Positions 1 through 63,621 of a stretch of 63,621 bases of DNA are shown in pieces. Source of the stretch: Mycobacteriales bacterium (GTDB taxonomy: Bacteria; Actinomycetota; Actinomycetes; Mycobacteriales; SCTD01). Made by a program: the position numbers and the translations under genes. The stretch spans positions 1 through 63,621 of the forward strand of contig DATLGD010000189.1 of the NCBI GenBank assembly GCA_035540755.1. The letters are read 5' to 3'. The first letter of the stretch is position 1; every line of letters begins with the position of its first letter. The notes below the pieces were generated by a model. The model was not told the DNA's origin. It saw only the letters and a list, made by a program, of their open reading frames with translations, and made no database searches.

Positions 1-6
1 GTGGCA

Positions 7-88
7 TTATGCCGACGTCCGGGTTATGCCGAGGTCGAGGCGAGAGCTGCTGCGGTGCAGGGGCTTCGCTCTCGTGAGGTCGGCATAA
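7..88. repeat. RIT left terminal inverted repeat (three TTATGCCGA-type half-sites)
   Basis: Half-sites are ttatgccgacgtc (7-19) and ttatgccgaggtc (24-36), plus the inverted gaggtcggcataa (76-88). The 39-bp spacer 37-75 matches the reverse complement of 3301-3339 at 30/39 positions. Confidence 0.8.
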
Positions 89-97
89 TCCGGTGAG

Positions 98-1363
98 GTG
101 ATCGACGCTTGCCCTCTCACATCCGGGAGAGAGGAGAGCGTCGTGGTCAAGGTCCTGAGCTCGTTCGTGCGGGGGCCGCTCGAGCCGTACGTGACGGGGT
201 TCGCCGAGGAGTTGCTGCGGCTGGGCTACACGCGCACGTCGGCGTCGCAGCACCTGTGCTTCATCGCGCATCTGGACCGCTGGATGCTCGCGCAGGGCAT
301 CGAGCTGGAGGGCCTGAGCGGCCCGGTGCTGGCGCGCTACCTCGCCCAGCGGCGGGCAGCTGGCTACGTCGAGTACCGCTCGATGAAGGCGCTGCAGCCG
401 CTGCTGGCGTTCCTGGCACCGGCGGATGTGCTGCCGACCGAGCCGGAGCAGCCACCGACGCCGGTGGAGGAACTGCTGGCCCGCTACCGCAACTACCTGA
501 TCGACGAGCGAGCTCTGACCCCGGGCACGGCACGCTGCTACGTGGACTGCCTGCGGCCGTTCGTCGCGACTCGGCTGCGCAACGACGCACTCGAGCTCGC
601 CGGGATCACCGCCGCCGACGTGACCGAGTTCGTGCTGTCGGCCTGTCCGGGCCGGGCGATCGGGTCGGCGAAGCTGATCGTGTGCGCCTTGCGGTCGCTG
701 CTGCGCTGGCTGCACCTGACCGGGCAGATCCCGACGGCACTGGCACCGGCGGTTCCCTCGGTGGCGGGTCGGCGACTGTCTGGCCTGCCGAAGGCTCTGG
801 AACCTGCTGAGCTACGCCGGCTGCTCGGCGCGTGCGACCGGCGCACCGGCACCGGCCGCCGCGACTACGCGATCTTGCTGCTGCTGGCTCGGCTCGGGCT
901 CCGCGCCGGCGAGGTCGCCCGGCTCGGCCTGGACGAGATCGACTGGCGGCACGGAGAACTCACCGTCGTGGGCAAGGGCAACCGGGGTGAACGGCTACCC
1001 CTGCCGGCCGACGTCGGGACGGCGATCACCGCCTATCTGCGCCGCGGTCGCCCGCCGACCGCGCAGGGACGCAGCGTGTTCGTGCGGGTGCACGCCCCGC
1101 ACCACGTCCTGACGGCGGGCGGGGTAACGCAAGTGGTGTTCGATGCTGCCCAACGCGCCGGGCTGCCCCCGATGCACGCCCACCGGCTGCGGCACACCGC
1201 CGCCACGGCGATGCTGCGCGCCGGCAGCCCGCTGGCCGAGGTCGGGCAGGTGCTGCGGCACCGCTCGCCGCTGTCCACCGCGATCTACGCCAAGGTCGAC
1301 TGGGACGCGCTGACCGTGCTGGCCCGGCCCTGGCCGGTGCAGGCGACGGGCGGTGTGTCATGA
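98..1363 (+). CDS. Tyrosine recombinase/integrase, first gene of RIT trio
   Basis: 421-aa ORF. The C-terminal catalytic region reads HRLRHTAATAML...VLRHRSPLSTAIYAKV (R/H-x-x-R/Y pattern of phage-integrase family). GTG start is preceded by GGTGAGG. Confidence 0.9.
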   Translation: MIDACPLTSGREESVVVKVLSSFVRGPLEPYVTGFAEELLRLGYTRTSASQHLCFIAHLDRWMLAQGIELEGLSGPVLARYLAQRRAAGYVEYRSMKALQPLLAFLAPADVLPTEPEQPPTPVEELLARYRNYLIDERALTPGTARCYVDCLRPFVATRLRNDALELAGITAADVTEFVLSACPGRAIGSAKLIVCALRSLLRWLHLTGQIPTALAPAVPSVAGRRLSGLPKALEPAELRRLLGACDRRTGTGRRDYAILLLLARLGLRAGEVARLGLDEIDWRHGELTVVGKGNRGERLPLPADVGTAITAYLRRGRPPTAQGRSVFVRVHAPHHVLTAGGVTQVVFDAAQRAGLPPMHAHRLRHTAATAMLRAGSPLAEVGQVLRHRSPLSTAIYAKVDWDALTVLARPWPVQATGGVS

Positions 1364-2301
1364 CCCGCCCGCTACGGGAGGCGGTGAACGACTACCTGGC
1401 GCTGCGTCGCGCGCTGGGCTACCGGATGGCCCGCCCGGAGAAGCTGCTTGATCAGTTCCTGGACCACCTCGACAGCGTCGGCCAGTCGCGGATCACCGTC
1501 ACGACCGCGCTGAGCTGGGCGCGGCTGCCGGCCAACGCCACGCCGAGCTGGTGGGGCTACCGGCTGTCGGCAGTGCGTGGCTTCGCCATCTACCTGCACG
1601 CGATCGACCCGGCGCACGAGGTGCCAGCGGCCGACCTGCTGCCGCAGCGGTCGTTGCGCGCCAGCCCGTACGTGTACTCCGACGCCGACATCACCGCGCT
1701 GATCGCGGCCTGCACCACGCTGCGTGATCCGCTGCGACAGGCCACCTTCGCGACGCTGATCGGGCTGCTCGCGGTCACCGGCCTGCGGGTCGGGGAAGCG
1801 ATCGCCTTCAACCGCGACGACGTCGACCTGCGCGCGAGGCGGCTCACCGTGCGGCACGGCAAGTTCGACAAGGCCCGCCAGCTCGCCTTGCACCCGAGCA
1901 CGGTCCAGGCGCTGCGGGACTACCAGCGGCTGCGTGACCGGCTTGCTCCCCCGACCGGGACAAGGGCCTGGTTCGTCTCGCTGGCCGGCACCAGGCTGCT
2001 CTACTGCAACGTTCAGCACACCTTCCACCGGCTGGTGAAGCTCGCTGGGCTCACGCCCCGGTCCGCGTCGTGCCGTCCGCGCCTCCACGACCTGCGCCAC
2101 AGCTTTGCCGTTCACGCGATGCTCGACGCCTACGCCACCGGCCAGGACGGGCAGTTCCGGCTGACCCTGCTGTCGACCTGGCTGGGGCACGTCCACCCGG
2201 GCAGCACCTACTGGTACCTGTCGGCCTCGCCGGAGCTGATGGCGATCGCCGGGCAGCGGCTCGAGGCCCACCTCACCGGCCAGTCAGCAGGCCAGCCGTG
2301 A
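1360..2301 (+). CDS. Tyrosine recombinase/integrase, second gene of RIT trio
   Basis: 313-aa ORF with an ATGA overlap onto the upstream stop. Motifs LHDLRHSFAVHAML and WLGHVHPGSTYWYL are present. Confidence 0.9.
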   Translation: MTRPLREAVNDYLALRRALGYRMARPEKLLDQFLDHLDSVGQSRITVTTALSWARLPANATPSWWGYRLSAVRGFAIYLHAIDPAHEVPAADLLPQRSLRASPYVYSDADITALIAACTTLRDPLRQATFATLIGLLAVTGLRVGEAIAFNRDDVDLRARRLTVRHGKFDKARQLALHPSTVQALRDYQRLRDRLAPPTGTRAWFVSLAGTRLLYCNVQHTFHRLVKLAGLTPRSASCRPRLHDLRHSFAVHAMLDAYATGQDGQFRLTLLSTWLGHVHPGSTYWYLSASPELMAIAGQRLEAHLTGQSAGQP

Positions 2302-3287
2302 GTGCCCTGGCTCCGACGCTGCAGGCGTTCTTCACCGACCGGCTCATCGCCCAGCGCCGCGCCAGCGGGCACACCATCGCCGCCTACCGCGACACCCTGC
2401 GGCTGCTGCTGAACTACGCAGCCGTCGACACGGGCCGGGCGCCAGCGCAGCTGGACCTGGCCGACCTCGACGCTCCGCTCATCGCCGGCTTCCTGGACCA
2501 CCTGGAACGCGAGCGCGGCAACAGTGTCCGCACCCGCAACGCCCGGCTGGCGGCGATCCACTCGCTGTTCCGGTTCGCCGCGCTGGCCCATCCCGAACAC
2601 GCCGACAGCATCGCCCGGGTGCTGGCCATCCCACCCAAACGTTTCGACCGGACGCTGATCACCTACCTCAGCGAGCCTGAGGTCGACGCGCTGCTCGGCG
2701 CCTGCGACCAGCACAGCTGGACCGGCCGGCGTGATCACGCGCTGCTGCTGCTCGCCGTCCAGACCGGGCTGCGGATCTCCGAGCTCACCGGACTGACCCC
2801 CGCCGACCTGCACCTGGGCGCCGGCGCGCACGTCTCCTGCCGCGGCAAGGGCCGCAAGCAGCGGATCACCCCGCTCAGCACGTCCACCGTGGCAGTCCTG
2901 AAGGCGTGGTTGGCCGAGCAACCCGCCGCGCCCGGCGCACCGCTGTTCGCCACCCGCAGCGGCACCCCGCTGAGCCGCGACGCGGTCGAGCATCGCATCA
3001 GGCACTACGCCACCAACGCCGCAGTCCTCTGCCCGTCGCTGCAGGGCAAGACCGTCACCGCGCACGTCCTGCGGCACACCACAGCCATGCGGCTCCTGCA
3101 CGCCGGCGTCGACACCAGCGTCATCGCGCTCTGGCTCGGACACGTCAGCGTCGACACCACCCAGATCTACCTGCACGCCGACCTCGACCTCAAGGAGAAG
3201 GCGCTCGACAGAACCCGCCCACCGCACGGTCAAGCAGGCCGATACCAGCCACCCGACAGCCTGCTCAGCTGGCTCGAGAGCCTCTGA
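2298..3287 (+). CDS. Tyrosine recombinase/integrase, third gene of RIT trio
   Basis: Motifs HVLRHTTAMRLL and WLGHVSVDTTQIYLHAD are present. GTG 2298 was chosen because it forms a GTGA overlap with the upstream stop. The ORF track extends to 2070, but that stretch overlaps the second recombinase. Confidence 0.88.
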   Translation: MSALAPTLQAFFTDRLIAQRRASGHTIAAYRDTLRLLLNYAAVDTGRAPAQLDLADLDAPLIAGFLDHLERERGNSVRTRNARLAAIHSLFRFAALAHPEHADSIARVLAIPPKRFDRTLITYLSEPEVDALLGACDQHSWTGRRDHALLLLAVQTGLRISELTGLTPADLHLGAGAHVSCRGKGRKQRITPLSTSTVAVLKAWLAEQPAAPGAPLFATRSGTPLSRDAVEHRIRHYATNAAVLCPSLQGKTVTAHVLRHTTAMRLLHAGVDTSVIALWLGHVSVDTTQIYLHADLDLKEKALDRTRPPHGQAGRYQPPDSLLSWLESL

Positions 3288-3369
3288 TTATGCCGACCTC
3301 ACCAACGCCGAACCACTGCACCGCAGCAGGTCCCGCCTCGACGTCGGCATAATCCAGAGGTCGGCATAA
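3288..3369. repeat. RIT right terminal inverted repeat
   Basis: Half-sites are ttatgccgacctc (3288-3300), gacgtcggcataa (3340-3352) and gaggtcggcataa (3357-3369). This is the mirror image of 7-88 and begins immediately after the third recombinase's stop codon (3285-3287). Confidence 0.8.
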
Positions 3370-3375
3370 TGCACC

Positions 3376-3395
3376 TTATGCCGACGTCGGCATAA
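3376..3395. repeat. 20-bp perfect palindrome made of two head-to-head RIT half-sites, just outside the right IR
   Basis: The sequence ttatgccgac|gtcggcataa is read directly. It sits 6 bp beyond the right IR and 1 bp before the truncated IS256 reading frame. Confidence 0.8.
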
Positions 3396-3396
3396 C

Positions 3397-3875
3397 GTGC
3401 ACAAGATCGGCAACGTACTCAACGCGCTGCCCAAGTCGGCCCAGCCGGGCGCCAAGGCGGCGCTGGCCGAGATCTACAACGCCGAGGACCGCGAGCACGC
3501 GCTGGCCGCCGTCAAGGCCTTCGCCGCCGACTACGGCGCCAAGTGGCCCAAGGCCGTCGCGAAGATCACCGACGATGTCGACGTGCTGCTGGCGTTCTCC
3601 GACTACCCGGCCGAGCACTGGATCCATCTGCGCACCACGAACCCGATCGAGTCGACCTTCGCCACCGTCCGGCTGCGCCAGCGCGTCACCAAGGGACCAG
3701 GCTCGCGCGCCGCCGGCGTCGCGATGGCGTTCAAGCTCACGAATCCGCCCCGGGCCGCTGGCGGGCCGTCAACGCCCCGCACCTGGTCGCCCTCGTCCGA
3801 GCCGGCGCCCGCTTCGACAAGGGCAAGCTCGTTGAACGACCCGACACCTCAGAAGGTGAGGAGCAAGCCGCCTGA
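3397..3875 (+). pseudogene. IS256-family (Mutator-type) transposase remnant, 5'-truncated and frameshifted
   Basis: It begins abruptly at VHKIGNVLNALPKSAQPGAK... and continues ...HLRTTNPIESTFATVRLRQRVTKG, which is the C-terminal half of IS256-type transposases. The frame changes near 3739-3741: AFKL in one frame, then ESAPGRWRAVNAPHLVALVRAGARFDKGKL in the 3543..3875 frame. No N-terminal half is present in the window. Confidence 0.8.
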
Positions 3876-3946
3876 CACGCCGATCCACAGGTCTTGACAA
3901 TTGCTCGCGCCGCACTCGACGCATCAGGGCGAGCAACGTCACCGGC

Positions 3947-4987
3947 TTAGGCAGTGATGACCGCGTAAAGCCGCTGATCGACCGATGCCGACGATGCGAC
4001 TTCCAGGAGCACCTGCAATACGGCGCCGGGATCGTCTGCCCACTCACCTTCGGGCAGTAAAGCCGTCTGTGCATTCCAAGCTCGCAAGAGCGGCTCGGGC
4101 CGGGAAGCGTCCCGTAGCGCTTGCACGAGGTCGGGGCTTAGACCTACGAGCATCTTTTCATCTGTCTCTTGCAGCCGGGTCGCGGTGGCTTCACGGTCTA
4201 AGCCGACGGCCGCCCCCAAGGCCTCCAGACCTGAGATTGTAAGGTGTGCATCGAACGTTTGCGGGCTTCCTCGGTGCAGCGCGTGTTCCCACGCCTCTGC
4301 GTCGTTCGTCGCGGCAAGGAAGTACACCACGCCGCGCCCCATCGACTCCTCAGGTCCGGGAGTCATAGTCCGCGCCCGCGAGGCGGCAGGCCCGAAGATG
4401 CCGGCGTAGAAAAGCCAGTCCTGCCTGTCGGTTTGCGACTCATACAGGACAGCCCACGACTGTGGCCCAGACAACTTCCGCCTCAGATCGTCAGCCAGGA
4501 CGTTGCCAGCGTCCGCTCGAGCGAGCACACTAGGCCAACCTCGGTGGTCCCGGCGCACGACAATCTGAGAGCCATCCGTCGCGAATTTGTTTTCCGCCAA
4601 CTCGACCCCGTCGAGGAAGCGCACGCCGACGGCCTTCGAGAAGTCGTTCCCCGACACGTCGTACTTGCCGGACAGGGTGACCGCGAAGGTTCCCGAGATC
4701 GTGCAGTTCGTCATGCCTTGGAGGCCTACAACCCAGGGAAGCCGCATGCCCGTCAAGACACAATCGCGCAGCACACACGAGCGGAGATTGGCTCTGCCGA
4801 CTGTCCAGTCCTGGAGCCTGCAGCGGTCGAAGAGGGTGCGCCTTGTAAACCAACCGGGGACCACCCACAGCTCGCTATACCGAAGTGGGCCAACCGTTGC
4901 CCCGCCCAGGCGGCCGCCCCCCCGAATTTCAAGGTGCTCACCCGCGGTTCCAGACAGATCCGGCAAGGTCCGTATTGATTCATTCAC
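3947..4987 (-). CDS. Hypothetical 346-aa protein, GTGA-coupled downstream of the inverted orphan Rhs toxin tip (putative immunity protein)
   Basis: This is a long ORF in a lower-GC stretch. Its GTG start (4987) overlaps the toxin stop (4984-4986). I recognise no family. The N-terminal half has irregular repeats (RCRLQDWTVGRANLRSCVLRDCVLTGMRL) and the C-terminal ~130 aa is acidic. Confidence 0.6.
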   Translation of the reverse strand: MNESIRTLPDLSGTAGEHLEIRGGGRLGGATVGPLRYSELWVVPGWFTRRTLFDRCRLQDWTVGRANLRSCVLRDCVLTGMRLPWVVGLQGMTNCTISGTFAVTLSGKYDVSGNDFSKAVGVRFLDGVELAENKFATDGSQIVVRRDHRGWPSVLARADAGNVLADDLRRKLSGPQSWAVLYESQTDRQDWLFYAGIFGPAASRARTMTPGPEESMGRGVVYFLAATNDAEAWEHALHRGSPQTFDAHLTISGLEALGAAVGLDREATATRLQETDEKMLVGLSPDLVQALRDASRPEPLLRAWNAQTALLPEGEWADDPGAVLQVLLEVASSASVDQRLYAVITA

Positions 4988-5700
4988 CGCACGATGCCGC
5001 TGTAGGTCACGAGCTTGCCGCCTGGGAACTTCAACTCGACGCCAATACGACCAAAGCCACCGTATCCGCCACGTCCGAAACGAAAATCCGGGGAGAACCG
5101 TCGCGGAGCTCCCTTGGGACCAGAAGCCTTACCGTACCGAACCCCCCTTCCGAGCAGGTCCGCGGTTCGCCTATGCATCTCCAAGCCGTAGGCGAAGGAG
5201 CGCACCCGCTGCTTATCCGTTATGCGCTGGTAGCCCTCGCGCTTCAGGTCGCGAAGAGCGCGCCGAGCTGCTGCCCGGACAGCTTGCCTCGCAAGATACT
5301 GCGCCGCACGCTGTCCAAGCCACCGAGCCCCGATGTTGGCGCCCATGACGAGCAGGGGAACGAAGGTCGCCTCGCCGTCCAGGTCAAGCAGGCCGACGGG
5401 GTTGCCTGCCACGTAGTCGTAGTCGTTGGCACTGCCGCCTTCGACGGGGTCAACGGACAGGAAGCGGCCTAAGGCAGGCACGTACTGCCGGGCGCCCATT
5501 TCGATGGTCGCGATGGTCGAGGCGTGCTCGTACGGCCTCTGGTGCTGGCCGAGCCAGCCGTAGTCGAGCTGCCCGGCGCTGGTGTCCGGAACACGGTCGT
5601 CCGCGGCCGGGGTGCCGGCCCGTCCGATGGCTCCGGTGGCCACATCGATGGGCTGCCCGTACGGGTCATAAGTGGCGTTCCGCGCGGGATCAGAGTTCGC
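4984..5700 (-). CDS. Orphan Rhs C-terminal module (end of Rhs core plus alternative toxin tip), inverted relative to the main rhs gene
   Basis: The frame opens directly after TAG (5701-5703). It encodes [11 protein letters not shown]...[66 protein letters not shown], followed by a unique ~130-aa tail containing EMH...SPDFRF...GVELKF. The only internal start candidate is GTG at 5643. Confidence 0.75.
   Translation of the reverse strand, partial: ANSDPARNATYDPYGQPIDVATGAIGRAGTPAADDRVPDTSAGQLDYGWLGQHQRPYEHASTIATIEMGARQYVPALGRFLSVDPVEGGSANDYDYVAGNPVGLLDLDGEATFVPLLVMGANIGARWLGQRAAQYLARQAVRAAARRALRDLKREGYQRITDKQRVRSFAYGLEMHRRTADLLGRGVRYGKASGPKGAPRRFSPDFRFGRGGYGGFGRIGVELKFPGGKLVTYSGIVR
5413..5676 (-). 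repeat. Inverted copy of the 3' end of the Rhs core (partner: 11968-12231)
   Basis: Hand alignment of the reverse complement against 11968-12231 gives 264 bp with no indels and 39 mismatches. The longest perfect run is 33 bp (5539-5571 vs 12073-12105). Confidence 0.8.
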
Positions 5701-5875
5701 CTAGCGGTGACCCGGTCGTTGATCCCGGTACTGCGACGCCCGACTCGTCTGGACCTGTCCATGTTCGCCACTTGCGTTGTGGCGACTTTCTGCATTTGTG
5801 CCTACGTGATCACGCTACGTGTGCTTGTGTCCTGTCCGCTGCGGCTGCTCGGGGCGGTCGAGATGGGGGTTCCTG
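5701..5875 (+). promoter_or_regulatory. Intergenic leader upstream of rhs (presumed promoter region), containing a 10-bp palindrome cgtgatcacg
   Basis: This non-coding stretch is less GC-rich than its surroundings and lies between the inverted orphan and the rhs start. The palindrome is at 5805-5814. I could not pin down a convincing -35/-10 pair. Confidence 0.3.
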
Positions 5876-8800
5876 GTGCGTCGTCGTCGCCTGTCGTCGT
5901 CTGTCTGGCTGGTCGGGATGACCGGCGGCGCGGTGCTGCTCGGAGGCCTGGTCGTGCCTGCGTCGGCGGCTGAGCCCGCGCAGGCAACACCGGTTTCCGC
6001 GGCGCCTACGGGATCGCCGTTACCGTCCGGGCCTCGGCCTGCGCCGGGTTCTGATGGTGGCGTGTCGGTGCCGCCTGAGGCGGTGTGGGGTGAGTTCACG
6101 AACTTGCCGAACAACCTGCCGGTCGCGCCGCCTGTGCCGCCGCAGGCCCGTGTGCCGCAGGGTTATGAGCCGGGTAAGTCGCGCCTGGTGGCGCGTGACC
6201 TGAACTCGGACACCTACGCCAACCCGGACGGCTCGCACGCGGTCCGCATCGATGCCTCGCCGCGGAACGTCGAGGTCTCACCGGGACGGTTCGAGCCGGC
6301 GGACCTGTCGTTGGTGCAGGCTGCTGAGGCGGACGTGCCGGAGGCTGGCCGGTCCGGAGAGGCGCTCAAGCCAGGTCTGCGCCCGGTGCGGCATGCGCTG
6401 GCTCCGGTGTTCAGCGCCGACGGGACCGGGGGGTTGGTGGCACTGCGACGGGCCGAGGTCAGCGTCCGGATGGAGGCGGCAGAGGGTGGCCCTCGGAAGG
6501 CTCCGACGAAGGTGCCCGGGACGCCGGGTGTGCGATTCGAGGACGCGTCGGAGGCCTCGGACGTGCAGTACGAGATGACGGCCGGGTCGGTCAAGGAGAC
6601 GATCTTCGTTCAGGACCGGGCGGCGGCCGGGGACGGCGTGTGGTCGTTCTGGGTCGATGTGCGTAACGGCTCGCTGCGGTTGGATGCCGACGGCGGGGTG
6701 TCGGCGGTGAACGCCTCGGGTGAGACGGCGATGCGGATGCCGATCCCCTACATCGAGGACTCCTCGTCGGTGCCGGGTGTCCGCGGCCCGGCGGACGTCA
6801 ACGGCCGCTACACGATCAGCCGGGTCAGCGGTCGCTGGCTGGTGCAGGTGCATGTCGCGACCGGGTGGCTGGACGCCCCGCAGCGCGTGTATCCGGTGCT
6901 GGTCGACCCGACCTGGGTGGCTCCGGGCTACGACAAGGTCGTGGCGTACAAGAGCGACGGCACGTCCAACGCCGACGGACAGATCCGGATCGGTTCCCCG
7001 GACGGGCACAGCTGGCGCACGGTGATGCACTGGAAGTACGAGCAGTACCTGCCGGCGAAGGTGAACATCGCCAGCGCAGAGGTCGACTATCAGTACCTGG
7101 CCGGTGACACCACCTCCCGCACGGCGTACCTTGCCCGGGCCGGCTCGTGGTCGTACTCGCACTACCTGTACGGGCTGGGCTCCGGTCCGTTGGGTGCGGG
7201 GACCTTGAAGCTGACCGACTCGCGGATCACCAACGAGTTCCGGACGCTGTTCAACAACAACGAGCACAACGCCGGCTACATGGTGTCCGGCACGGAGTCA
7301 TCCACTACCTATACCTACAAGCGGATCGATGCCTCGCTGTGGCTGGGGCTGAACTACACCGCGAATTCCGCGACGCTGCACGAGCCCGCCAACGGCGCGA
7401 CCGGGCAGCGGGTGGAGCCGCTGCTGCGGGCCTCGGCGACCGACCCGGACGGCGACGATCAGATCTACTACTACTTCCGGGTGTCGGAGAACCCGAACCC
7501 GGACGTGGCGCCGGTGGTGAACCAGTTCGGCACCTACGGCGGGGGGTCGCTGCGGATTCCGCCCCGGGTGCTCAAGGGCGGCACGACCTACTACTGGAAG
7601 GTCTACACCCGGGACGCCTGCCATCTGGTGGAGAACCCGTGCGGCTACGGGCGGACCTTCCACAACGAGTCGCCGGTGCGATCGTTCACCACGAACCAGC
7701 CGCCGGATGCGCTCAGCGGGCAGAACACGACTCCGTCGGGGACGTTGGCGACGTTGACCCGACGTTGAGCGTGCCGGCGGCCACCGACCCGAACACCCCG
7801 GCCGATCAGCTGCGGTACTTCTTCAACGTCGCGACCGGCGGGGACGGCACGGCCGGCACGGTGATCTCCTCGGGTTGGCTGCCGGCCGGGGTGAGGACGT
7901 GGACGGTTCCGTCGGGGTATCTGCGGGACGGGACGGCCTACACCTGGACGGCGTGGGCCGGGGACGGCATCGATCGGGACCAGGGCTGGTGGCACAACAA
8001 GATCACGATCGACTTGCGGACCGGTGACCCGAAGAGCTCCCCGACCGACAGCGCCGGTCCGGTGACGGCGAACCTGGCCAACGGCAACGCGATCGTGCGG
8101 GCGGAGTCCCCGACGGCGCAGTTCGCCAAGAACAGCGCTGGGTTCGCCTTCACCTACAACTCCCAGGCCGCCGTCGCCCCGCGCGGGCTGACCGCGACCT
8201 ACTACGAGGACGCCGACCGCGACGCCGTGCTCGATCCGGAGGAGGCCGGACGGCAGCTGATGCAGCGGATCGAGCCGCAGATCAACGGCAACTGGCAGAT
8301 GGGCTCGCCGCACGCCGGTGTGGTTCCGGCCGACTTCTTCTTCGCCAACTGGCGCGGTCGGCTGATCGCCCCGGCCTCGGGCACCTACAACTTCGGAGTG
8401 ACCCGGGACGACAGCATCACCGTCACCGTCAACGGCCAGGAGGCCGCCAAGGCGGCGTGCTGCTCCGACCAGGTGATCTGGGGGCCGCCGATCTCGCTGA
8501 CCGCCGGGCAGTCGGTGCCGATCAGCGCTGACTACATCGAGTACCACCTGTCCGCCTACGCCCAGGTGTGGGTCAAGGGCCCCGGCGTTGCTGAGCGGCT
8601 GCTGCCGGCGGAGTGGCTCTCGCCGCAGGAGCCGTCGGCGCTGCCGGCCGGCTGGACGCTGAGCACCGACATCGACGGCACCTCGCCGTACACCAGGGCG
8701 GTCAGCAGCGACCTGTCGGTGACGTTGCACGACGACAGCGGCGCCACGCATGTGTGGACGCGCGATCCTGCCGCGCCCGGCACCTTCAAGCCGCCGTCCG

Positions 8801-11800
8801 GTGAGACCGGAACCCTGACCGCCAACAACACCTCCGGCTCACCCGAGCAAGGCCAGCTGACGCTGCTGGAGGACGACGGCGCCCGCACGGTGTTCGACGG
8901 CACCGGCAAGCTGCTGTCGTACACACCGATGGACGTCTCGGGCAAGCCCGCCCCGCTGGCCTACGGCTACAACGGGCCACGGCTGACTGAGATCACCGAC
9001 AGCCTGTCCGGGTTGAAGGTCCGGTTGTCCTACGGCACCGCCGAGGGCCCCGAGGACTGCTATGGCAGCACGGCCGTGCCCAGCGGTGCGGTGGGTGACG
9101 CCCCGGGCGGCAAGCTGTGCCGGATCGTCTTCCCCGACGGCACGCAGAGCACCCTGTGGTACTCCCACGCCACCGACGGCCGGCTGGTCACCATCTTGGA
9201 CCCCGGCGGTGAGCGCACCTCGTTCGGTTATGACAGCAACGGCCGACTCAACGCCGTCCGCGACCCGCTGGCCTCCGATGCGATGGCCGCCGGCATCGTG
9301 CCGGAAAGCGGCGCGAGCGCGACGCTGCTCAACTACGACAGCGGCGGCACCGGCGGGCTCGGTCCCCGCCTGTCGACGGTGACGCTGCCCGAGACCAAGA
9401 ACGCCGCCGGTGTCCTGCAGGCCCGCGGCAAGCGGACCTACACCTACCCGGTCGGGTTCGGGCCTGGGATCACCGGCGCGACCGAGGTCCGCATCGACGG
9501 GCTGAACCCGGCGCCACCGCAGGGCTGGGCCCGGCGGGTGGAGTTCAACGATCGGCTGCAGGCGCTCAAGGACACCGACGCCGCCTCGGTCAGCAGCACG
9601 ACCGCCTACCGCACCGACGACCTGCTGGAGAAGGTCACCGACGGCGACGGCCGGGTCTCCACGACCGTCCACGACGCCGCCAGCCGCCCGGTCGCCCAGT
9701 ACGGCCCGGCGCCGGCGGCGTGCTTCACCGGCCTGACGCCGGTGGCCAACCCGCAGACCGCCGCGGGCTGCGGCACCCTGGTCCCCGAGACCCGCACCGG
9801 CTACGACGAGAACCTCGCCTCGCTGCACGTCGCCTGGTTCGGCAACAAGACCTTCAGCCGCGCCCCGGTCCACCAAAGCCTGGGACTGCCCAGCACCGAC
9901 GGCAGCTTCAACAAGGACTGGGGCACCCTCTCGCCGGTTCCTGGCATCGTGCCGGAGGACAACTTCTCACTGCGGGCCACCGGCCTGATCCGGCTCGACC
10001 AGGCCGGCACCTACACCTTCACCCTGGACGCCGACGACCGGGCCCGGCTGTGGATCGACAACAAGCTCGTCGTCGACCACTGGCCCGACGGCGCCTGGAA
10101 CGGCGCGAAGTCCGCCACCTTCCACAACGCGGTCGCCGGCGCGCTGCTGCCGATCCGGATCGAGCACAACGACACCGGCGGCGGCGCCCGACTCCGGCTG
10201 TCCTGGACACCACCCGGGCAGAGCAGCGCCACCGTCCCGGCATCGGCCTTGTCGCCGGGCTACAACCTGATCACCAGCACCACCACCAGCGACGCCAGTC
10301 CGGACCGGCCCGGCGCGGTCAGCACGCAGCGCACCGTCACCGACTACGGCAGCAAGCCGTGGGAGGGCCTGGCGCAGTCCACCACCGTCGATCCCGGCGG
10401 GCTCAACCTGACCACCCAGGTCCGCTACGACAGCGAACACCGACGCACCCACCGGGCACTGCCCGGCGGCGACGTCGGCGACGCCACCGCCAGATACACC
10501 GACGCCTACTACGGCAACACCGCCACACTGGCCAACCCCTGTCAGGCCGGTAGCCCCGTGCTCAACCAGGCCGGGCGGCTCCTGACCAACACCGCCCCGC
10601 AGTCCTCCAACGGGCAGCAACTCGTCCGCGAGAACGTGTACGACCTCACCGGCCGCGTCCTCGCTTCCCGGACCCGCACCGCGACGCTGCCCAGCACCGA
10701 GCCGTGGACCTGCACCAGCTACGACAACCGCGGCCGGACTCTCACGACCGCCTACGCCAAGGGGTCAGCCGAAGAGCGCGTCGTCACCTCCAATTACGCC
10801 GTCGGCGGGAACCCGCTGGTCACCTCGGTCAGCGACAGGCACGGGACGGTCACCACCCGCGTCGACCTGCTCGGCCGGGCCATCTCCTACACCGACGCGC
10901 ACGGCGTCACGACCACAACCGACTACGACCAGGCTGGCCGGGTCACCAGAACCGAGACCGCGCACAGCGGCGGCGCCGCGATCTCCACCCAATCCTTCGA
11001 CTACGACACCGCCGGACGCCTGGCCGCACACAAGCTCAACGAAGCGGCCGTGGCTGTCCCGTCCTACGACCCGGCCGGGCAGATGTCCGGCGTCAGCTAC
11101 CCCTCCGGCACCGGCAACGGCGGCAACGGAACCGGCGTCACCCTGCAACGCGACCCGACCGGCCGCCTACAGACGCTGACCTGGAACCTGGCCGGTGGCA
11201 CCCTCACCGACACCGTCAGCCGCTCCCAAGCCGGCAACGTCCTGACCGACACCGTCACCTCCACCATCAACGGTGCGGCGGTCCCGATGCCCGCCAGCTA
11301 CCGCTACGACGCAGCCGGCCGGCTCACCTCCGCCGACGTGCACCGACACCGACTCACCTACGCCTTCGCCGCCGCCGGCGGCTGCGGCGCGAACCCCGCC
11401 GCAGGCAAGAACACCAACCGCACCAGCCTGATCGACCAGCCCCTGGACACCGCCGGCACCGCGACCGGACCAGCGATGACCACCACCTACTGCTACGACA
11501 AGGCCGACCGGCTCACCGCCGTCACCGGCGGCGCCACCAGCGCCGGCGGCCCAGACCTCAGCCTGCCCAACACCCTGGACTACGACAGCCACGGCAACAC
11601 CAGCAAGCTCGGCGAGCAGACCCTGGGCTACGACAGCGTCAACCGGCACCTGAGCACCACCGTCACCGGCGCCGACCCCGGCACCGTCACCTACACCCGT
11701 GACGCCACCGACCGGATCATCGCCCGCAGCAGCACCATCGCCAGCGACCCCGGCACCCGTCGCTACGCCTACACCGGCAGCGGCGACACCGCCGACATCA

Positions 11801-12645
11801 CCCTCACCGCCGACGCCACCACCGTCATCGAGCAGCACATCAGCCTGCCCGGCGGCGTCCTCTACACCCACCGACCCACCAGCACCGACCGCACCTGGGC
11901 CTACCCCAATATCCACGGCGACCTCATCGCCACCGCCGGACCGTCAGGCACACTCGCCAGCCAGATCGCCACTTATGACCCCTACGGCCAGCCCATCGAC
12001 CCGGTCACCGGAGCCATCGGCAAGGTCGGCACACCCGCCGCCGACGACCACGTCCCGGACACCAGCAACGGACAGCTCGACTACGGCTGGCTCGGCCAGC
12101 ACCAGCGCCCCTACGAGCACGCCTCAACGATCGCCACCGTCGAGATGGGCGCCCGGCAGTACGTCCCAGCGCTCGGGCGCTTCCTGTCCGTCGACCCTGT
12201 GGAGGGCGGCAGCGCAAACGACTACGACTACACCGATGGCGACCCCGTCAACGCACTTGATCTTGACGGCACGTTCTCCGTCCGGGGTCATTTCAAGAAG
12301 CACTGGAAGAAGTACGCGACCGTGGCGTCGTTCGCCGTCGGCGGCGGAGTTGTCGGTGGTGCAGTCTTCGCGTACCGCGCCTACCGGATCGTTCAAGCAG
12401 CCAGGGCCACACAGGGGATGGCTGGAGGTATAAGAGCAACACGAGCCACGTCTTGGCTCGCAGGGAGGATGTGGACAGGCGTGGGCTCAAGGTCGACTCC
12501 CGTGGGGCGAATTAGTAGCGACGGCCTCCGCCAGTACAGAACGCCGAAGTTCAAGCCCAAGCAAGGCAAGGTTCAGAGCAACTTCGAGTCGCGGTCTTCC
12601 CCCAAGGGAAGATGGCTCAACAACTACCACGTGGACATCCGCTGA
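5876..12645 (+). CDS. Rhs/YD-repeat polymorphic toxin with signal peptide and two PA14 domains; reading frame interrupted once near 7758 (frameshift or sequencing error)
   Basis: - N-terminus: [34 protein letters not shown] (Sec-type signal, AxA site).
- PA14-like segments: TATYYEDAD...[30 protein letters not shown] and [11 protein letters not shown]...[34 protein letters not shown].
- Many YD repeats, for example [37 protein letters not shown] and [10 protein letters not shown].
- Core end: [42 protein letters not shown], followed by a ~135-aa unique tip.
- The ORF track splits the gene into 5819..7768 and 7147..12645. The frames join if one base is added in 7755-7761 (CCC run at 7758-7760). 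Confidence 0.85.
11962..12078 (+). repeat. 117-bp segment of the rhs core, perfectly duplicated at 12933-13049 (direct repeat)
   Basis: The sequence cagatcgccacttatgacccc...aacggacagctc is identical base for base in both places. Identity then falls to roughly 80% through about 13205. Confidence 0.9.
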
Positions 12646-12884
12646 TGGATGAGCCGGCCATGTTCACGGGTCGCGTTGGCAGAGTCCGCCGCGGCCCACA
12701 CAGTGAGATGTATGTGCAGGTGGAGCAAGACGAGACGAAGTACGGCTGGCACATTTGGCTCACGGCGAACCACCCTCGGCTGGGGCCGTCGGACGGGTGG
12801 GACATCTGGGCAGACACATGGGACCAAGTGCTTGAGTGGATAGATCACGAGAATCTCGATGTCGAGTGGCTGTCGAGGGACTAG
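12645..12884 (+). CDS. Putative immunity protein for the main Rhs toxin tip (79 aa, acidic, Trp-rich)
   Basis: ATG 12645 shares its A with the rhs TGA stop (12643-12645), a TGATG coupling. The sequence is [12 protein letters not shown]...GWHIWLTANHP...WDIWADTWDQVLEWIDHENLDVEWLSRD. An alternative in-frame ATG lies at 12612, inside rhs. No family was recognised. Confidence 0.65.
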   Translation: MDEPAMFTGRVGRVRRGPHSEMYVQVEQDETKYGWHIWLTANHPRLGPSDGWDIWADTWDQVLEWIDHENLDVEWLSRD

Positions 12885-13559
12885 TCGCCGAGCTTTCAGG
12901 GACTCCTCCGATCGCCTTGTCTTCTCAGACGGCAGATCGCCACTTATGACCCCTACGGCCAGCCCATCGACCCGGTCACCGGAGCCATCGGCAAGGTCGG
13001 CACACCCGCCGCCGACGACCACGTCCCGGACACCAGCAACGGACAGCTCTACTACGGCTGGCTCGGCCAGCACCAACGGCCCTATGAGCACGTCTCGTCG
13101 ATCGCGACGATCGAGATGGGCGCTCGGCAATACGTGGCGTCTCTTGGGCGATTCCTGAGCACCGATCCGATCGAGGGGGGCAGCGCAAACGAATACGACT
13201 ATGTCAATGCTGACCCCGGCAACGACCTCGATCTGGACGGCCGTGCGCCTCAGTGCAAGAACGGGACTATGTACGTCAACCCCAGCACTGGCTCCGCCCA
13301 TAACAACAGCTGCACCAGGAAGGTGACGAAGTCGAGGCAGGCACACTCAACCCGCATGTCTGGCCGATTCTCGTTCAGCCGAGCGTGCCTGTACGGCGCG
13401 ACTCTCGGCGTAGCCGGTGAGGCTGCCACGGGGAATACTGGAGGGCGGGGGAGACTGCTCAAGAAGGCGAAGCGGTTGCGCTTCGGAGTAGGTGGCTGCA
13501 TGGCCGCCGGCGTCATCGAGCCCGGCATCAACGCTGTCAGAAGGACGCCTCGGCCATGA
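12885..13559 (+). CDS. Orphan Rhs C-terminal module without a start codon (core end plus Gly/Ala-rich toxin tip)
   Basis: The frame opens right after the TAG of the immunity gene. It encodes [103 protein letters not shown], then a ~105-aa tip. There is no ATG/GTG/TTG in frame before ATG 13116. Confidence 0.75.
12933..13049 (+). repeat. Direct-repeat partner of 11962-12078 at the head of the downstream orphan module
   Basis: See 11962-12078. The first mismatch is at 13050 (t versus g at 12079). Confidence 0.9.
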
Positions 13560-13777
13560 CGGGACGGCCCGGAGGCGCCATGAAGAACGTCCGATGGAAC
13601 GTAGAAGTCATCCGGTTCGTCGCAACGATGGTCGCAATCGTCGCGGTCATACATGCCGCAAGGGACGACCCGGCCTTCGATAGCTTGCTGACCAAGGCGC
13701 TGTCCGTCGTGGTGCTCGCACTAATCATATTGTTTCTCTGGGAATGGCTAATCAAGCGGCGCAGAGGGAGTGATTGA
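13556..13777 (+). CDS. Small two-TM membrane protein, putative immunity for the downstream orphan toxin
   Basis: There is an ATGA overlap with the orphan stop (13556-13559). Two hydrophobic spans are visible: [18 protein letters not shown] and [19 protein letters not shown]. Confidence 0.6.
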
Positions 13778-14148
13778 TCGAAAATGCGCTGGAATGGACG
13801 CCCCCTCCCGGGCAAGCGTGTGCATAGGCACACCGTTCGGCCGAGGCCGCCGAGCCACCCATAAGCCCTGCTCTGCCCGCGCTGGGACACTGCCGAGGTT
13901 CCCGTGGGGCACGGTGGACGGCGCGAGCCGGAAGATTCCATCGCAGCGGATGTCCGCCGCCAGCTGTCTGGCGACAAGGCGCCGCCTCGTGGTCGCGTGG
14001 GGGTCAGGAGTTGCCCGCCCCTCGTGGCCCGCTTCGGCCAGCGGGTTGGCGCTACAGCGAGGGACTCCGCAGCGTTGACTGCCGGCGGCGCGAGCGTTCT
14101 CTGCGCCTCGTTCAACGGTGTGCCCAGCCACCGCTTCCGGCCGGACCG

Positions 14149-14337
14149 TCACTGCTGCGGCGGGCCGCCGTTGCGGTAGGCGACCACCATCGACAAGACG
14201 ATCGCCACGAACGCCGCGCTCGCGAGGGCGTCGCGCACGGCGGTGTCCGCCGTCGCCTCCGTCCCGGTCGTGCGGGCGACCCAGCTGACGAGGCCGGTCA
14301 GGACGCCGACGAGCACCGCGAACGGGTAGGTCCACAC
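14149..14337 (-). CDS. Small hypothetical membrane protein (62 aa)
   Basis: There are two hydrophobic segments (PFAVLVGVLTGLVSWVA and AAFVAIVLSMVVAY), and third-codon positions are strongly G/C. No family was recognised. Confidence 0.4.
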   Translation of the reverse strand: MWTYPFAVLVGVLTGLVSWVARTTGTEATADTAVRDALASAAFVAIVLSMVVAYRNGGPPQQ

Positions 14338-14414
14338 GCCGTCCCCCTTCGACGCCCAGGGCGCAGGCCCTGCCGTGCCGTCCGCGCTGTGCCGTCCGGA
14401 TAGGGTCGCAGGCG

Positions 14415-15143
14415 ATGCCCGACCTCCGCCAGAACACCGTGCTCACCGCCGACCGCCGCGACGTCGTGCTGCACACCGCCGACGGGCTCGAGCTCGTCGG
14501 CGAGCTCGCCCTCCCGGTGGACCGGCCGCCCGTGGCGACCCTGCTGTGCCTGCACCCGCTGCCCACACAGGGCGGCTTCATGGACAGCCACCTGCTCAAG
14601 AAGGCGTCCTACCGGCTCCCGGCCCTGGCCGACCTGGCCGTGCTGCGCTTCAACACCCGCGGGACGTCGAGCCCGCGCGGCACGAGCCAGGGCAGCTTCG
14701 GCCACGCGCAGGACGAGAAGCTCGACGTGGCAGCGGCTCTGGACCTGTGCGAGGCCGAGGACCTGCCGGCGATCTGGCTGCTCGGCTGGTCCTTCGGCAC
14801 CGACCTCGCCCTCATGTACGGCTGCGACCCGTCCGTCGTCGGCGCCGTGCTGATCAGCCCACCGCTGCGGTTCTCCCAGCCCGAGCACCTGCAGCAGTGG
14901 GCCGACTCCGGCAAGCCCCTCACCGCGCTGGTGCCCGAGCACGACGACTTCCTGCGGCCGGCCGAGGCGCGGAAGCGCTTCGCCGCGGTGCCGCAGGCCG
15001 ACATCGTCGCCGTGGAGGGCGCCAAGCACCTGTTCGTCGGCTTCACCGAGACGGTGCTCGACGAGGTCGTCCAGCGGGTCGTGCCCGACGCGCACCCGCT
15101 GCCCCGCACCGTTCCCGACTCCCTCGTCCAGGAGACGCCATGA
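14415..15143 (+). CDS. Alpha/beta hydrolase
   Basis: 242 aa with the nucleophile elbow LLGWSFGTDLAL and typical N-terminal ...LCLHPLPTQGG. Confidence 0.75.
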   Translation: MPDLRQNTVLTADRRDVVLHTADGLELVGELALPVDRPPVATLLCLHPLPTQGGFMDSHLLKKASYRLPALADLAVLRFNTRGTSSPRGTSQGSFGHAQDEKLDVAAALDLCEAEDLPAIWLLGWSFGTDLALMYGCDPSVVGAVLISPPLRFSQPEHLQQWADSGKPLTALVPEHDDFLRPAEARKRFAAVPQADIVAVEGAKHLFVGFTETVLDEVVQRVVPDAHPLPRTVPDSLVQETP

Positions 15144-15901
15144 CCTCCTTCGACCTGTCCGGCAGGGCCGCGCTCGTCACCGGTGCCTCCCGTGGCATCG
15201 GCCGGGCGGTGGCGGTCGGGCTTGCCGCCGCGGGCGCCGACGTCGCCGTCTCCGCCCGCAACGAGGACCAGTTGGCCGAGGTGGCGGCCGAGGTAGAGGC
15301 GCTCGGCCGCAAGGCCGTCGTGCTGCCCGCCGACGTCACGGACGCCGAGGCCTGCCGCAGCCTGGCCGCGGACGCTGTGGCTGCGCTCGGCCACGTCGAC
15401 GTGCTCGTCAACAACGCCGGCGGCTCGTCCTACATGGGTCCTTTCACCGAGCTGCGCTTCTCCGGCTGGGAGAAGGTCATGCGGCTCAACGTCGACTCGA
15501 TCGTGCACCTGACCCAGGCGGTCGGCCGGCACATGCTGGAGCGCGGCAGCGGCAGCGTCGTCAACGTCGCCTCCGTGGCCGGGTTGACCGGCACCCCGAC
15601 GCTCGCCCCCTACGGCGCCAGCAAGGCGGCGGTCATCTCCCTCACCAAGTCGCTCGCGCTCGAGTGGGGGCCGCAGGGGGTCCGGGTGAACGCGCTGTGC
15701 CCCGGCTGGACCCGGACCGACCTGAACCGCGACCTGTGGGGCGACGAGGGGCTGGCCCGCATGATGGTCGAGCCGACCGCGCTGAAGCGCTGGGCGGAGG
15801 CGCACGAGATGGTCGGGCCGACCGTGTTCCTCGCCAGCGACGCGTCGTCCTACCTCACCGGGCAGGCGCTGGTCGTCGACGGCGGCCAGACCGCCGGCTG
15901 A
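15140..15901 (+). CDS. SDR-family oxidoreductase
   Basis: Motifs VTGASRGIGRAV, NNAG and YGASKAAV are present. ATGA overlap with the upstream gene. Confidence 0.9.
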   Translation: MTSFDLSGRAALVTGASRGIGRAVAVGLAAAGADVAVSARNEDQLAEVAAEVEALGRKAVVLPADVTDAEACRSLAADAVAALGHVDVLVNNAGGSSYMGPFTELRFSGWEKVMRLNVDSIVHLTQAVGRHMLERGSGSVVNVASVAGLTGTPTLAPYGASKAAVISLTKSLALEWGPQGVRVNALCPGWTRTDLNRDLWGDEGLARMMVEPTALKRWAEAHEMVGPTVFLASDASSYLTGQALVVDGGQTAG

Positions 15902-15919
15902 CGGCCGGGGGCGCGCCGC

Positions 15920-17155
15920 TCAGCCCGGCGGCCGGATGCCGGTCTGGTCCGTCGGCTGCCCCGCTGCGGCAGGGGGCGACCCGGGGAGCGGCTCGAGCTG
16001 GGCGAGGTGCTGCCGGACGTAGCGCACGACCACTGCCACGACGGCCACGACCGGCACCGCCAGGAACGCCCCGGTGATGCCTGCGAGGGTGCCGCCGGCC
16101 GTGACCGCGAGGATGACGACGGCCGGGTGGAGGTCGAGGGTCCGGCCGACGAGGACTGGCTGCAGGACGTTCCCCTCGAGCTGCTGCACGATCAGCACCA
16201 ACGCCACCACGACCAGCGCGCTGGTGACGCCGTTGGTCACCAGGGCCACCAGCGCCGCGAGCGCTCCGGTGACCACGGCGCCGATGATCGGGATGAACGC
16301 GCCGAAGAAGATGAGCACCGCCAGCGGCAGCGCCAGCGGCACGCCGAGGACCGCCAGCCCGATGCCGATGGCGACGGCGTCGACGAACCCGACGGCGGCC
16401 TGGGCCCGGATGAAGCCGGACAGCGTCACCCACGCCCGCTGGCCGACGGCGGACACGTGCGGCGCGGCCCGCGGTCCGACCAGTCCGCCGAGCCACGGCA
16501 GGAACTTCGGTCCGTCCTTGAGGAAGAAGAAGCACAGCACGACCGCCAGCAACCCGGTCAGCAGGAGCGAGCCGGCCGCGACGGCACCGGTGAGGACGCG
16601 GCCGGCGATGTTCTGGGCGTTGGCCTGCAGCGAGCTGATGACGTTGTCGACCGCGTTGCCGATCACGTCCTGGCCCAGGTTCAGCGGCGGCCCGGTGACG
16701 AGCTCCTGCAGGTTGTCGAGGCCCGCCACCACCTGGTCGGCGATCTCCTGCGCCTGGCCGGTCACCTGAGGCGCGAGCACGGCGACCGTCGCGGTCAGCA
16801 GGAGGACGCCGGCCAGCAGGACGGCAGCTGCCGACAGCGCGGGCGGTGCACCGCGGCGGCGCAGGAAGCGCACCGGCGGCCAGAACACCGTCGCGAGCAG
16901 CAGGCCGAGCAGCACCGGCAGGACGATGACCCACAGCCGGCTGAGGACGACGCCCACGAGCAGGACGGCTGCGGAGATGAGCAGCAGGCGCAGCGAGAAG
17001 GTGGCCAGCCGGGCGGTCGCCGTGCCGACGAGCGCCTCACGCGGGTGCGCTGAGGGGGGGAGCCGGCGGTGGGGCTCCGGTGTCGGCGTCACCTGGTCGG
17101 CCTCGACGCGCGTCGGGTCCGCGACAGGCGCGCCGTCGGAGGGGGGAGTGGTCAC
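15920..17155 (-). CDS. AI-2E family (PerM/UPF0118) transporter
   Basis: Multi-TM protein with sequences such as ...FIPIIGAVVTGALAALVALV...QQLEGNVLQPVLVGRTLDLHPAVVILAV. The start is uncertain (GTG 17155 or 17170). The ORF track extends to 17326, but that would overlap the upstream gene. Confidence 0.8.
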   Translation of the reverse strand: MTTPPSDGAPVADPTRVEADQVTPTPEPHRRLPPSAHPREALVGTATARLATFSLRLLLISAAVLLVGVVLSRLWVIVLPVLLGLLLATVFWPPVRFLRRRGAPPALSAAAVLLAGVLLLTATVAVLAPQVTGQAQEIADQVVAGLDNLQELVTGPPLNLGQDVIGNAVDNVISSLQANAQNIAGRVLTGAVAAGSLLLTGLLAVVLCFFFLKDGPKFLPWLGGLVGPRAAPHVSAVGQRAWVTLSGFIRAQAAVGFVDAVAIGIGLAVLGVPLALPLAVLIFFGAFIPIIGAVVTGALAALVALVTNGVTSALVVVALVLIVQQLEGNVLQPVLVGRTLDLHPAVVILAVTAGGTLAGITGAFLAVPVVAVVAVVVRYVRQHLAQLEPLPGSPPAAAGQPTDQTGIRPPG

Positions 17156-17222
17156 CGGGAAATCCTGCACCAGGCCGGCGCCGTGAGGCGCGCTGGTCCG
17201 GTCCCGCGCGGACCCGAACGGG

Positions 17223-18098
17223 TCAGCCCTGCGGCTCGCCCCGACCCGAGCCGCGCTCGAACCGGCGGGTCTGGTCGGCGTCGCCCGGGGGTGCGGCGGA
17301 CGGCGCGGGGGGCGGCATCGCGGCACCCATCGTGCCGACGGCGGCGGCGATGGCGTCGCGCAGCTGGCCGAGCTGCTGCACGAGCGTGTCGCGCTGGCGG
17401 GTCAGCTGCTGCACCTCGCGCGAGACCTCGACGCGGGCCTGGGAGGCCTCCTTCTGCGTCTGCTCGTGCAGCAGGCGCACGTCGGCGCGGGCGGTCTCGA
17501 GCTGCTTGGCGGCGTCGCGCTCGGCGTCGGCGCGCAGGGCCTCGGCGCGGGCCTTGGCCTGCTCCAGCTCGCGCTCGGCTTCGCGGGCGGCGCGCGAGCG
17601 CACCGACTCGGCGTCCTTCTGGGCCTCGAGCCGGGCGGTCTCGGCCTCGCGCTGCGCCGTCTCGACCTCGCGCTCGCGCTTCTCGAGCACCTTGGTGCGC
17701 TCGGCGTTCTCGGCCGCGGCCTGCTCCTTCGCGGCGCCGAGCAGCGCGTCGGCCTCGGCTCGGGCGCTGCCCCGGATGGCCGCGGCCTCCTCCTCGGCCA
17801 GCTCGAGCATCTTGCGCAGCCGCTCGCCGACGAGCGCGGCCGGCTCCGGGCGGCCGGAGGCGCGCCGCTCGGTCTCGGACAGGCGGGCGGTCAGCTCGCC
17901 CACCTGGCGCTCGAGCGCGGCGATGCGACGGCCGTCCTCGGCGTGCCGCTCGTCGGCGTCGTTGAGGGCGACCTCGACCCGGTCGAGGTACTCCTCGACC
18001 TGGCGCGGGTCGTAGCCGCGCAGCACGTGGCGGAAGCCGCTGGGTTGCGCGTCGTCGTCCGTCAGAGGTACGAGGTCGTCCATCGTCTCGCTCGTCAT
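17223..18098 (-). CDS. DivIVA-domain coiled-coil protein
   Basis: The N-terminus reads FRHVLRGYDPRQVEEYLDRV. A long Ala/Glu/Arg coiled-coil and a Pro-rich tail follow. Confidence 0.8.
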   Translation of the reverse strand: MTSETMDDLVPLTDDDAQPSGFRHVLRGYDPRQVEEYLDRVEVALNDADERHAEDGRRIAALERQVGELTARLSETERRASGRPEPAALVGERLRKMLELAEEEAAAIRGSARAEADALLGAAKEQAAAENAERTKVLEKREREVETAQREAETARLEAQKDAESVRSRAAREAERELEQAKARAEALRADAERDAAKQLETARADVRLLHEQTQKEASQARVEVSREVQQLTRQRDTLVQQLGQLRDAIAAAVGTMGAAMPPPAPSAAPPGDADQTRRFERGSGRGEPQG

Positions 18099-18189
18099 GC
18101 TGCTTGTAGTACCACCGCGCGGGCCGTCGGACGCGGAGGCACGACGGTACGTGATGCGACCGACTCCGGCGCCGGAGGGCAGGTGCCGG

Positions 18190-19527
18190 TCAGACGTTCC
18201 GGAAGCGGTTGATGGCCGTCTCGTGCTTCGCCCGGAACTCCGCCGCCTCCGGCTCGATGCCGAGGCCCTCCTCGGGCGCCAGGCACAGGACGCCGACCTT
18301 GCCCTGGTGCAGGTTCTTGTGCACGTCGTAGGCCGCCTGCCCGGTGTCGGCGAGCGAGTAGGTCTTCGACAGGGTCGGGTGGATCTTGCCCTTGGCGATG
18401 AGCCGGTTGGCCTCCCACGACTCGCGGTAGTTCGCGAAGTGCGAGGAGACGATGCGCTTGAGGTTCATCCACAGGTAGCGGTTGTCGTAGGAGTGCATGT
18501 AGCCGCTGGTCGAGGCGCAGGTGGTGATGACGCCGCCCTTGCGCGTGACGTAGACCGACGCGCCGAAGGTCTCGCGGCCCGGGTGCTCGAAGACGATGTC
18601 GATGTCCTCGCCACCGGTCAGGGAGCGGATCTTCTTGCCGAAGCGCTGCCACTCCTTCGGGTCCTGGGTGTGCTCGTCCTTCCAGAACCGGTAGCCCTCC
18701 TCGCTGCGGTCGATGACCAGCTCGGCGCCCATGCTCCGCACGATGTCGGCCTTCTCGGGGGAGCTGACGACGCAGACCGGCGTGCCGCCGCCGTTGAGCA
18801 CGTACTGGGTGGCGTAGGAGCCCAGGCCGCCGGAGGCGCCCCAGACGAGCACGTTGTCGCCCTGCTTCATGTTGCCGGCGTTCTTGCTGACCAGCTGCCG
18901 GTAGGCGGTGGAGTTGACCAGGCCGGGGACGGCGGCCTCCTCCCAGGTGAGGTGGGCCGGCTTGGGCATGAGCTGGTTGCTCTTGACCAGGGCCAGCTCG
19001 GCCAGCCCGCCGAAGTTCGTCTCGAAGCCCCAGATCCGCTGCTGCGGGTCCATCATCGTGTCGTCGTGGCCCTCGGGGTCCTCGAGCTCGACCGACAGGC
19101 AGTGCGCGACGACCTTGTCGCCGGCCTTCCACTTCGAGACCCCCGGGCCGACGGCGAGCACGACGCCGGACAGGTCGGAGCCCACGACGTGGTAGGGCAG
19201 GTCGTGCCGTTTGGACAGGTCGTTGAGGCGGCCGTAGCGCTCGAGGAAGCCGAAGGTCGACACCGGCTCGAAGATCGAGGTCCAGACGGTGTTGAAGTTC
19301 ACCGACGAGGCCATGACGGCGACGATGGCCTCACCCGGACCGAGCTGCGGGGTGGCCACCTCGTCGAGGTGCAGGCTCTGCCGCGGGTCCTTGTCGCGGG
19401 TGGTGAGCCCCTCGAACATGCCCACCTCGTCCTTGCGGACGACCATGCCCCGGTAGCTCTCGGGAACCTTGGTGCCCGCCAGGGCATCAGTGTTGCCGGA
19501 GACGATGGCGTCGCGGATGTCGTGCAC
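18190..19527 (-). CDS. ccr: Crotonyl-CoA carboxylase/reductase
   Basis: 445 aa with KVPESYRGMVVRKDE..., NFNTVWTSIFEPVSTFGFLER, VLVWGASGGLGSYATQ and C-terminal HQGKVGVLCLAPEEGLG. These are characteristic of Ccr as I recall it. Confidence 0.88.
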   Translation of the reverse strand: MHDIRDAIVSGNTDALAGTKVPESYRGMVVRKDEVGMFEGLTTRDKDPRQSLHLDEVATPQLGPGEAIVAVMASSVNFNTVWTSIFEPVSTFGFLERYGRLNDLSKRHDLPYHVVGSDLSGVVLAVGPGVSKWKAGDKVVAHCLSVELEDPEGHDDTMMDPQQRIWGFETNFGGLAELALVKSNQLMPKPAHLTWEEAAVPGLVNSTAYRQLVSKNAGNMKQGDNVLVWGASGGLGSYATQYVLNGGGTPVCVVSSPEKADIVRSMGAELVIDRSEEGYRFWKDEHTQDPKEWQRFGKKIRSLTGGEDIDIVFEHPGRETFGASVYVTRKGGVITTCASTSGYMHSYDNRYLWMNLKRIVSSHFANYRESWEANRLIAKGKIHPTLSKTYSLADTGQAAYDVHKNLHQGKVGVLCLAPEEGLGIEPEAAEFRAKHETAINRFRNV

Positions 19528-19619
19528 GGCAGGGCCTTCCGTCCGAGGGCGCGGTCGAGCGGAGACTACCGACGAGTAGCGGACCGGGCGGCAGCCGGGT
19601 CCGGCAAATCCGCGCGGGC

Positions 19620-20075
19620 TCAGTGCCCCATGCCCTCCGGGCCGGGCTGCACGAGCTCGACCAGCACGCCGCCGGCGCTCTTGGGGTGGACGAAGTTGAC
19701 CTTGGAGCCGGCGGTGCCGGTCCTCGGGGCGTCGTAGAGCAGGCGCATGCCCTGACCGCGCAGGTGCTCCCCGAGCGCCTCGACGTCGTCGGTGCGGTAG
19801 GCCATCTGCTGGATCCCCGGCCCGCTCCGGTCGAGGAACTTCCCGATCGGGCTGTCCGCCGACAGCGGCGCGAGCAGCTGCACGTAGGAGCCGCTGTCGC
19901 CCACCGCCATCATCGCCTCGCGCACGCCCTGCTCCTCGTTGACCTCCGTGTGCACGCAGGTCATCCCGTAGGCGCTCGTGTAGAGCTCGATCGCGACGTC
20001 GAGGTCGGCGACGGCGATGCCGACGTGGTCGATGGCGGTGATGCGTCCGGTGCTGGGGGCGTCGGTGCTGGTCAC
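19620..20075 (-). CDS. mce: Methylmalonyl-CoA epimerase (VOC/glyoxalase fold)
   Basis: 151 aa with [12 protein letters not shown]..., [14 protein letters not shown] and [18 protein letters not shown]. Confidence 0.85.
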
Positions 20076-20154
20076 GGCGAGGGCTCCTGTTCAGGCCGGG
20101 AAGGTCCGGCGCCTATCCTCGCAGCACCTGTTCGCCCGTCATGGAGGCCTCCGC

Positions 20155-21354
20155 ATGCCCGCAGACCGCACCGTCATCGTCGGAGGGGCCCGCACGCCCA
20201 TCGGCAAGCTCGCCGGCGGCCTCAAGGACTTCTCCGCCATGGACCTCGGCGGCATCGCCATCGAGGCGGCGCTGGACCGGGCCGGGATCTCGGGCAGCGA
20301 CGTCGATTACGTGATCATGGGACAGGTGCTGCAGGCCGGCCAGGGCCAGATCACCGCGCGCCAGGCCGCCGTCAAGGGCGGCATCCCGATGGACGTGCCC
20401 GCCCTGACCATCAACAAGGTCTGCCTGTCCGGGCTGTCCGCCATTGCCATGGCCGACCAGCTCATCCGCGCCGGCGAGTTCGAGGTCGTCGTCGCCGGCG
20501 GCATGGAGTCGATGACGCAGGCGCCCTACCTGCTGCCGAAGGCCCGCCAGGGCTACCGCTACGGCAACGCCGAGATCCTCGACGCCACGTTCCACGACGG
20601 CCTGTTCGACGCCTTCGACAAGGAGGCCATGGGCGAGTCGACGGAGAAGCACAACGACGCCCACGGCTTCAGCCGCGAGGAGCAGGACGAGTACGCCGCT
20701 CGCTCGCACGAGCTGGCCGCGGCCGCCATCAAGGAGGGCCGCTTCGCCGACGAGATCGTCCCGGTGCAGGTTCCCCAGCGCAAGGGCGACCCGCTCGTCG
20801 TCAGCGAGGACGAGGGGGTGCGTCCCGGCACCACCAGCGAGTCGCTCGGCAGGCTGCGCCCGGCCTTCCGCAAGGACGGCACCATCACCGCCGGCAACGC
20901 CTCGCAGATCTCCGACGGCGCCGCGGCCGTCGTCGTCATGAGCCGCAGGAAGGCCGAGGAGCTCGGCGTCACCGACCGGATCCTCTCCGAGATCGGCGCG
21001 CACGGCGTCGTCGCCGGCCCGGACAACTCGCTGCAGCTGCAGCCGGCGCGGGCCGTCCAGGCCGCGGTGGCCAAGAGCGACGTCTCGCTCGAGGACCTGA
21101 AGGTCATCGAGGTGAACGAGGCGTTCGCGGCCGTCGGCCTCGCCTCGCAGAAGGCGCTCGGCCTGGGCAACGACGTCTTCAACCCCAACGGCGGCGCCAT
21201 CGCCCTCGGCCACCCGATCGGCGCCTCCGGTGCGCGCCTCGCGCTCACCGTCGTGCACGAGCTCAAGCGCCGCGGTGGCGGCGCCGGTGCGGCAGCGCTC
21301 TGCGGCGGCGGCGGGCAGGGCGACGCGCTGATCCTCCACGTCCCGACCCCCTGA
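20155..21354 (+). CDS. Acetyl-CoA C-acetyltransferase (thiolase)
   Basis: Sequences [24 protein letters not shown] (active-site Cys), [17 protein letters not shown] and CGGGGQG are present. GGAGG lies 7 nt upstream of ATG 20155. Confidence 0.9.
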
Positions 21355-21362
21355 ACCGGGCA

Positions 21363-22340
21363 GTGACGACCGCGCGGTCGCGCCGCGCGCTCGACGTCCC
21401 CTCCCTCGTCGACCAGGCCAGGGAGGGCAGCCCGCGCGCCGTCGCCCGGCTGATCAGCCTGGTCGAGGACGCGAGCCCCGCGCTGCGCGAGGTCATGGCG
21501 CTGCTCGCCCCGCACGCCGGGCACGCGCGCGTCGTCGGGCTGACCGGCTCGCCCGGGGTCGGCAAGTCGACGTCGACGAGCGCGCTCGTGGCCGCCTACC
21601 GGCGGCGCGGGATGAAGGTCGGCGTGCTCGCCGTCGACCCGTCCTCACCCTTCTCCGGCGGGGCGCTGCTCGGCGACCGGGTGCGCATGCAGGACCACGC
21701 CACCGATCACGGTGTGTTCATCCGGTCGATGGCCTCGCGCGGGCACCTGGGCGGCCTGTCGTGGGCGACGCCGCAGGCGCTCCGCGTGCTGTCGGCGGCC
21801 GGCTGCGACGTGGTGCTCGTCGAGACCGTCGGGGTCGGCCAGGCGGAGGTCGAGGTGGCCCGCCTGGCGGACACGACCCTCGTCCTGCTCGCCCCTGGCA
21901 TGGGCGACGGCATCCAGGCCGCCAAGGCCGGCATCCTCGAGGTCGCCGACGTCTTCGTCGTGAACAAGGCCGACCGCGACGGCGCCGACTCCGTGGTGCG
22001 CGACCTGCGCTACATGCTCAGCCTGGGCGACCGGCGCACCGACTCCGGCTGGCGACCGCCGATCGTCAAGACGGTGGCCTCCAAGGGCGAGGGCGCCGAC
22101 GAGGTGGTCGAGGAGATCGAGCGGCACGGCGCCTGGCTGACCGACAGCGGCTCCCTCGACGCCCGCCGCCGGGCGAGGGCCGCCGACGAGGTGGAGGCCA
22201 TCGCCGTCACCTCCTTGCGCGAGCGCATCGGCGACCTGCGCGGCGGCGACACCCTCGACCTGCTCGCCGCGCGGGTCGTCGCCGGCGACACCGACGCCTA
22301 TTGCGCCGCCGACGAGCTCGTCGCCGAGGTCACCCGGTGA
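21363..22340 (+). CDS. meaB: Methylmalonyl-CoA mutase-associated GTPase MeaB/ArgK (G3E family)
   Basis: Sequences GLTGSPGVGKST (P-loop), AVDPSSPFSGGALLGDRVRM, ETVGVGQ and VVNKADRD are present. The GTG start was chosen just after the thiolase stop. Confidence 0.88.
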   Translation: MTTARSRRALDVPSLVDQAREGSPRAVARLISLVEDASPALREVMALLAPHAGHARVVGLTGSPGVGKSTSTSALVAAYRRRGMKVGVLAVDPSSPFSGGALLGDRVRMQDHATDHGVFIRSMASRGHLGGLSWATPQALRVLSAAGCDVVLVETVGVGQAEVEVARLADTTLVLLAPGMGDGIQAAKAGILEVADVFVVNKADRDGADSVVRDLRYMLSLGDRRTDSGWRPPIVKTVASKGEGADEVVEEIERHGAWLTDSGSLDARRRARAADEVEAIAVTSLRERIGDLRGGDTLDLLAARVVAGDTDAYCAADELVAEVTR

Positions 22341-22630
22341 AGGGCTTGTCCTTCCGGGTGCTGCGCGTGGTGGCGCTGCTCGAGTCGCTGTCGTTCGCCG
22401 TGCTGCTCGTCGGCTCGGTGCTCAAGCGCACCACCGAGACCGACATCGTCCCGGTGCTGGGGCCGCTGCACGGCGCGCTCTACGTCGCGCTCGTCCTGTT
22501 CGTGCTGGACAACCTCGGGCGGTTGCGCTGGGCGCCGTGGTTCACGCTGGTCATGCTGACGGTCGGCTCGCCCGGCGCGCACTTCGCCGTCGACGCCACC
22601 GCGCGCCGCCGCGCCGCCGCTGGGGTCTGA
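22337..22630 (+). CDS. DUF3817-like small membrane protein
   Basis: GTGA overlap with meaB. The sequence FRVLRVVALLESLSFAVLLVGSVLKR...GPLHGALYVALV resembles the DUF3817 pattern as I recall it. Confidence 0.6.
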   Translation: MKGLSFRVLRVVALLESLSFAVLLVGSVLKRTTETDIVPVLGPLHGALYVALVLFVLDNLGRLRWAPWFTLVMLTVGSPGAHFAVDATARRRAAAGV

Positions 22631-22653
22631 CGACCGGCTGGTAGGCATCCGGC

Positions 22654-23562
22654 ATGCACCCACGCCGCTCCCGGCTGCTCGCCGTCGCTCTCGCCGGTGC
22701 CGCCGCCGCTGCCGTCCGCCGCCGCGCGACCGCCGGCCTCGACACCTCCGACCTGACCGGGCGCACCGCCGTGGTCACCGGCGGCGGGTCGGGCATCGGC
22801 CGGTCGCTGGTCGTGCTGCTGGCCCGTCGCGGCGCGCACGTGCACGTCGTCGACCGCGACCTCGCCAGGGCGCAGGGCGTCGTGGTGGAGGTGCGGGCGG
22901 CGGGCGGCTCGGCCGTCGCGCACGCCGTCGACGTCAGCGACGCCGCCGCGGTCGGGGCGCTCGCCGACACCGTCTTCGCCGAGGGCCGGGTGGACCTGCT
23001 GTTCAACAACGCCGGCATCGGGCACGCCGGCGCCGTCGTCGACACCACGCTCGCCGACTGGAAGGCGCTGGTGGACGTCAACCTCATGGGCGTCGTGCAC
23101 GGCCTGCACGCGTTCCTGCCCCGCCTCGTCGCCCAGGACGGGCAGGCGCACGTCGTCAACACCGCCTCGATGGCGGGGCTGTTCCCGAGCCCGGGCCTGG
23201 TGCCGTACTCGACGACCAAGGCCGCCGTGGTCGGCCTGAGCGAGGCGGTCGACCGTGAGGTCGTCCGCGACGGCGTGCGTGTGCACGCGCTCTGTCCCGG
23301 CATCATCGCCACCGACATCATCCGCACCTCGACGATGCGGGGGCCGTGGGCGGACAAGCAGGCCGTCGTCGAGCAGATGTACGCGACCCGCGGCACCTCT
23401 CCCGACGTCGTCGCGCGGCAGGCGCTCGACGCGGTCGCGCGCGGACGAACCGTCATCCCGACGCCGCGGCACCAGGTCGTGCCGCCGTGGCTGGTGAAGC
23501 GCGCGTCGCCGAGCGCGGGTGCGGCGCTGGCCGGTGCCATGGCGCGGGTGGTCAGCAGGTAG
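22654..23562 (+). CDS. SDR-family oxidoreductase
   Basis: Motifs VTGGGSGIGRSL, NNAGIG and YSTTKAAVVGL are present. Confidence 0.85.
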   Translation: MHPRRSRLLAVALAGAAAAAVRRRATAGLDTSDLTGRTAVVTGGGSGIGRSLVVLLARRGAHVHVVDRDLARAQGVVVEVRAAGGSAVAHAVDVSDAAAVGALADTVFAEGRVDLLFNNAGIGHAGAVVDTTLADWKALVDVNLMGVVHGLHAFLPRLVAQDGQAHVVNTASMAGLFPSPGLVPYSTTKAAVVGLSEAVDREVVRDGVRVHALCPGIIATDIIRTSTMRGPWADKQAVVEQMYATRGTSPDVVARQALDAVARGRTVIPTPRHQVVPPWLVKRASPSAGAALAGAMARVVSR

Positions 23563-23624
23563 CGGCGCCCGAAGGCCCGGACTCGATCACACGGGGTCGG
23601 GTCGTGCCTCGACCGCGGGACGCC

Positions 23625-24880
23625 TCACGGTCCCGCCCGTCCGAAGCGCCACACCTCGTGTGCCACCGCCGCTCGGGCGGGCTGCCGACGCAGCTGGCGG
23701 ACGCTTCGGCTCGCCAGCGCGGCCGGTGTGGCGGCGCAGATGGCTGCGGCGCAGCCGAGGAGAGTGACGTCCGTGCCGACCAGCGTCGAGACCGGACCGA
23801 CGGCCGCCTGTCCGAGCGGTATGGCCACGAAGGAACCGACGGCGTCGTAGGAGTAGACCCGCGCCAGGCGGTCGGGCGGGACGTGCTGCTGCAGCGCGAC
23901 ATCCCACGCCACGCCGAACTGCTCGATGGCGAAACCTGCCAGCAGCGCCGCGACCAGCAGGGCGGTGAGGGTGGGGGTCAGGGCGAGGGCGACGGCAGGC
24001 AGCGCGCTCAGGGCGGTGAGGGCGACGCCGGCGCGCAGGGGTCGCTCGGGGCGCCAGCGCAGCGCCACGAGGCCACCCACGACCAAGCCGGCGGCCTGGG
24101 CCGCCAGCACGAATCCGTAGGCCGCCCGGCCGATGGTGCGGTCGGCGACCACCGGACCGAGCACCGCGGCCGTCCCGACGAACGCTGCATTCACGACGGC
24201 GAACTGCGCCACGACGACCCACGTCCAGCGACGGCTGGTGAACTCCGCCCAGCCGTCTCGCAGATCGGCGAGCACGCCTGCGCCGGCCGCCCTCGGCACC
24301 GCCTGACGGGCCGGCCGGATCCGCGAGAACAGCAGGGCCGCCAGCGCGTACGCGCCGGCGTCCACGACGAGCCCGAAGCCGGGTCCGAGGACGGCGACGA
24401 GCACGCCACCGGTGGTCGCTCCCAGGATCGCTGAGGTGTTCATGCTCAGCCGCAGCAGCGCGTTCGCCTGCTGCAGCACCGGGGCTGGGACTGTCTGCGG
24501 CGTGATCGCGGAGGAGGCGGGAAAGGCGATGGCGGCGACCGCGCCGTTGAGGGCGCTGAGGGCCACGAGCGTCGCGATGCCGGCGCTCCCGGAAAGGACC
24601 AGGCCGGCCACGACGCCCTGCGTGGCCGCTGCGGCGAGTGAGGACCGGCCAGCACCAGATGCCGCGGAAGGCGGTCGGCGACCACCCCGCCGAAGAGCAG
24701 GAGCAGCAGCTTGGCCAGCGAACGGGCGGCGACGACGAGGCCGACGTCAGTGGCGGATCCGGTGAGGTCCAGCACGGCGAAGGCGAGCGCGATCGGCGCG
24801 ATCGCGTTGCCCAGCAACGAGGTCGTCCGTGCGGCCAGGAGCCAGCGGAAGGGGATGTGGCGGAGGGGACCCAGGCTCAC
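23625..24880 (-). CDS. MFS transporter, reading frame interrupted near 24641-24650 (frameshift or sequencing error)
   Basis: The N-terminal 79 codons (VSLGPLRHIPFRWLLAARTTSLLGNAIAPIALAF...ADRLPRHLVLAG) are in one frame. The remainder (SSLAAAATQGVVAGLVLSGSAG...) continues in the 23625..24611 frame. The GTG start forms a GTGA overlap with the arsR-like stop. Confidence 0.75.
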
Positions 24881-25410
24881 CGTGCGGCGGTGCGGAACAG
24901 CGAGGCCGTCATCGAGACCCGGACTGCGTCCGGTGAACGTGCCGGCAGAGCGGCCGCGTGCAGGGTGGCCGAGGCCGCCTCGACCGTGTCGACGACGTCC
25001 TGCCAGACCTGCGCGTCGACCCACAGGTCGGCGTCGACGTTCAGCCCCGGGCCGGCGACGCGGTGGGAGTACCGCCGTCGGAGCTCTGCCGCCACGAGCG
25101 CCACGAACTGCTTCTCGGCCTCCCGGGTCCACCACGCCGAGTCGGGCGCCTCGGGCCCGGTGGCAGGCGCTTCGGGCGGTCCCGCCTGGCGGTAGCGCCG
25201 AGCCCGGCCGCCACGGATCTCGACCTCCTCGGTGACCTGCACGAGCCCGGCGCGCTCGAGCGTCCGGAGGTGGTAGCTGGTGCCGGCCTGCGACAGCCCG
25301 AGCTCCCGCGCTGCCTCGGCCGCGCTGAGCGCCGAACCGGTCAGCAGCGACAGCAGCTGAAGGCGCACCGGATGCGCCAGCGCGCGGAACGTCCGCACTC
25401 GACTGTCCAT
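24877..25410 (-). CDS. ArsR-family transcriptional regulator
   Basis: 177 aa with FRALAHPVRLQLLSLL...SAAEAARELGLSQAGTSYHLRTLERAGLV (winged HTH). Only the C-terminal part of the 740-aa track ORF is credible. Confidence 0.85.
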   Translation of the reverse strand: MDSRVRTFRALAHPVRLQLLSLLTGSALSAAEAARELGLSQAGTSYHLRTLERAGLVQVTEEVEIRGGRARRYRQAGPPEAPATGPEAPDSAWWTREAEKQFVALVAAELRRRYSHRVAGPGLNVDADLWVDAQVWQDVVDTVEAASATLHAAALPARSPDAVRVSMTASLFRTAAR

Positions 25411-25502
25411 GGCGGGCAGCCTCGCCGGGCCGCGGGACGACGGCAAACTGTCTTTGGGGGTAGGGGAGCGTGCCGGCTGGTTGGTGGCTGGTGGCAGCGT
25501 GC

Positions 25503-26504
25503 CTACCGTCCCGACGTCGTCCTGACCTCGGCACGCAGCTGCCGCTCGCGCTCCGAGGTCAGTCCGGCCAGGCGTGGCCGGTCGAGGCCCTGGCCGCGCT
25601 CCCAGCGCAGCAGCTCGCCGAGCATCGTCGTCCTCGCGCGGTGGCGGAGCCCAGCGGCGAGTGCTGCGGCGCCGCTCCGTGCCGACCAGCCTGCGCGGTC
25701 GTCCCCGTGCAGCCACATCGGCAGCGACTGCTCGCCCATGTACTCCGCCACGCCCTGCTCGACCAGCCATCCCGGGTCGACCTCGACCAGCGCCGCCTCG
25801 TGCCCGCCCACCAGACGGGAGAGCGCTACCCAGTCGGCGAAGGGCATCATCGGGCCGACGGCGTCGTAGGTGCCGGTCAGTCCTTGCGTCGTGCCGTGCA
25901 CGAGCCACCGCGCGAGGTCGCGCACGTCGACGACCTGGGTCGGGAGGTCGGGCGCGTCGGGGACCAGCATGGGCTCGGCCGGAGCGCGCGCCGCGCGCGC
26001 CACCCAGTAGCCCGACCGTCCGGTGTGGTCGCCCGGTCCGCCGATGAGGCCGGCCCGCGCCACTAGCAGCCGATCGCCGATCCGCTCCTGCGCGGCCTGC
26101 TCGCACGCGACCTTCGCCGCCGGGTACAGCTGCCGGTCCACCTGCTGCTCGGAGGTGGGCGCCACCACCTCGGCCGTCTCCGTCGCGCCCGGCACGGCAT
26201 GCGAGGCGTAGACGCTGACCGAGGAGACGTACGTCCAGTGCCCCGCTCTGTGCGCGAGCGCGTCGAGGGCCGCGCGCGCCATCCCCGGCTGCCAGGACAC
26301 CTCGACGACGGCGTCCCAGTCCTGCCGCGCGACCTGGGAGTAGGCGGCCGGCGAGCCGCGGTCGGCGCGCATGAGTCGGGCGCCGTCGGCCACCGGTCCC
26401 GAGGCTCCGCGGGCGAGGCAGGTGACGCCGTGCCCCGCGGCAAGCGCCTGGGCCGCGACCTCGCGACCGAGCCAGCCGGTGCCGCCGAGCACGAGCACGT
26501 CCAT
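25503..26504 (-). CDS. NAD-dependent epimerase/dehydratase-family (atypical SDR) protein
   Basis: The N-terminus [16 protein letters not shown] (Rossmann) and an internal YPAAKVACE are present. The start is either ATG 26504 or 26522. Confidence 0.75.
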
Positions 26505-26567
26505 CGCCGCAGTCTGTCCCAAACCGCTGGCGGCCCGCCGTCGTGCCCGGACGGTCGAGCCGAGTGG

Positions 26568-28700
26568 CTACGTGCTGAGGCGGCGGTGGCGGCGTCGAGG
26601 CATCGAGCGGCGGGTCGGTGCTTGCTCGGCGATCGCCCGGAGCAGGTCGGTGTCCCAGGAGTCGGTGTCGCGCAGCTCCCAGTGCCAGTGCTCGCCGTCG
26701 GCGAGCAGCCCGGCCCGCACCCGGTCGACGGGTGGGAGGGTCTGCGGGTCCACCGGCATCGGCCGTGAGACGGCATAGGCCGCGAGCTCGTCCCACCAGG
26801 GGTGCGCGGGGTCGGCCATCCACGCGCCGGGGTCGAGGTCGTCGGTCGACGTCGTGACGGCGGGTGGGGCCGGGGTCGCGGGCGGCTCGTGCTGCGCGGG
26901 GCTCACCGCGTGCTGCCCCGTCGGGCCGGTCCAGGCCACGCTGCCGTCGGCACGGCGGGTCTTGGTCCAGCCGCGCTGCTTGACCCGGTGGTGCCGCCGG
27001 CAGAGCGGCCCGAGGTTGCAGCCGCAGGTCGGGCCGTCGGGCCAGTGCAGGTCGTGGTCGAGGTCGCAGCGGGACGCGCGCGCGCCGCAGCCGGGCCACT
27101 CGCAGCGCGGTGCGCGGACCTGCAGCAGCCGGCGCAGCCGGGGCGGCACGCGGTAGGCGCCCGGCTGCCCAGCCGGGTGCGGGTGACCGAGGTCGGCGCC
27201 ATCCGACGGCGAGCTCCGCGTAGGGGCGCCGAGAACGGAAGGCTCCTGGGTGTCAGCGCCCTGACGGCCGGTTGGGAGCGGCGTTGACACCCCGAGCGTG
27301 GCGAGGCCGAGCAGCACCTGGTGCTCGTACGGCAGGGGCGTGCGCCGCAGCACCGGCCGGGGCGGCGGCCGACCCGGCGCGACGACGTCCGCCTGGTGCG
27401 TGGCGGGTCGCGGACGACCGGTGTCCGGTGGACGCAGGCCTTCTCCGTCGGGCGGCTCGTCTTTCGGCGGCGGGTGGTCGTCCGGGTGCCGCGGGACGAG
27501 GCGATCGGCGGCCGGGCCTTTTCGCGCGAGGGACTGCAGGCGCTGTCGAAGGCCGGCGACATCACCGCGAGCGACGGGGAACGGCTGGCCGACGGCGACG
27601 GGCACGCCGTCGGCACCGACGAACACCGGCGTGACGCGCGGCGCCGACGCGAGCAGCCGTTCGAGCAGCTCGGGGTCGAGCGGGCCGCCCCCGGCCGCGT
27701 TGCCGGTCGCCTCCGCCACCTCGTCGGTGGTGCCGAGGGCGGCGCCGAACGGGACCAGCACCTGGACGTCGGCACCGCACGGCACCCCTGCGCCGATGCC
27801 GCAGCCGCAGCCGCAGCCGGTCCGGCTGCCGCCCGGGCATGTCGGAACCGGCCGCCCGTCGGTGTCGGCCCGGGTGCCGTCGGGCAGCAGCTGCGTCCCG
27901 TCGGACAGGGTGCCGTCGCAGCCGAGCAGCGGCGCAGCCAGGGGCCGGCCGAGGAGCAGGTCGACGAAGGCGTCCGCGCGCCGCTGGTGGAGCGTGCGGT
28001 GGTCCGCGGGCCCCCACGGCACGGCGACGGCGTTGAGCCGGGCGAGGACCGCCTGCGCCGCGAGCCCGGGGATGCCGAAGGCGGTGATGTCGGTGACCGC
28101 GTCCTCGCGCTTGCTGAAGGTGACGCCGCGGCCGGCCTCGGCCTGCTCGCGCTCCTGCGTGGTGTGACCCGGCGCGAGCGCGGCGATCCGGTTCTTCAAC
28201 CACTCCCGGGCCCGCGGCCGTGGCCGGACGATGCCCTGTTCGAGGTCGGCCTCGAGCCGGCGCCGGAGCTGCGCCCACACCCGCGCGCGGACCTCGACCG
28301 GCAGCGGCTCGAGCAGCTCGCGCGCCATGCGCGCCACCGAGATGGTCAGCACGCCGGACTGCATGCTGGCGAAGGCGAACGGCAGACCGGCCCAGAAGCG
28401 GGCCTCCTCGAGCCAGCCCTCGGCCGCCGCCTCCGAGCAACGCAGCTGCAGCGCCAGCGCCGCCGGCAGGCACAGCTCCTCGCCGGCGTCGCGGTACGCC
28501 TGCTCGAGCAGCAGCACGTCCTGCAGCTGCAGCGCGTGCAGGGCGTGGCGGTCGGTCTCGCGGGCGGCGATGCGGTCTTCGACGGCTCGGAGGGCAGGGT
28601 CGTCCGCCACCCCGCTGAGCACCCCGGTCGCCACCGCCATGGACCTGAGGTTAGGGGCGACTACCGACAGAACCGGTACGCCAAAAGCGCTGCGGCGCAA
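26568..28700 (-). CDS. DUF222 / HNH endonuclease (13E12-repeat-like) protein
   Basis: The C-terminal HNH region reads CEWPGCGARASRCDLDHDLHWPDGPTCGCNLGPLCRRHHRVKQRGW. The N-terminal DUF222-like helical region is recognisable. The middle is long and Pro/Gly/Arg-rich. The start is uncertain (for example Met21 at 28640). Confidence 0.8.
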   Translation of the reverse strand: MRRSAFGVPVLSVVAPNLRSMAVATGVLSGVADDPALRAVEDRIAARETDRHALHALQLQDVLLLEQAYRDAGEELCLPAALALQLRCSEAAAEGWLEEARFWAGLPFAFASMQSGVLTISVARMARELLEPLPVEVRARVWAQLRRRLEADLEQGIVRPRPRAREWLKNRIAALAPGHTTQEREQAEAGRGVTFSKREDAVTDITAFGIPGLAAQAVLARLNAVAVPWGPADHRTLHQRRADAFVDLLLGRPLAAPLLGCDGTLSDGTQLLPDGTRADTDGRPVPTCPGGSRTGCGCGCGIGAGVPCGADVQVLVPFGAALGTTDEVAEATGNAAGGGPLDPELLERLLASAPRVTPVFVGADGVPVAVGQPFPVARGDVAGLRQRLQSLARKGPAADRLVPRHPDDHPPPKDEPPDGEGLRPPDTGRPRPATHQADVVAPGRPPPRPVLRRTPLPYEHQVLLGLATLGVSTPLPTGRQGADTQEPSVLGAPTRSSPSDGADLGHPHPAGQPGAYRVPPRLRRLLQVRAPRCEWPGCGARASRCDLDHDLHWPDGPTCGCNLGPLCRRHHRVKQRGWTKTRRADGSVAWTGPTGQHAVSPAQHEPPATPAPPAVTTSTDDLDPGAWMADPAHPWWDELAAYAVSRPMPVDPQTLPPVDRVRAGLLADGEHWHWELRDTDSWDTDLLRAIAEQAPTRRSMPRRRHRRLST

Positions 28701-28718
28701 GAACTCCTGGTGCCCGGG

Positions 28719-29729
28719 CTATCCGCCCAGGTACGACATCTCGGCCCGCGGCAGGTCGACCGCACCGCTGCTGCGCAGCTCGCTGTACCGGTCGTCGCGC
28801 CCCGCCCAGCGACCGGCGACGGCGGCCCGCAGCGCGTCGTCGTCGACGCCCGAGCGCAGCACCGCGCGCAGGTCGGTGCCGGTCGCGGCGAACAGGCACG
28901 TGAACAGCTCGCCCACCGCCGTCACGCGGGCCCTCGTGCAGGTGCCGCAGAACGGCGACGTCACCGACGAGATGACGCCGACCTCGCCCGTGCCGTCGAG
29001 GTAGCGCCACCGCTCCGCCGTCGCGCCGCTGACGTCGTCGATCGGCTCGACCGGGTGCACTGCGGTGATGCGCTCGACCACCTCGGCCGACGGCACGGTG
29101 TCCTGCGACCGCCAGCCGTTGGTGGTGCCGACGTCCATGTACTCGATGAAGCGCAGCACGTGACCGCCGGCGCGGGCGAACTCGACGAGGTCGAGCAGCC
29201 CGTCGTCGTTCACGCCGCGCTTGAGCACCGCGTTCAGCTTCACCGGCCCCAGCCCGACGTCGTGCGCCGCCGCGATCCCGTCGAGGACGCGGGCGAGCGG
29301 CACCTTGCTGTCCGCCAACCGGGCGAACACCTGCGGGTCGAGGCTGTCCAATGACACCGTGACGCGCGAGAGCCCGGCGTCCTTGAGCGCCCGGGCGCGG
29401 GCGGCGAGCAGCGAGCCGTTGGTCGTCAGCGCGACGTCGGTGACGCCCGGGGTGCCGGCGACCATCTCTACGAGCACCTCGAGGTCGCGGCGCAGCAGCG
29501 GCTCGCCGCCGGTGAGCCGGACCTTCGTCACGCCCAGCTCGGCGAACACCCGCACCAGCCGCGCGATCTCCTCGAACGACAGGATCTCGTCCCGCGGCAG
29601 GAAGGCGTGGTCGGCGCCGAAGACCTCGCGCGGCATGCAGTACGGGCAGCGGAAGTTGCAGCGGTCGGTCACCGAGATCCGCAGGTCGCGCAGGGCTCGG
29701 CCACGGACGTCGAGGGCCGGCGCGGTCAT
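28719..29729 (-). CDS. moaA: GTP 3',8-cyclase (molybdenum cofactor biosynthesis protein A)
   Basis: Radical-SAM motif [12 protein letters not shown], plus LTGGEPLLR and the C-terminal [21 protein letters not shown]...YLGG. Confidence 0.95.
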
Positions 29730-29852
29730 GGACGAAGGGTAGGGCGACCTCGCCGCGGCGTCGCATTGCGCATCGGGCGCCCGGGTGATTGTCTCCCGCT
29801 GTGGCTCAGGTCACACCGGCATCCCAGCCCTGCAACTCGTGGAGGAGCGCCC

Positions 29853-30377
29853 ATGGCCAAGGTCTCGATGAAGGTCGACGGAGTCGTCTACGAGGACGAG
29901 GTGCCACCCCGGCGCCTGCTCGTCCACCACCTGCGCGACGGGCTCGGGCGGGTCGGGACGCCGGTCGGCTGCGACACGTCCAACTGCGGCTCGTGCACGC
30001 TGCTCGTCGACGGCGACAGCGTGAAGAGCTGCTCCGTGCTCGCCGTGCAGGCCGACGGCGCCGAGATCACGACCATCCAGGGCCTGGCCGACGACGGGAA
30101 GTGGCACCCGGTGCAGAAGGCCTTCCAGCAGCATCACGGCCTGCAGTGCGGCTACTGCACACCCGGCATGATCATGGCGACGGTCGACCTGCTGAAGCAC
30201 AACCCGAGCCCCACCGAGGAGGAGGTGCGGCACGGCCTGGAGGGCAACCTCTGCCGCTGCACCGGCTACCAGAACATCGTCAAGGCGGTGCTGTCGGCGG
30301 CGTCGGAGATGCGCGGCGACGGGCCGCTGCCGGGCTCGTTCGCCGACGCCCCGGAGACCGCAGGAGCGTCGGCATGA
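29853..30377 (+). CDS. coxS: (2Fe-2S)-binding small subunit of an aerobic CODH/xanthine dehydrogenase-family enzyme
   Basis: Sequences [11 protein letters not shown] and [10 protein letters not shown]...[12 protein letters not shown] are present. GGAGGAG lies upstream of ATG 29853. Confidence 0.9.
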
Positions 30378-32902
30378 GCGACGCGACGGACATCGGCGTC
30401 AACCCCGGGGCATTCGCCGAGCGCATCGCCGAGGATCCAGACGCGATGTCCTCGCCGTACGCCGGTGGTGAGCTCGGCCGCGGGCGCCGTCGCAAGGAGG
30501 ACGCCAAGCTCCTCACCGGCCAGACCAACTGGACCGACAACATCACGCTGCCCGGCCTGCTGCACATGGCCGTGCTGCGCAGCCCGATGGCGCACGCGAA
30601 GGTGCTGTCGGTCGACGTCTCCGGTGCCCTGGAGATGCCCGGCGTTCTCGCCGCCTACAGCGGCGCCGACCTCGCCGAGGTGCAGGGCTCCCTGCCGTGC
30701 GCCTGGCCGGTGACGCCCGACATGGTCCATCCCGACCACCCGCCGCTGGCCGTCGACGAGGTCCGGCACGTCGGTGACGGCGTGGCCGTCGTGGTCGCGC
30801 GCGACCGCTACGCCGCGGTCGACGCCCTCGAGGCGATCGCGGTCGAGTATGAGCAGCTGCCCGCCGTCGTCGACATGGAGGAGGCGCTGGCCGACGGAGC
30901 GCCCCTGGTGCACGAGTCGGCCGGCACGAACCGGTGCTTCCTGTTCGACTTCCCCGGTGCGGGGGCCGACTACGACGAGACGGTGCAGGCAGCCGGCGAC
31001 GACGCCGTCGTGGTCAAGCGGCGGTTCGTCCAGCAGCGGCTGCTGCCCTCGGCGATGGAGCCGCGGGGCGTCGTCGTCGCGCCCATCGCGGCAGCCGACG
31101 AGTACACGGTGTACTCCTCCACGCAGGTGCCGCACATCCTGCGGGTCATGCTGGCGCTGACCACGAACATCCCCGAGCAGAAGATCCGCGTGATCGCGCC
31201 GGACGTGGGCGGCGGCTTCGGCAGCAAGCTCAACGTCTACGCCGAGGAGGTCCTCTGCCTGATCGTGGCCAAGAAGCTGGGCCGGCCCGTCAAGTGGACC
31301 GAGTCGCGCAGCGAGAACTACCAGGGAACCATCCACGGCCGCGACCAGATCCAGGACATCGAGATCGCGGCCCGACGGGACGGCACGCTGCTCGGGCTGA
31401 AGGTGCAGCTGCTGGCCGACATGGGCGCCTACCTGCAGCTGGTCACCCCCGGCATCCCGATCCTGGGCGCCTTCATGTTCCCGGCGATCTACAAGATGCA
31501 GGCCTACCGGTTCATCTGCACAGGGGTGTTCACCACCAAGACCCCCACGGACGCCTACCGCGGGGCGGGACGGCCCGAGGCCACCTACGCCATCGAGCGG
31601 ATCATGGACGAGCTCGCCGTCGAGCTCGGCCGCGACCCGATGGAGCTGCGCAAGCAGAACTGGATTCAGCACGAGGAGTTCCCCTACGACATGGTCGCCG
31701 GGCTGACGTACGACTCCGGCAACTACGAGGCGGCCACGGCGAAGGCCGAGCAGATGTTCGACCTGGCGGGCATGCGCGCAGAGCAGCAGCGACGTCGCGA
31801 GAGCAAGGACCCGGTCCAGCTGGGCATCGGCATCTCGACCTTCACCGAGATGTGCGGGCTCGCGCCCTCCCGGGTGCTCGGCTCGCTGTCCTACGGCGCC
31901 GGCGGGTGGGAGTCCGCCTCGGTCCGGATGCTGCCCACCGGGAAGGTGGAGGTCGTCTCCGGGGCGACGCCGCACGGGCAGGGCCACCACACGGCCTGGA
32001 GCCAGATCGCCGCCGACGCCCTGGGCGTTCCCTTCGACGACGTCGAGGTGATCACCGGTGACACCGACTCCAGTCCGAAGGGCATGGACACCTACGGCTC
32101 GCGCTCGCTGGTCGTCGGCGGCGTCGCGATCCACAAGGCGACCGGCAAGGTGCTCGAGAAGGCCAAGCGCATCGCCGCGCACCTGCTCGAGGCGGCCGAG
32201 GACGACGTCGAGTTCGACAAGGGCACGTTCACGGTCAAGGGCTCACCGGAGGCGAAGCTGACGATCCAGGAGGTGGCGCTCGCGACGTTCGCGGCGCACA
32301 ACCTCCCGGACGGCATGGAGCCGACGCTCGACAGCGACTACGTGTACGACCCGGAGAACTTCAGCTACCCGCACGGCACGCACCTGTGCGCCGTCGAGAT
32401 CGACACCGAGACGGGGTTCACGAGGATCCGCAAGTACGTCTGCGTCGACGACGTCGGCAAGATCGTCAACCCGGTCATCGTCGAGGGACAGGTGCACGGC
32501 GGCCTCGCGCAGGGCATCGGACAGGCCCTGTACGAGGAGGCCGTGTACGACGCCGAGGGCAACCTCACCACCGGCTCGCTGGTCGACTACCTCGTGCCGG
32601 CCGCGTCCGACCTGCCGCACTTCGAGACCGGGCGCACCGAGACCCCGGCCACCAGCAACCCGCTCGGCGTGAAGGGAGTCGGCGAGGCCGGCACCATCGC
32701 CTCGACCCCGGCGGTCATGAACGCGGTCGTCGACGCGCTGCGGCCGTTCGGGGTGAACGACATCCGGATGCCCGCGACGCCGGAACGGGTGTGGCGGGCC
32801 ATCCACGGCGACGGCACGGGCAGGGCCGCCGCCGGCACCGTCGCCTACGGCGGCGCGCAGACCGCCGCCACGTCCGGCTCCGCCGAAGGGAGCTCGCTGT
32901 GA
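30374..32902 (+). CDS. coxL: Molybdopterin-binding large subunit, form-II CoxL-like
   Basis: 842 aa with an ATGA overlap onto coxS. The active-site loop reads [12 protein letters not shown] (31553-31573), which is the form-II AYRGAGR signature and not the form-I AYXCSFR signature. Confidence 0.9.
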
Positions 32903-33756
32903 TCCCCGCCGAGTTCGACTACGTCGCCCCGACGTCCCTGGCCGACGCCGTCACGGCGCTGCGCGAGGCGGGCGAGGACGCGAAGGTCCTCGCCGGCGGG
33001 CAGAGCCTCATCCCGGTGCTGCGGCTGCGGCTGTCCTTCCCGACCGTGCTCGTCGACCTCGGCAGGGTCGACGAGCTGCGCGGCGTGCGGGACGACGGCG
33101 ACTCGCTGGTCATCGGCGCGATGACGCGGCACAGCGACGTCCTCGACGACCCGCTCGTGAAGCAGCACGCCGGCCTGCTGGTGGAGGCCACGGCCACGGT
33201 CGCCGACCCGGCGGTCCGTCACCGCGGCACCTTCGGCGGGGCCCTCGCCCACGCCGACCCGGCCGGCGACCTCGCCGCCGTCGCCCTGGCTCTGGATGCC
33301 GAGCTGGTGGCCGAGGGGCCGGGCGGTCGGCGCACCATCGCCGCGCGCGACTTCTTCGTCGACTACCTCGAGACGGCGCTGTCGCCCGACGAGATCCTCG
33401 CCGAGGTGCGCCTGCCCAAGCTCGACGGCGAGTGGGGCTACCGCTACGAGAAGTTCAACCGGGTGGCGCAGGCGTGGGCCATCGTGGGTGTCGCGGCCGC
33501 GGTCCGCAAGGACGGCGGCTCCATCGCCGAGGCACGGATCGGGCTGACCAACATGGGCTCGACGCCGGTGCGCGCCGCGTCGGTCGAGCAGGCGCTCGCC
33601 GGAGCGTCCGACCGGGCGGCGGTCCAGCAGGCGGCGCAGTCCGCGGCCGACGGCACCAGCCCGCCGTCGGACCTCGGGGCGCAGGCCGACTACCGGCAGC
33701 ACCTCGCCCGGGTGCTCACGGGCCGGGCCGTCACCGCGGCCGCGGGGCTGTCCTGA
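32899..33756 (+). CDS. coxM: FAD-binding medium subunit (CoxM-like)
   Basis: GTGA overlap. Sequences VLAGGQSLIPVLRLRL and HRGTFGGALAHADPAGD are present. Confidence 0.9.
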   Translation: MIPAEFDYVAPTSLADAVTALREAGEDAKVLAGGQSLIPVLRLRLSFPTVLVDLGRVDELRGVRDDGDSLVIGAMTRHSDVLDDPLVKQHAGLLVEATATVADPAVRHRGTFGGALAHADPAGDLAAVALALDAELVAEGPGGRRTIAARDFFVDYLETALSPDEILAEVRLPKLDGEWGYRYEKFNRVAQAWAIVGVAAAVRKDGGSIAEARIGLTNMGSTPVRAASVEQALAGASDRAAVQQAAQSAADGTSPPSDLGAQADYRQHLARVLTGRAVTAAAGLS

Positions 33757-33797
33757 CCGGACCGACCGGAGCCCGGCGGGGGCTGCTCCCCGAGGGG

Positions 33798-34697
33798 GTG
33801 CACGACCCCGCCGGGCTCGCCCGTCTGCTCGCTGACGCCGGGTACTTCGCCGACACCGGCGTGGCCACCGCGGCGTACCTCGCGCTCGCCCTGCCGCGGC
33901 CCTTGTTCCTCGAGGGGGAGGCGGGTGTCGGCAAGACGTCACTGGCGCACGCCCTCGCGCAGGTCGTCGGCGCCGAGCTGCTGCGGCTGCAGTGCTACGA
34001 GGGCATCGACGCCTCCCAGGCGCTCTACGACTGGGACTTCCCGCGCCAGCTGCTGCACCTGCGGGCGGCCGAGTCGGCCGGTGCCGCCGACGACCCGGAC
34101 CGGCTCGAGGCGGAGGTCTACAGCCGCCGGTTCCTGCTGGCCCGCCCGCTGCTCGCCGCCCTCGAGACCACGCCGTCGGTGCTGCTCGTCGACGAGGTCG
34201 ACCGCGCCGACGACGAGTTCGAGGCGTTCCTGCTCGAGGTGCTCAGCGACTACACCGTCACCGTCCCCGAGCTCGGCACGGTGCACGCCGACGTGCCGCC
34301 GGTCGTCGTCGTCACCAGCAACCGCACCCGCGAGGTGCACGACGCCCTCAAGCGCCGCTGCCTCTACCACTGGGTCGAGCACCCCGAGCTCGACCGCGAG
34401 GCGGCGATCGTGCGGGCGCGCGTGCCCGAGGCATCGGCCGAGCTGGCCGCGCAGGTCGCGCGCACCGTCGCGGTGCTGCGCGGGCAGGACCTGCTCAAGC
34501 CTCCCGGGGTGGCCGAGACCATCGACTGGACCCAGGCGCTGGTGGCGCTCGGCGCCGAGCGGCTCGACGCCGACGTCGCGACGGCGACCCTCGGCGCGGT
34601 GCTGAAGTACCGCGAGGATCAGCTGCACGCCACCCGCCTCGACGTGCAGCAGCAGCTGTCCGCCGCGATGTTCGGCGGGAGACTCGGCGGTGCCTGA
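33798..34697 (+). CDS. coxD: MoxR-type AAA+ ATPase (CoxD-like maturation factor)
   Basis: Walker A LEGEAGVGKTSLA and Walker B LLVDEVDRADDE are present. The start is uncertain; GTG 33798 after GAGGGG was chosen. Confidence 0.8.
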   Translation: MHDPAGLARLLADAGYFADTGVATAAYLALALPRPLFLEGEAGVGKTSLAHALAQVVGAELLRLQCYEGIDASQALYDWDFPRQLLHLRAAESAGAADDPDRLEAEVYSRRFLLARPLLAALETTPSVLLVDEVDRADDEFEAFLLEVLSDYTVTVPELGTVHADVPPVVVVTSNRTREVHDALKRRCLYHWVEHPELDREAAIVRARVPEASAELAAQVARTVAVLRGQDLLKPPGVAETIDWTQALVALGAERLDADVATATLGAVLKYREDQLHATRLDVQQQLSAAMFGGRLGGA

Positions 34698-35826
34698 CCT
34701 CCGGCCGTACGACGCCGTCGACAGCCTGGTGGGGCTGGCCGCGACGCTGCGCGCCGCCGGGGTGCGCGCCTCGACCGACCGGGTGCACGCCGCCGTGCAG
34801 GCGCTCACCGCGCTCGACCCGACCCGGCGCGACGACGTCTACTGGGCCGGTCGGCTGACGCTGTGCGGCACCGCCGACGAGCTCGCCCGGTACGACACGG
34901 TGTTCGCCGCCTACTTCGGCGACCGGCCCGGGCAGGTGGTCCGGCGGCAGCGGCTGTCCCGCTCGCAGCTGCAGCTAGTGGCCTCGCCGGACGCTCCTCC
35001 GGGCGAGGACGACGTCGACGCGCCGGAGGCCCGGCACGCGAGCGCCGCGGCCAGCAGCGTCGAGCAGCTGCGGCACCGCGACGTCAGCGCCCTGACCAGT
35101 GCCGAGAAGGAGCAGCTGCGCGCGCTGCTCGCGGCGATGCGGCTGCCGGGGGAGCGGCGTCCCACCCGGCGGTTGCGGCCGTCGGCACGCGGCGCCGTCG
35201 ACGGTTCCCGCACGCTGCGCGCGTGGCTGGCCGCGGGCGGGGAGCCGGCCAGGCTGCGCCACCGCGCGCCCTCGCACCGGCACCGGCGGGTCGTGCTGCT
35301 GGTCGACGTGAGCGGGTCGATGGACTCCTACGCCGACGCGCTGCTGCGCTTCGCCCACGCGGCGTCGCGGCGGGTCGCCGCTCCGACCGAGGTGTTCGCG
35401 CTCGGCACCCGCCTGACCCGGCTGACCCGCGAGCTGGCCCAGCGCGACCCGGACGCCGCGATGGCCGCGGTCGCTCTGGCGCTGCCGGACGCCGGCGGAG
35501 GCACGCGGCTCGGCGAGCTGGTCAAGCAGTTCCTCGACCAGTGGGGGCAGCGCGGCACGGCGCGCGGGGCCATCGTCGTCGTCCTGTCCGACGGCTGGGA
35601 GCGCGGCGACCCGGCGCTGCTCGGCGAGCAGATGGCCCGGCTCCAGCGGCTCGCGCACCGGGTGGTGTGGGCCAACCCGCGCAAGGCGGCGCCGGGCTTC
35701 GCGCCGCTTGCCGGCGGGATGGCGGCCTCGCTGCCCCACGTCGACGACTTCGTCGAGGGGCACAGCCTCGCGGCGCTCGAGCACCTCGCCGCCGTCGTGC
35801 TGGGCAGGGAGCGCGCCCGTGCGTGA
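34690..35826 (+). CDS. coxE: VWA-domain protein (CoxE-like)
   Basis: MIDAS-type motif LLVDVSGSMDSY, plus VVLSDGWERGDP. The gene overlaps coxD by 8 nt. Confidence 0.85.
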   Translation: MPDLRPYDAVDSLVGLAATLRAAGVRASTDRVHAAVQALTALDPTRRDDVYWAGRLTLCGTADELARYDTVFAAYFGDRPGQVVRRQRLSRSQLQLVASPDAPPGEDDVDAPEARHASAAASSVEQLRHRDVSALTSAEKEQLRALLAAMRLPGERRPTRRLRPSARGAVDGSRTLRAWLAAGGEPARLRHRAPSHRHRRVVLLVDVSGSMDSYADALLRFAHAASRRVAAPTEVFALGTRLTRLTRELAQRDPDAAMAAVALALPDAGGGTRLGELVKQFLDQWGQRGTARGAIVVVLSDGWERGDPALLGEQMARLQRLAHRVVWANPRKAAPGFAPLAGGMAASLPHVDDFVEGHSLAALEHLAAVVLGRERARA

Positions 35827-36937
35827 CATCGCCGGCGACCTGCGCACGCTGCTGGCCGCGGGGGAGCCGTTCGCGCTCGCCACCGTCATCGGGGCGAGGG
35901 GCAGCTCTCCCCGACCGGTGGGCGCGGCCATGGCCGTGGCCGCGGGCGGGGAGGCCGTCGGCAGCATCTCCGGGGGCTGCGTCGAGGGCGCGGTCTACGT
36001 CACCGCCGAGCAGGTGCTCGCCGGCGACGGACCGGTGGTCGAGAGCTACGGCTACAGCGACGACGACGCCTTCGCCGTCGGGCTGACCTGCGGCGGTGAG
36101 CTGGAGGTGCTGGTCGCCCCGGCCGACCGGGACGTCGTCGCCGCGTGGGTCGACGCCGTGCAGGCGGAGGCGCCGGTCGCGCTCGCCACCGTCGTCGGCG
36201 GCCCGGCGCCGCTCGGGGGGCAGCTGCTCGTCGGTCCGGGCTCCGCGGTGGGCACTCTGGGCACGGAGGGGCTCGACGTGGCCGTCACCGACGACGCGCG
36301 GGGCATGCTGGCCGCCGGGCAGACCGGCGACCGCCACTACGGGCCGCGCGGGCAGCGGCGCATCGACGACGTCACCGTGTTCGTGCAGTCGTTCACCCCG
36401 CCGCCGCGGATGCTCGTCTTCGGGGCCACCGACTTCGCCGCGGCCGTCAGCCGGATCGGGGTGTTCCTCGGCTATCGGGTGACGGTGTGCGACGCGCGCC
36501 CGGTCTTCGCGACCGCCCGCCGCTTCCCGGAAGCGCACGAGGTGGTCTGCGAGTGGCCCCACCGGTACCTCGGAGCGACAGCCACCGACGCCCGGACGGT
36601 CGTGTGCGTGCTCACCCACGACCCCAAGTTCGACGTCCCGCTGCTGGAGGTGGCGCTGCGCCGGCCGGCGGCCTACATCGGTGCGATGGGCAGCCGCCGG
36701 ACGCACGAGGACCGGCTGCGCCGCCTGCGCGAGGTCGGCCTGACCGACGACGAGCTCGCGCGGCTGCACTCGCCGATCGGGCTCGACCTGGGAGCGCGCA
36801 CCGCCGAGGAGACCGCCGTGTCCATCGCGGCCGAGATCGTGCAGGCGCGCTGGGGCGGCAGCGGCCGCCCGCTGACCGAGACCTCGGGCGCGATCCACGA
36901 CGACGCCGCCGTGCCGCACAGCCACGTGTCCCCGTGA
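35819..36937 (+). CDS. XdhC/CoxI-family molybdoenzyme maturation protein
   Basis: Sequences GSSPRPVGAAMAV...GSISGGCVEGAV and FGATDFAAAVSRIG...YIGAMGSRRTHE are present. GTG 35819 overlaps the coxE end. Confidence 0.85.
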   Translation: MRDIAGDLRTLLAAGEPFALATVIGARGSSPRPVGAAMAVAAGGEAVGSISGGCVEGAVYVTAEQVLAGDGPVVESYGYSDDDAFAVGLTCGGELEVLVAPADRDVVAAWVDAVQAEAPVALATVVGGPAPLGGQLLVGPGSAVGTLGTEGLDVAVTDDARGMLAAGQTGDRHYGPRGQRRIDDVTVFVQSFTPPPRMLVFGATDFAAAVSRIGVFLGYRVTVCDARPVFATARRFPEAHEVVCEWPHRYLGATATDARTVVCVLTHDPKFDVPLLEVALRRPAAYIGAMGSRRTHEDRLRRLREVGLTDDELARLHSPIGLDLGARTAEETAVSIAAEIVQARWGGSGRPLTETSGAIHDDAAVPHSHVSP

Positions 36938-37545
36938 CCGACTCCGTGGCCGGCCTGCTGCTCGCCGCCGGCGCCGGTCGCCGCCTCGGCGGCCCCAAGG
37001 CGCTGCTCGAGGTCGACGGCGAGCCCCTCGTCCGCCGGGGCATCCGCCTGCTGCACGACGGCGGCTGCGCACCGGTCGTCGTGGTGGTGGGCGCCTCGGC
37101 CGAGCGCGTGCGTGCGCTGTGCGGCGGCGCCGACGTCGTCGAGGCGCCCGACTGGGACACCGGCATGGGTGCCTCCCTGCGGACCGGCCTCGCCGCGCTG
37201 CCGGGCGCGGTGCGCGCGGTGGTCGTCGCCCTCGTCGACCAGCCGCTCGTCACCGCGGCGGCGGTCGCGCGCCTGCGCGCCGCGCACGCCGATGGAGCGG
37301 TCGCGGCGGTCGCCGCCTACGGCGGCCGGCCACGCAACCCGGTGCTGCTCGACCGGGCGGCGTGGGACGGTGTCCGGACGTCCGCCGTCGGCGACGAGGG
37401 GGCGCGCGGCTGGCTGCGCGCGCACTCCGAGCTCGTGGTGCAGGTCGACTGCACCGACGTCGGCGCGCCGGACGACCTCGACACGCCCGACGACCTGGCC
37501 GCCCTGACCGCCCTGACCGCCCGCCGAAGTGGAGCCCCGCGATGA
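36934..37545 (+). CDS. mocA: MobA-like NTP transferase (molybdenum cofactor cytidylyltransferase-like)
   Basis: The N-terminus is GLLLAAGAGRRLGGPKALL, with LVDQP further on. GTGA overlap. Confidence 0.75.
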   Translation: MTDSVAGLLLAAGAGRRLGGPKALLEVDGEPLVRRGIRLLHDGGCAPVVVVVGASAERVRALCGGADVVEAPDWDTGMGASLRTGLAALPGAVRAVVVALVDQPLVTAAAVARLRAAHADGAVAAVAAYGGRPRNPVLLDRAAWDGVRTSAVGDEGARGWLRAHSELVVQVDCTDVGAPDDLDTPDDLAALTALTARRSGAPR

Positions 37546-38282
37546 AGCTCGAGAACCGGTTCACCGTCCCCGTGCCCGTCGACGAGGCGTGGCGGGTCCT
37601 GCTCGACGTCGAGCGGATCGCCCCGTGCATGCCCGGGGCGACCCTCACCAGCCGCGACGGCGACGCGTTCGAGGGCAAGGTGAAGGTCAAGGTCGGCCCG
37701 ATCAACCTCACCTACGGCGGCACCGCGCGCTTCGTGTCGAAGGACGAGACGAACCACGTCGCGGTCATCGACGGCAGCGGCAAGGAGACGCGCGGCACCG
37801 GCACGGCCAAGGCCCTCATCACCTGCCGCCTCCTCGACAAGGGCGCCACCACCGACGTCGAGGTCGACACCGACCTCAGCGTCACCGGCAAGCCCGCGCA
37901 GTTCGGCCGGGGGGTGCTCGCCGACGTGAGCGCGAAGCTGGTCGACCAGTTCGCCGCCTGCCTGTCCGAGGAGATCCGGGCGGGAACGCCGGCGGGCGAC
38001 CCGGCGGTCGAGCCGGTCTTCGCCGCCACGGCCGCCGACCTCGGGACGCCCGAGGCGCTCGCGGAGCCCGCTGTCGGGATGTCGGCCGAGGGATCGCTCG
38101 GCGGACCGGACGGAGGCGCCGGTGGTGCCGCCCCGCAGCCGCCCGCACCGCGGCCGGCACGGCAGTCGGCCGACGCGATCGACCTGCTCGACGCCGCCGG
38201 CGCCCCGGTGCTCAAGCGCCTCGCACCGGTACTGGCCGCCCTGGTCGTGCTGCTGCTCGTGCTGCGCCGCCGCCGCGGCTAG
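37542..38282 (+). CDS. coxG: CoxG-like SRPBCC protein with C-terminal hydrophobic anchor
   Basis: The N-terminus reads [33 protein letters not shown]...[13 protein letters not shown]. The C-terminus [20 protein letters not shown] looks like a TM anchor. ATGA overlap. Confidence 0.85.
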
Positions 38283-38767
38283 ACCTCTGGCCGCCGACCG
38301 CCGCGTGCCGCCGCTTCGGTGCTGGTGAACGCCAGGTCGGGCAGCTCGTGCTCGGCGAAGAACGCCGCCTCCTGCGCGTCGTCCCCCGCCTCGAGCCGGC
38401 CACCGGTGATCCGCGCCTCGAAGGCGAGAAAGAACGACGCGCCGCCGCCCGTGCCTGCCCCGGCGTACACGTCGACGACGGCGCCCACCTCGACGACGAG
38501 GCCGGTCTCCTCGAGCACCTCCCGTGCGGCCGCCGCCCGCGGGTCCTCGTCGGCGTCGACGAAGCCGGCCGGCAGCGCCCAGCGCCCGCGCTGCGGGTCG
38601 ACGCCGCGGCGCACCAGCAGGAGCCGGCCCTCGCCGTCGTGCACGACCGCGCCGACGCCGACCTTCGGGTCCCGGTAGGCGGTGGCGCCGCAGGCCGTGC
38701 AGACGGGGTGCGGCTGCTCGCTGCCGAGGGGTCCCCCGCAGCCGGCACAGAACCGCGGCACGAGCAT
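38279..38767 (-). CDS. NUDIX hydrolase with N-terminal zinc-ribbon
   Basis: CAGCGGPL...CTACG, plus the Nudix box [23 protein letters not shown]. Confidence 0.85.
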
Positions 38768-38909
38768 CCGGGAAAACTAGCGCGACCCCGACCCCACGCC
38801 GAGCCGGCGCGCAGACGGGCTGTCGACCGTTGAGGTCCGGCGGTCATCGGAGTCCTGCGAGTGGCGCGCTGCACAGGCGGGCGGCGCCCTCAGCGGGCAC
38901 ATTGCAGGG

Positions 38910-39932
38910 GTGACCCTGACGATGCCTGCCCCCGTCATGCCCGCCTCCGGTACGTCCTGCCCCCTTCCCGCGCCGCGGGGCCCGTTGAGCGAGCGCCTGC
39001 TCGCCGTGCTCCGTGGCGAGGCGCCGCCCGTCGGCCTGTCCTCCGCGCCCGTGGTGGGCAGCGACCCGTTCGGCGAGGACCTCCAGCTCTGCCTGTACCT
39101 GGCCTACGAGCTCCACTACCGCGCGATCGACGGCGTCGACGACGCGCTCGAGTGGGACCCGGACGTGCTCCGCTTCCGCAGCGCGCTCGAGCGGTCCTTC
39201 CTGCACGCGCTGCGCGAGGTCGCCGGGGCGCAGGACGAGGACGTCGAGGGCGTGCTCGCTCCGCTGCTCGTGGAGCCGGTGGGCGGCACCGGGCCCTCGT
39301 GGCACCTGTCCGGTGCCGGGGAGCTGTGGCAGCTGCGCGAGTACGCCGCGCACCGCTCGATCTACCACCTCAAGGAGGCCGACCCGCAGGCATGGGTGGT
39401 GCCGCGCCTGGAGGGTCAGGCGAAGGCGTCGCTGGTCACTGTGCAGCACGACGAGTACGGCGCCGGCCGGGCCGACCGGATGCACGCGGCGATGTTCGCC
39501 CGGCTGCTGCGCGACCTCGACCTCGACCACCGCTACGGCGCCTACCTCGACCTCGTGCCCGCCGTGACGCTGGCTCCGGTGAACCTCATGTCGATGGCCG
39601 GGCTGCACCGGGCGCTGCGCGGCGTCGCCTTCGCCCACTTCGTCATGATCGAGGTGACCTCGTCGCCTGGCTCCCGCCGGATCTCGCAGGCCTTCGAGCG
39701 GCTGGGTGCCGGGCCGGGCGGTCAGGCGTTCTACGACGAGCACGTCGAGGCCGACGCCGTGCACGAGCAGCTGCTGCGGGCGGGGCTGCGCGACCTGGTC
39801 GACCGCGAGCCCGGCCTCGCCGCCGACGTGGTCCTCGGCCTGCGCGCGTCGTCAGCGCTCGAGCAGCGGTTCGGTGACCACCTGCTCGACTGCTGGGACG
39901 CGGGGCGCAGCTCGCTGCGGGCGGGCCTCTAG
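38910..39932 (+). CDS. Heme-oxygenase-like fold, iron-containing redox enzyme family protein
   Basis: All-helical 340-aa protein with carboxylate/His pairs spaced as in PF14518-type proteins (LAYELHY, VQHDEYGAGRADRMH, FVMIEVTS, YDEHVEADAVHEQ). The family assignment is from memory only. Confidence 0.55.
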   Translation: MTLTMPAPVMPASGTSCPLPAPRGPLSERLLAVLRGEAPPVGLSSAPVVGSDPFGEDLQLCLYLAYELHYRAIDGVDDALEWDPDVLRFRSALERSFLHALREVAGAQDEDVEGVLAPLLVEPVGGTGPSWHLSGAGELWQLREYAAHRSIYHLKEADPQAWVVPRLEGQAKASLVTVQHDEYGAGRADRMHAAMFARLLRDLDLDHRYGAYLDLVPAVTLAPVNLMSMAGLHRALRGVAFAHFVMIEVTSSPGSRRISQAFERLGAGPGGQAFYDEHVEADAVHEQLLRAGLRDLVDREPGLAADVVLGLRASSALEQRFGDHLLDCWDAGRSSLRAGL

Positions 39933-40120
39933 TCCTCGCGGCTGCGACGCCGGTGGCTGGTGTCGCACCAGGGCGGCGTTCGCGTGCGCCGGCAGGTGCA
40001 GACGGCGACCACAGGCCGGTCGGAGTGCACAAGGGTGCCGTCCGGCAGCTCGACCTCCACCGGGCCCTCGACGAGCACGGGCCCACCGGGCACCGGCGTG
40101 ACACGGCGGGCAGCGGTCAT
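39929..40120 (-). CDS. CDGSH-type iron-sulfur domain protein (63 aa)
   Basis: The sequence VCTCRRTRTPPWCDTSH fits the C-x-C-x2-(S/T)-x3-P-x-C-D-x-(S/T)-H pattern. Only the C-terminal 63 codons of the 243-aa track ORF are credible. Confidence 0.6.
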   Translation of the reverse strand: MTAARRVTPVPGGPVLVEGPVEVELPDGTLVHSDRPVVAVCTCRRTRTPPWCDTSHRRRSRED

Positions 40121-40162
40121 GTCGGCGTCCTTCCCCGAGGCGAGCAGTGCGACGCTGGCGGC

Positions 40163-40771
40163 ATGGCCACCACGATCGACGACGTCGACCACCTGCGCCG
40201 CCTGTACGGAGCGGTGCCGAAGCGGGCGGCCGGCAAGGTGCACACCCGCCTGGACCGGCACGACCGCGCCTTCGTGGCGGCGTCGCCGTTCCTCGTGCTC
40301 GCCACCGCTGCAGCCGACGGCCTGCTCGACGTCTCGCCGCGCGGCGACGCGCCCGGGTTCGTGCACGTCCTCGACGACAGCACCGTGGTCCTGCCGGACC
40401 GGCCCGGCAACAACCGGATCGACAGCCTGGTCAACGTGCTGAGCGACCCCCGGGCATCCATGATCTTCCTCGTCCCCGGCGTCGGCCACACGCTGCGGCT
40501 GAACGGCAAGGCCGTGGTGAGCACGGATCCGGAGCTGCTCGCCCTCGGTGCCGTCCGCGACCGGCTGCCGGTCACGGCGCTGGTGCTGACCGTGCACGCG
40601 GCGCTGTACCAGTGCCCGCGTGCGCTCGTCCGGAGCCGGCTGTGGGACACCGATCGGCACGTCGACGCCTCGGCACTGGCGAGCCTCGACGAGGTGCTGG
40701 CCGACCAGGTGCCCGACCTGTCCCTGGCGGAGTCGGTACGCCTCGGCGGCCGCAGCGACCCCCTCTGGTGA
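40163..40771 (+). CDS. PPOX-class (pyridoxamine 5'-phosphate oxidase-like) FMN-binding protein
   Basis: Sequences FLVLATAAADGLLDVSPRGDAPGFVHVLD...LPDRPGNNRIDSLVNV and LRLNGKA are present. Confidence 0.7.
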   Translation: MATTIDDVDHLRRLYGAVPKRAAGKVHTRLDRHDRAFVAASPFLVLATAAADGLLDVSPRGDAPGFVHVLDDSTVVLPDRPGNNRIDSLVNVLSDPRASMIFLVPGVGHTLRLNGKAVVSTDPELLALGAVRDRLPVTALVLTVHAALYQCPRALVRSRLWDTDRHVDASALASLDEVLADQVPDLSLAESVRLGGRSDPLW

Positions 40772-40859
40772 CTGCGCCTGCCGCGGGTGTGAGGCAGGAC
40801 ACCGGCGAGTAGCCTCGACCCGACCGATCGTTCAGGAAGGTCGCCGAGGAAGGGACGTC

Positions 40860-42533
40860 ATGTCGCCCGAGGACATCGCCGCCGGACGCGCGCGCTGGCA
40901 GGCCCGGTACGACGCCGCCCGCAAGCGGGACGCCGACTTCACCACCCTGTCCGGGGACGAGGTGGAGCCGGTCTACGGGCCGCGGCCGGGGGACGCGTAC
41001 GAGGGCTTCGAGCGCATCGGCTGGCCGGGGGAGTTCCCCTTCACCCGCGGCCTCTACGCCACCGGCTACCGCGGCCGGCCCTGGACGATCCGGCAGTTCG
41101 CCGGCTTCGGCAACGCGCAGCAGACCAACGAGCGCTACAAGATGATCCTGGCCGCCGGGGGAGGCGGGCTGTCGGTCGCGTTCGACATGCCGACCCTCAT
41201 GGGCCGCGACAGCGACGACCCGCGCTCCCTCGGCGAGGTCGGCCACTGCGGCGTCGCCATCGACAGCGCGGTCGACATGGACGTGCTGTTCTCCGACATC
41301 CCGCTCGGCGACGTCACCACGTCCATGACCATCAGCGGACCGGCTGTCCCCGTCTTCGTCATGTACCTCGTGGCGGCCGAGCGCCAGGGTGTCGACGTCG
41401 GCACGCTCAACGGGACGCTGCAGACCGACATCTTCAAGGAGTACATCGCGCAGAAGGAGTGGCTCTTCCCGCCGGAGCCGCACCTGCGCCTCATCGGCGA
41501 CCTGATGGAGCACTGCGCCGAGCACATCCCGGCCTACAAGCCGATCAGCGTCTCCGGCTACCACATCCGCGAGGCCGGCAGCACCGCCGCGCAGGAGCTG
41601 GCCTTCACGCTCGCCGACGGGTTCGCCTACGTCGAGCTGGGCCTGTCCCGCGGCCTCGACGTCGACCGCTTCGCGCCGGGCCTGTCGTTCTTCTTCGACG
41701 CGCACATCGACTTCTTCGAGGAGATCGCCAAGTTCCGCGCCGCCCGCCGGATCTGGGCGCGCTGGCTGCGCGACGTCTACGGCGCGAAGACCGAGAAGGC
41801 GCAGTGGCTGCGCTTCCACACCCAGACCGCCGGCGTCTCGCTCACCGCGCAGCAGCCGGACAACAACGTCGTGCGCACCGCCGTCGAGGCGCTCGCCGCC
41901 GTGCTCGGCGGCACGAACTCCTTGCACACCAACGCCCTCGACGAGGTGCTCGCCCTGCCGAGCGAGAAGGCGGCGCAGATCGCCTTGCGCACCCAGCAGG
42001 TCATCGCCGAGGAGACCGGCGTCATGAACGTCGCCGACCCGCTCGGCGGCTCCTGGTACGTCGAGCAGCTCACCGACCGCATCGAGGCCGAGGCCGAGGC
42101 CGTCTTCGCCAAGATCCGGGAGATGGGCACCGACGGCAGCATGACCAGCGGCATCCTGCGCGGCATCGAGGACGGCTGGTTCATGGCCGAGATCGCCGAG
42201 GCGGCGTTCCAGTACCAGGTCGCGCTCGAGAAGGGCGACAAGAAGGTCGTCGGCGTGAACGTGCACACCTCCGACGTCGACGCGCCGCTGGAGATCCTGC
42301 GGGTGTCGCACGAGGTCGAGACCGAGCAGGTGCGCGAGCTCGGCGGGCGCAAGGCCGGCCGGGACGAGCAGCGCGTCCGGGCGGCGCTCGCCGACCTCGT
42401 CGAGACCGCCCGCGGCGAGGGCAACACGATCCCGCCGATGCTCGAGGCGGCCCGCGCCGAGGCGACCCTCGGCGAGATCTGCGGGGCCCTGCGCGAGCTG
42501 TGGGGCAGCTACAGCGAGCCGCCCCGGTTCTGA
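40860..42533 (+). CDS. icmA: Acyl-CoA mutase large (substrate-binding) subunit, isobutyryl-CoA mutase-like
   Basis: 557 aa with no B12-binding domain. Substrate-specificity positions read TIRQFAGFG (Phe, 41097-41099) and [10 protein letters not shown] (Gln, 41451-41453), as in ICM and unlike the Tyr/Arg of methylmalonyl-CoA mutase. Confidence 0.8.
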
Positions 42534-42580
42534 GCGCCGGTCGGGAAGGGGCAGCGGGGGCGCTGCGGTTGACTGCTGAC

Positions 42581-43519
42581 ATGCGCCCCACGGACCTCAA
42601 CATCGCCGGTGCCGTCGATCTGTCGTCGCTGCGTCCGCCCCCCGCGCCCGCCCCGGCCGCCGCGCCGCCCGCCGCCGGGCCGGGCGGCGGCGCGCCGGCA
42701 CCGGACGGCGTCACGACCGTGCTCGACGTCACCGAGGCCACCTTCGAGAAGGAGGTGCTGCAGCGCTCGATGCAGGTGCCGGTGCTGGTCGACTTCTGGG
42801 CCGACTGGTGCGGCCCGTGCAAGCAGCTGTCGCCGGTGCTCGAGCGCCTCGCGGCCGAGGCTGGCGGGGCCTGGATCCTCGCGAAGGTCGACGTCGACAG
42901 CAACCAGATGCTCGCCGGGCAGCTGCAGATCCAGAGCATCCCGACCGTGCTGCTCGCCCTCGGCGGCCGGCTGATCCAGGGCTTCACCGGCGCGCTGCCC
43001 GAGCGCGAGCTGCGCTCCTTCCTCGAGCAGGTGCTCGCCGCCGCGCAGCAGGCAGGCCTGTCCGGGCCGGCGCCCGCCGACGCCGAGGAGCCGGCCGCTC
43101 CGCAGGTCGACCCCGAGGTGCAGCAGGCCGAGGAGGCGCTGGGCAACGGCGACTACGCCGCCGCGGTGGCGGCGTACGACGCGCTGCTGCTGCGCAAGCC
43201 GAACGACCCCGAGGGCGTCGCGGGTCGCGCCTGGGCAGCACTGCTGGAGCGCAGCGCCGACCGCGACCCCGCCGCCGTGCTGGCCGCCGCCGAGCAGGTG
43301 CCCGACGACGTCGCCGCCCAGACCGCCGCCGCCGACGCCGAGGTGCTCACCGAGCGCATCGACGCCGCGATCGACCGGCTCGTGGCCCTGGTCCGCCGCA
43401 GCGCCGGCGACGAGCGGGAGGCGACCCGGGTGCACCTGCTGGCGCTGCTCGACGCCCTCGACCCGTCCGACCCGCGGGTGATGGCCGGACGTCGCTCCCT
43501 CGCCAACGCGCTGTTCTGA
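42581..43519 (+). CDS. Thioredoxin-domain protein with C-terminal TPR-like region (YbbN/CnoX-like)
   Basis: FWADWCGPCKQL, followed by a helical Ala-rich C-terminal half. Confidence 0.8.
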   Translation: MRPTDLNIAGAVDLSSLRPPPAPAPAAAPPAAGPGGGAPAPDGVTTVLDVTEATFEKEVLQRSMQVPVLVDFWADWCGPCKQLSPVLERLAAEAGGAWILAKVDVDSNQMLAGQLQIQSIPTVLLALGGRLIQGFTGALPERELRSFLEQVLAAAQQAGLSGPAPADAEEPAAPQVDPEVQQAEEALGNGDYAAAVAAYDALLLRKPNDPEGVAGRAWAALLERSADRDPAAVLAAAEQVPDDVAAQTAAADAEVLTERIDAAIDRLVALVRRSAGDEREATRVHLLALLDALDPSDPRVMAGRRSLANALF

Positions 43520-43565
43520 GAGCTGCACCAGGCGTACCGTCCGGCGGGAGGAGGTGCTCCTGCCG

Positions 43566-43992
43566 ATGCACACCACGAACCTGAGCACCCGCAACCCCCT
43601 GCCCGGCCCGGTGACCGGCATCGACGAGGCCGAGCTGGTGGCGGCCTACGACGCCTGCAACGCCGGTGACTTCGGCCCGATGCACGCGCTCATGGCGCCG
43701 GAGGGCTACGTCCACCGGCTGCCGAGCCTCGACCTCGAGCTGCACGGCCGCGACGAGGCCGTCGCCGCGCTGCGCCGGCTGTACGACGAGCGGCAGGTCT
43801 GCCAGGCGCCCGTGCGATGGCACCAGCACGGCGAGCTGGTGGTGCTCGACGTCGAGGGCACCTCGCTGCTGCGCGGCCGCTTCGAGGCGGTGCACGTCTG
43901 CCTGGTCCGCGACGGCGTCGTCCTCGAGACCACCGTCGCCGCCCCGCCGCTGCCGGTGCAGGCGCCGCGTCCGGCCTGGCTGCCCCGCCCGC

Positions 43993-44003
<11 letters not shown>
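43566..44003 (+). CDS. Hypothetical protein, SnoaL/NTF2-like
   Basis: About 145 aa. ATG 43566 lies 11 nt after GGGAGGAGG; the track start GTG 43554 abuts that RBS too closely. The fold call is weak. Confidence 0.45.
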
Positions 44004-45225
<1,222 letters not shown>

Positions 45226-45235
45226 CCGCGCGACC

Positions 45236-47664
45236 TCAGCGCTGCGCCGGGCCGTCGCTGGCCAGCCACACCGTGCCGAGAGGCGGCACCCGCAGCAGCG
45301 CCGACGCCGGCTGGCCGTGCCACCCGTCCGCGGAGGCCTCGACGGCGCCGAAGTTCCCGACGCCGCTGCCGTTGTAGCCCTCGGCGTCCGTGTTGAGCAC
45401 CTCCCGCCAGGTCCCCTCCCACGGCAGGCCGAGGCGGTAGCCGTCGTGCGGCGTGCCGGCGAAGTTGGCGATGCACGCGACCGCGGAGCCGTCGGCGCCG
45501 TAGCGCAGGAAGGAGAAGACGTTGCCGGAGGCGTCGTTGGCGTCGATCCACGCGAACCCGGCCTGGTCGTGGTCCTGGCTCCACAGCGCGGGCGTGGCCT
45601 TGTAGACCTCGTTCAGCTCCTTCACCAGCAGCGCGACGCCCCGGTGGTCGGGCAGGTCGAGCAGCCACCAGTCGAGCGACCGGCTCTCGCTCCACTCCGA
45701 CTCCTGGGCGAACTCGCTGCCCATGAACAGCAGCTGCTTGCCCGGGTGCGCCCACATGAAGGCGAGGTAGGCCCGCACGTTCGCCAGCTGCTGCCACCGG
45801 TCGCCGGGCATCTTGCGCAGCAGCGAGCCCTTGCCGTGTACGACCTCGTCATGGCTGATCGGCAGCACGTAGTTCTCGGAGTACGCGTAGACCATCGAGA
45901 AGGTCATCTGGTGGTGGTGGTAGCCGCGGTACACCGGCTCGCGCGCGACGTAGTCGAGCGAGTCGTGCATCCAGCCCATGTTCCACTTGAACCCGAAGCC
46001 GAGCCCGCCGAGATGGGTGGGGCGGGAGACGCCCGGCCAGGCGGTCGACTCCTCGGCGATGGTCACGACCCCGGGCACCCGCCGGTAGACGGTGGCGTTC
46101 ATCTCCTGCAGGAACGCCACGGCCTCGAGGTTCTCGCGGCCGCCGTACTCGTTCGGGAGCCACTCGCCCTCCTTGCGCGAGTAGTCCAGGTAGAGCATCG
46201 AGGCGACGGCGTCGACGCGCAGCCCGTCGACGTGCAGCTCCTGAAGCCAGTACACGGCGTTGGCGACCAGGAAGTTGCGCACCTCGCGGCGGCCGAAGTC
46301 GAAGACGAGCGTGCCCCAGTCCATCTGCTCGCCGCGGCGCGGATCGGCATGCTCGTACAGCGGCGTGCCGTCGAAGCGGGCGAGCGCCCACTCGTCCTTC
46401 GGGAAGTGCGCCGGCACCCAGTCGACGATGACGCCGATGCCGGCCTGGTGCAGCCGGTCGACGAGATAGCGGAACTCGTCGGGCGAGCCGAAGCGCGACG
46501 TCGGCGCGAAGTAGGACGTCACCTGGTAGCCCCAGGAGCCGCCGAACGGGTGCTCGGCCACCGGCAGCAGCTCGACGTGCGTGTAGCCCAACCAGGTCAC
46601 GTACTCGACCAGCTGGTCGGCGAGCTCCCGGTAGGACAGCCCCTGCCGCCACGAGCCGAGGTGCACCTCGTAGACGCTCATCGGGCGCGCGTGCGCGGGC
46701 TCAGCCACGCGCTTCTCGAGCCAGTCGGCGTCGTCCCACTGGTAGTCGGACTCGTCGACGATGCTGGCCGTCAGCGGCGGCACCTCGGTTCGGCGCGCCA
46801 TCGGGTCGGCCTTCTCGCGCCACTCCGAGTCGGCGCCGAGCACGGCGAACTTGTAGTGCGCCCCGGCCTGCACCCCGGGGATGAACAGCTCCCACACCCC
46901 GCTCGACCCGAGCGAGCGCATCGGGTGCGACCGACCGTCCCACCCGTTGAAGTCGCCGATGACGCGCACGCCGCGCGCATTCGGCGCCCAGACCGCGAAC
47001 GACGTGCCGGTGACCTCACCGCCGGGGGAGTCGTACCGGCGCACGTGCGCCCCGAGCACCGTCCAGAGCTCCTCGTGCCGGCCCTCGCCGATGAGGTGGA
47101 GGTCCATGTCGCCGAGAGTCGGCAGGTAGCGGTAGGGGTCGTCGGACGGATAGGTGGTGCCGGCGTAGGTGACTGCCAGGCCGTAGTGCGGGACGTCGGC
47201 GCGGTCGAGCTCGGCCTGCCAGATCCCGCCGTGCACGTGCTCGAGCTCCAGCTCCTGGCCCTCGACGTGGGCGACGACCCGCTCGGCATCCGGGCGCAGC
47301 GTGCGGATGACGACGCGTCCGTCGAGGGCGTGCGCGCCCAGCAGGCTGTGCGGGTCGTGGTGGGCGCCGCCGACGACGCGCTCGAGCTCCTCGATCGACG
47401 GCGACGGCACGCCCTTCCGGGAGGAAGACGCCGGCGAGCCCGTGGCCCCGTCGTCGGTGACCTCCTCGGCGAAGGCCTCACCCGCAGCGGACGCCTTCGA
47501 GGCGACCGCGGCGGTCGCCTTCTTGACCGCGCGCGTGGCCTTCTTGACCGGTGACGTCTCCGCCTCGCCGGAGGGCGTCGTGCTGTCACCGTCGGCCACG
47601 ACAGGGGCGGTGGCCTCAGCCGCCTTCTTCCGTGGAACGCGCTTCTTGGGGCTGGGGGTGTCGG

Positions 47665-47668
<4 letters not shown>
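45236..47668 (-). CDS. glgB: 1,4-alpha-glucan branching enzyme
   Basis: Sequences [45 protein letters not shown] and [10 protein letters not shown] are present. GTG 47668 forms a GTGA overlap with the mak stop. An alternative start at GTG 47410 would remove a K/A-rich 86-aa extension. Confidence 0.9.
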
Positions 47669-52747
<5,079 letters not shown>

Positions 52748-52854
52748 GCCGCGACCGTACCCAGGTCGTCCGAGGCCGAACGTGGGCGGGACATCTCCTG
52801 CCGGACCCGGGCGAAGGGTTGCCCCGACCCGTGCGCGCACTAGGGTCGCCCCTC

Positions 52855-55387
52855 GTGAGAGCACTCCGCCGGTTCACCGTCCGCCTCGCCCTGCCGACCG
52901 CGCTGCAGCCGCTGTCGGAGCTGGTCATGAACCTGCGCTGGTCGTGGCACCCGGCCTCGCTGGACCTGTTCCGCGAGGTCGACCCCGAGACCTGGGACGA
53001 GGTCGGCCACGACCCGGTGCGCCTGCTCGGCGAGGTCAGCCCGGAGCGCCTCGCCGCTCTCGCGGCCGACGGCACGTTCCTCGAGCGGCTGCACGCCGCG
53101 CACGCCGACCTGCAGGACTACCTGTCCCGGCCGCGCTGGTACCAGTCGCTGCCCGACGCCCCGCGCTCCATCGCCTACTTCTCCCCGGAGTTCGGCATCA
53201 CCGAGGTGCTGCCGCAGTACTCCGGAGGCTTGGGCATCCTCGCCGGTGACCACCTCAAGGCGGCGTCCGACCTCGGCGTCCCGATCCTCGGCGTCGGCCT
53301 GCTCTACCGGTCGGGGTACTTCAAGCAGTCGCTCAACGCCGAGGGCTGGCAGCAGGAGCGCTACCCGCCGCTCGACCCCTACGGCCTGCCGCTGACCCTC
53401 GTCAACGACGCCGCCGGCGCGCCGCTCACCGTGGCGGTGGAGCTGCCCGGCCGCACGCTCCACGCGCAGGTCTGGCGGGCGCAGGTCGGCCGGGTGCCGC
53501 TGCTGCTGCTGGACTCCGACGTCGAGCTGAACGGCGACGCCGAGCGCCAGGTCACCGACCGGCTGTACGGCGGCGGCACCGACCACCGGCTGCACCAGGA
53601 GCTGCTGCTCGGCGTCGGCGGCGTCCGCGCCATCCGGGCCTGGTGCGCGCTCACCGGTGAGCCCGAGCCGGAGGTGTTCCACACCAACGAGGGCCACGCC
53701 GGCTTCCTCGGCGTCGAGCGCGTGCGTGAGCTGGTCGAGCAGGGCCTGTCCTTCGACGAGGCGAAGGAGGCGGTCCGCGCCGGCACCGTGTTCACCACGC
53801 ACACGCCGGTGCCGGCCGGCATCGACCGCTTCCCGCGGGAGCTGATCGCCAGCTACTTCAGCGACTCCTCGACCGTGCCGGTGGGACGCATCCTCGAGCT
53901 CGGCGCCGAGGAGGACCCCGACGTCTTCAACATGGCGCACATGGGCCTGCGCATGGCGCAGCGGCGCAACGGCGTCGCGAAGCTGCACGGCATCGTCAGC
54001 CGCGACATGTTCTCGGGCCTGTGGCCGGGCTTCCCGGCCGACGAGGTGCCGATCAGCTCGGTCACCAACGGCGTGCACGCCCCCACCTGGGTGGCCCGCG
54101 AGGTGTTCGAGCTGGCCGAGCGCGAGATCGGCAAGGAGATCACCACCGAGGCGCAGAACTGGGAGCGGATCAGCGACATCAAGGACTCCAGCATCTGGGA
54201 GACCCGGCGGGTGCTGCGAGCCCGGCTGGTCGAGGAGGTGCGGCGCCGGCTGCGCGAGTCGTGGCTGCAGCGCGGCGCGTCGTCGGCGGAGCTGGGCTGG
54301 ATCGACGGCGTCTTCGACCCGGACGTGCTCACCATGGGCTTCGCCCGACGTGTGCCGTCGTACAAGCGGCTCACCCTCATGCTGCGCGACCCCGACCGCC
54401 TGCGGGCGCTGCTGCTCGACGAGGAGCGTCCGGTGCAGCTGGTCATCGCCGGCAAGTCGCACCCAGCCGACGACGGCGGCAAGCAGCTCATCCAGGACAT
54501 GGTGCGCTTCGCCGACGCACGGGACGTCCGGCACCGGATCGCCTTCCTGCCCGACTACGACATCGGCATGGCGCGCTACCTCTACTGGGGCTGCGACGTG
54601 TGGCTGAACAACCCGCTGCGGCCGCTGGAGGCCTGCGGCACCAGCGGGATGAAGTCCGCACTGAACGGCGGGCTGAACCTGTCGATCCGCGACGGCTGGT
54701 GGGACGAGATGTACGACGGCGAGAACGGCTGGGCCATCCCGACCGCTGACGGCGTCGAGGACCCTGACCGCCGCGACGACCTCGAGGCGCAGGCCTTCTA
54801 CGAGCTCGTCGAGAAGCAGGTGCGCACCCGCTTCTACGACCGCGCCGTCGAGGGGGACGCCGCCGGCGTGCCGCAGCGGTGGATCGACATGGTCCGCCAC
54901 ACCCTCCAGACCACCGGGCCGAAGGTGCTCGCGAGCCGCATGGTCCGCGACTACGTGCACCAGCTGTACACACCCGCCGCCCGGGCCTCCCGCGCGCTGT
55001 CGGCGTCGTCCTACGGACCGGCGAAGGAGGTGGCCGCCTGGCGCGGCGACGTCACCCGCCGCTGGGCCGGCGTGCGCGTCGCGCACGTCGAGACCTCCGG
55101 CGTCGGCGACACCCCGGAGGTCGGGACGCAGCTGGAGGTGCGGGCCACCGTCGACCTCGCCGGCCTGCAGCCCGCCGACGTGACGGTGCAGGTCGTGCAC
55201 GGCCGCGTCGACGAGGCCGACCAGCTGCGCGCTCCGCGGTACCAGCCGCTCACGGCCGCGGGCACCGCCGACGACGGGCTGCACCGCTTCGAGGGCGTCG
55301 TCCCCCTGGAGCGGGCCGGCTCGTTCGGCTACACGGTGCGGGTGCTGCCGCACAACCCGCAGCTGCCCGGCGACGCCGACCTGGGGC

Positions 55388-55404
<17 letters not shown>
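52855..55404 (+). CDS. glgP: Alpha-glucan (maltodextrin/glycogen) phosphorylase, GlgP-type
   Basis: Sequences NLRWSWHP, YFSPEFGITEVLPQYSGGLGILAGDHLKAASDLGVP and GTSGMKSALNGGLNLS (PLP lysine) are present. Confidence 0.9.
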
Positions 55405-57543
<2,139 letters not shown>

Positions 57544-57547
<4 letters not shown>

Positions 57548-58503
57548 CGTCGGGCGCCGGAGGACCGGCGCTGTCGCGGGACGCGTGCGGCAGCGCGGCG
57601 CTCGGCCGGGATGAGGTCGGCGAGCGTGGAGCCGCGGGGGAGCACCAGCGCCTGCCCGCGCTTCTTGCGCTCGAGCATCGCGTGCACGACGAGCGCGTTG
57701 CGCAGCAGCGTCGCGAACTCCTCGGGCTGGGTGAGCAGCCAGCCGTGCCGGCCGCCGCGCACCACCTCGGCCGGCAGCACGCCCTCCACGCCGGCGAGCT
57801 CACCGGGCAGCACGAGCCGGTCGGCGTCGCCCCACACGAACAGCACCGGCACGCCCGCGGCGACGAGGGCGGCGGCCTCGTCGGCGAGCGAGACGGTGAG
57901 CGCCAGCCGCGCCGACATCGCCATGCGCACCGGCTGGCGCAGCGCGTTCGGGACGACGTCGCGCAGCAGCCCGGGCGCCGCCCGCAGCAGCTCGCGCGGG
58001 CTGAGCTCGGTCAGGGCCCCCGCGGCCCAGCGCACCCAGGACGCGTCGACCAGCCCCTGCCGGCGTCCCGGTGCGCCGCCGATGGAGTTGACCAGCGTCA
58101 GCGAGCGCACCCGCTGCGGTTGCTCGGTGGCCAGCTGCAGGGCGACCCCTCCGCCGAAGGAGTGCCCGGCGACGAAGACCGGGCGGTCGACGCCGAGCAC
58201 GTCCAGCAGCCGGCCGACGCTGCGCGCGTAGGCCGACAGGTCGATCGATCCCAGAGCCGGTCCGTCGCTGCCGCCGAAGCCGGGCAGGCACGGCGCGATC
58301 ACACGCACGCCGGCCGCGGTCAGCCGGGTGACGCCGTCGGCGTAAGCGCGCGGCGACAACCCCCAGCCGTGCAGGAACAGCAGCACCTCGCCCGGCTGCG
58401 ACGGGTCGGCCGGCCCGGCCTCCATGACCCGCAGCAGGGCGCCGTCGACGACGACCTCGCGCCAGGTGACCTCGAGGCCCGCCTCCGGCCGCGCGGCCGT
58501 CAC
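57544..58503 (-). CDS. Alpha/beta hydrolase
   Basis: Sequences LFLHGWGLS and VAGHSFGGGVAL (nucleophile elbow) are present. GTG 58503 forms a GTGA overlap with the upstream gene. Confidence 0.8.
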
Positions 58504-59204
58504 CGGCGCTCCCGGTGACCGGGACCGGTCGCGGCGTGCAGCTGCCCGTGCCGGGCGGCCAGCTGCTCGTGACCCAGCTCCTGCGGCTGCGGCAGCTGGC
58601 CGTGCGCCAGCACCAGGTGGCCGAGCAGCTTCTCCTGGTCGGCGACGAGGTCCGCCCACTCCTGCACGAGGTCGCCAGCGGCCACCAGCGCCTCCAGGCG
58701 GACCCGCACCGGCAGCAGGAGCAGCTCGCGCTCGAGCGCGGTCACGAGCGGCTCGGGCAGGGCGGCCCGGGGGTCGTCGTCGACGTCGGCGCCGGTGCGG
58801 TCGAGCAGCAGCTCGAGGTCGTCGAGCTCGTCGAGGTCGTCATCGTCGTCGTCGAGGCCGAGCAGGTCGACGTCGATCTCGTCGTCGGGGTCGGTGTCGT
58901 CGTCCCAGTCGCCCTCGACCTCCTCGAGCGACAGGCCGGCCTCGGCGGCCCACCGGGCCTCCTCCTGCAGGTCGATCTCGTCCGGCAGCGAGGCGAAGAA
59001 CGCGTCCTGCCACCGCTCGAGCAGGTCGCGCACCGCCTCCGCCGTCGAGAGCACGCCGCCCACGTCGACCTGGCCGGGCCCGGTGCCGGCCGGCGGGGGC
59101 GCGAGCAGGGCGTCCTGCAGGGCGCGCACCGCACCCGGCGGCAGGTCGGCCAGCGGATCGGCGGACGAGACGGTGTGCACGACGCCTCGCGAGTCCCGGA
59201 ACAC
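58500..59204 (-). CDS. Hypothetical acidic protein
   Basis: 234 aa with a strongly acidic tract (GDWDDDTDPDDEIDVDLLGLDDDDDDLDELDDLE). Translationally coupled to the hydrolase. No family was recognised. Confidence 0.5.
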   Translation of the reverse strand: MFRDSRGVVHTVSSADPLADLPPGAVRALQDALLAPPPAGTGPGQVDVGGVLSTAEAVRDLLERWQDAFFASLPDEIDLQEEARWAAEAGLSLEEVEGDWDDDTDPDDEIDVDLLGLDDDDDDLDELDDLELLLDRTGADVDDDPRAALPEPLVTALERELLLLPVRVRLEALVAAGDLVQEWADLVADQEKLLGHLVLAHGQLPQPQELGHEQLAARHGQLHAATGPGHRERR

Positions 59205-59289
59205 GGCGGCACTCTAGGCCCCGGAACAGCCCCGTCTAGGGTGCGTGCGTCCGTCAGGTCGACGTGGCGCGGCTCCCGGGAGGACGCAG

Positions 59290-60069
59290 ATGGGCGAGTT
59301 CGTGAGGCTCGAGGTCGAGGACGCCGTCGGCACGATCCGCCTCGACCGACCGAAGATGAACGCCATCAACGCGCAGCTGCGTGCCGAGCTGCAGGAGGCG
59401 GCCGTCGAGGCGCGCGAGCGCGACGACGTGCGCGCCGTCGTCCTCTACGGCGGGGAGCGGATCTTCGCCGCCGGCGCGGACATCGCCGAGATGTCCTCGC
59501 TCACCTACGCCGACATGGTGGCCTGGGGTGCCGGTCTGCAGGAGGCGCTGCGCGTGGTCGCGAAGCTCCCCAAGCCGGTCGTCGCCGCCGTCACCGGCTA
59601 CGCCCTCGGTGGGGGGTTCGAGCTCGCGCTCGCCGCGGACTTCCGGGTGCTGGGAGAGCGGGCGAAGGTCGGCGTGCCGGAGATCTCGCTCGGCGTCATG
59701 CCGGGGGCGGGCGGCACCCAGCGGCTGCCCCGGCTGGTCGGCCCGGCCAGGGCCAAGGAGCTCGTGTTCACCGGCCGGCACGTCGCGGCGGACGAGGCGC
59801 ACGCACTCGGCATCGCCGACCGCGTCGTGCCCGACGCCGACGTGTACGAGGCGGCCCGGGCGATGGCCGCGCAGTTCGCGACCGGACCTGCCGTCGCCCT
59901 GCGCGCCGCCAAGCAGGCGATCGACGACGGCCTCGAGCTCGACCTCGACAGCGCGCTGCGGCTCGAGACGACGCTGTTCGCCGCGCTGTTCTCGACCGAG
60001 GACCAGAAGGCCGGCATGCAGAGCTTCCTCGAGAACGGCCCCGGCAAGGCCGCCTTCTCCGGCCGCTGA
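59290..60069 (+). CDS. Enoyl-CoA hydratase/isomerase
   Basis: Sequences RPKMNAINAQL, FAAGADIAEM and VTGYALGGGFELALAADFRV are present. GGGAGGA lies upstream of ATG 59290. Confidence 0.9.
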   Translation: MGEFVRLEVEDAVGTIRLDRPKMNAINAQLRAELQEAAVEARERDDVRAVVLYGGERIFAAGADIAEMSSLTYADMVAWGAGLQEALRVVAKLPKPVVAAVTGYALGGGFELALAADFRVLGERAKVGVPEISLGVMPGAGGTQRLPRLVGPARAKELVFTGRHVAADEAHALGIADRVVPDADVYEAARAMAAQFATGPAVALRAAKQAIDDGLELDLDSALRLETTLFAALFSTEDQKAGMQSFLENGPGKAAFSGR

Positions 60070-60307
60070 CCGGCTGCCTCCCGCGAGCACTGCTCCGTCC
60101 GGGCGAGAGCCACGTCACGACGGCGGCCGCGCGTGCCGCGGTTACCCGCGGGTAGCGTCGCGGGAAGCCAGGGCGGGTCCGGTGGCCGAGCTGCCGGTCG
60201 CTACCGTGGCTCGCACGCTCGTGGCCGTTCCCCGGCACGGAGCACTGGCACACGACATGAGTGAGCGCGGGCCCGCCGCGCCCCGAGGCTGACGGAGTCG
60301 CCCGAGC

Positions 60308-61087
60308 ATGAACATCGTCGTACTGGTCAAGCAGGTGCCCGACACCTGGGCCGAGCGCAAGCTCGACGCCACCGACAAGACCCTCGACCGCGCGTCGGTC
60401 GACGTCGTCATGAACGAGATCGACGAGTACGCCGTGGAGGAGGCGCTGCAGATCAAGGAGCGCGACGGCGGTGAGGTCACCATCGTCTGCATGGCGCCCG
60501 ACCGCGGCGTCGAGACCATCCGCAAGGCGCTGTCCATGGGCGCCGACAAGGCCGTCCACCTCGTCGACGACGCCCTCCACGGCTCCGACGCGCTGCAGAC
60601 CTCCTACGCGCTCGCCAAGGTCCTCGGCACCCTCGAGTACGACCTGGTTCTCTGTGGTTCCGAGGCCACCGACTCGCGCATGTCGGTCATGGCGGCCCTG
60701 CTGGCCGAGCGCCTCGGTGTCCCGCAGCTGTCCGGTGCACGAAAGGTCAGCACCGAGGGCGGCACCGTCCGCATCGAGCGGCAGACCGAGAACGGCTACG
60801 ACGTGGTCGAGGCGCCCACGCCCGCCGTCGTGTCGGTCGTCGAGAAGATCAACGAGCCGCGCTACCCCTCCTTCAAGGGGATCATGGCGGCCAAGAAGAA
60901 GCCCCTCACGACCCTGACGCTGGCCGACGCCGGCATCGAGGCCGAGCAGGTGGGCCTGGCCTCCGCGCCCTCGCAGGTCGTGGAGTTCGCGAACAAGCCG
61001 CCTCGCCAGGCCGGTCAGATCGTCAAGGACGAGGGGGACGGCGGCGCGAAGATCGCCGAGTTCCTCGCCGCCCAGAAGCTCGTCTGA
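60308..61087 (+). CDS. etfB: Electron transfer flavoprotein beta subunit
   Basis: MNIVVLVKQVPDTWAERKLD...; 259 aa, followed directly by etfA. Confidence 0.92.
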   Translation: MNIVVLVKQVPDTWAERKLDATDKTLDRASVDVVMNEIDEYAVEEALQIKERDGGEVTIVCMAPDRGVETIRKALSMGADKAVHLVDDALHGSDALQTSYALAKVLGTLEYDLVLCGSEATDSRMSVMAALLAERLGVPQLSGARKVSTEGGTVRIERQTENGYDVVEAPTPAVVSVVEKINEPRYPSFKGIMAAKKKPLTTLTLADAGIEAEQVGLASAPSQVVEFANKPPRQAGQIVKDEGDGGAKIAEFLAAQKLV

Positions 61088-61116
61088 GCACCCCCGACAA
61101 GGAGAAGAGCCCACCC

Positions 61117-62070
61117 ATGGCAGAGGTCCTGGTCCTCGTCGAGCACGTCGAGGGGACGCCCAAGAAGGTCACCTACGAGCTGCTGACACTCGCCCGCGAG
61201 CTGGGGACGCCGTCCGCGGTCGTGCTCGGCGCCGGCGCGTCGTCGGTCGCCGAGAAGCTCGCCGCCTACGGCGCCGAGACGGTCTACGTCTGCGAGGACG
61301 AGGCCATCGACGGCCACCTCGTCGGCCCGAAGGCCGCCGTCCTGGCCGAGCTGGTGTCGAGCAAGAGCCCGGCCGCGGTCCTGCTCCCGAGCAGCGCGGA
61401 GGGCAAGGAGGTCGCCGCTCGGCTCGCGGTCAAGACCGGCAGCGGCCTGCTCACCGACGCCGTCGGCGTCAGCGCCGAGCTGGTCGCCGAGCAGCCGATC
61501 TTCGGCGGCAGCGTCACGGTGTCCTCCAAGGTCGCCACCGGCACGCCGATCATCTGCGTCCGCCCGAACAGCACCGCCCCGGTCGAGCAGGCCGGCGCCG
61601 GCACGGTGGAGCAGGTCAGCGCGACGTTCAGCGACGCCGACAAGGCGGCCAAGGTCGTCGACCGGGTGGTCGAGAACAAGGGCGGTCGCCCCGACCTCGG
61701 CGACGCCTCGGTGGTCGTGTCCGGCGGCCGTGGTCTCGGTGGCGCGGAGAACTTCAACCTGGTCGAGGGCCTCGCGGACGTGCTCGGCGGCGCCGTCGGC
61801 GCCTCCCGTGCCGCCACGGACGCCGGCTGGTACCCGCACCAGCACCAGGTGGGCCAGACCGGTCGCACCGTGTCGCCGCAGCTGTACGTCGCGGTCGGCA
61901 TCTCCGGCGCCATCCAGCACCGGGCCGGCATGCAGACCTCGAAGACCATCGTGGCGATCAACAAGGACCCCGAGGCGCCGATCTTCGAGCTGGCCGACTT
62001 CGGGCTCGTCGGCGACCTGTTCTCGGTCGTCCCGCAGCTGACCGAGGAGCTGCAGAAGCGCAAGGGCTGA
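61117..62070 (+). CDS. etfA: Electron transfer flavoprotein alpha subunit
   Basis: Sequences VVSGGRGLGGAENF, GASRAATDAGW...QVGQTGRTVSPQLYVAVGISGAIQH and VAINKDPEAPIF are present. Confidence 0.92.
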   Translation: MAEVLVLVEHVEGTPKKVTYELLTLARELGTPSAVVLGAGASSVAEKLAAYGAETVYVCEDEAIDGHLVGPKAAVLAELVSSKSPAAVLLPSSAEGKEVAARLAVKTGSGLLTDAVGVSAELVAEQPIFGGSVTVSSKVATGTPIICVRPNSTAPVEQAGAGTVEQVSATFSDADKAAKVVDRVVENKGGRPDLGDASVVVSGGRGLGGAENFNLVEGLADVLGGAVGASRAATDAGWYPHQHQVGQTGRTVSPQLYVAVGISGAIQHRAGMQTSKTIVAINKDPEAPIFELADFGLVGDLFSVVPQLTEELQKRKG

Positions 62071-62085
62071 GCACCCACCGGCTCG

Positions 62086-62120
62086 GACGGCCCGGCACCC
62101 CGCAAGGGCGCCGGGCCGTC
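62086..62120 (+). terminator. GC-rich hairpin after etfA (candidate intrinsic terminator without U-tract)
   Basis: The sequence is gacggcccggcacc-ccgcaag-ggcgccgggccgtc, an 11-bp perfect stem plus 2 more pairs after one mismatch, 16 nt after the stop codon. No T-run follows it. Confidence 0.45.
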
Positions 62121-62213
62121 GTGCGTCCGCACGGGCCCGCGACGGCGCTGTGTCAGGACGCGGACGCAAGGGGGTGGGGTCGGCGCACGGCCCGCTCCCT
62201 AGACTCGCCGCTC

Positions 62214-63614
62214 ATGGCCTCCTGGGACCGCCGTCCGCCCGCCGCGCAGGACAAGCAGCGCGCCGCAGCGGTGCGGACGCAGGTCGTCGACGCCGTCGCG
62301 CCGTTCTCGCCGTTCTGGCGCGAGCGGCTCGCGGCGCTCGGGCGGACGCCCGCGTCGGTGGCCACCCCAGAGGCCCTCGACGCGCTGCCCGCGGTGGGGG
62401 AGCGCGACGTGTGCCCAGACGGCGACCCGGCCGCCGCCGGCGCCCTCGTGCTGCAGGCCGGAGAGCGGGGCTGGGCGCTGCACGCCGAGGGGCCGCAGCT
62501 GCGCAAGGCGCTCTCGCGGCGCCTGCTCGCCCCCCGCTCCTACGCCGCCGTCGTCGAGGCCGACACCCGTCCCACGTCGTTCGTGTGGGCCGGGCGGAGC
62601 CTGCGCTTCCCCGTGGCCAGCACCCGCAGCGACCTCGACGTCGTCGCGCGGTGCGGCGCCCGGCTGTGGTCGGTGCTCGGCCTGACGCGGGCCGACGTCG
62701 TCGTGAGCGCGCTGCCGCTGCTGCCGTCGGCCGAGGCGCAGGCGCTGCAGCTCGGGGCCCTCGGCGCCGGCGCGCCGCTGCTCGCGCCGGGCGACGCCGC
62801 CGACGACGTCGCGGCGGCCCTCGCGCTCGTCCCGGCGACGGTGCTCGCGCTGCCGGCGCAGGGGGCGGCGGACGCGGTCGACGACCTCGACGAGGCCGCC
62901 GCCGCCCTGTCGTCGCTGACCACGCTGCTGCTGGTCGGCGCCCCAGACGAGGCCGAGCGGGCCGCGGCCCGCGAGGCGGTCCGCCGGGCCGGCGCCGACG
63001 CGGAGGTGCTCGCCGTGCACGTCCCGGACGGGCACCGGCTGGCCTGGGGCGAGTGCCGCGAGTCCGGCGGCAGCACCGGCCTGCACACCTACCCCGACCT
63101 CGAGCTGCTCCAGGTCGTCGACGTCGAGACCGGCGAAGCGCCGACCTCCGGCAGCGGTGCTCGCGAGCTGGTGCTCACCCAGCTGGGCCTGCGCGGCAGC
63201 GCCCTCCTGCGCTGGCGCACCGGGGACGTCGTCGACGCCGTCACCGGCGACGCCTGCCCCGCCTGCGGCCGCACCGTGCCGCGGGTGATCGGCGCCCGCC
63301 GCGGGGCGCTGGTGCCGTCGCTGGCCCTGCGCACGGGAGCAGCCGTCGTCGACCTGCGGGCCGTGACGGCGGCGCTGCTCGGCCGGCCGGACCTCGACGA
63401 CTGGCGGGTCGAGGTGCGCAGCAGCACCCGGGACGGCGTCGAGCAGCTGCTCGTGCACCTCGACCCGGCCCCGGACGCCGACCCGGCGGCGGTCGCGCTC
63501 GCCGTCGCCGACGCATTGCAGGCCACGTCCGGGCTGCTGCCGACGCAGCTGGTGCTCGCCGAGCCGGGCCGGCTGCCGGGCGGTGGTCAGGGCCGCGTGC
63601 TGCTGCGGCGCTGA
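62214..63614 (+). CDS. Hypothetical protein, weakly reminiscent of PaaK/F390-synthetase-like adenylate-forming enzymes
   Basis: About 466 aa from ATG 62214. I can point to no intact AMP-binding motif. It contains CPACGRTVPRV. Third codon positions are strongly G/C, so it is probably coding. Confidence 0.4.
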   Translation: MASWDRRPPAAQDKQRAAAVRTQVVDAVAPFSPFWRERLAALGRTPASVATPEALDALPAVGERDVCPDGDPAAAGALVLQAGERGWALHAEGPQLRKALSRRLLAPRSYAAVVEADTRPTSFVWAGRSLRFPVASTRSDLDVVARCGARLWSVLGLTRADVVVSALPLLPSAEAQALQLGALGAGAPLLAPGDAADDVAAALALVPATVLALPAQGAADAVDDLDEAAAALSSLTTLLLVGAPDEAERAAAREAVRRAGADAEVLAVHVPDGHRLAWGECRESGGSTGLHTYPDLELLQVVDVETGEAPTSGSGARELVLTQLGLRGSALLRWRTGDVVDAVTGDACPACGRTVPRVIGARRGALVPSLALRTGAAVVDLRAVTAALLGRPDLDDWRVEVRSSTRDGVEQLLVHLDPAPDADPAAVALAVADALQATSGLLPTQLVLAEPGRLPGGGQGRVLLRR

Positions 63615-63621
63615 ACCGGGT

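Follow-up and report, generated by a model that had tools for sequence, protein, structure and literature searches.

An inverted copy of the Rhs core end upstream of an actinobacterial rhs gene is probably the arm of an atypically placed orphan tip/immunity module

Rhs and polymorphic toxins are thought to diversify via toxin tips that are displaced into orphans, located downstream of the main gene in direct orientation. In Salmonella Typhimurium LT2, rhs and orphan recombine in their shared core (522 bp at 95% identity) and this event, which yields a full-length rhs carrying the orphan tip, is selectable (PMC3967940). Re-use of a direct orphan deletes the intervening toxin and immunity genes or needs their duplication. 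An inverted orphan changes the recombination product to a reversible inversion, in which every immunity gene is kept. Inversions that swap a C-terminal specificity part together with a linked accessory gene are found in the G segment of phage Mu, the C segment of P1, the R64 shufflon and invertible type I hsdS genes, in all of which a dedicated invertase or tyrosine recombinase recognises short sites of identical sequence. The sap S-layer locus of Campylobacter fetus, from the work of Dworkin and Blaser in 1996-1997, reportedly shows RecA-dependent inversion of a promoter-bearing segment between oppositely oriented homologous gene segments.

The locus described here lies in a Mycobacteriales contig of 63,621 nt, analysed over its whole length (the window). 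Upstream of its rhs gene, the end of the Rhs core recurs in inverted orientation. This copy is probably the homology arm at the 5' end of an orphan Rhs tip/immunity module that is silent and atypically placed beside mobile elements. Besides the arm (5680-5374), the module would comprise a 129-aa tip and, translationally coupled to it, an immunity candidate of 346 aa. It stands head-to-head with a full-length, putatively secreted rhs on the chromosome of a soil actinobacterium assigned here to the Egibacteraceae.

The 5' part of the main rhs gene (5819..7768, plus strand, from the ORF list) encodes an N-terminus resembling a signal peptide and an N-terminal region that is lineage-specific, and runs to a premature stop resulting from a frameshift; the public gene call begins at 6068. 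No homologues of the N-terminal region other than itself were found in any collection searched. The frameshift is located at 7757..7761 (plus strand), where the window contig reads CCC and the sister contig L004 reads CCCC. This 1-nt deletion splits rhs in the window contig and in L003, whereas the extra C in L004 leaves the frame open over at least 1230 aa. The second frame carries the rhs body (7744..11963, plus strand), with two PA14 domains and a YD-repeat shell. As expected for an Rhs/YD-repeat polymorphic toxin, the gene has YD/RHS repeats and a core domain followed by a variable tip, its frame being interrupted in the window contig. The original prediction placed a promoter region, a signal peptide, PA14 domains and a YD shell between the two copies. 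The profile search supports the PA14 domains (PF07691 at 8.5e-33, two stretches) and the repeats (PF05593, RHS_repeat, at 2e-17 and TIGR01643 at 5.6e-11, both in 7744-12645), while the signal peptide was recognised by eye only (RRRR, a hydrophobic stretch, ASA/AEP). As for the promoter, the divergent intergenic region (5681..5875) presumably contains it, but no sigma-70-like match was detected there, nor any rhs-like sequence or inverted repeats common with the flank of the other arm. The present toxin tip, tipM (12271..12645, plus strand, 124 aa), has relatives that are all short proteins, one of which is named an RHS core-domain protein. It is followed by a candidate immunity gene of 79 aa (12645..12884, plus strand), whose ATG overlaps the rhs stop codon (TGATG).

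The end of the core in the main gene (arm M, 11964..12270, plus strand) pairs with the inverted copy (arm I, 5374..5680, minus strand), which covers roughly the final 100 codons of the Rhs core. Both were identified by the repeat finder, codon alignment, BLASTN and TIGR03696. According to the repeat finder, the full arms (5374-5680 and 11964-12270) span 307 nt and are 83% complementary; self-BLASTN aligns 5413-5680 with 12231-11964 at 85.1% (E = 1e-73). The count given beforehand proved exact in every coordinate and number: 11968-12231 recurs inverted at 5413-5676 with 39 mismatches in 264 nt and no indels in a gap-free codon alignment, and the longest perfect run between the two arms is 33 nt, from 12073. 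This run encodes an 11-residue stretch and shows just 2-9 nt differences even in other actinobacterial genera, so it reflects coding constraint. TIGR03696, the RHS repeat-associated core domain, scores above its curated cut-off of 32.5 bits on all three copies of the arm in the window (43.1, 48.2 and 41.4 bits, with 48.2 bits for arm I). Sequence likeness among the core-end copies stops at LDLDG, after which the variable tip starts. Arm I is 88% identical to the main gene at the amino acid level, compared to at most 72-79% for any other species, and synonymous divergence between arm M and arm I amounts to a dS of 0.63. No recombinase-type sites, RIT-like repeats or extra inverted repeats were found at the arm boundaries.

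On the minus strand, the frame of arm I opens after the TAG at 5703-5701. As predicted, there is no ATG, GTG or TTG ahead of the homology; the earliest start codon in this frame is GTG 5643, within the arm. The frame continues into tipI (4984..5373, minus strand), a different tip of 129 aa plus stop that begins directly after the LLDLDG core-end motif and is unlike the main tip beyond it in the codon alignment. Its stop (4984-4986) overlaps the GTG start of immI (GTGA), the 346-aa candidate immunity gene (3947..4987, minus strand), confirming the proposed in-frame run into another tip with a coupled downstream gene. Overlapping start and stop codons with a downstream ORF are thus seen for both tipI and tipM, all without family matches, and the toxin and immunity functions of these tips and downstream ORFs are putative. 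For immI, which has no Pfam or NCBIfam match, an immunity function is suggested by its position. Among 1.84 billion representative proteins, tipI has only three relatives, all short (166-299 aa). Since one of these is joined to a different Rhs core lineage, tipI can be regarded as a genuine exchangeable Rhs tip. In the sole close relative, L002, both the pairing and the overlap with immI are kept, and immI is 47% identical (aa) from the first residues. The dN of tipI versus L002 is 0.32 with a saturated dS; an intact tipI/immI pair with dN well below dS is compatible with occasional use. The GC content of tipI is 63-65%, compared to 70-72% in the core, and its AlphaFold model has a pLDDT of 44.

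A second, classical orphan is located downstream of the main gene. Its arm (arm D, 12933..13241, plus strand, TIGR03696) is 87% identical to arm M, including a 117-nt perfect stretch from 11962, and dS between the two is 0 over the first 111 nt. It is followed by a third toxin tip, tipD (13242..13559, plus strand), and a 73-aa candidate immunity gene (13556..13777, plus strand) that is also called in L085 and L086. Both the inverted (5680-3947) and the direct (12933-13777) copy consist of a core-end fragment, a tip and a candidate immunity gene, without an N-terminal delivery region or own start. The inverted module departs from the usual orphan placement, which is downstream of the main gene and in the same orientation.

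On its other side, 50 nt from the end of immI, the module adjoins the C-terminal fragment (3397..3897, plus strand) of a transposase gene of the IS256 family (Mutator), which matches positions 256-352 of the 379-position profile PF00872 at 9.9e-15. This gene is split by a recombinase-in-trio (RIT) element (4..3372, plus strand) with three consecutive tyrosine recombinase genes, and its N-terminal fragment falls just beyond the start of the window. The ends of this element are 87-nt inverted repeats (4-90 and 3286-3372), and no similar sites were found near the Rhs arms. The rhs frameshift, the third, direct arm copy and the IS256 gene split by the RIT element are three features absent from the original prediction.

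A comparison with 78 other actinobacterial Rhs loci yielded 19 extra core-end copies, 18 of them direct. The sole inverted one (L033) is part of a second full-length, convergent rhs gene. All 18 orphan copies are therefore direct and none is inverted (0/18), in agreement with the anticipated rarity of an upstream inverted orphan. Tandem arrays of direct orphans occur in six of these loci (L008, L009, L012, L022, L049 and L058).

How the module came to be inverted can be approached with two scenarios, each compatible with an orphan module as the best explanation. Possibly, it is a former downstream orphan, and a mobile-element-associated rearrangement inverted the block of promoter, rhs, tipM and tipD (~5681-14300) relative to it. 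Flipping ~5681-14300 restores a canonical direct array of rhs, M, D and I, followed by IS256. This would also account for the cassette boundary common to arm I and arm D, for the same lower GC in both tip regions and for the position next to an IS256-family gene split by a RIT element. However, no repeats, IS ends or recombinase sites are present at the two required breakpoints, the window contains no second IS copy and no relatives were found that could show the ancestral order. It is rather unlikely that a second, divergent full-length rhs lost its body by deletion and left the module as its 3' remnant, a possibility raised in the original prediction. Arm I and the main gene do share one core lineage, as the amino acid identity indicates, and oppositely oriented full-length rhs pairs exist in Actinomycetota, although the pair in L033 is convergent rather than divergent. 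The 5' boundary of arm I (~11964) lies within 2-4 nt of that of the direct orphan (11962), an unlikely coincidence if a deletion had ended at random within the ~6-kb body, and 5681-5818 holds no rhs-like remnant. The arrangement is singular, and the rearrangement that produced it was presumably not mediated by the arms.

A working reversible switch, as originally proposed, has little probability. Here, a RecA-dependent crossover would invert 5681-11963 often enough for selection, so that tipM and tipI alternate while all three immunity genes are kept. If true, a lineage could change its delivered toxin without ever losing immunity to the former one, a loss-free mode distinct from the deletion/duplication route that would tie Rhs loci to classical inversion-based variation systems. 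The geometry is sound: when a reciprocal crossover is simulated within the 33-bp run, core, arm and alternative tip join in one open frame of 1850 codons, which stops at 4987, ahead of the coupled gene of 346 aa. The present tip is left as an orphan of 233 codons and zero genes are lost, just as predicted for a crossover grafting the scaffold onto the alternative tip. The gap-free register thus provides in-frame products both ways, with each tip keeping its coupled candidate immunity gene. The orientation is unique among the surveyed loci, the tip/immunity pair is intact and was historically under purifying selection, and recombination between main rhs and orphan is selectable in Salmonella (PMC3967940).

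The evidence on actual switching points the other way. At the left junction, every assembly across it (the window contig, L004 from a different sample and L005 from a different assembler) has the same orientation, assemblies being consensus sequences in which a minority inverted subpopulation is invisible. The Logan contigs (k=31) carry no junction information, since they are interrupted at the 33-nt run that the arms have in common, with L001 reaching as far as 5568 and L088 beginning at ~13046. No full-length Rhs with tipI was found in ~15 billion proteins (5.8 billion clusters, 1.84 billion representatives), so no chimeric protein is on record there. Inversion switches use identical or nearly identical repeats or short recombinase sites, whereas these arms are 83% identical with a dS of 0.63; they show no homogenisation, in contrast to the direct orphan with its 117-nt identical tract. 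In Mycobacterium smegmatis, recombination drops ~370-fold, from 2.4e-6 at 100% identity to 6.5e-9 at 85% (PMC5290159). By analogy, 307 nt at 83% would give an inversion rate of ~1e-8 to 1e-9 per generation. Further, the scaffold is frameshifted in the window contig, the architecture does not recur (0/78 actinobacterial Rhs loci with an inverted orphan), and no papers describing such an inversion switch for Rhs or polymorphic toxins were found. It is likewise improbable that a rare inversion of the promoter-plus-scaffold block between the two outward-facing tip/immunity modules serves as a reversible tip switch.

An assembly artefact, in which the metagenome assembler would have produced the head-to-head junction by a chimeric join at the repeat, can practically be dismissed. 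The window does come from a metagenome assembled with MEGAHIT (k141) and several sister contigs break inside the arms, but L004 and L005 span arm I, the intergenic region and the rhs N-terminus identically, and no identical stretch common to the arms exceeds 33 nt, well short of k=141.

The orphan module most likely works like other Rhs orphans, as an immunity gene and a spare toxin kept in the genome. Because no start codon or export region lies ahead of the arm, tipI is most likely not made on its own, and the module is presumably silent. Given its inverted orientation, homologous recombination could bring tipI to expression only by inverting ~5681-11963, instead of by the usual deletion. 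Such an inversion would be in frame and lose nothing, but would be very rare, more an occasional evolutionary event than a programmed switch. The locus documents that an inverted-orphan arrangement can arise, that it is rare and that here it bears none of the marks an active switch would leave in the sequence. It is thus best classed as an atypical orphan rather than a new mechanism.

Compared to known inversion systems, the layout resembles C. fetus sap in that one promoter serves alternative coding ends. In sap, the homology is said to be a conserved, essentially identical 5' region of complete-gene cassettes and switching to be frequent and demonstrated, whereas here it is a diverged 3' core end, a whole 6-kb gene body would flip and the case is known from sequence alone. 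With Mu G/P1 C, the shufflon and hsdS, the locus shares the exchange of a C-terminal part onto a constant N-terminal part. In contrast to those systems, no such sites flank the arms, and the three adjoining recombinases belong to a RIT element that is self-contained and ends in 87-nt repeats of its own. The orphans of Salmonella Typhimurium LT2 are closer, being core-end fragments without a delivery region, with a distinct tip and their own immunity gene, beside a full-length rhs (PMC3967940). However, the orphan here is upstream and inverted, so the product would be an inversion and not a deletion/duplication junction; the shared segment measures 307 nt at 83% instead of 522 bp at 95%, with no recombinants observed; and the Rhs is of the signal-peptide type, in an actinobacterial host of Gram-positive type, while Salmonella Rhs is T6SS-linked. 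The direct arrays of Actinomycetota, in which all copies lie downstream of the main gene with arms mostly 87-97% identical over 260-1050 nt, have the same core-end family and, as here, short arms followed by tip/immunity-sized spacers. One arm boundary in L008 likewise coincides with the beginning of the YDPYGQ segment.

The end of the conserved Rhs core is present in the window as two inverted arms of 307 nt, 5374-5680 on the minus strand (arm I) and 11964-12270 on the plus strand (arm M), which a repeat finder reports as 83% complementary; in a self-BLASTN, 5413-5680 aligns to 12231-11964 with E = 1e-73. As originally predicted, 5413-5676 is an inverted, gap-free copy of 11968-12231 with 39 mismatches in 264 nt and a 33-nt perfect run from 12073. 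In a gap-free codon alignment of these two stretches, 26 synonymous and 7 non-synonymous codon differences are seen, and between arm M and arm I dS is 0.63 and dN 0.09. Against TIGR03696, the profile of the RHS repeat-associated core domain, each of the window's three core-end copies scores above the curated cut-off. Arm I was also described correctly as having no start codon ahead of the homology: its minus-strand frame opens after TAG 5703-5701, passes the LLDLDG motif and enters a 129-aa tip (tipI, 4984-5373) unrelated to the main tip, with its stop at 4984-4986. The predicted coupled downstream gene is a 346-aa ORF at 4987-3947, whose start overlaps this stop in the sequence GTGA. Between the arms, two PA14 stretches and RHS/YD repeats are found in the rhs body, in line with the same description. 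The 33-nt run, which encodes 11 residues, was rejected as a recombination site, since the same codons differ by only 2-9 nt (73-94% identical) even in other actinobacterial genera; given this near-constancy, the perfection of the run needs no special explanation. An ENA contig with the same locus (L003) otherwise matches the window over 15.6 kb, with six differences (5696, 11532, 15339, 15442, 15448 and 15484); at 5696, a Logan contig (L005) sides with L003 against the window.

A third arm (arm D, 12933-13241) lies in direct orientation and is followed by a third tip (13242-13559) and a 73-aa ORF (immD, 13556-13777). This module, 12933-13777, is a classical downstream orphan. Arm D is 87% identical to arm M overall, with 117 nt being perfect (11962-12078 vs 12933-13049), beyond which identity falls to about 75-80%. 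Such a mosaic is the mark of either a recent exchange or the join left by the last tip displacement. Between arm M and arm D, dS is 0 for the initial 111 nt, so exchange in this locus leaves a visible trace. The direct and the inverted orphan share their starting point in the core (11962 and 11964, respectively), which suggests a cassette-like boundary.

Next to its description of the sequence, the original prediction made claims on geometry and rarity, and these hold as well. When one reciprocal crossover was simulated within the 33-bp run, the scaffold was indeed grafted onto tipI, giving a 1850-codon open frame in which the YD body is followed by a hybrid arm and then tipI, and which ends at 4987, directly before the coupled 346-aa gene. 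The present tip (tipM, 12271-12645) becomes a 233-codon orphan behind the former 5' part of arm I, the upstream rhs frameshift is carried along, and nothing is lost in the simulated product, immunity genes included. When genomes were scanned with the 101-aa core end, 78 actinobacterial loci were recovered, each with flanks of up to 10 kb on either side. Extra core-end copies were found in 13 of these loci (19 copies, 18 of them direct), and the sole inverted one, in an Actinosynnema locus, is not an orphan: it is the core end of another full-length rhs gene (2126 aa) that converges on one of 2072 aa. An upstream inverted orphan is therefore unusual, as had been supposed. The two genes of Actinosynnema sp. 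CA-248983 (4457-10675, plus strand, and 12612-18992, minus strand) lie tail to tail, their core ends 2.8 kb apart; if these core ends crossed over, the short spacer would invert and the two genes would exchange tips. Direct orphan arms elsewhere measure 260-1050 nt, are mostly 87-97% identical to the main gene and have variable 5' boundaries. A Salinibacterium MAG carries a long orphan array at 4315-12302, with five direct core-end copies within 8 kb and arms that are 77-97% identical.

For operation as a reversible switch, the remaining claim, no supporting evidence was obtained: the consensus assemblies show a single orientation, the protein databases searched hold no fusion protein, the arms have diverged and no recombinase sites were found near them. 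The left junction has the same orientation in all spanning assemblies, namely the window contig, L004 (a sister contig of a different sample) and L005 (the product of a different assembler); an assembly artefact was rejected, as the junction is spanned by independent assemblies. Further sister contigs, found via the immunity candidate of the main gene (immM, 12645-12884), immD and a 242-aa flank gene, show the same arrangement or are broken inside the arms, and so give no further junction information. In M. smegmatis, recombination runs at 2.4e-6 when identity is 100% and at 6.5e-9 when it is 85% (PMC5290159), and the sole demonstrated orphan activation used 522 bp at 95% identity (PMC3967940). 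Several features thus argue against a regularly used switch, and it is very improbable that a reversible switch is genuinely used at this locus. The inverted copy is rather likely an orphan module that is silent and whose head-to-head position is atypical. Like other orphans, it would probably serve as retained immunity plus latent tip, and inversion at the locus would be a possible, very rare event.

The tip of this probably silent module has few relatives. Among 5.8 billion protein clusters, tipI matched only the window's own product (219 aa) and a single relative (171 aa); in a set of 1.84 billion representatives there were three matches (171, 299 and 166 aa), none a full-length Rhs protein. 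An exact tipI 44-mer gave 0 matches in JGI metagenome contigs, and the tip had no matches in Pfam or NCBIfam. An AlphaFold2 model of tipI, with a single close homologue as input, reached a pLDDT of 44 and was uninformative. One further lineage, L002 (Logan SRR21413005, 1-626), keeps the tip together with its partner gene and is the only close relative of the pair. The L002 arm has an in-frame stop (LD*GW), with the tip and downstream gene still open, so this copy is also an orphan. Between tipI and L002, dN is 0.32 and dS saturated, a pattern that indicates past purifying selection. In protein P0010, a tip 54% identical to tipI is attached to an Rhs core of another lineage, which makes tipI a genuine exchangeable Rhs C-terminal domain. 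Right after LDLDG, tipM, tipI and the related proteins P0005, P0008, P0010 and P0011 have a stretch of roughly 20-25 residues that is hydrophobic and helix-like (12271-12400; 5373-5290 on the minus strand), preceding the presumed toxin domain.

The window is a MEGAHIT metagenome contig (ENA ERZ27256763 k141_192172, 64.5 kb), and a MAG bearing the label Egibacteraceae also has the right half of the locus. In the window contig rhs is in two pieces: the ORF 5819-7768 runs into a premature stop, and the body carries on in another frame. At 7757-7761, the window has CCC vs CCCC in L004, where the frame reads through; this difference is either a real toxin-inactivating population polymorphism or an assembly error. 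The 566-aa truncated product (P0009) gave no database record on look-up. The N-terminal 616 aa of Rhs had no relatives in the genome and metagenome contigs searched and matched only itself among 5.8 billion protein clusters. A sigma-70 promoter scan of 3800-6100 gave no match in the divergent intergenic region. The GC content of the tip/immunity regions is 61-65% vs 70-72% for the core. The remainder of the window is ordinary actinobacterial chromosome, with the GlgE pathway, MoaA, CoxL/CoxE, methylmalonyl-CoA mutase and ETF. Amid housekeeping genes, a 716-aa ORF (26571-28718, minus strand) carries a DUF222 domain, a family that in actinobacteria usually goes with mobile genes of the HNH endonuclease type. 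At 20020-20110, ARAGORN calls a 91-nt tRNA-Pro (GGG) inside a high-GC3 reading frame; Rfam finds none, and the call is probably a false positive.

The left edge of the locus adjoins mobile elements. A recombinase-in-trio (RIT) element of 3.37 kb (4-3372) interrupts an IS256-family transposase gene; the element holds three tyrosine recombinase genes, and its ends are inverted repeats of 87 nt (85% identity). The C-terminal fragment of the transposase gene lies 50 nt past the end of the 346-aa gene, and the N-terminal fragment lies beyond the window start (about 570 nt in L003). Terminal repeats of the IS256-like element were searched for and not found. Action of the RIT recombinases on the Rhs arms was rejected, as 3373-14400 holds no RIT-repeat-like sites beyond the element's own end and the arm flanks have no inverted 10-mers in common.

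Either orientation of 5681-11963 leaves at least one orphan upstream and inverted, so at least one other rearrangement is required; arm-to-arm recombination alone cannot turn a canonical all-direct array into the present layout. Conceivably, a block from the promoter to the direct orphan module was inverted relative to a former third downstream orphan. This accounts for the cassette boundary common to the orphans and for the adjoining IS256/RIT debris, but the required breakpoints are unmarked by repeats. It is also conceivable that a divergent second rhs gene lost its body by deletion; arm I is of the same lineage as the main core, but the deletion endpoint would coincide within 2-4 nt with the boundary of the direct orphan, a poor fit.

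Literature searches found no precedent for tips being switched by inversion in polymorphic toxins, Rhs and CDI included; a Dickeya paper was rejected as one, its inversions concerning rRNA operons. In function, a putative switch here would resemble the sap locus of C. fetus, where inversion is reportedly RecA-dependent, as well as Mu G, the shufflons and the hsdS loci, which swap C-terminal parts. Such inversion switches are defined by repeats that are nearly identical or sites that are dedicated to the purpose, by recurrence across relatives and by both states being observed, none of which was seen for this locus. The locus belongs to the Rhs polymorphic-toxin family, among the loci that carry orphan modules, and it varies from the usual arrangement in its inverted upstream orphan, which would recombine to yield an inversion.
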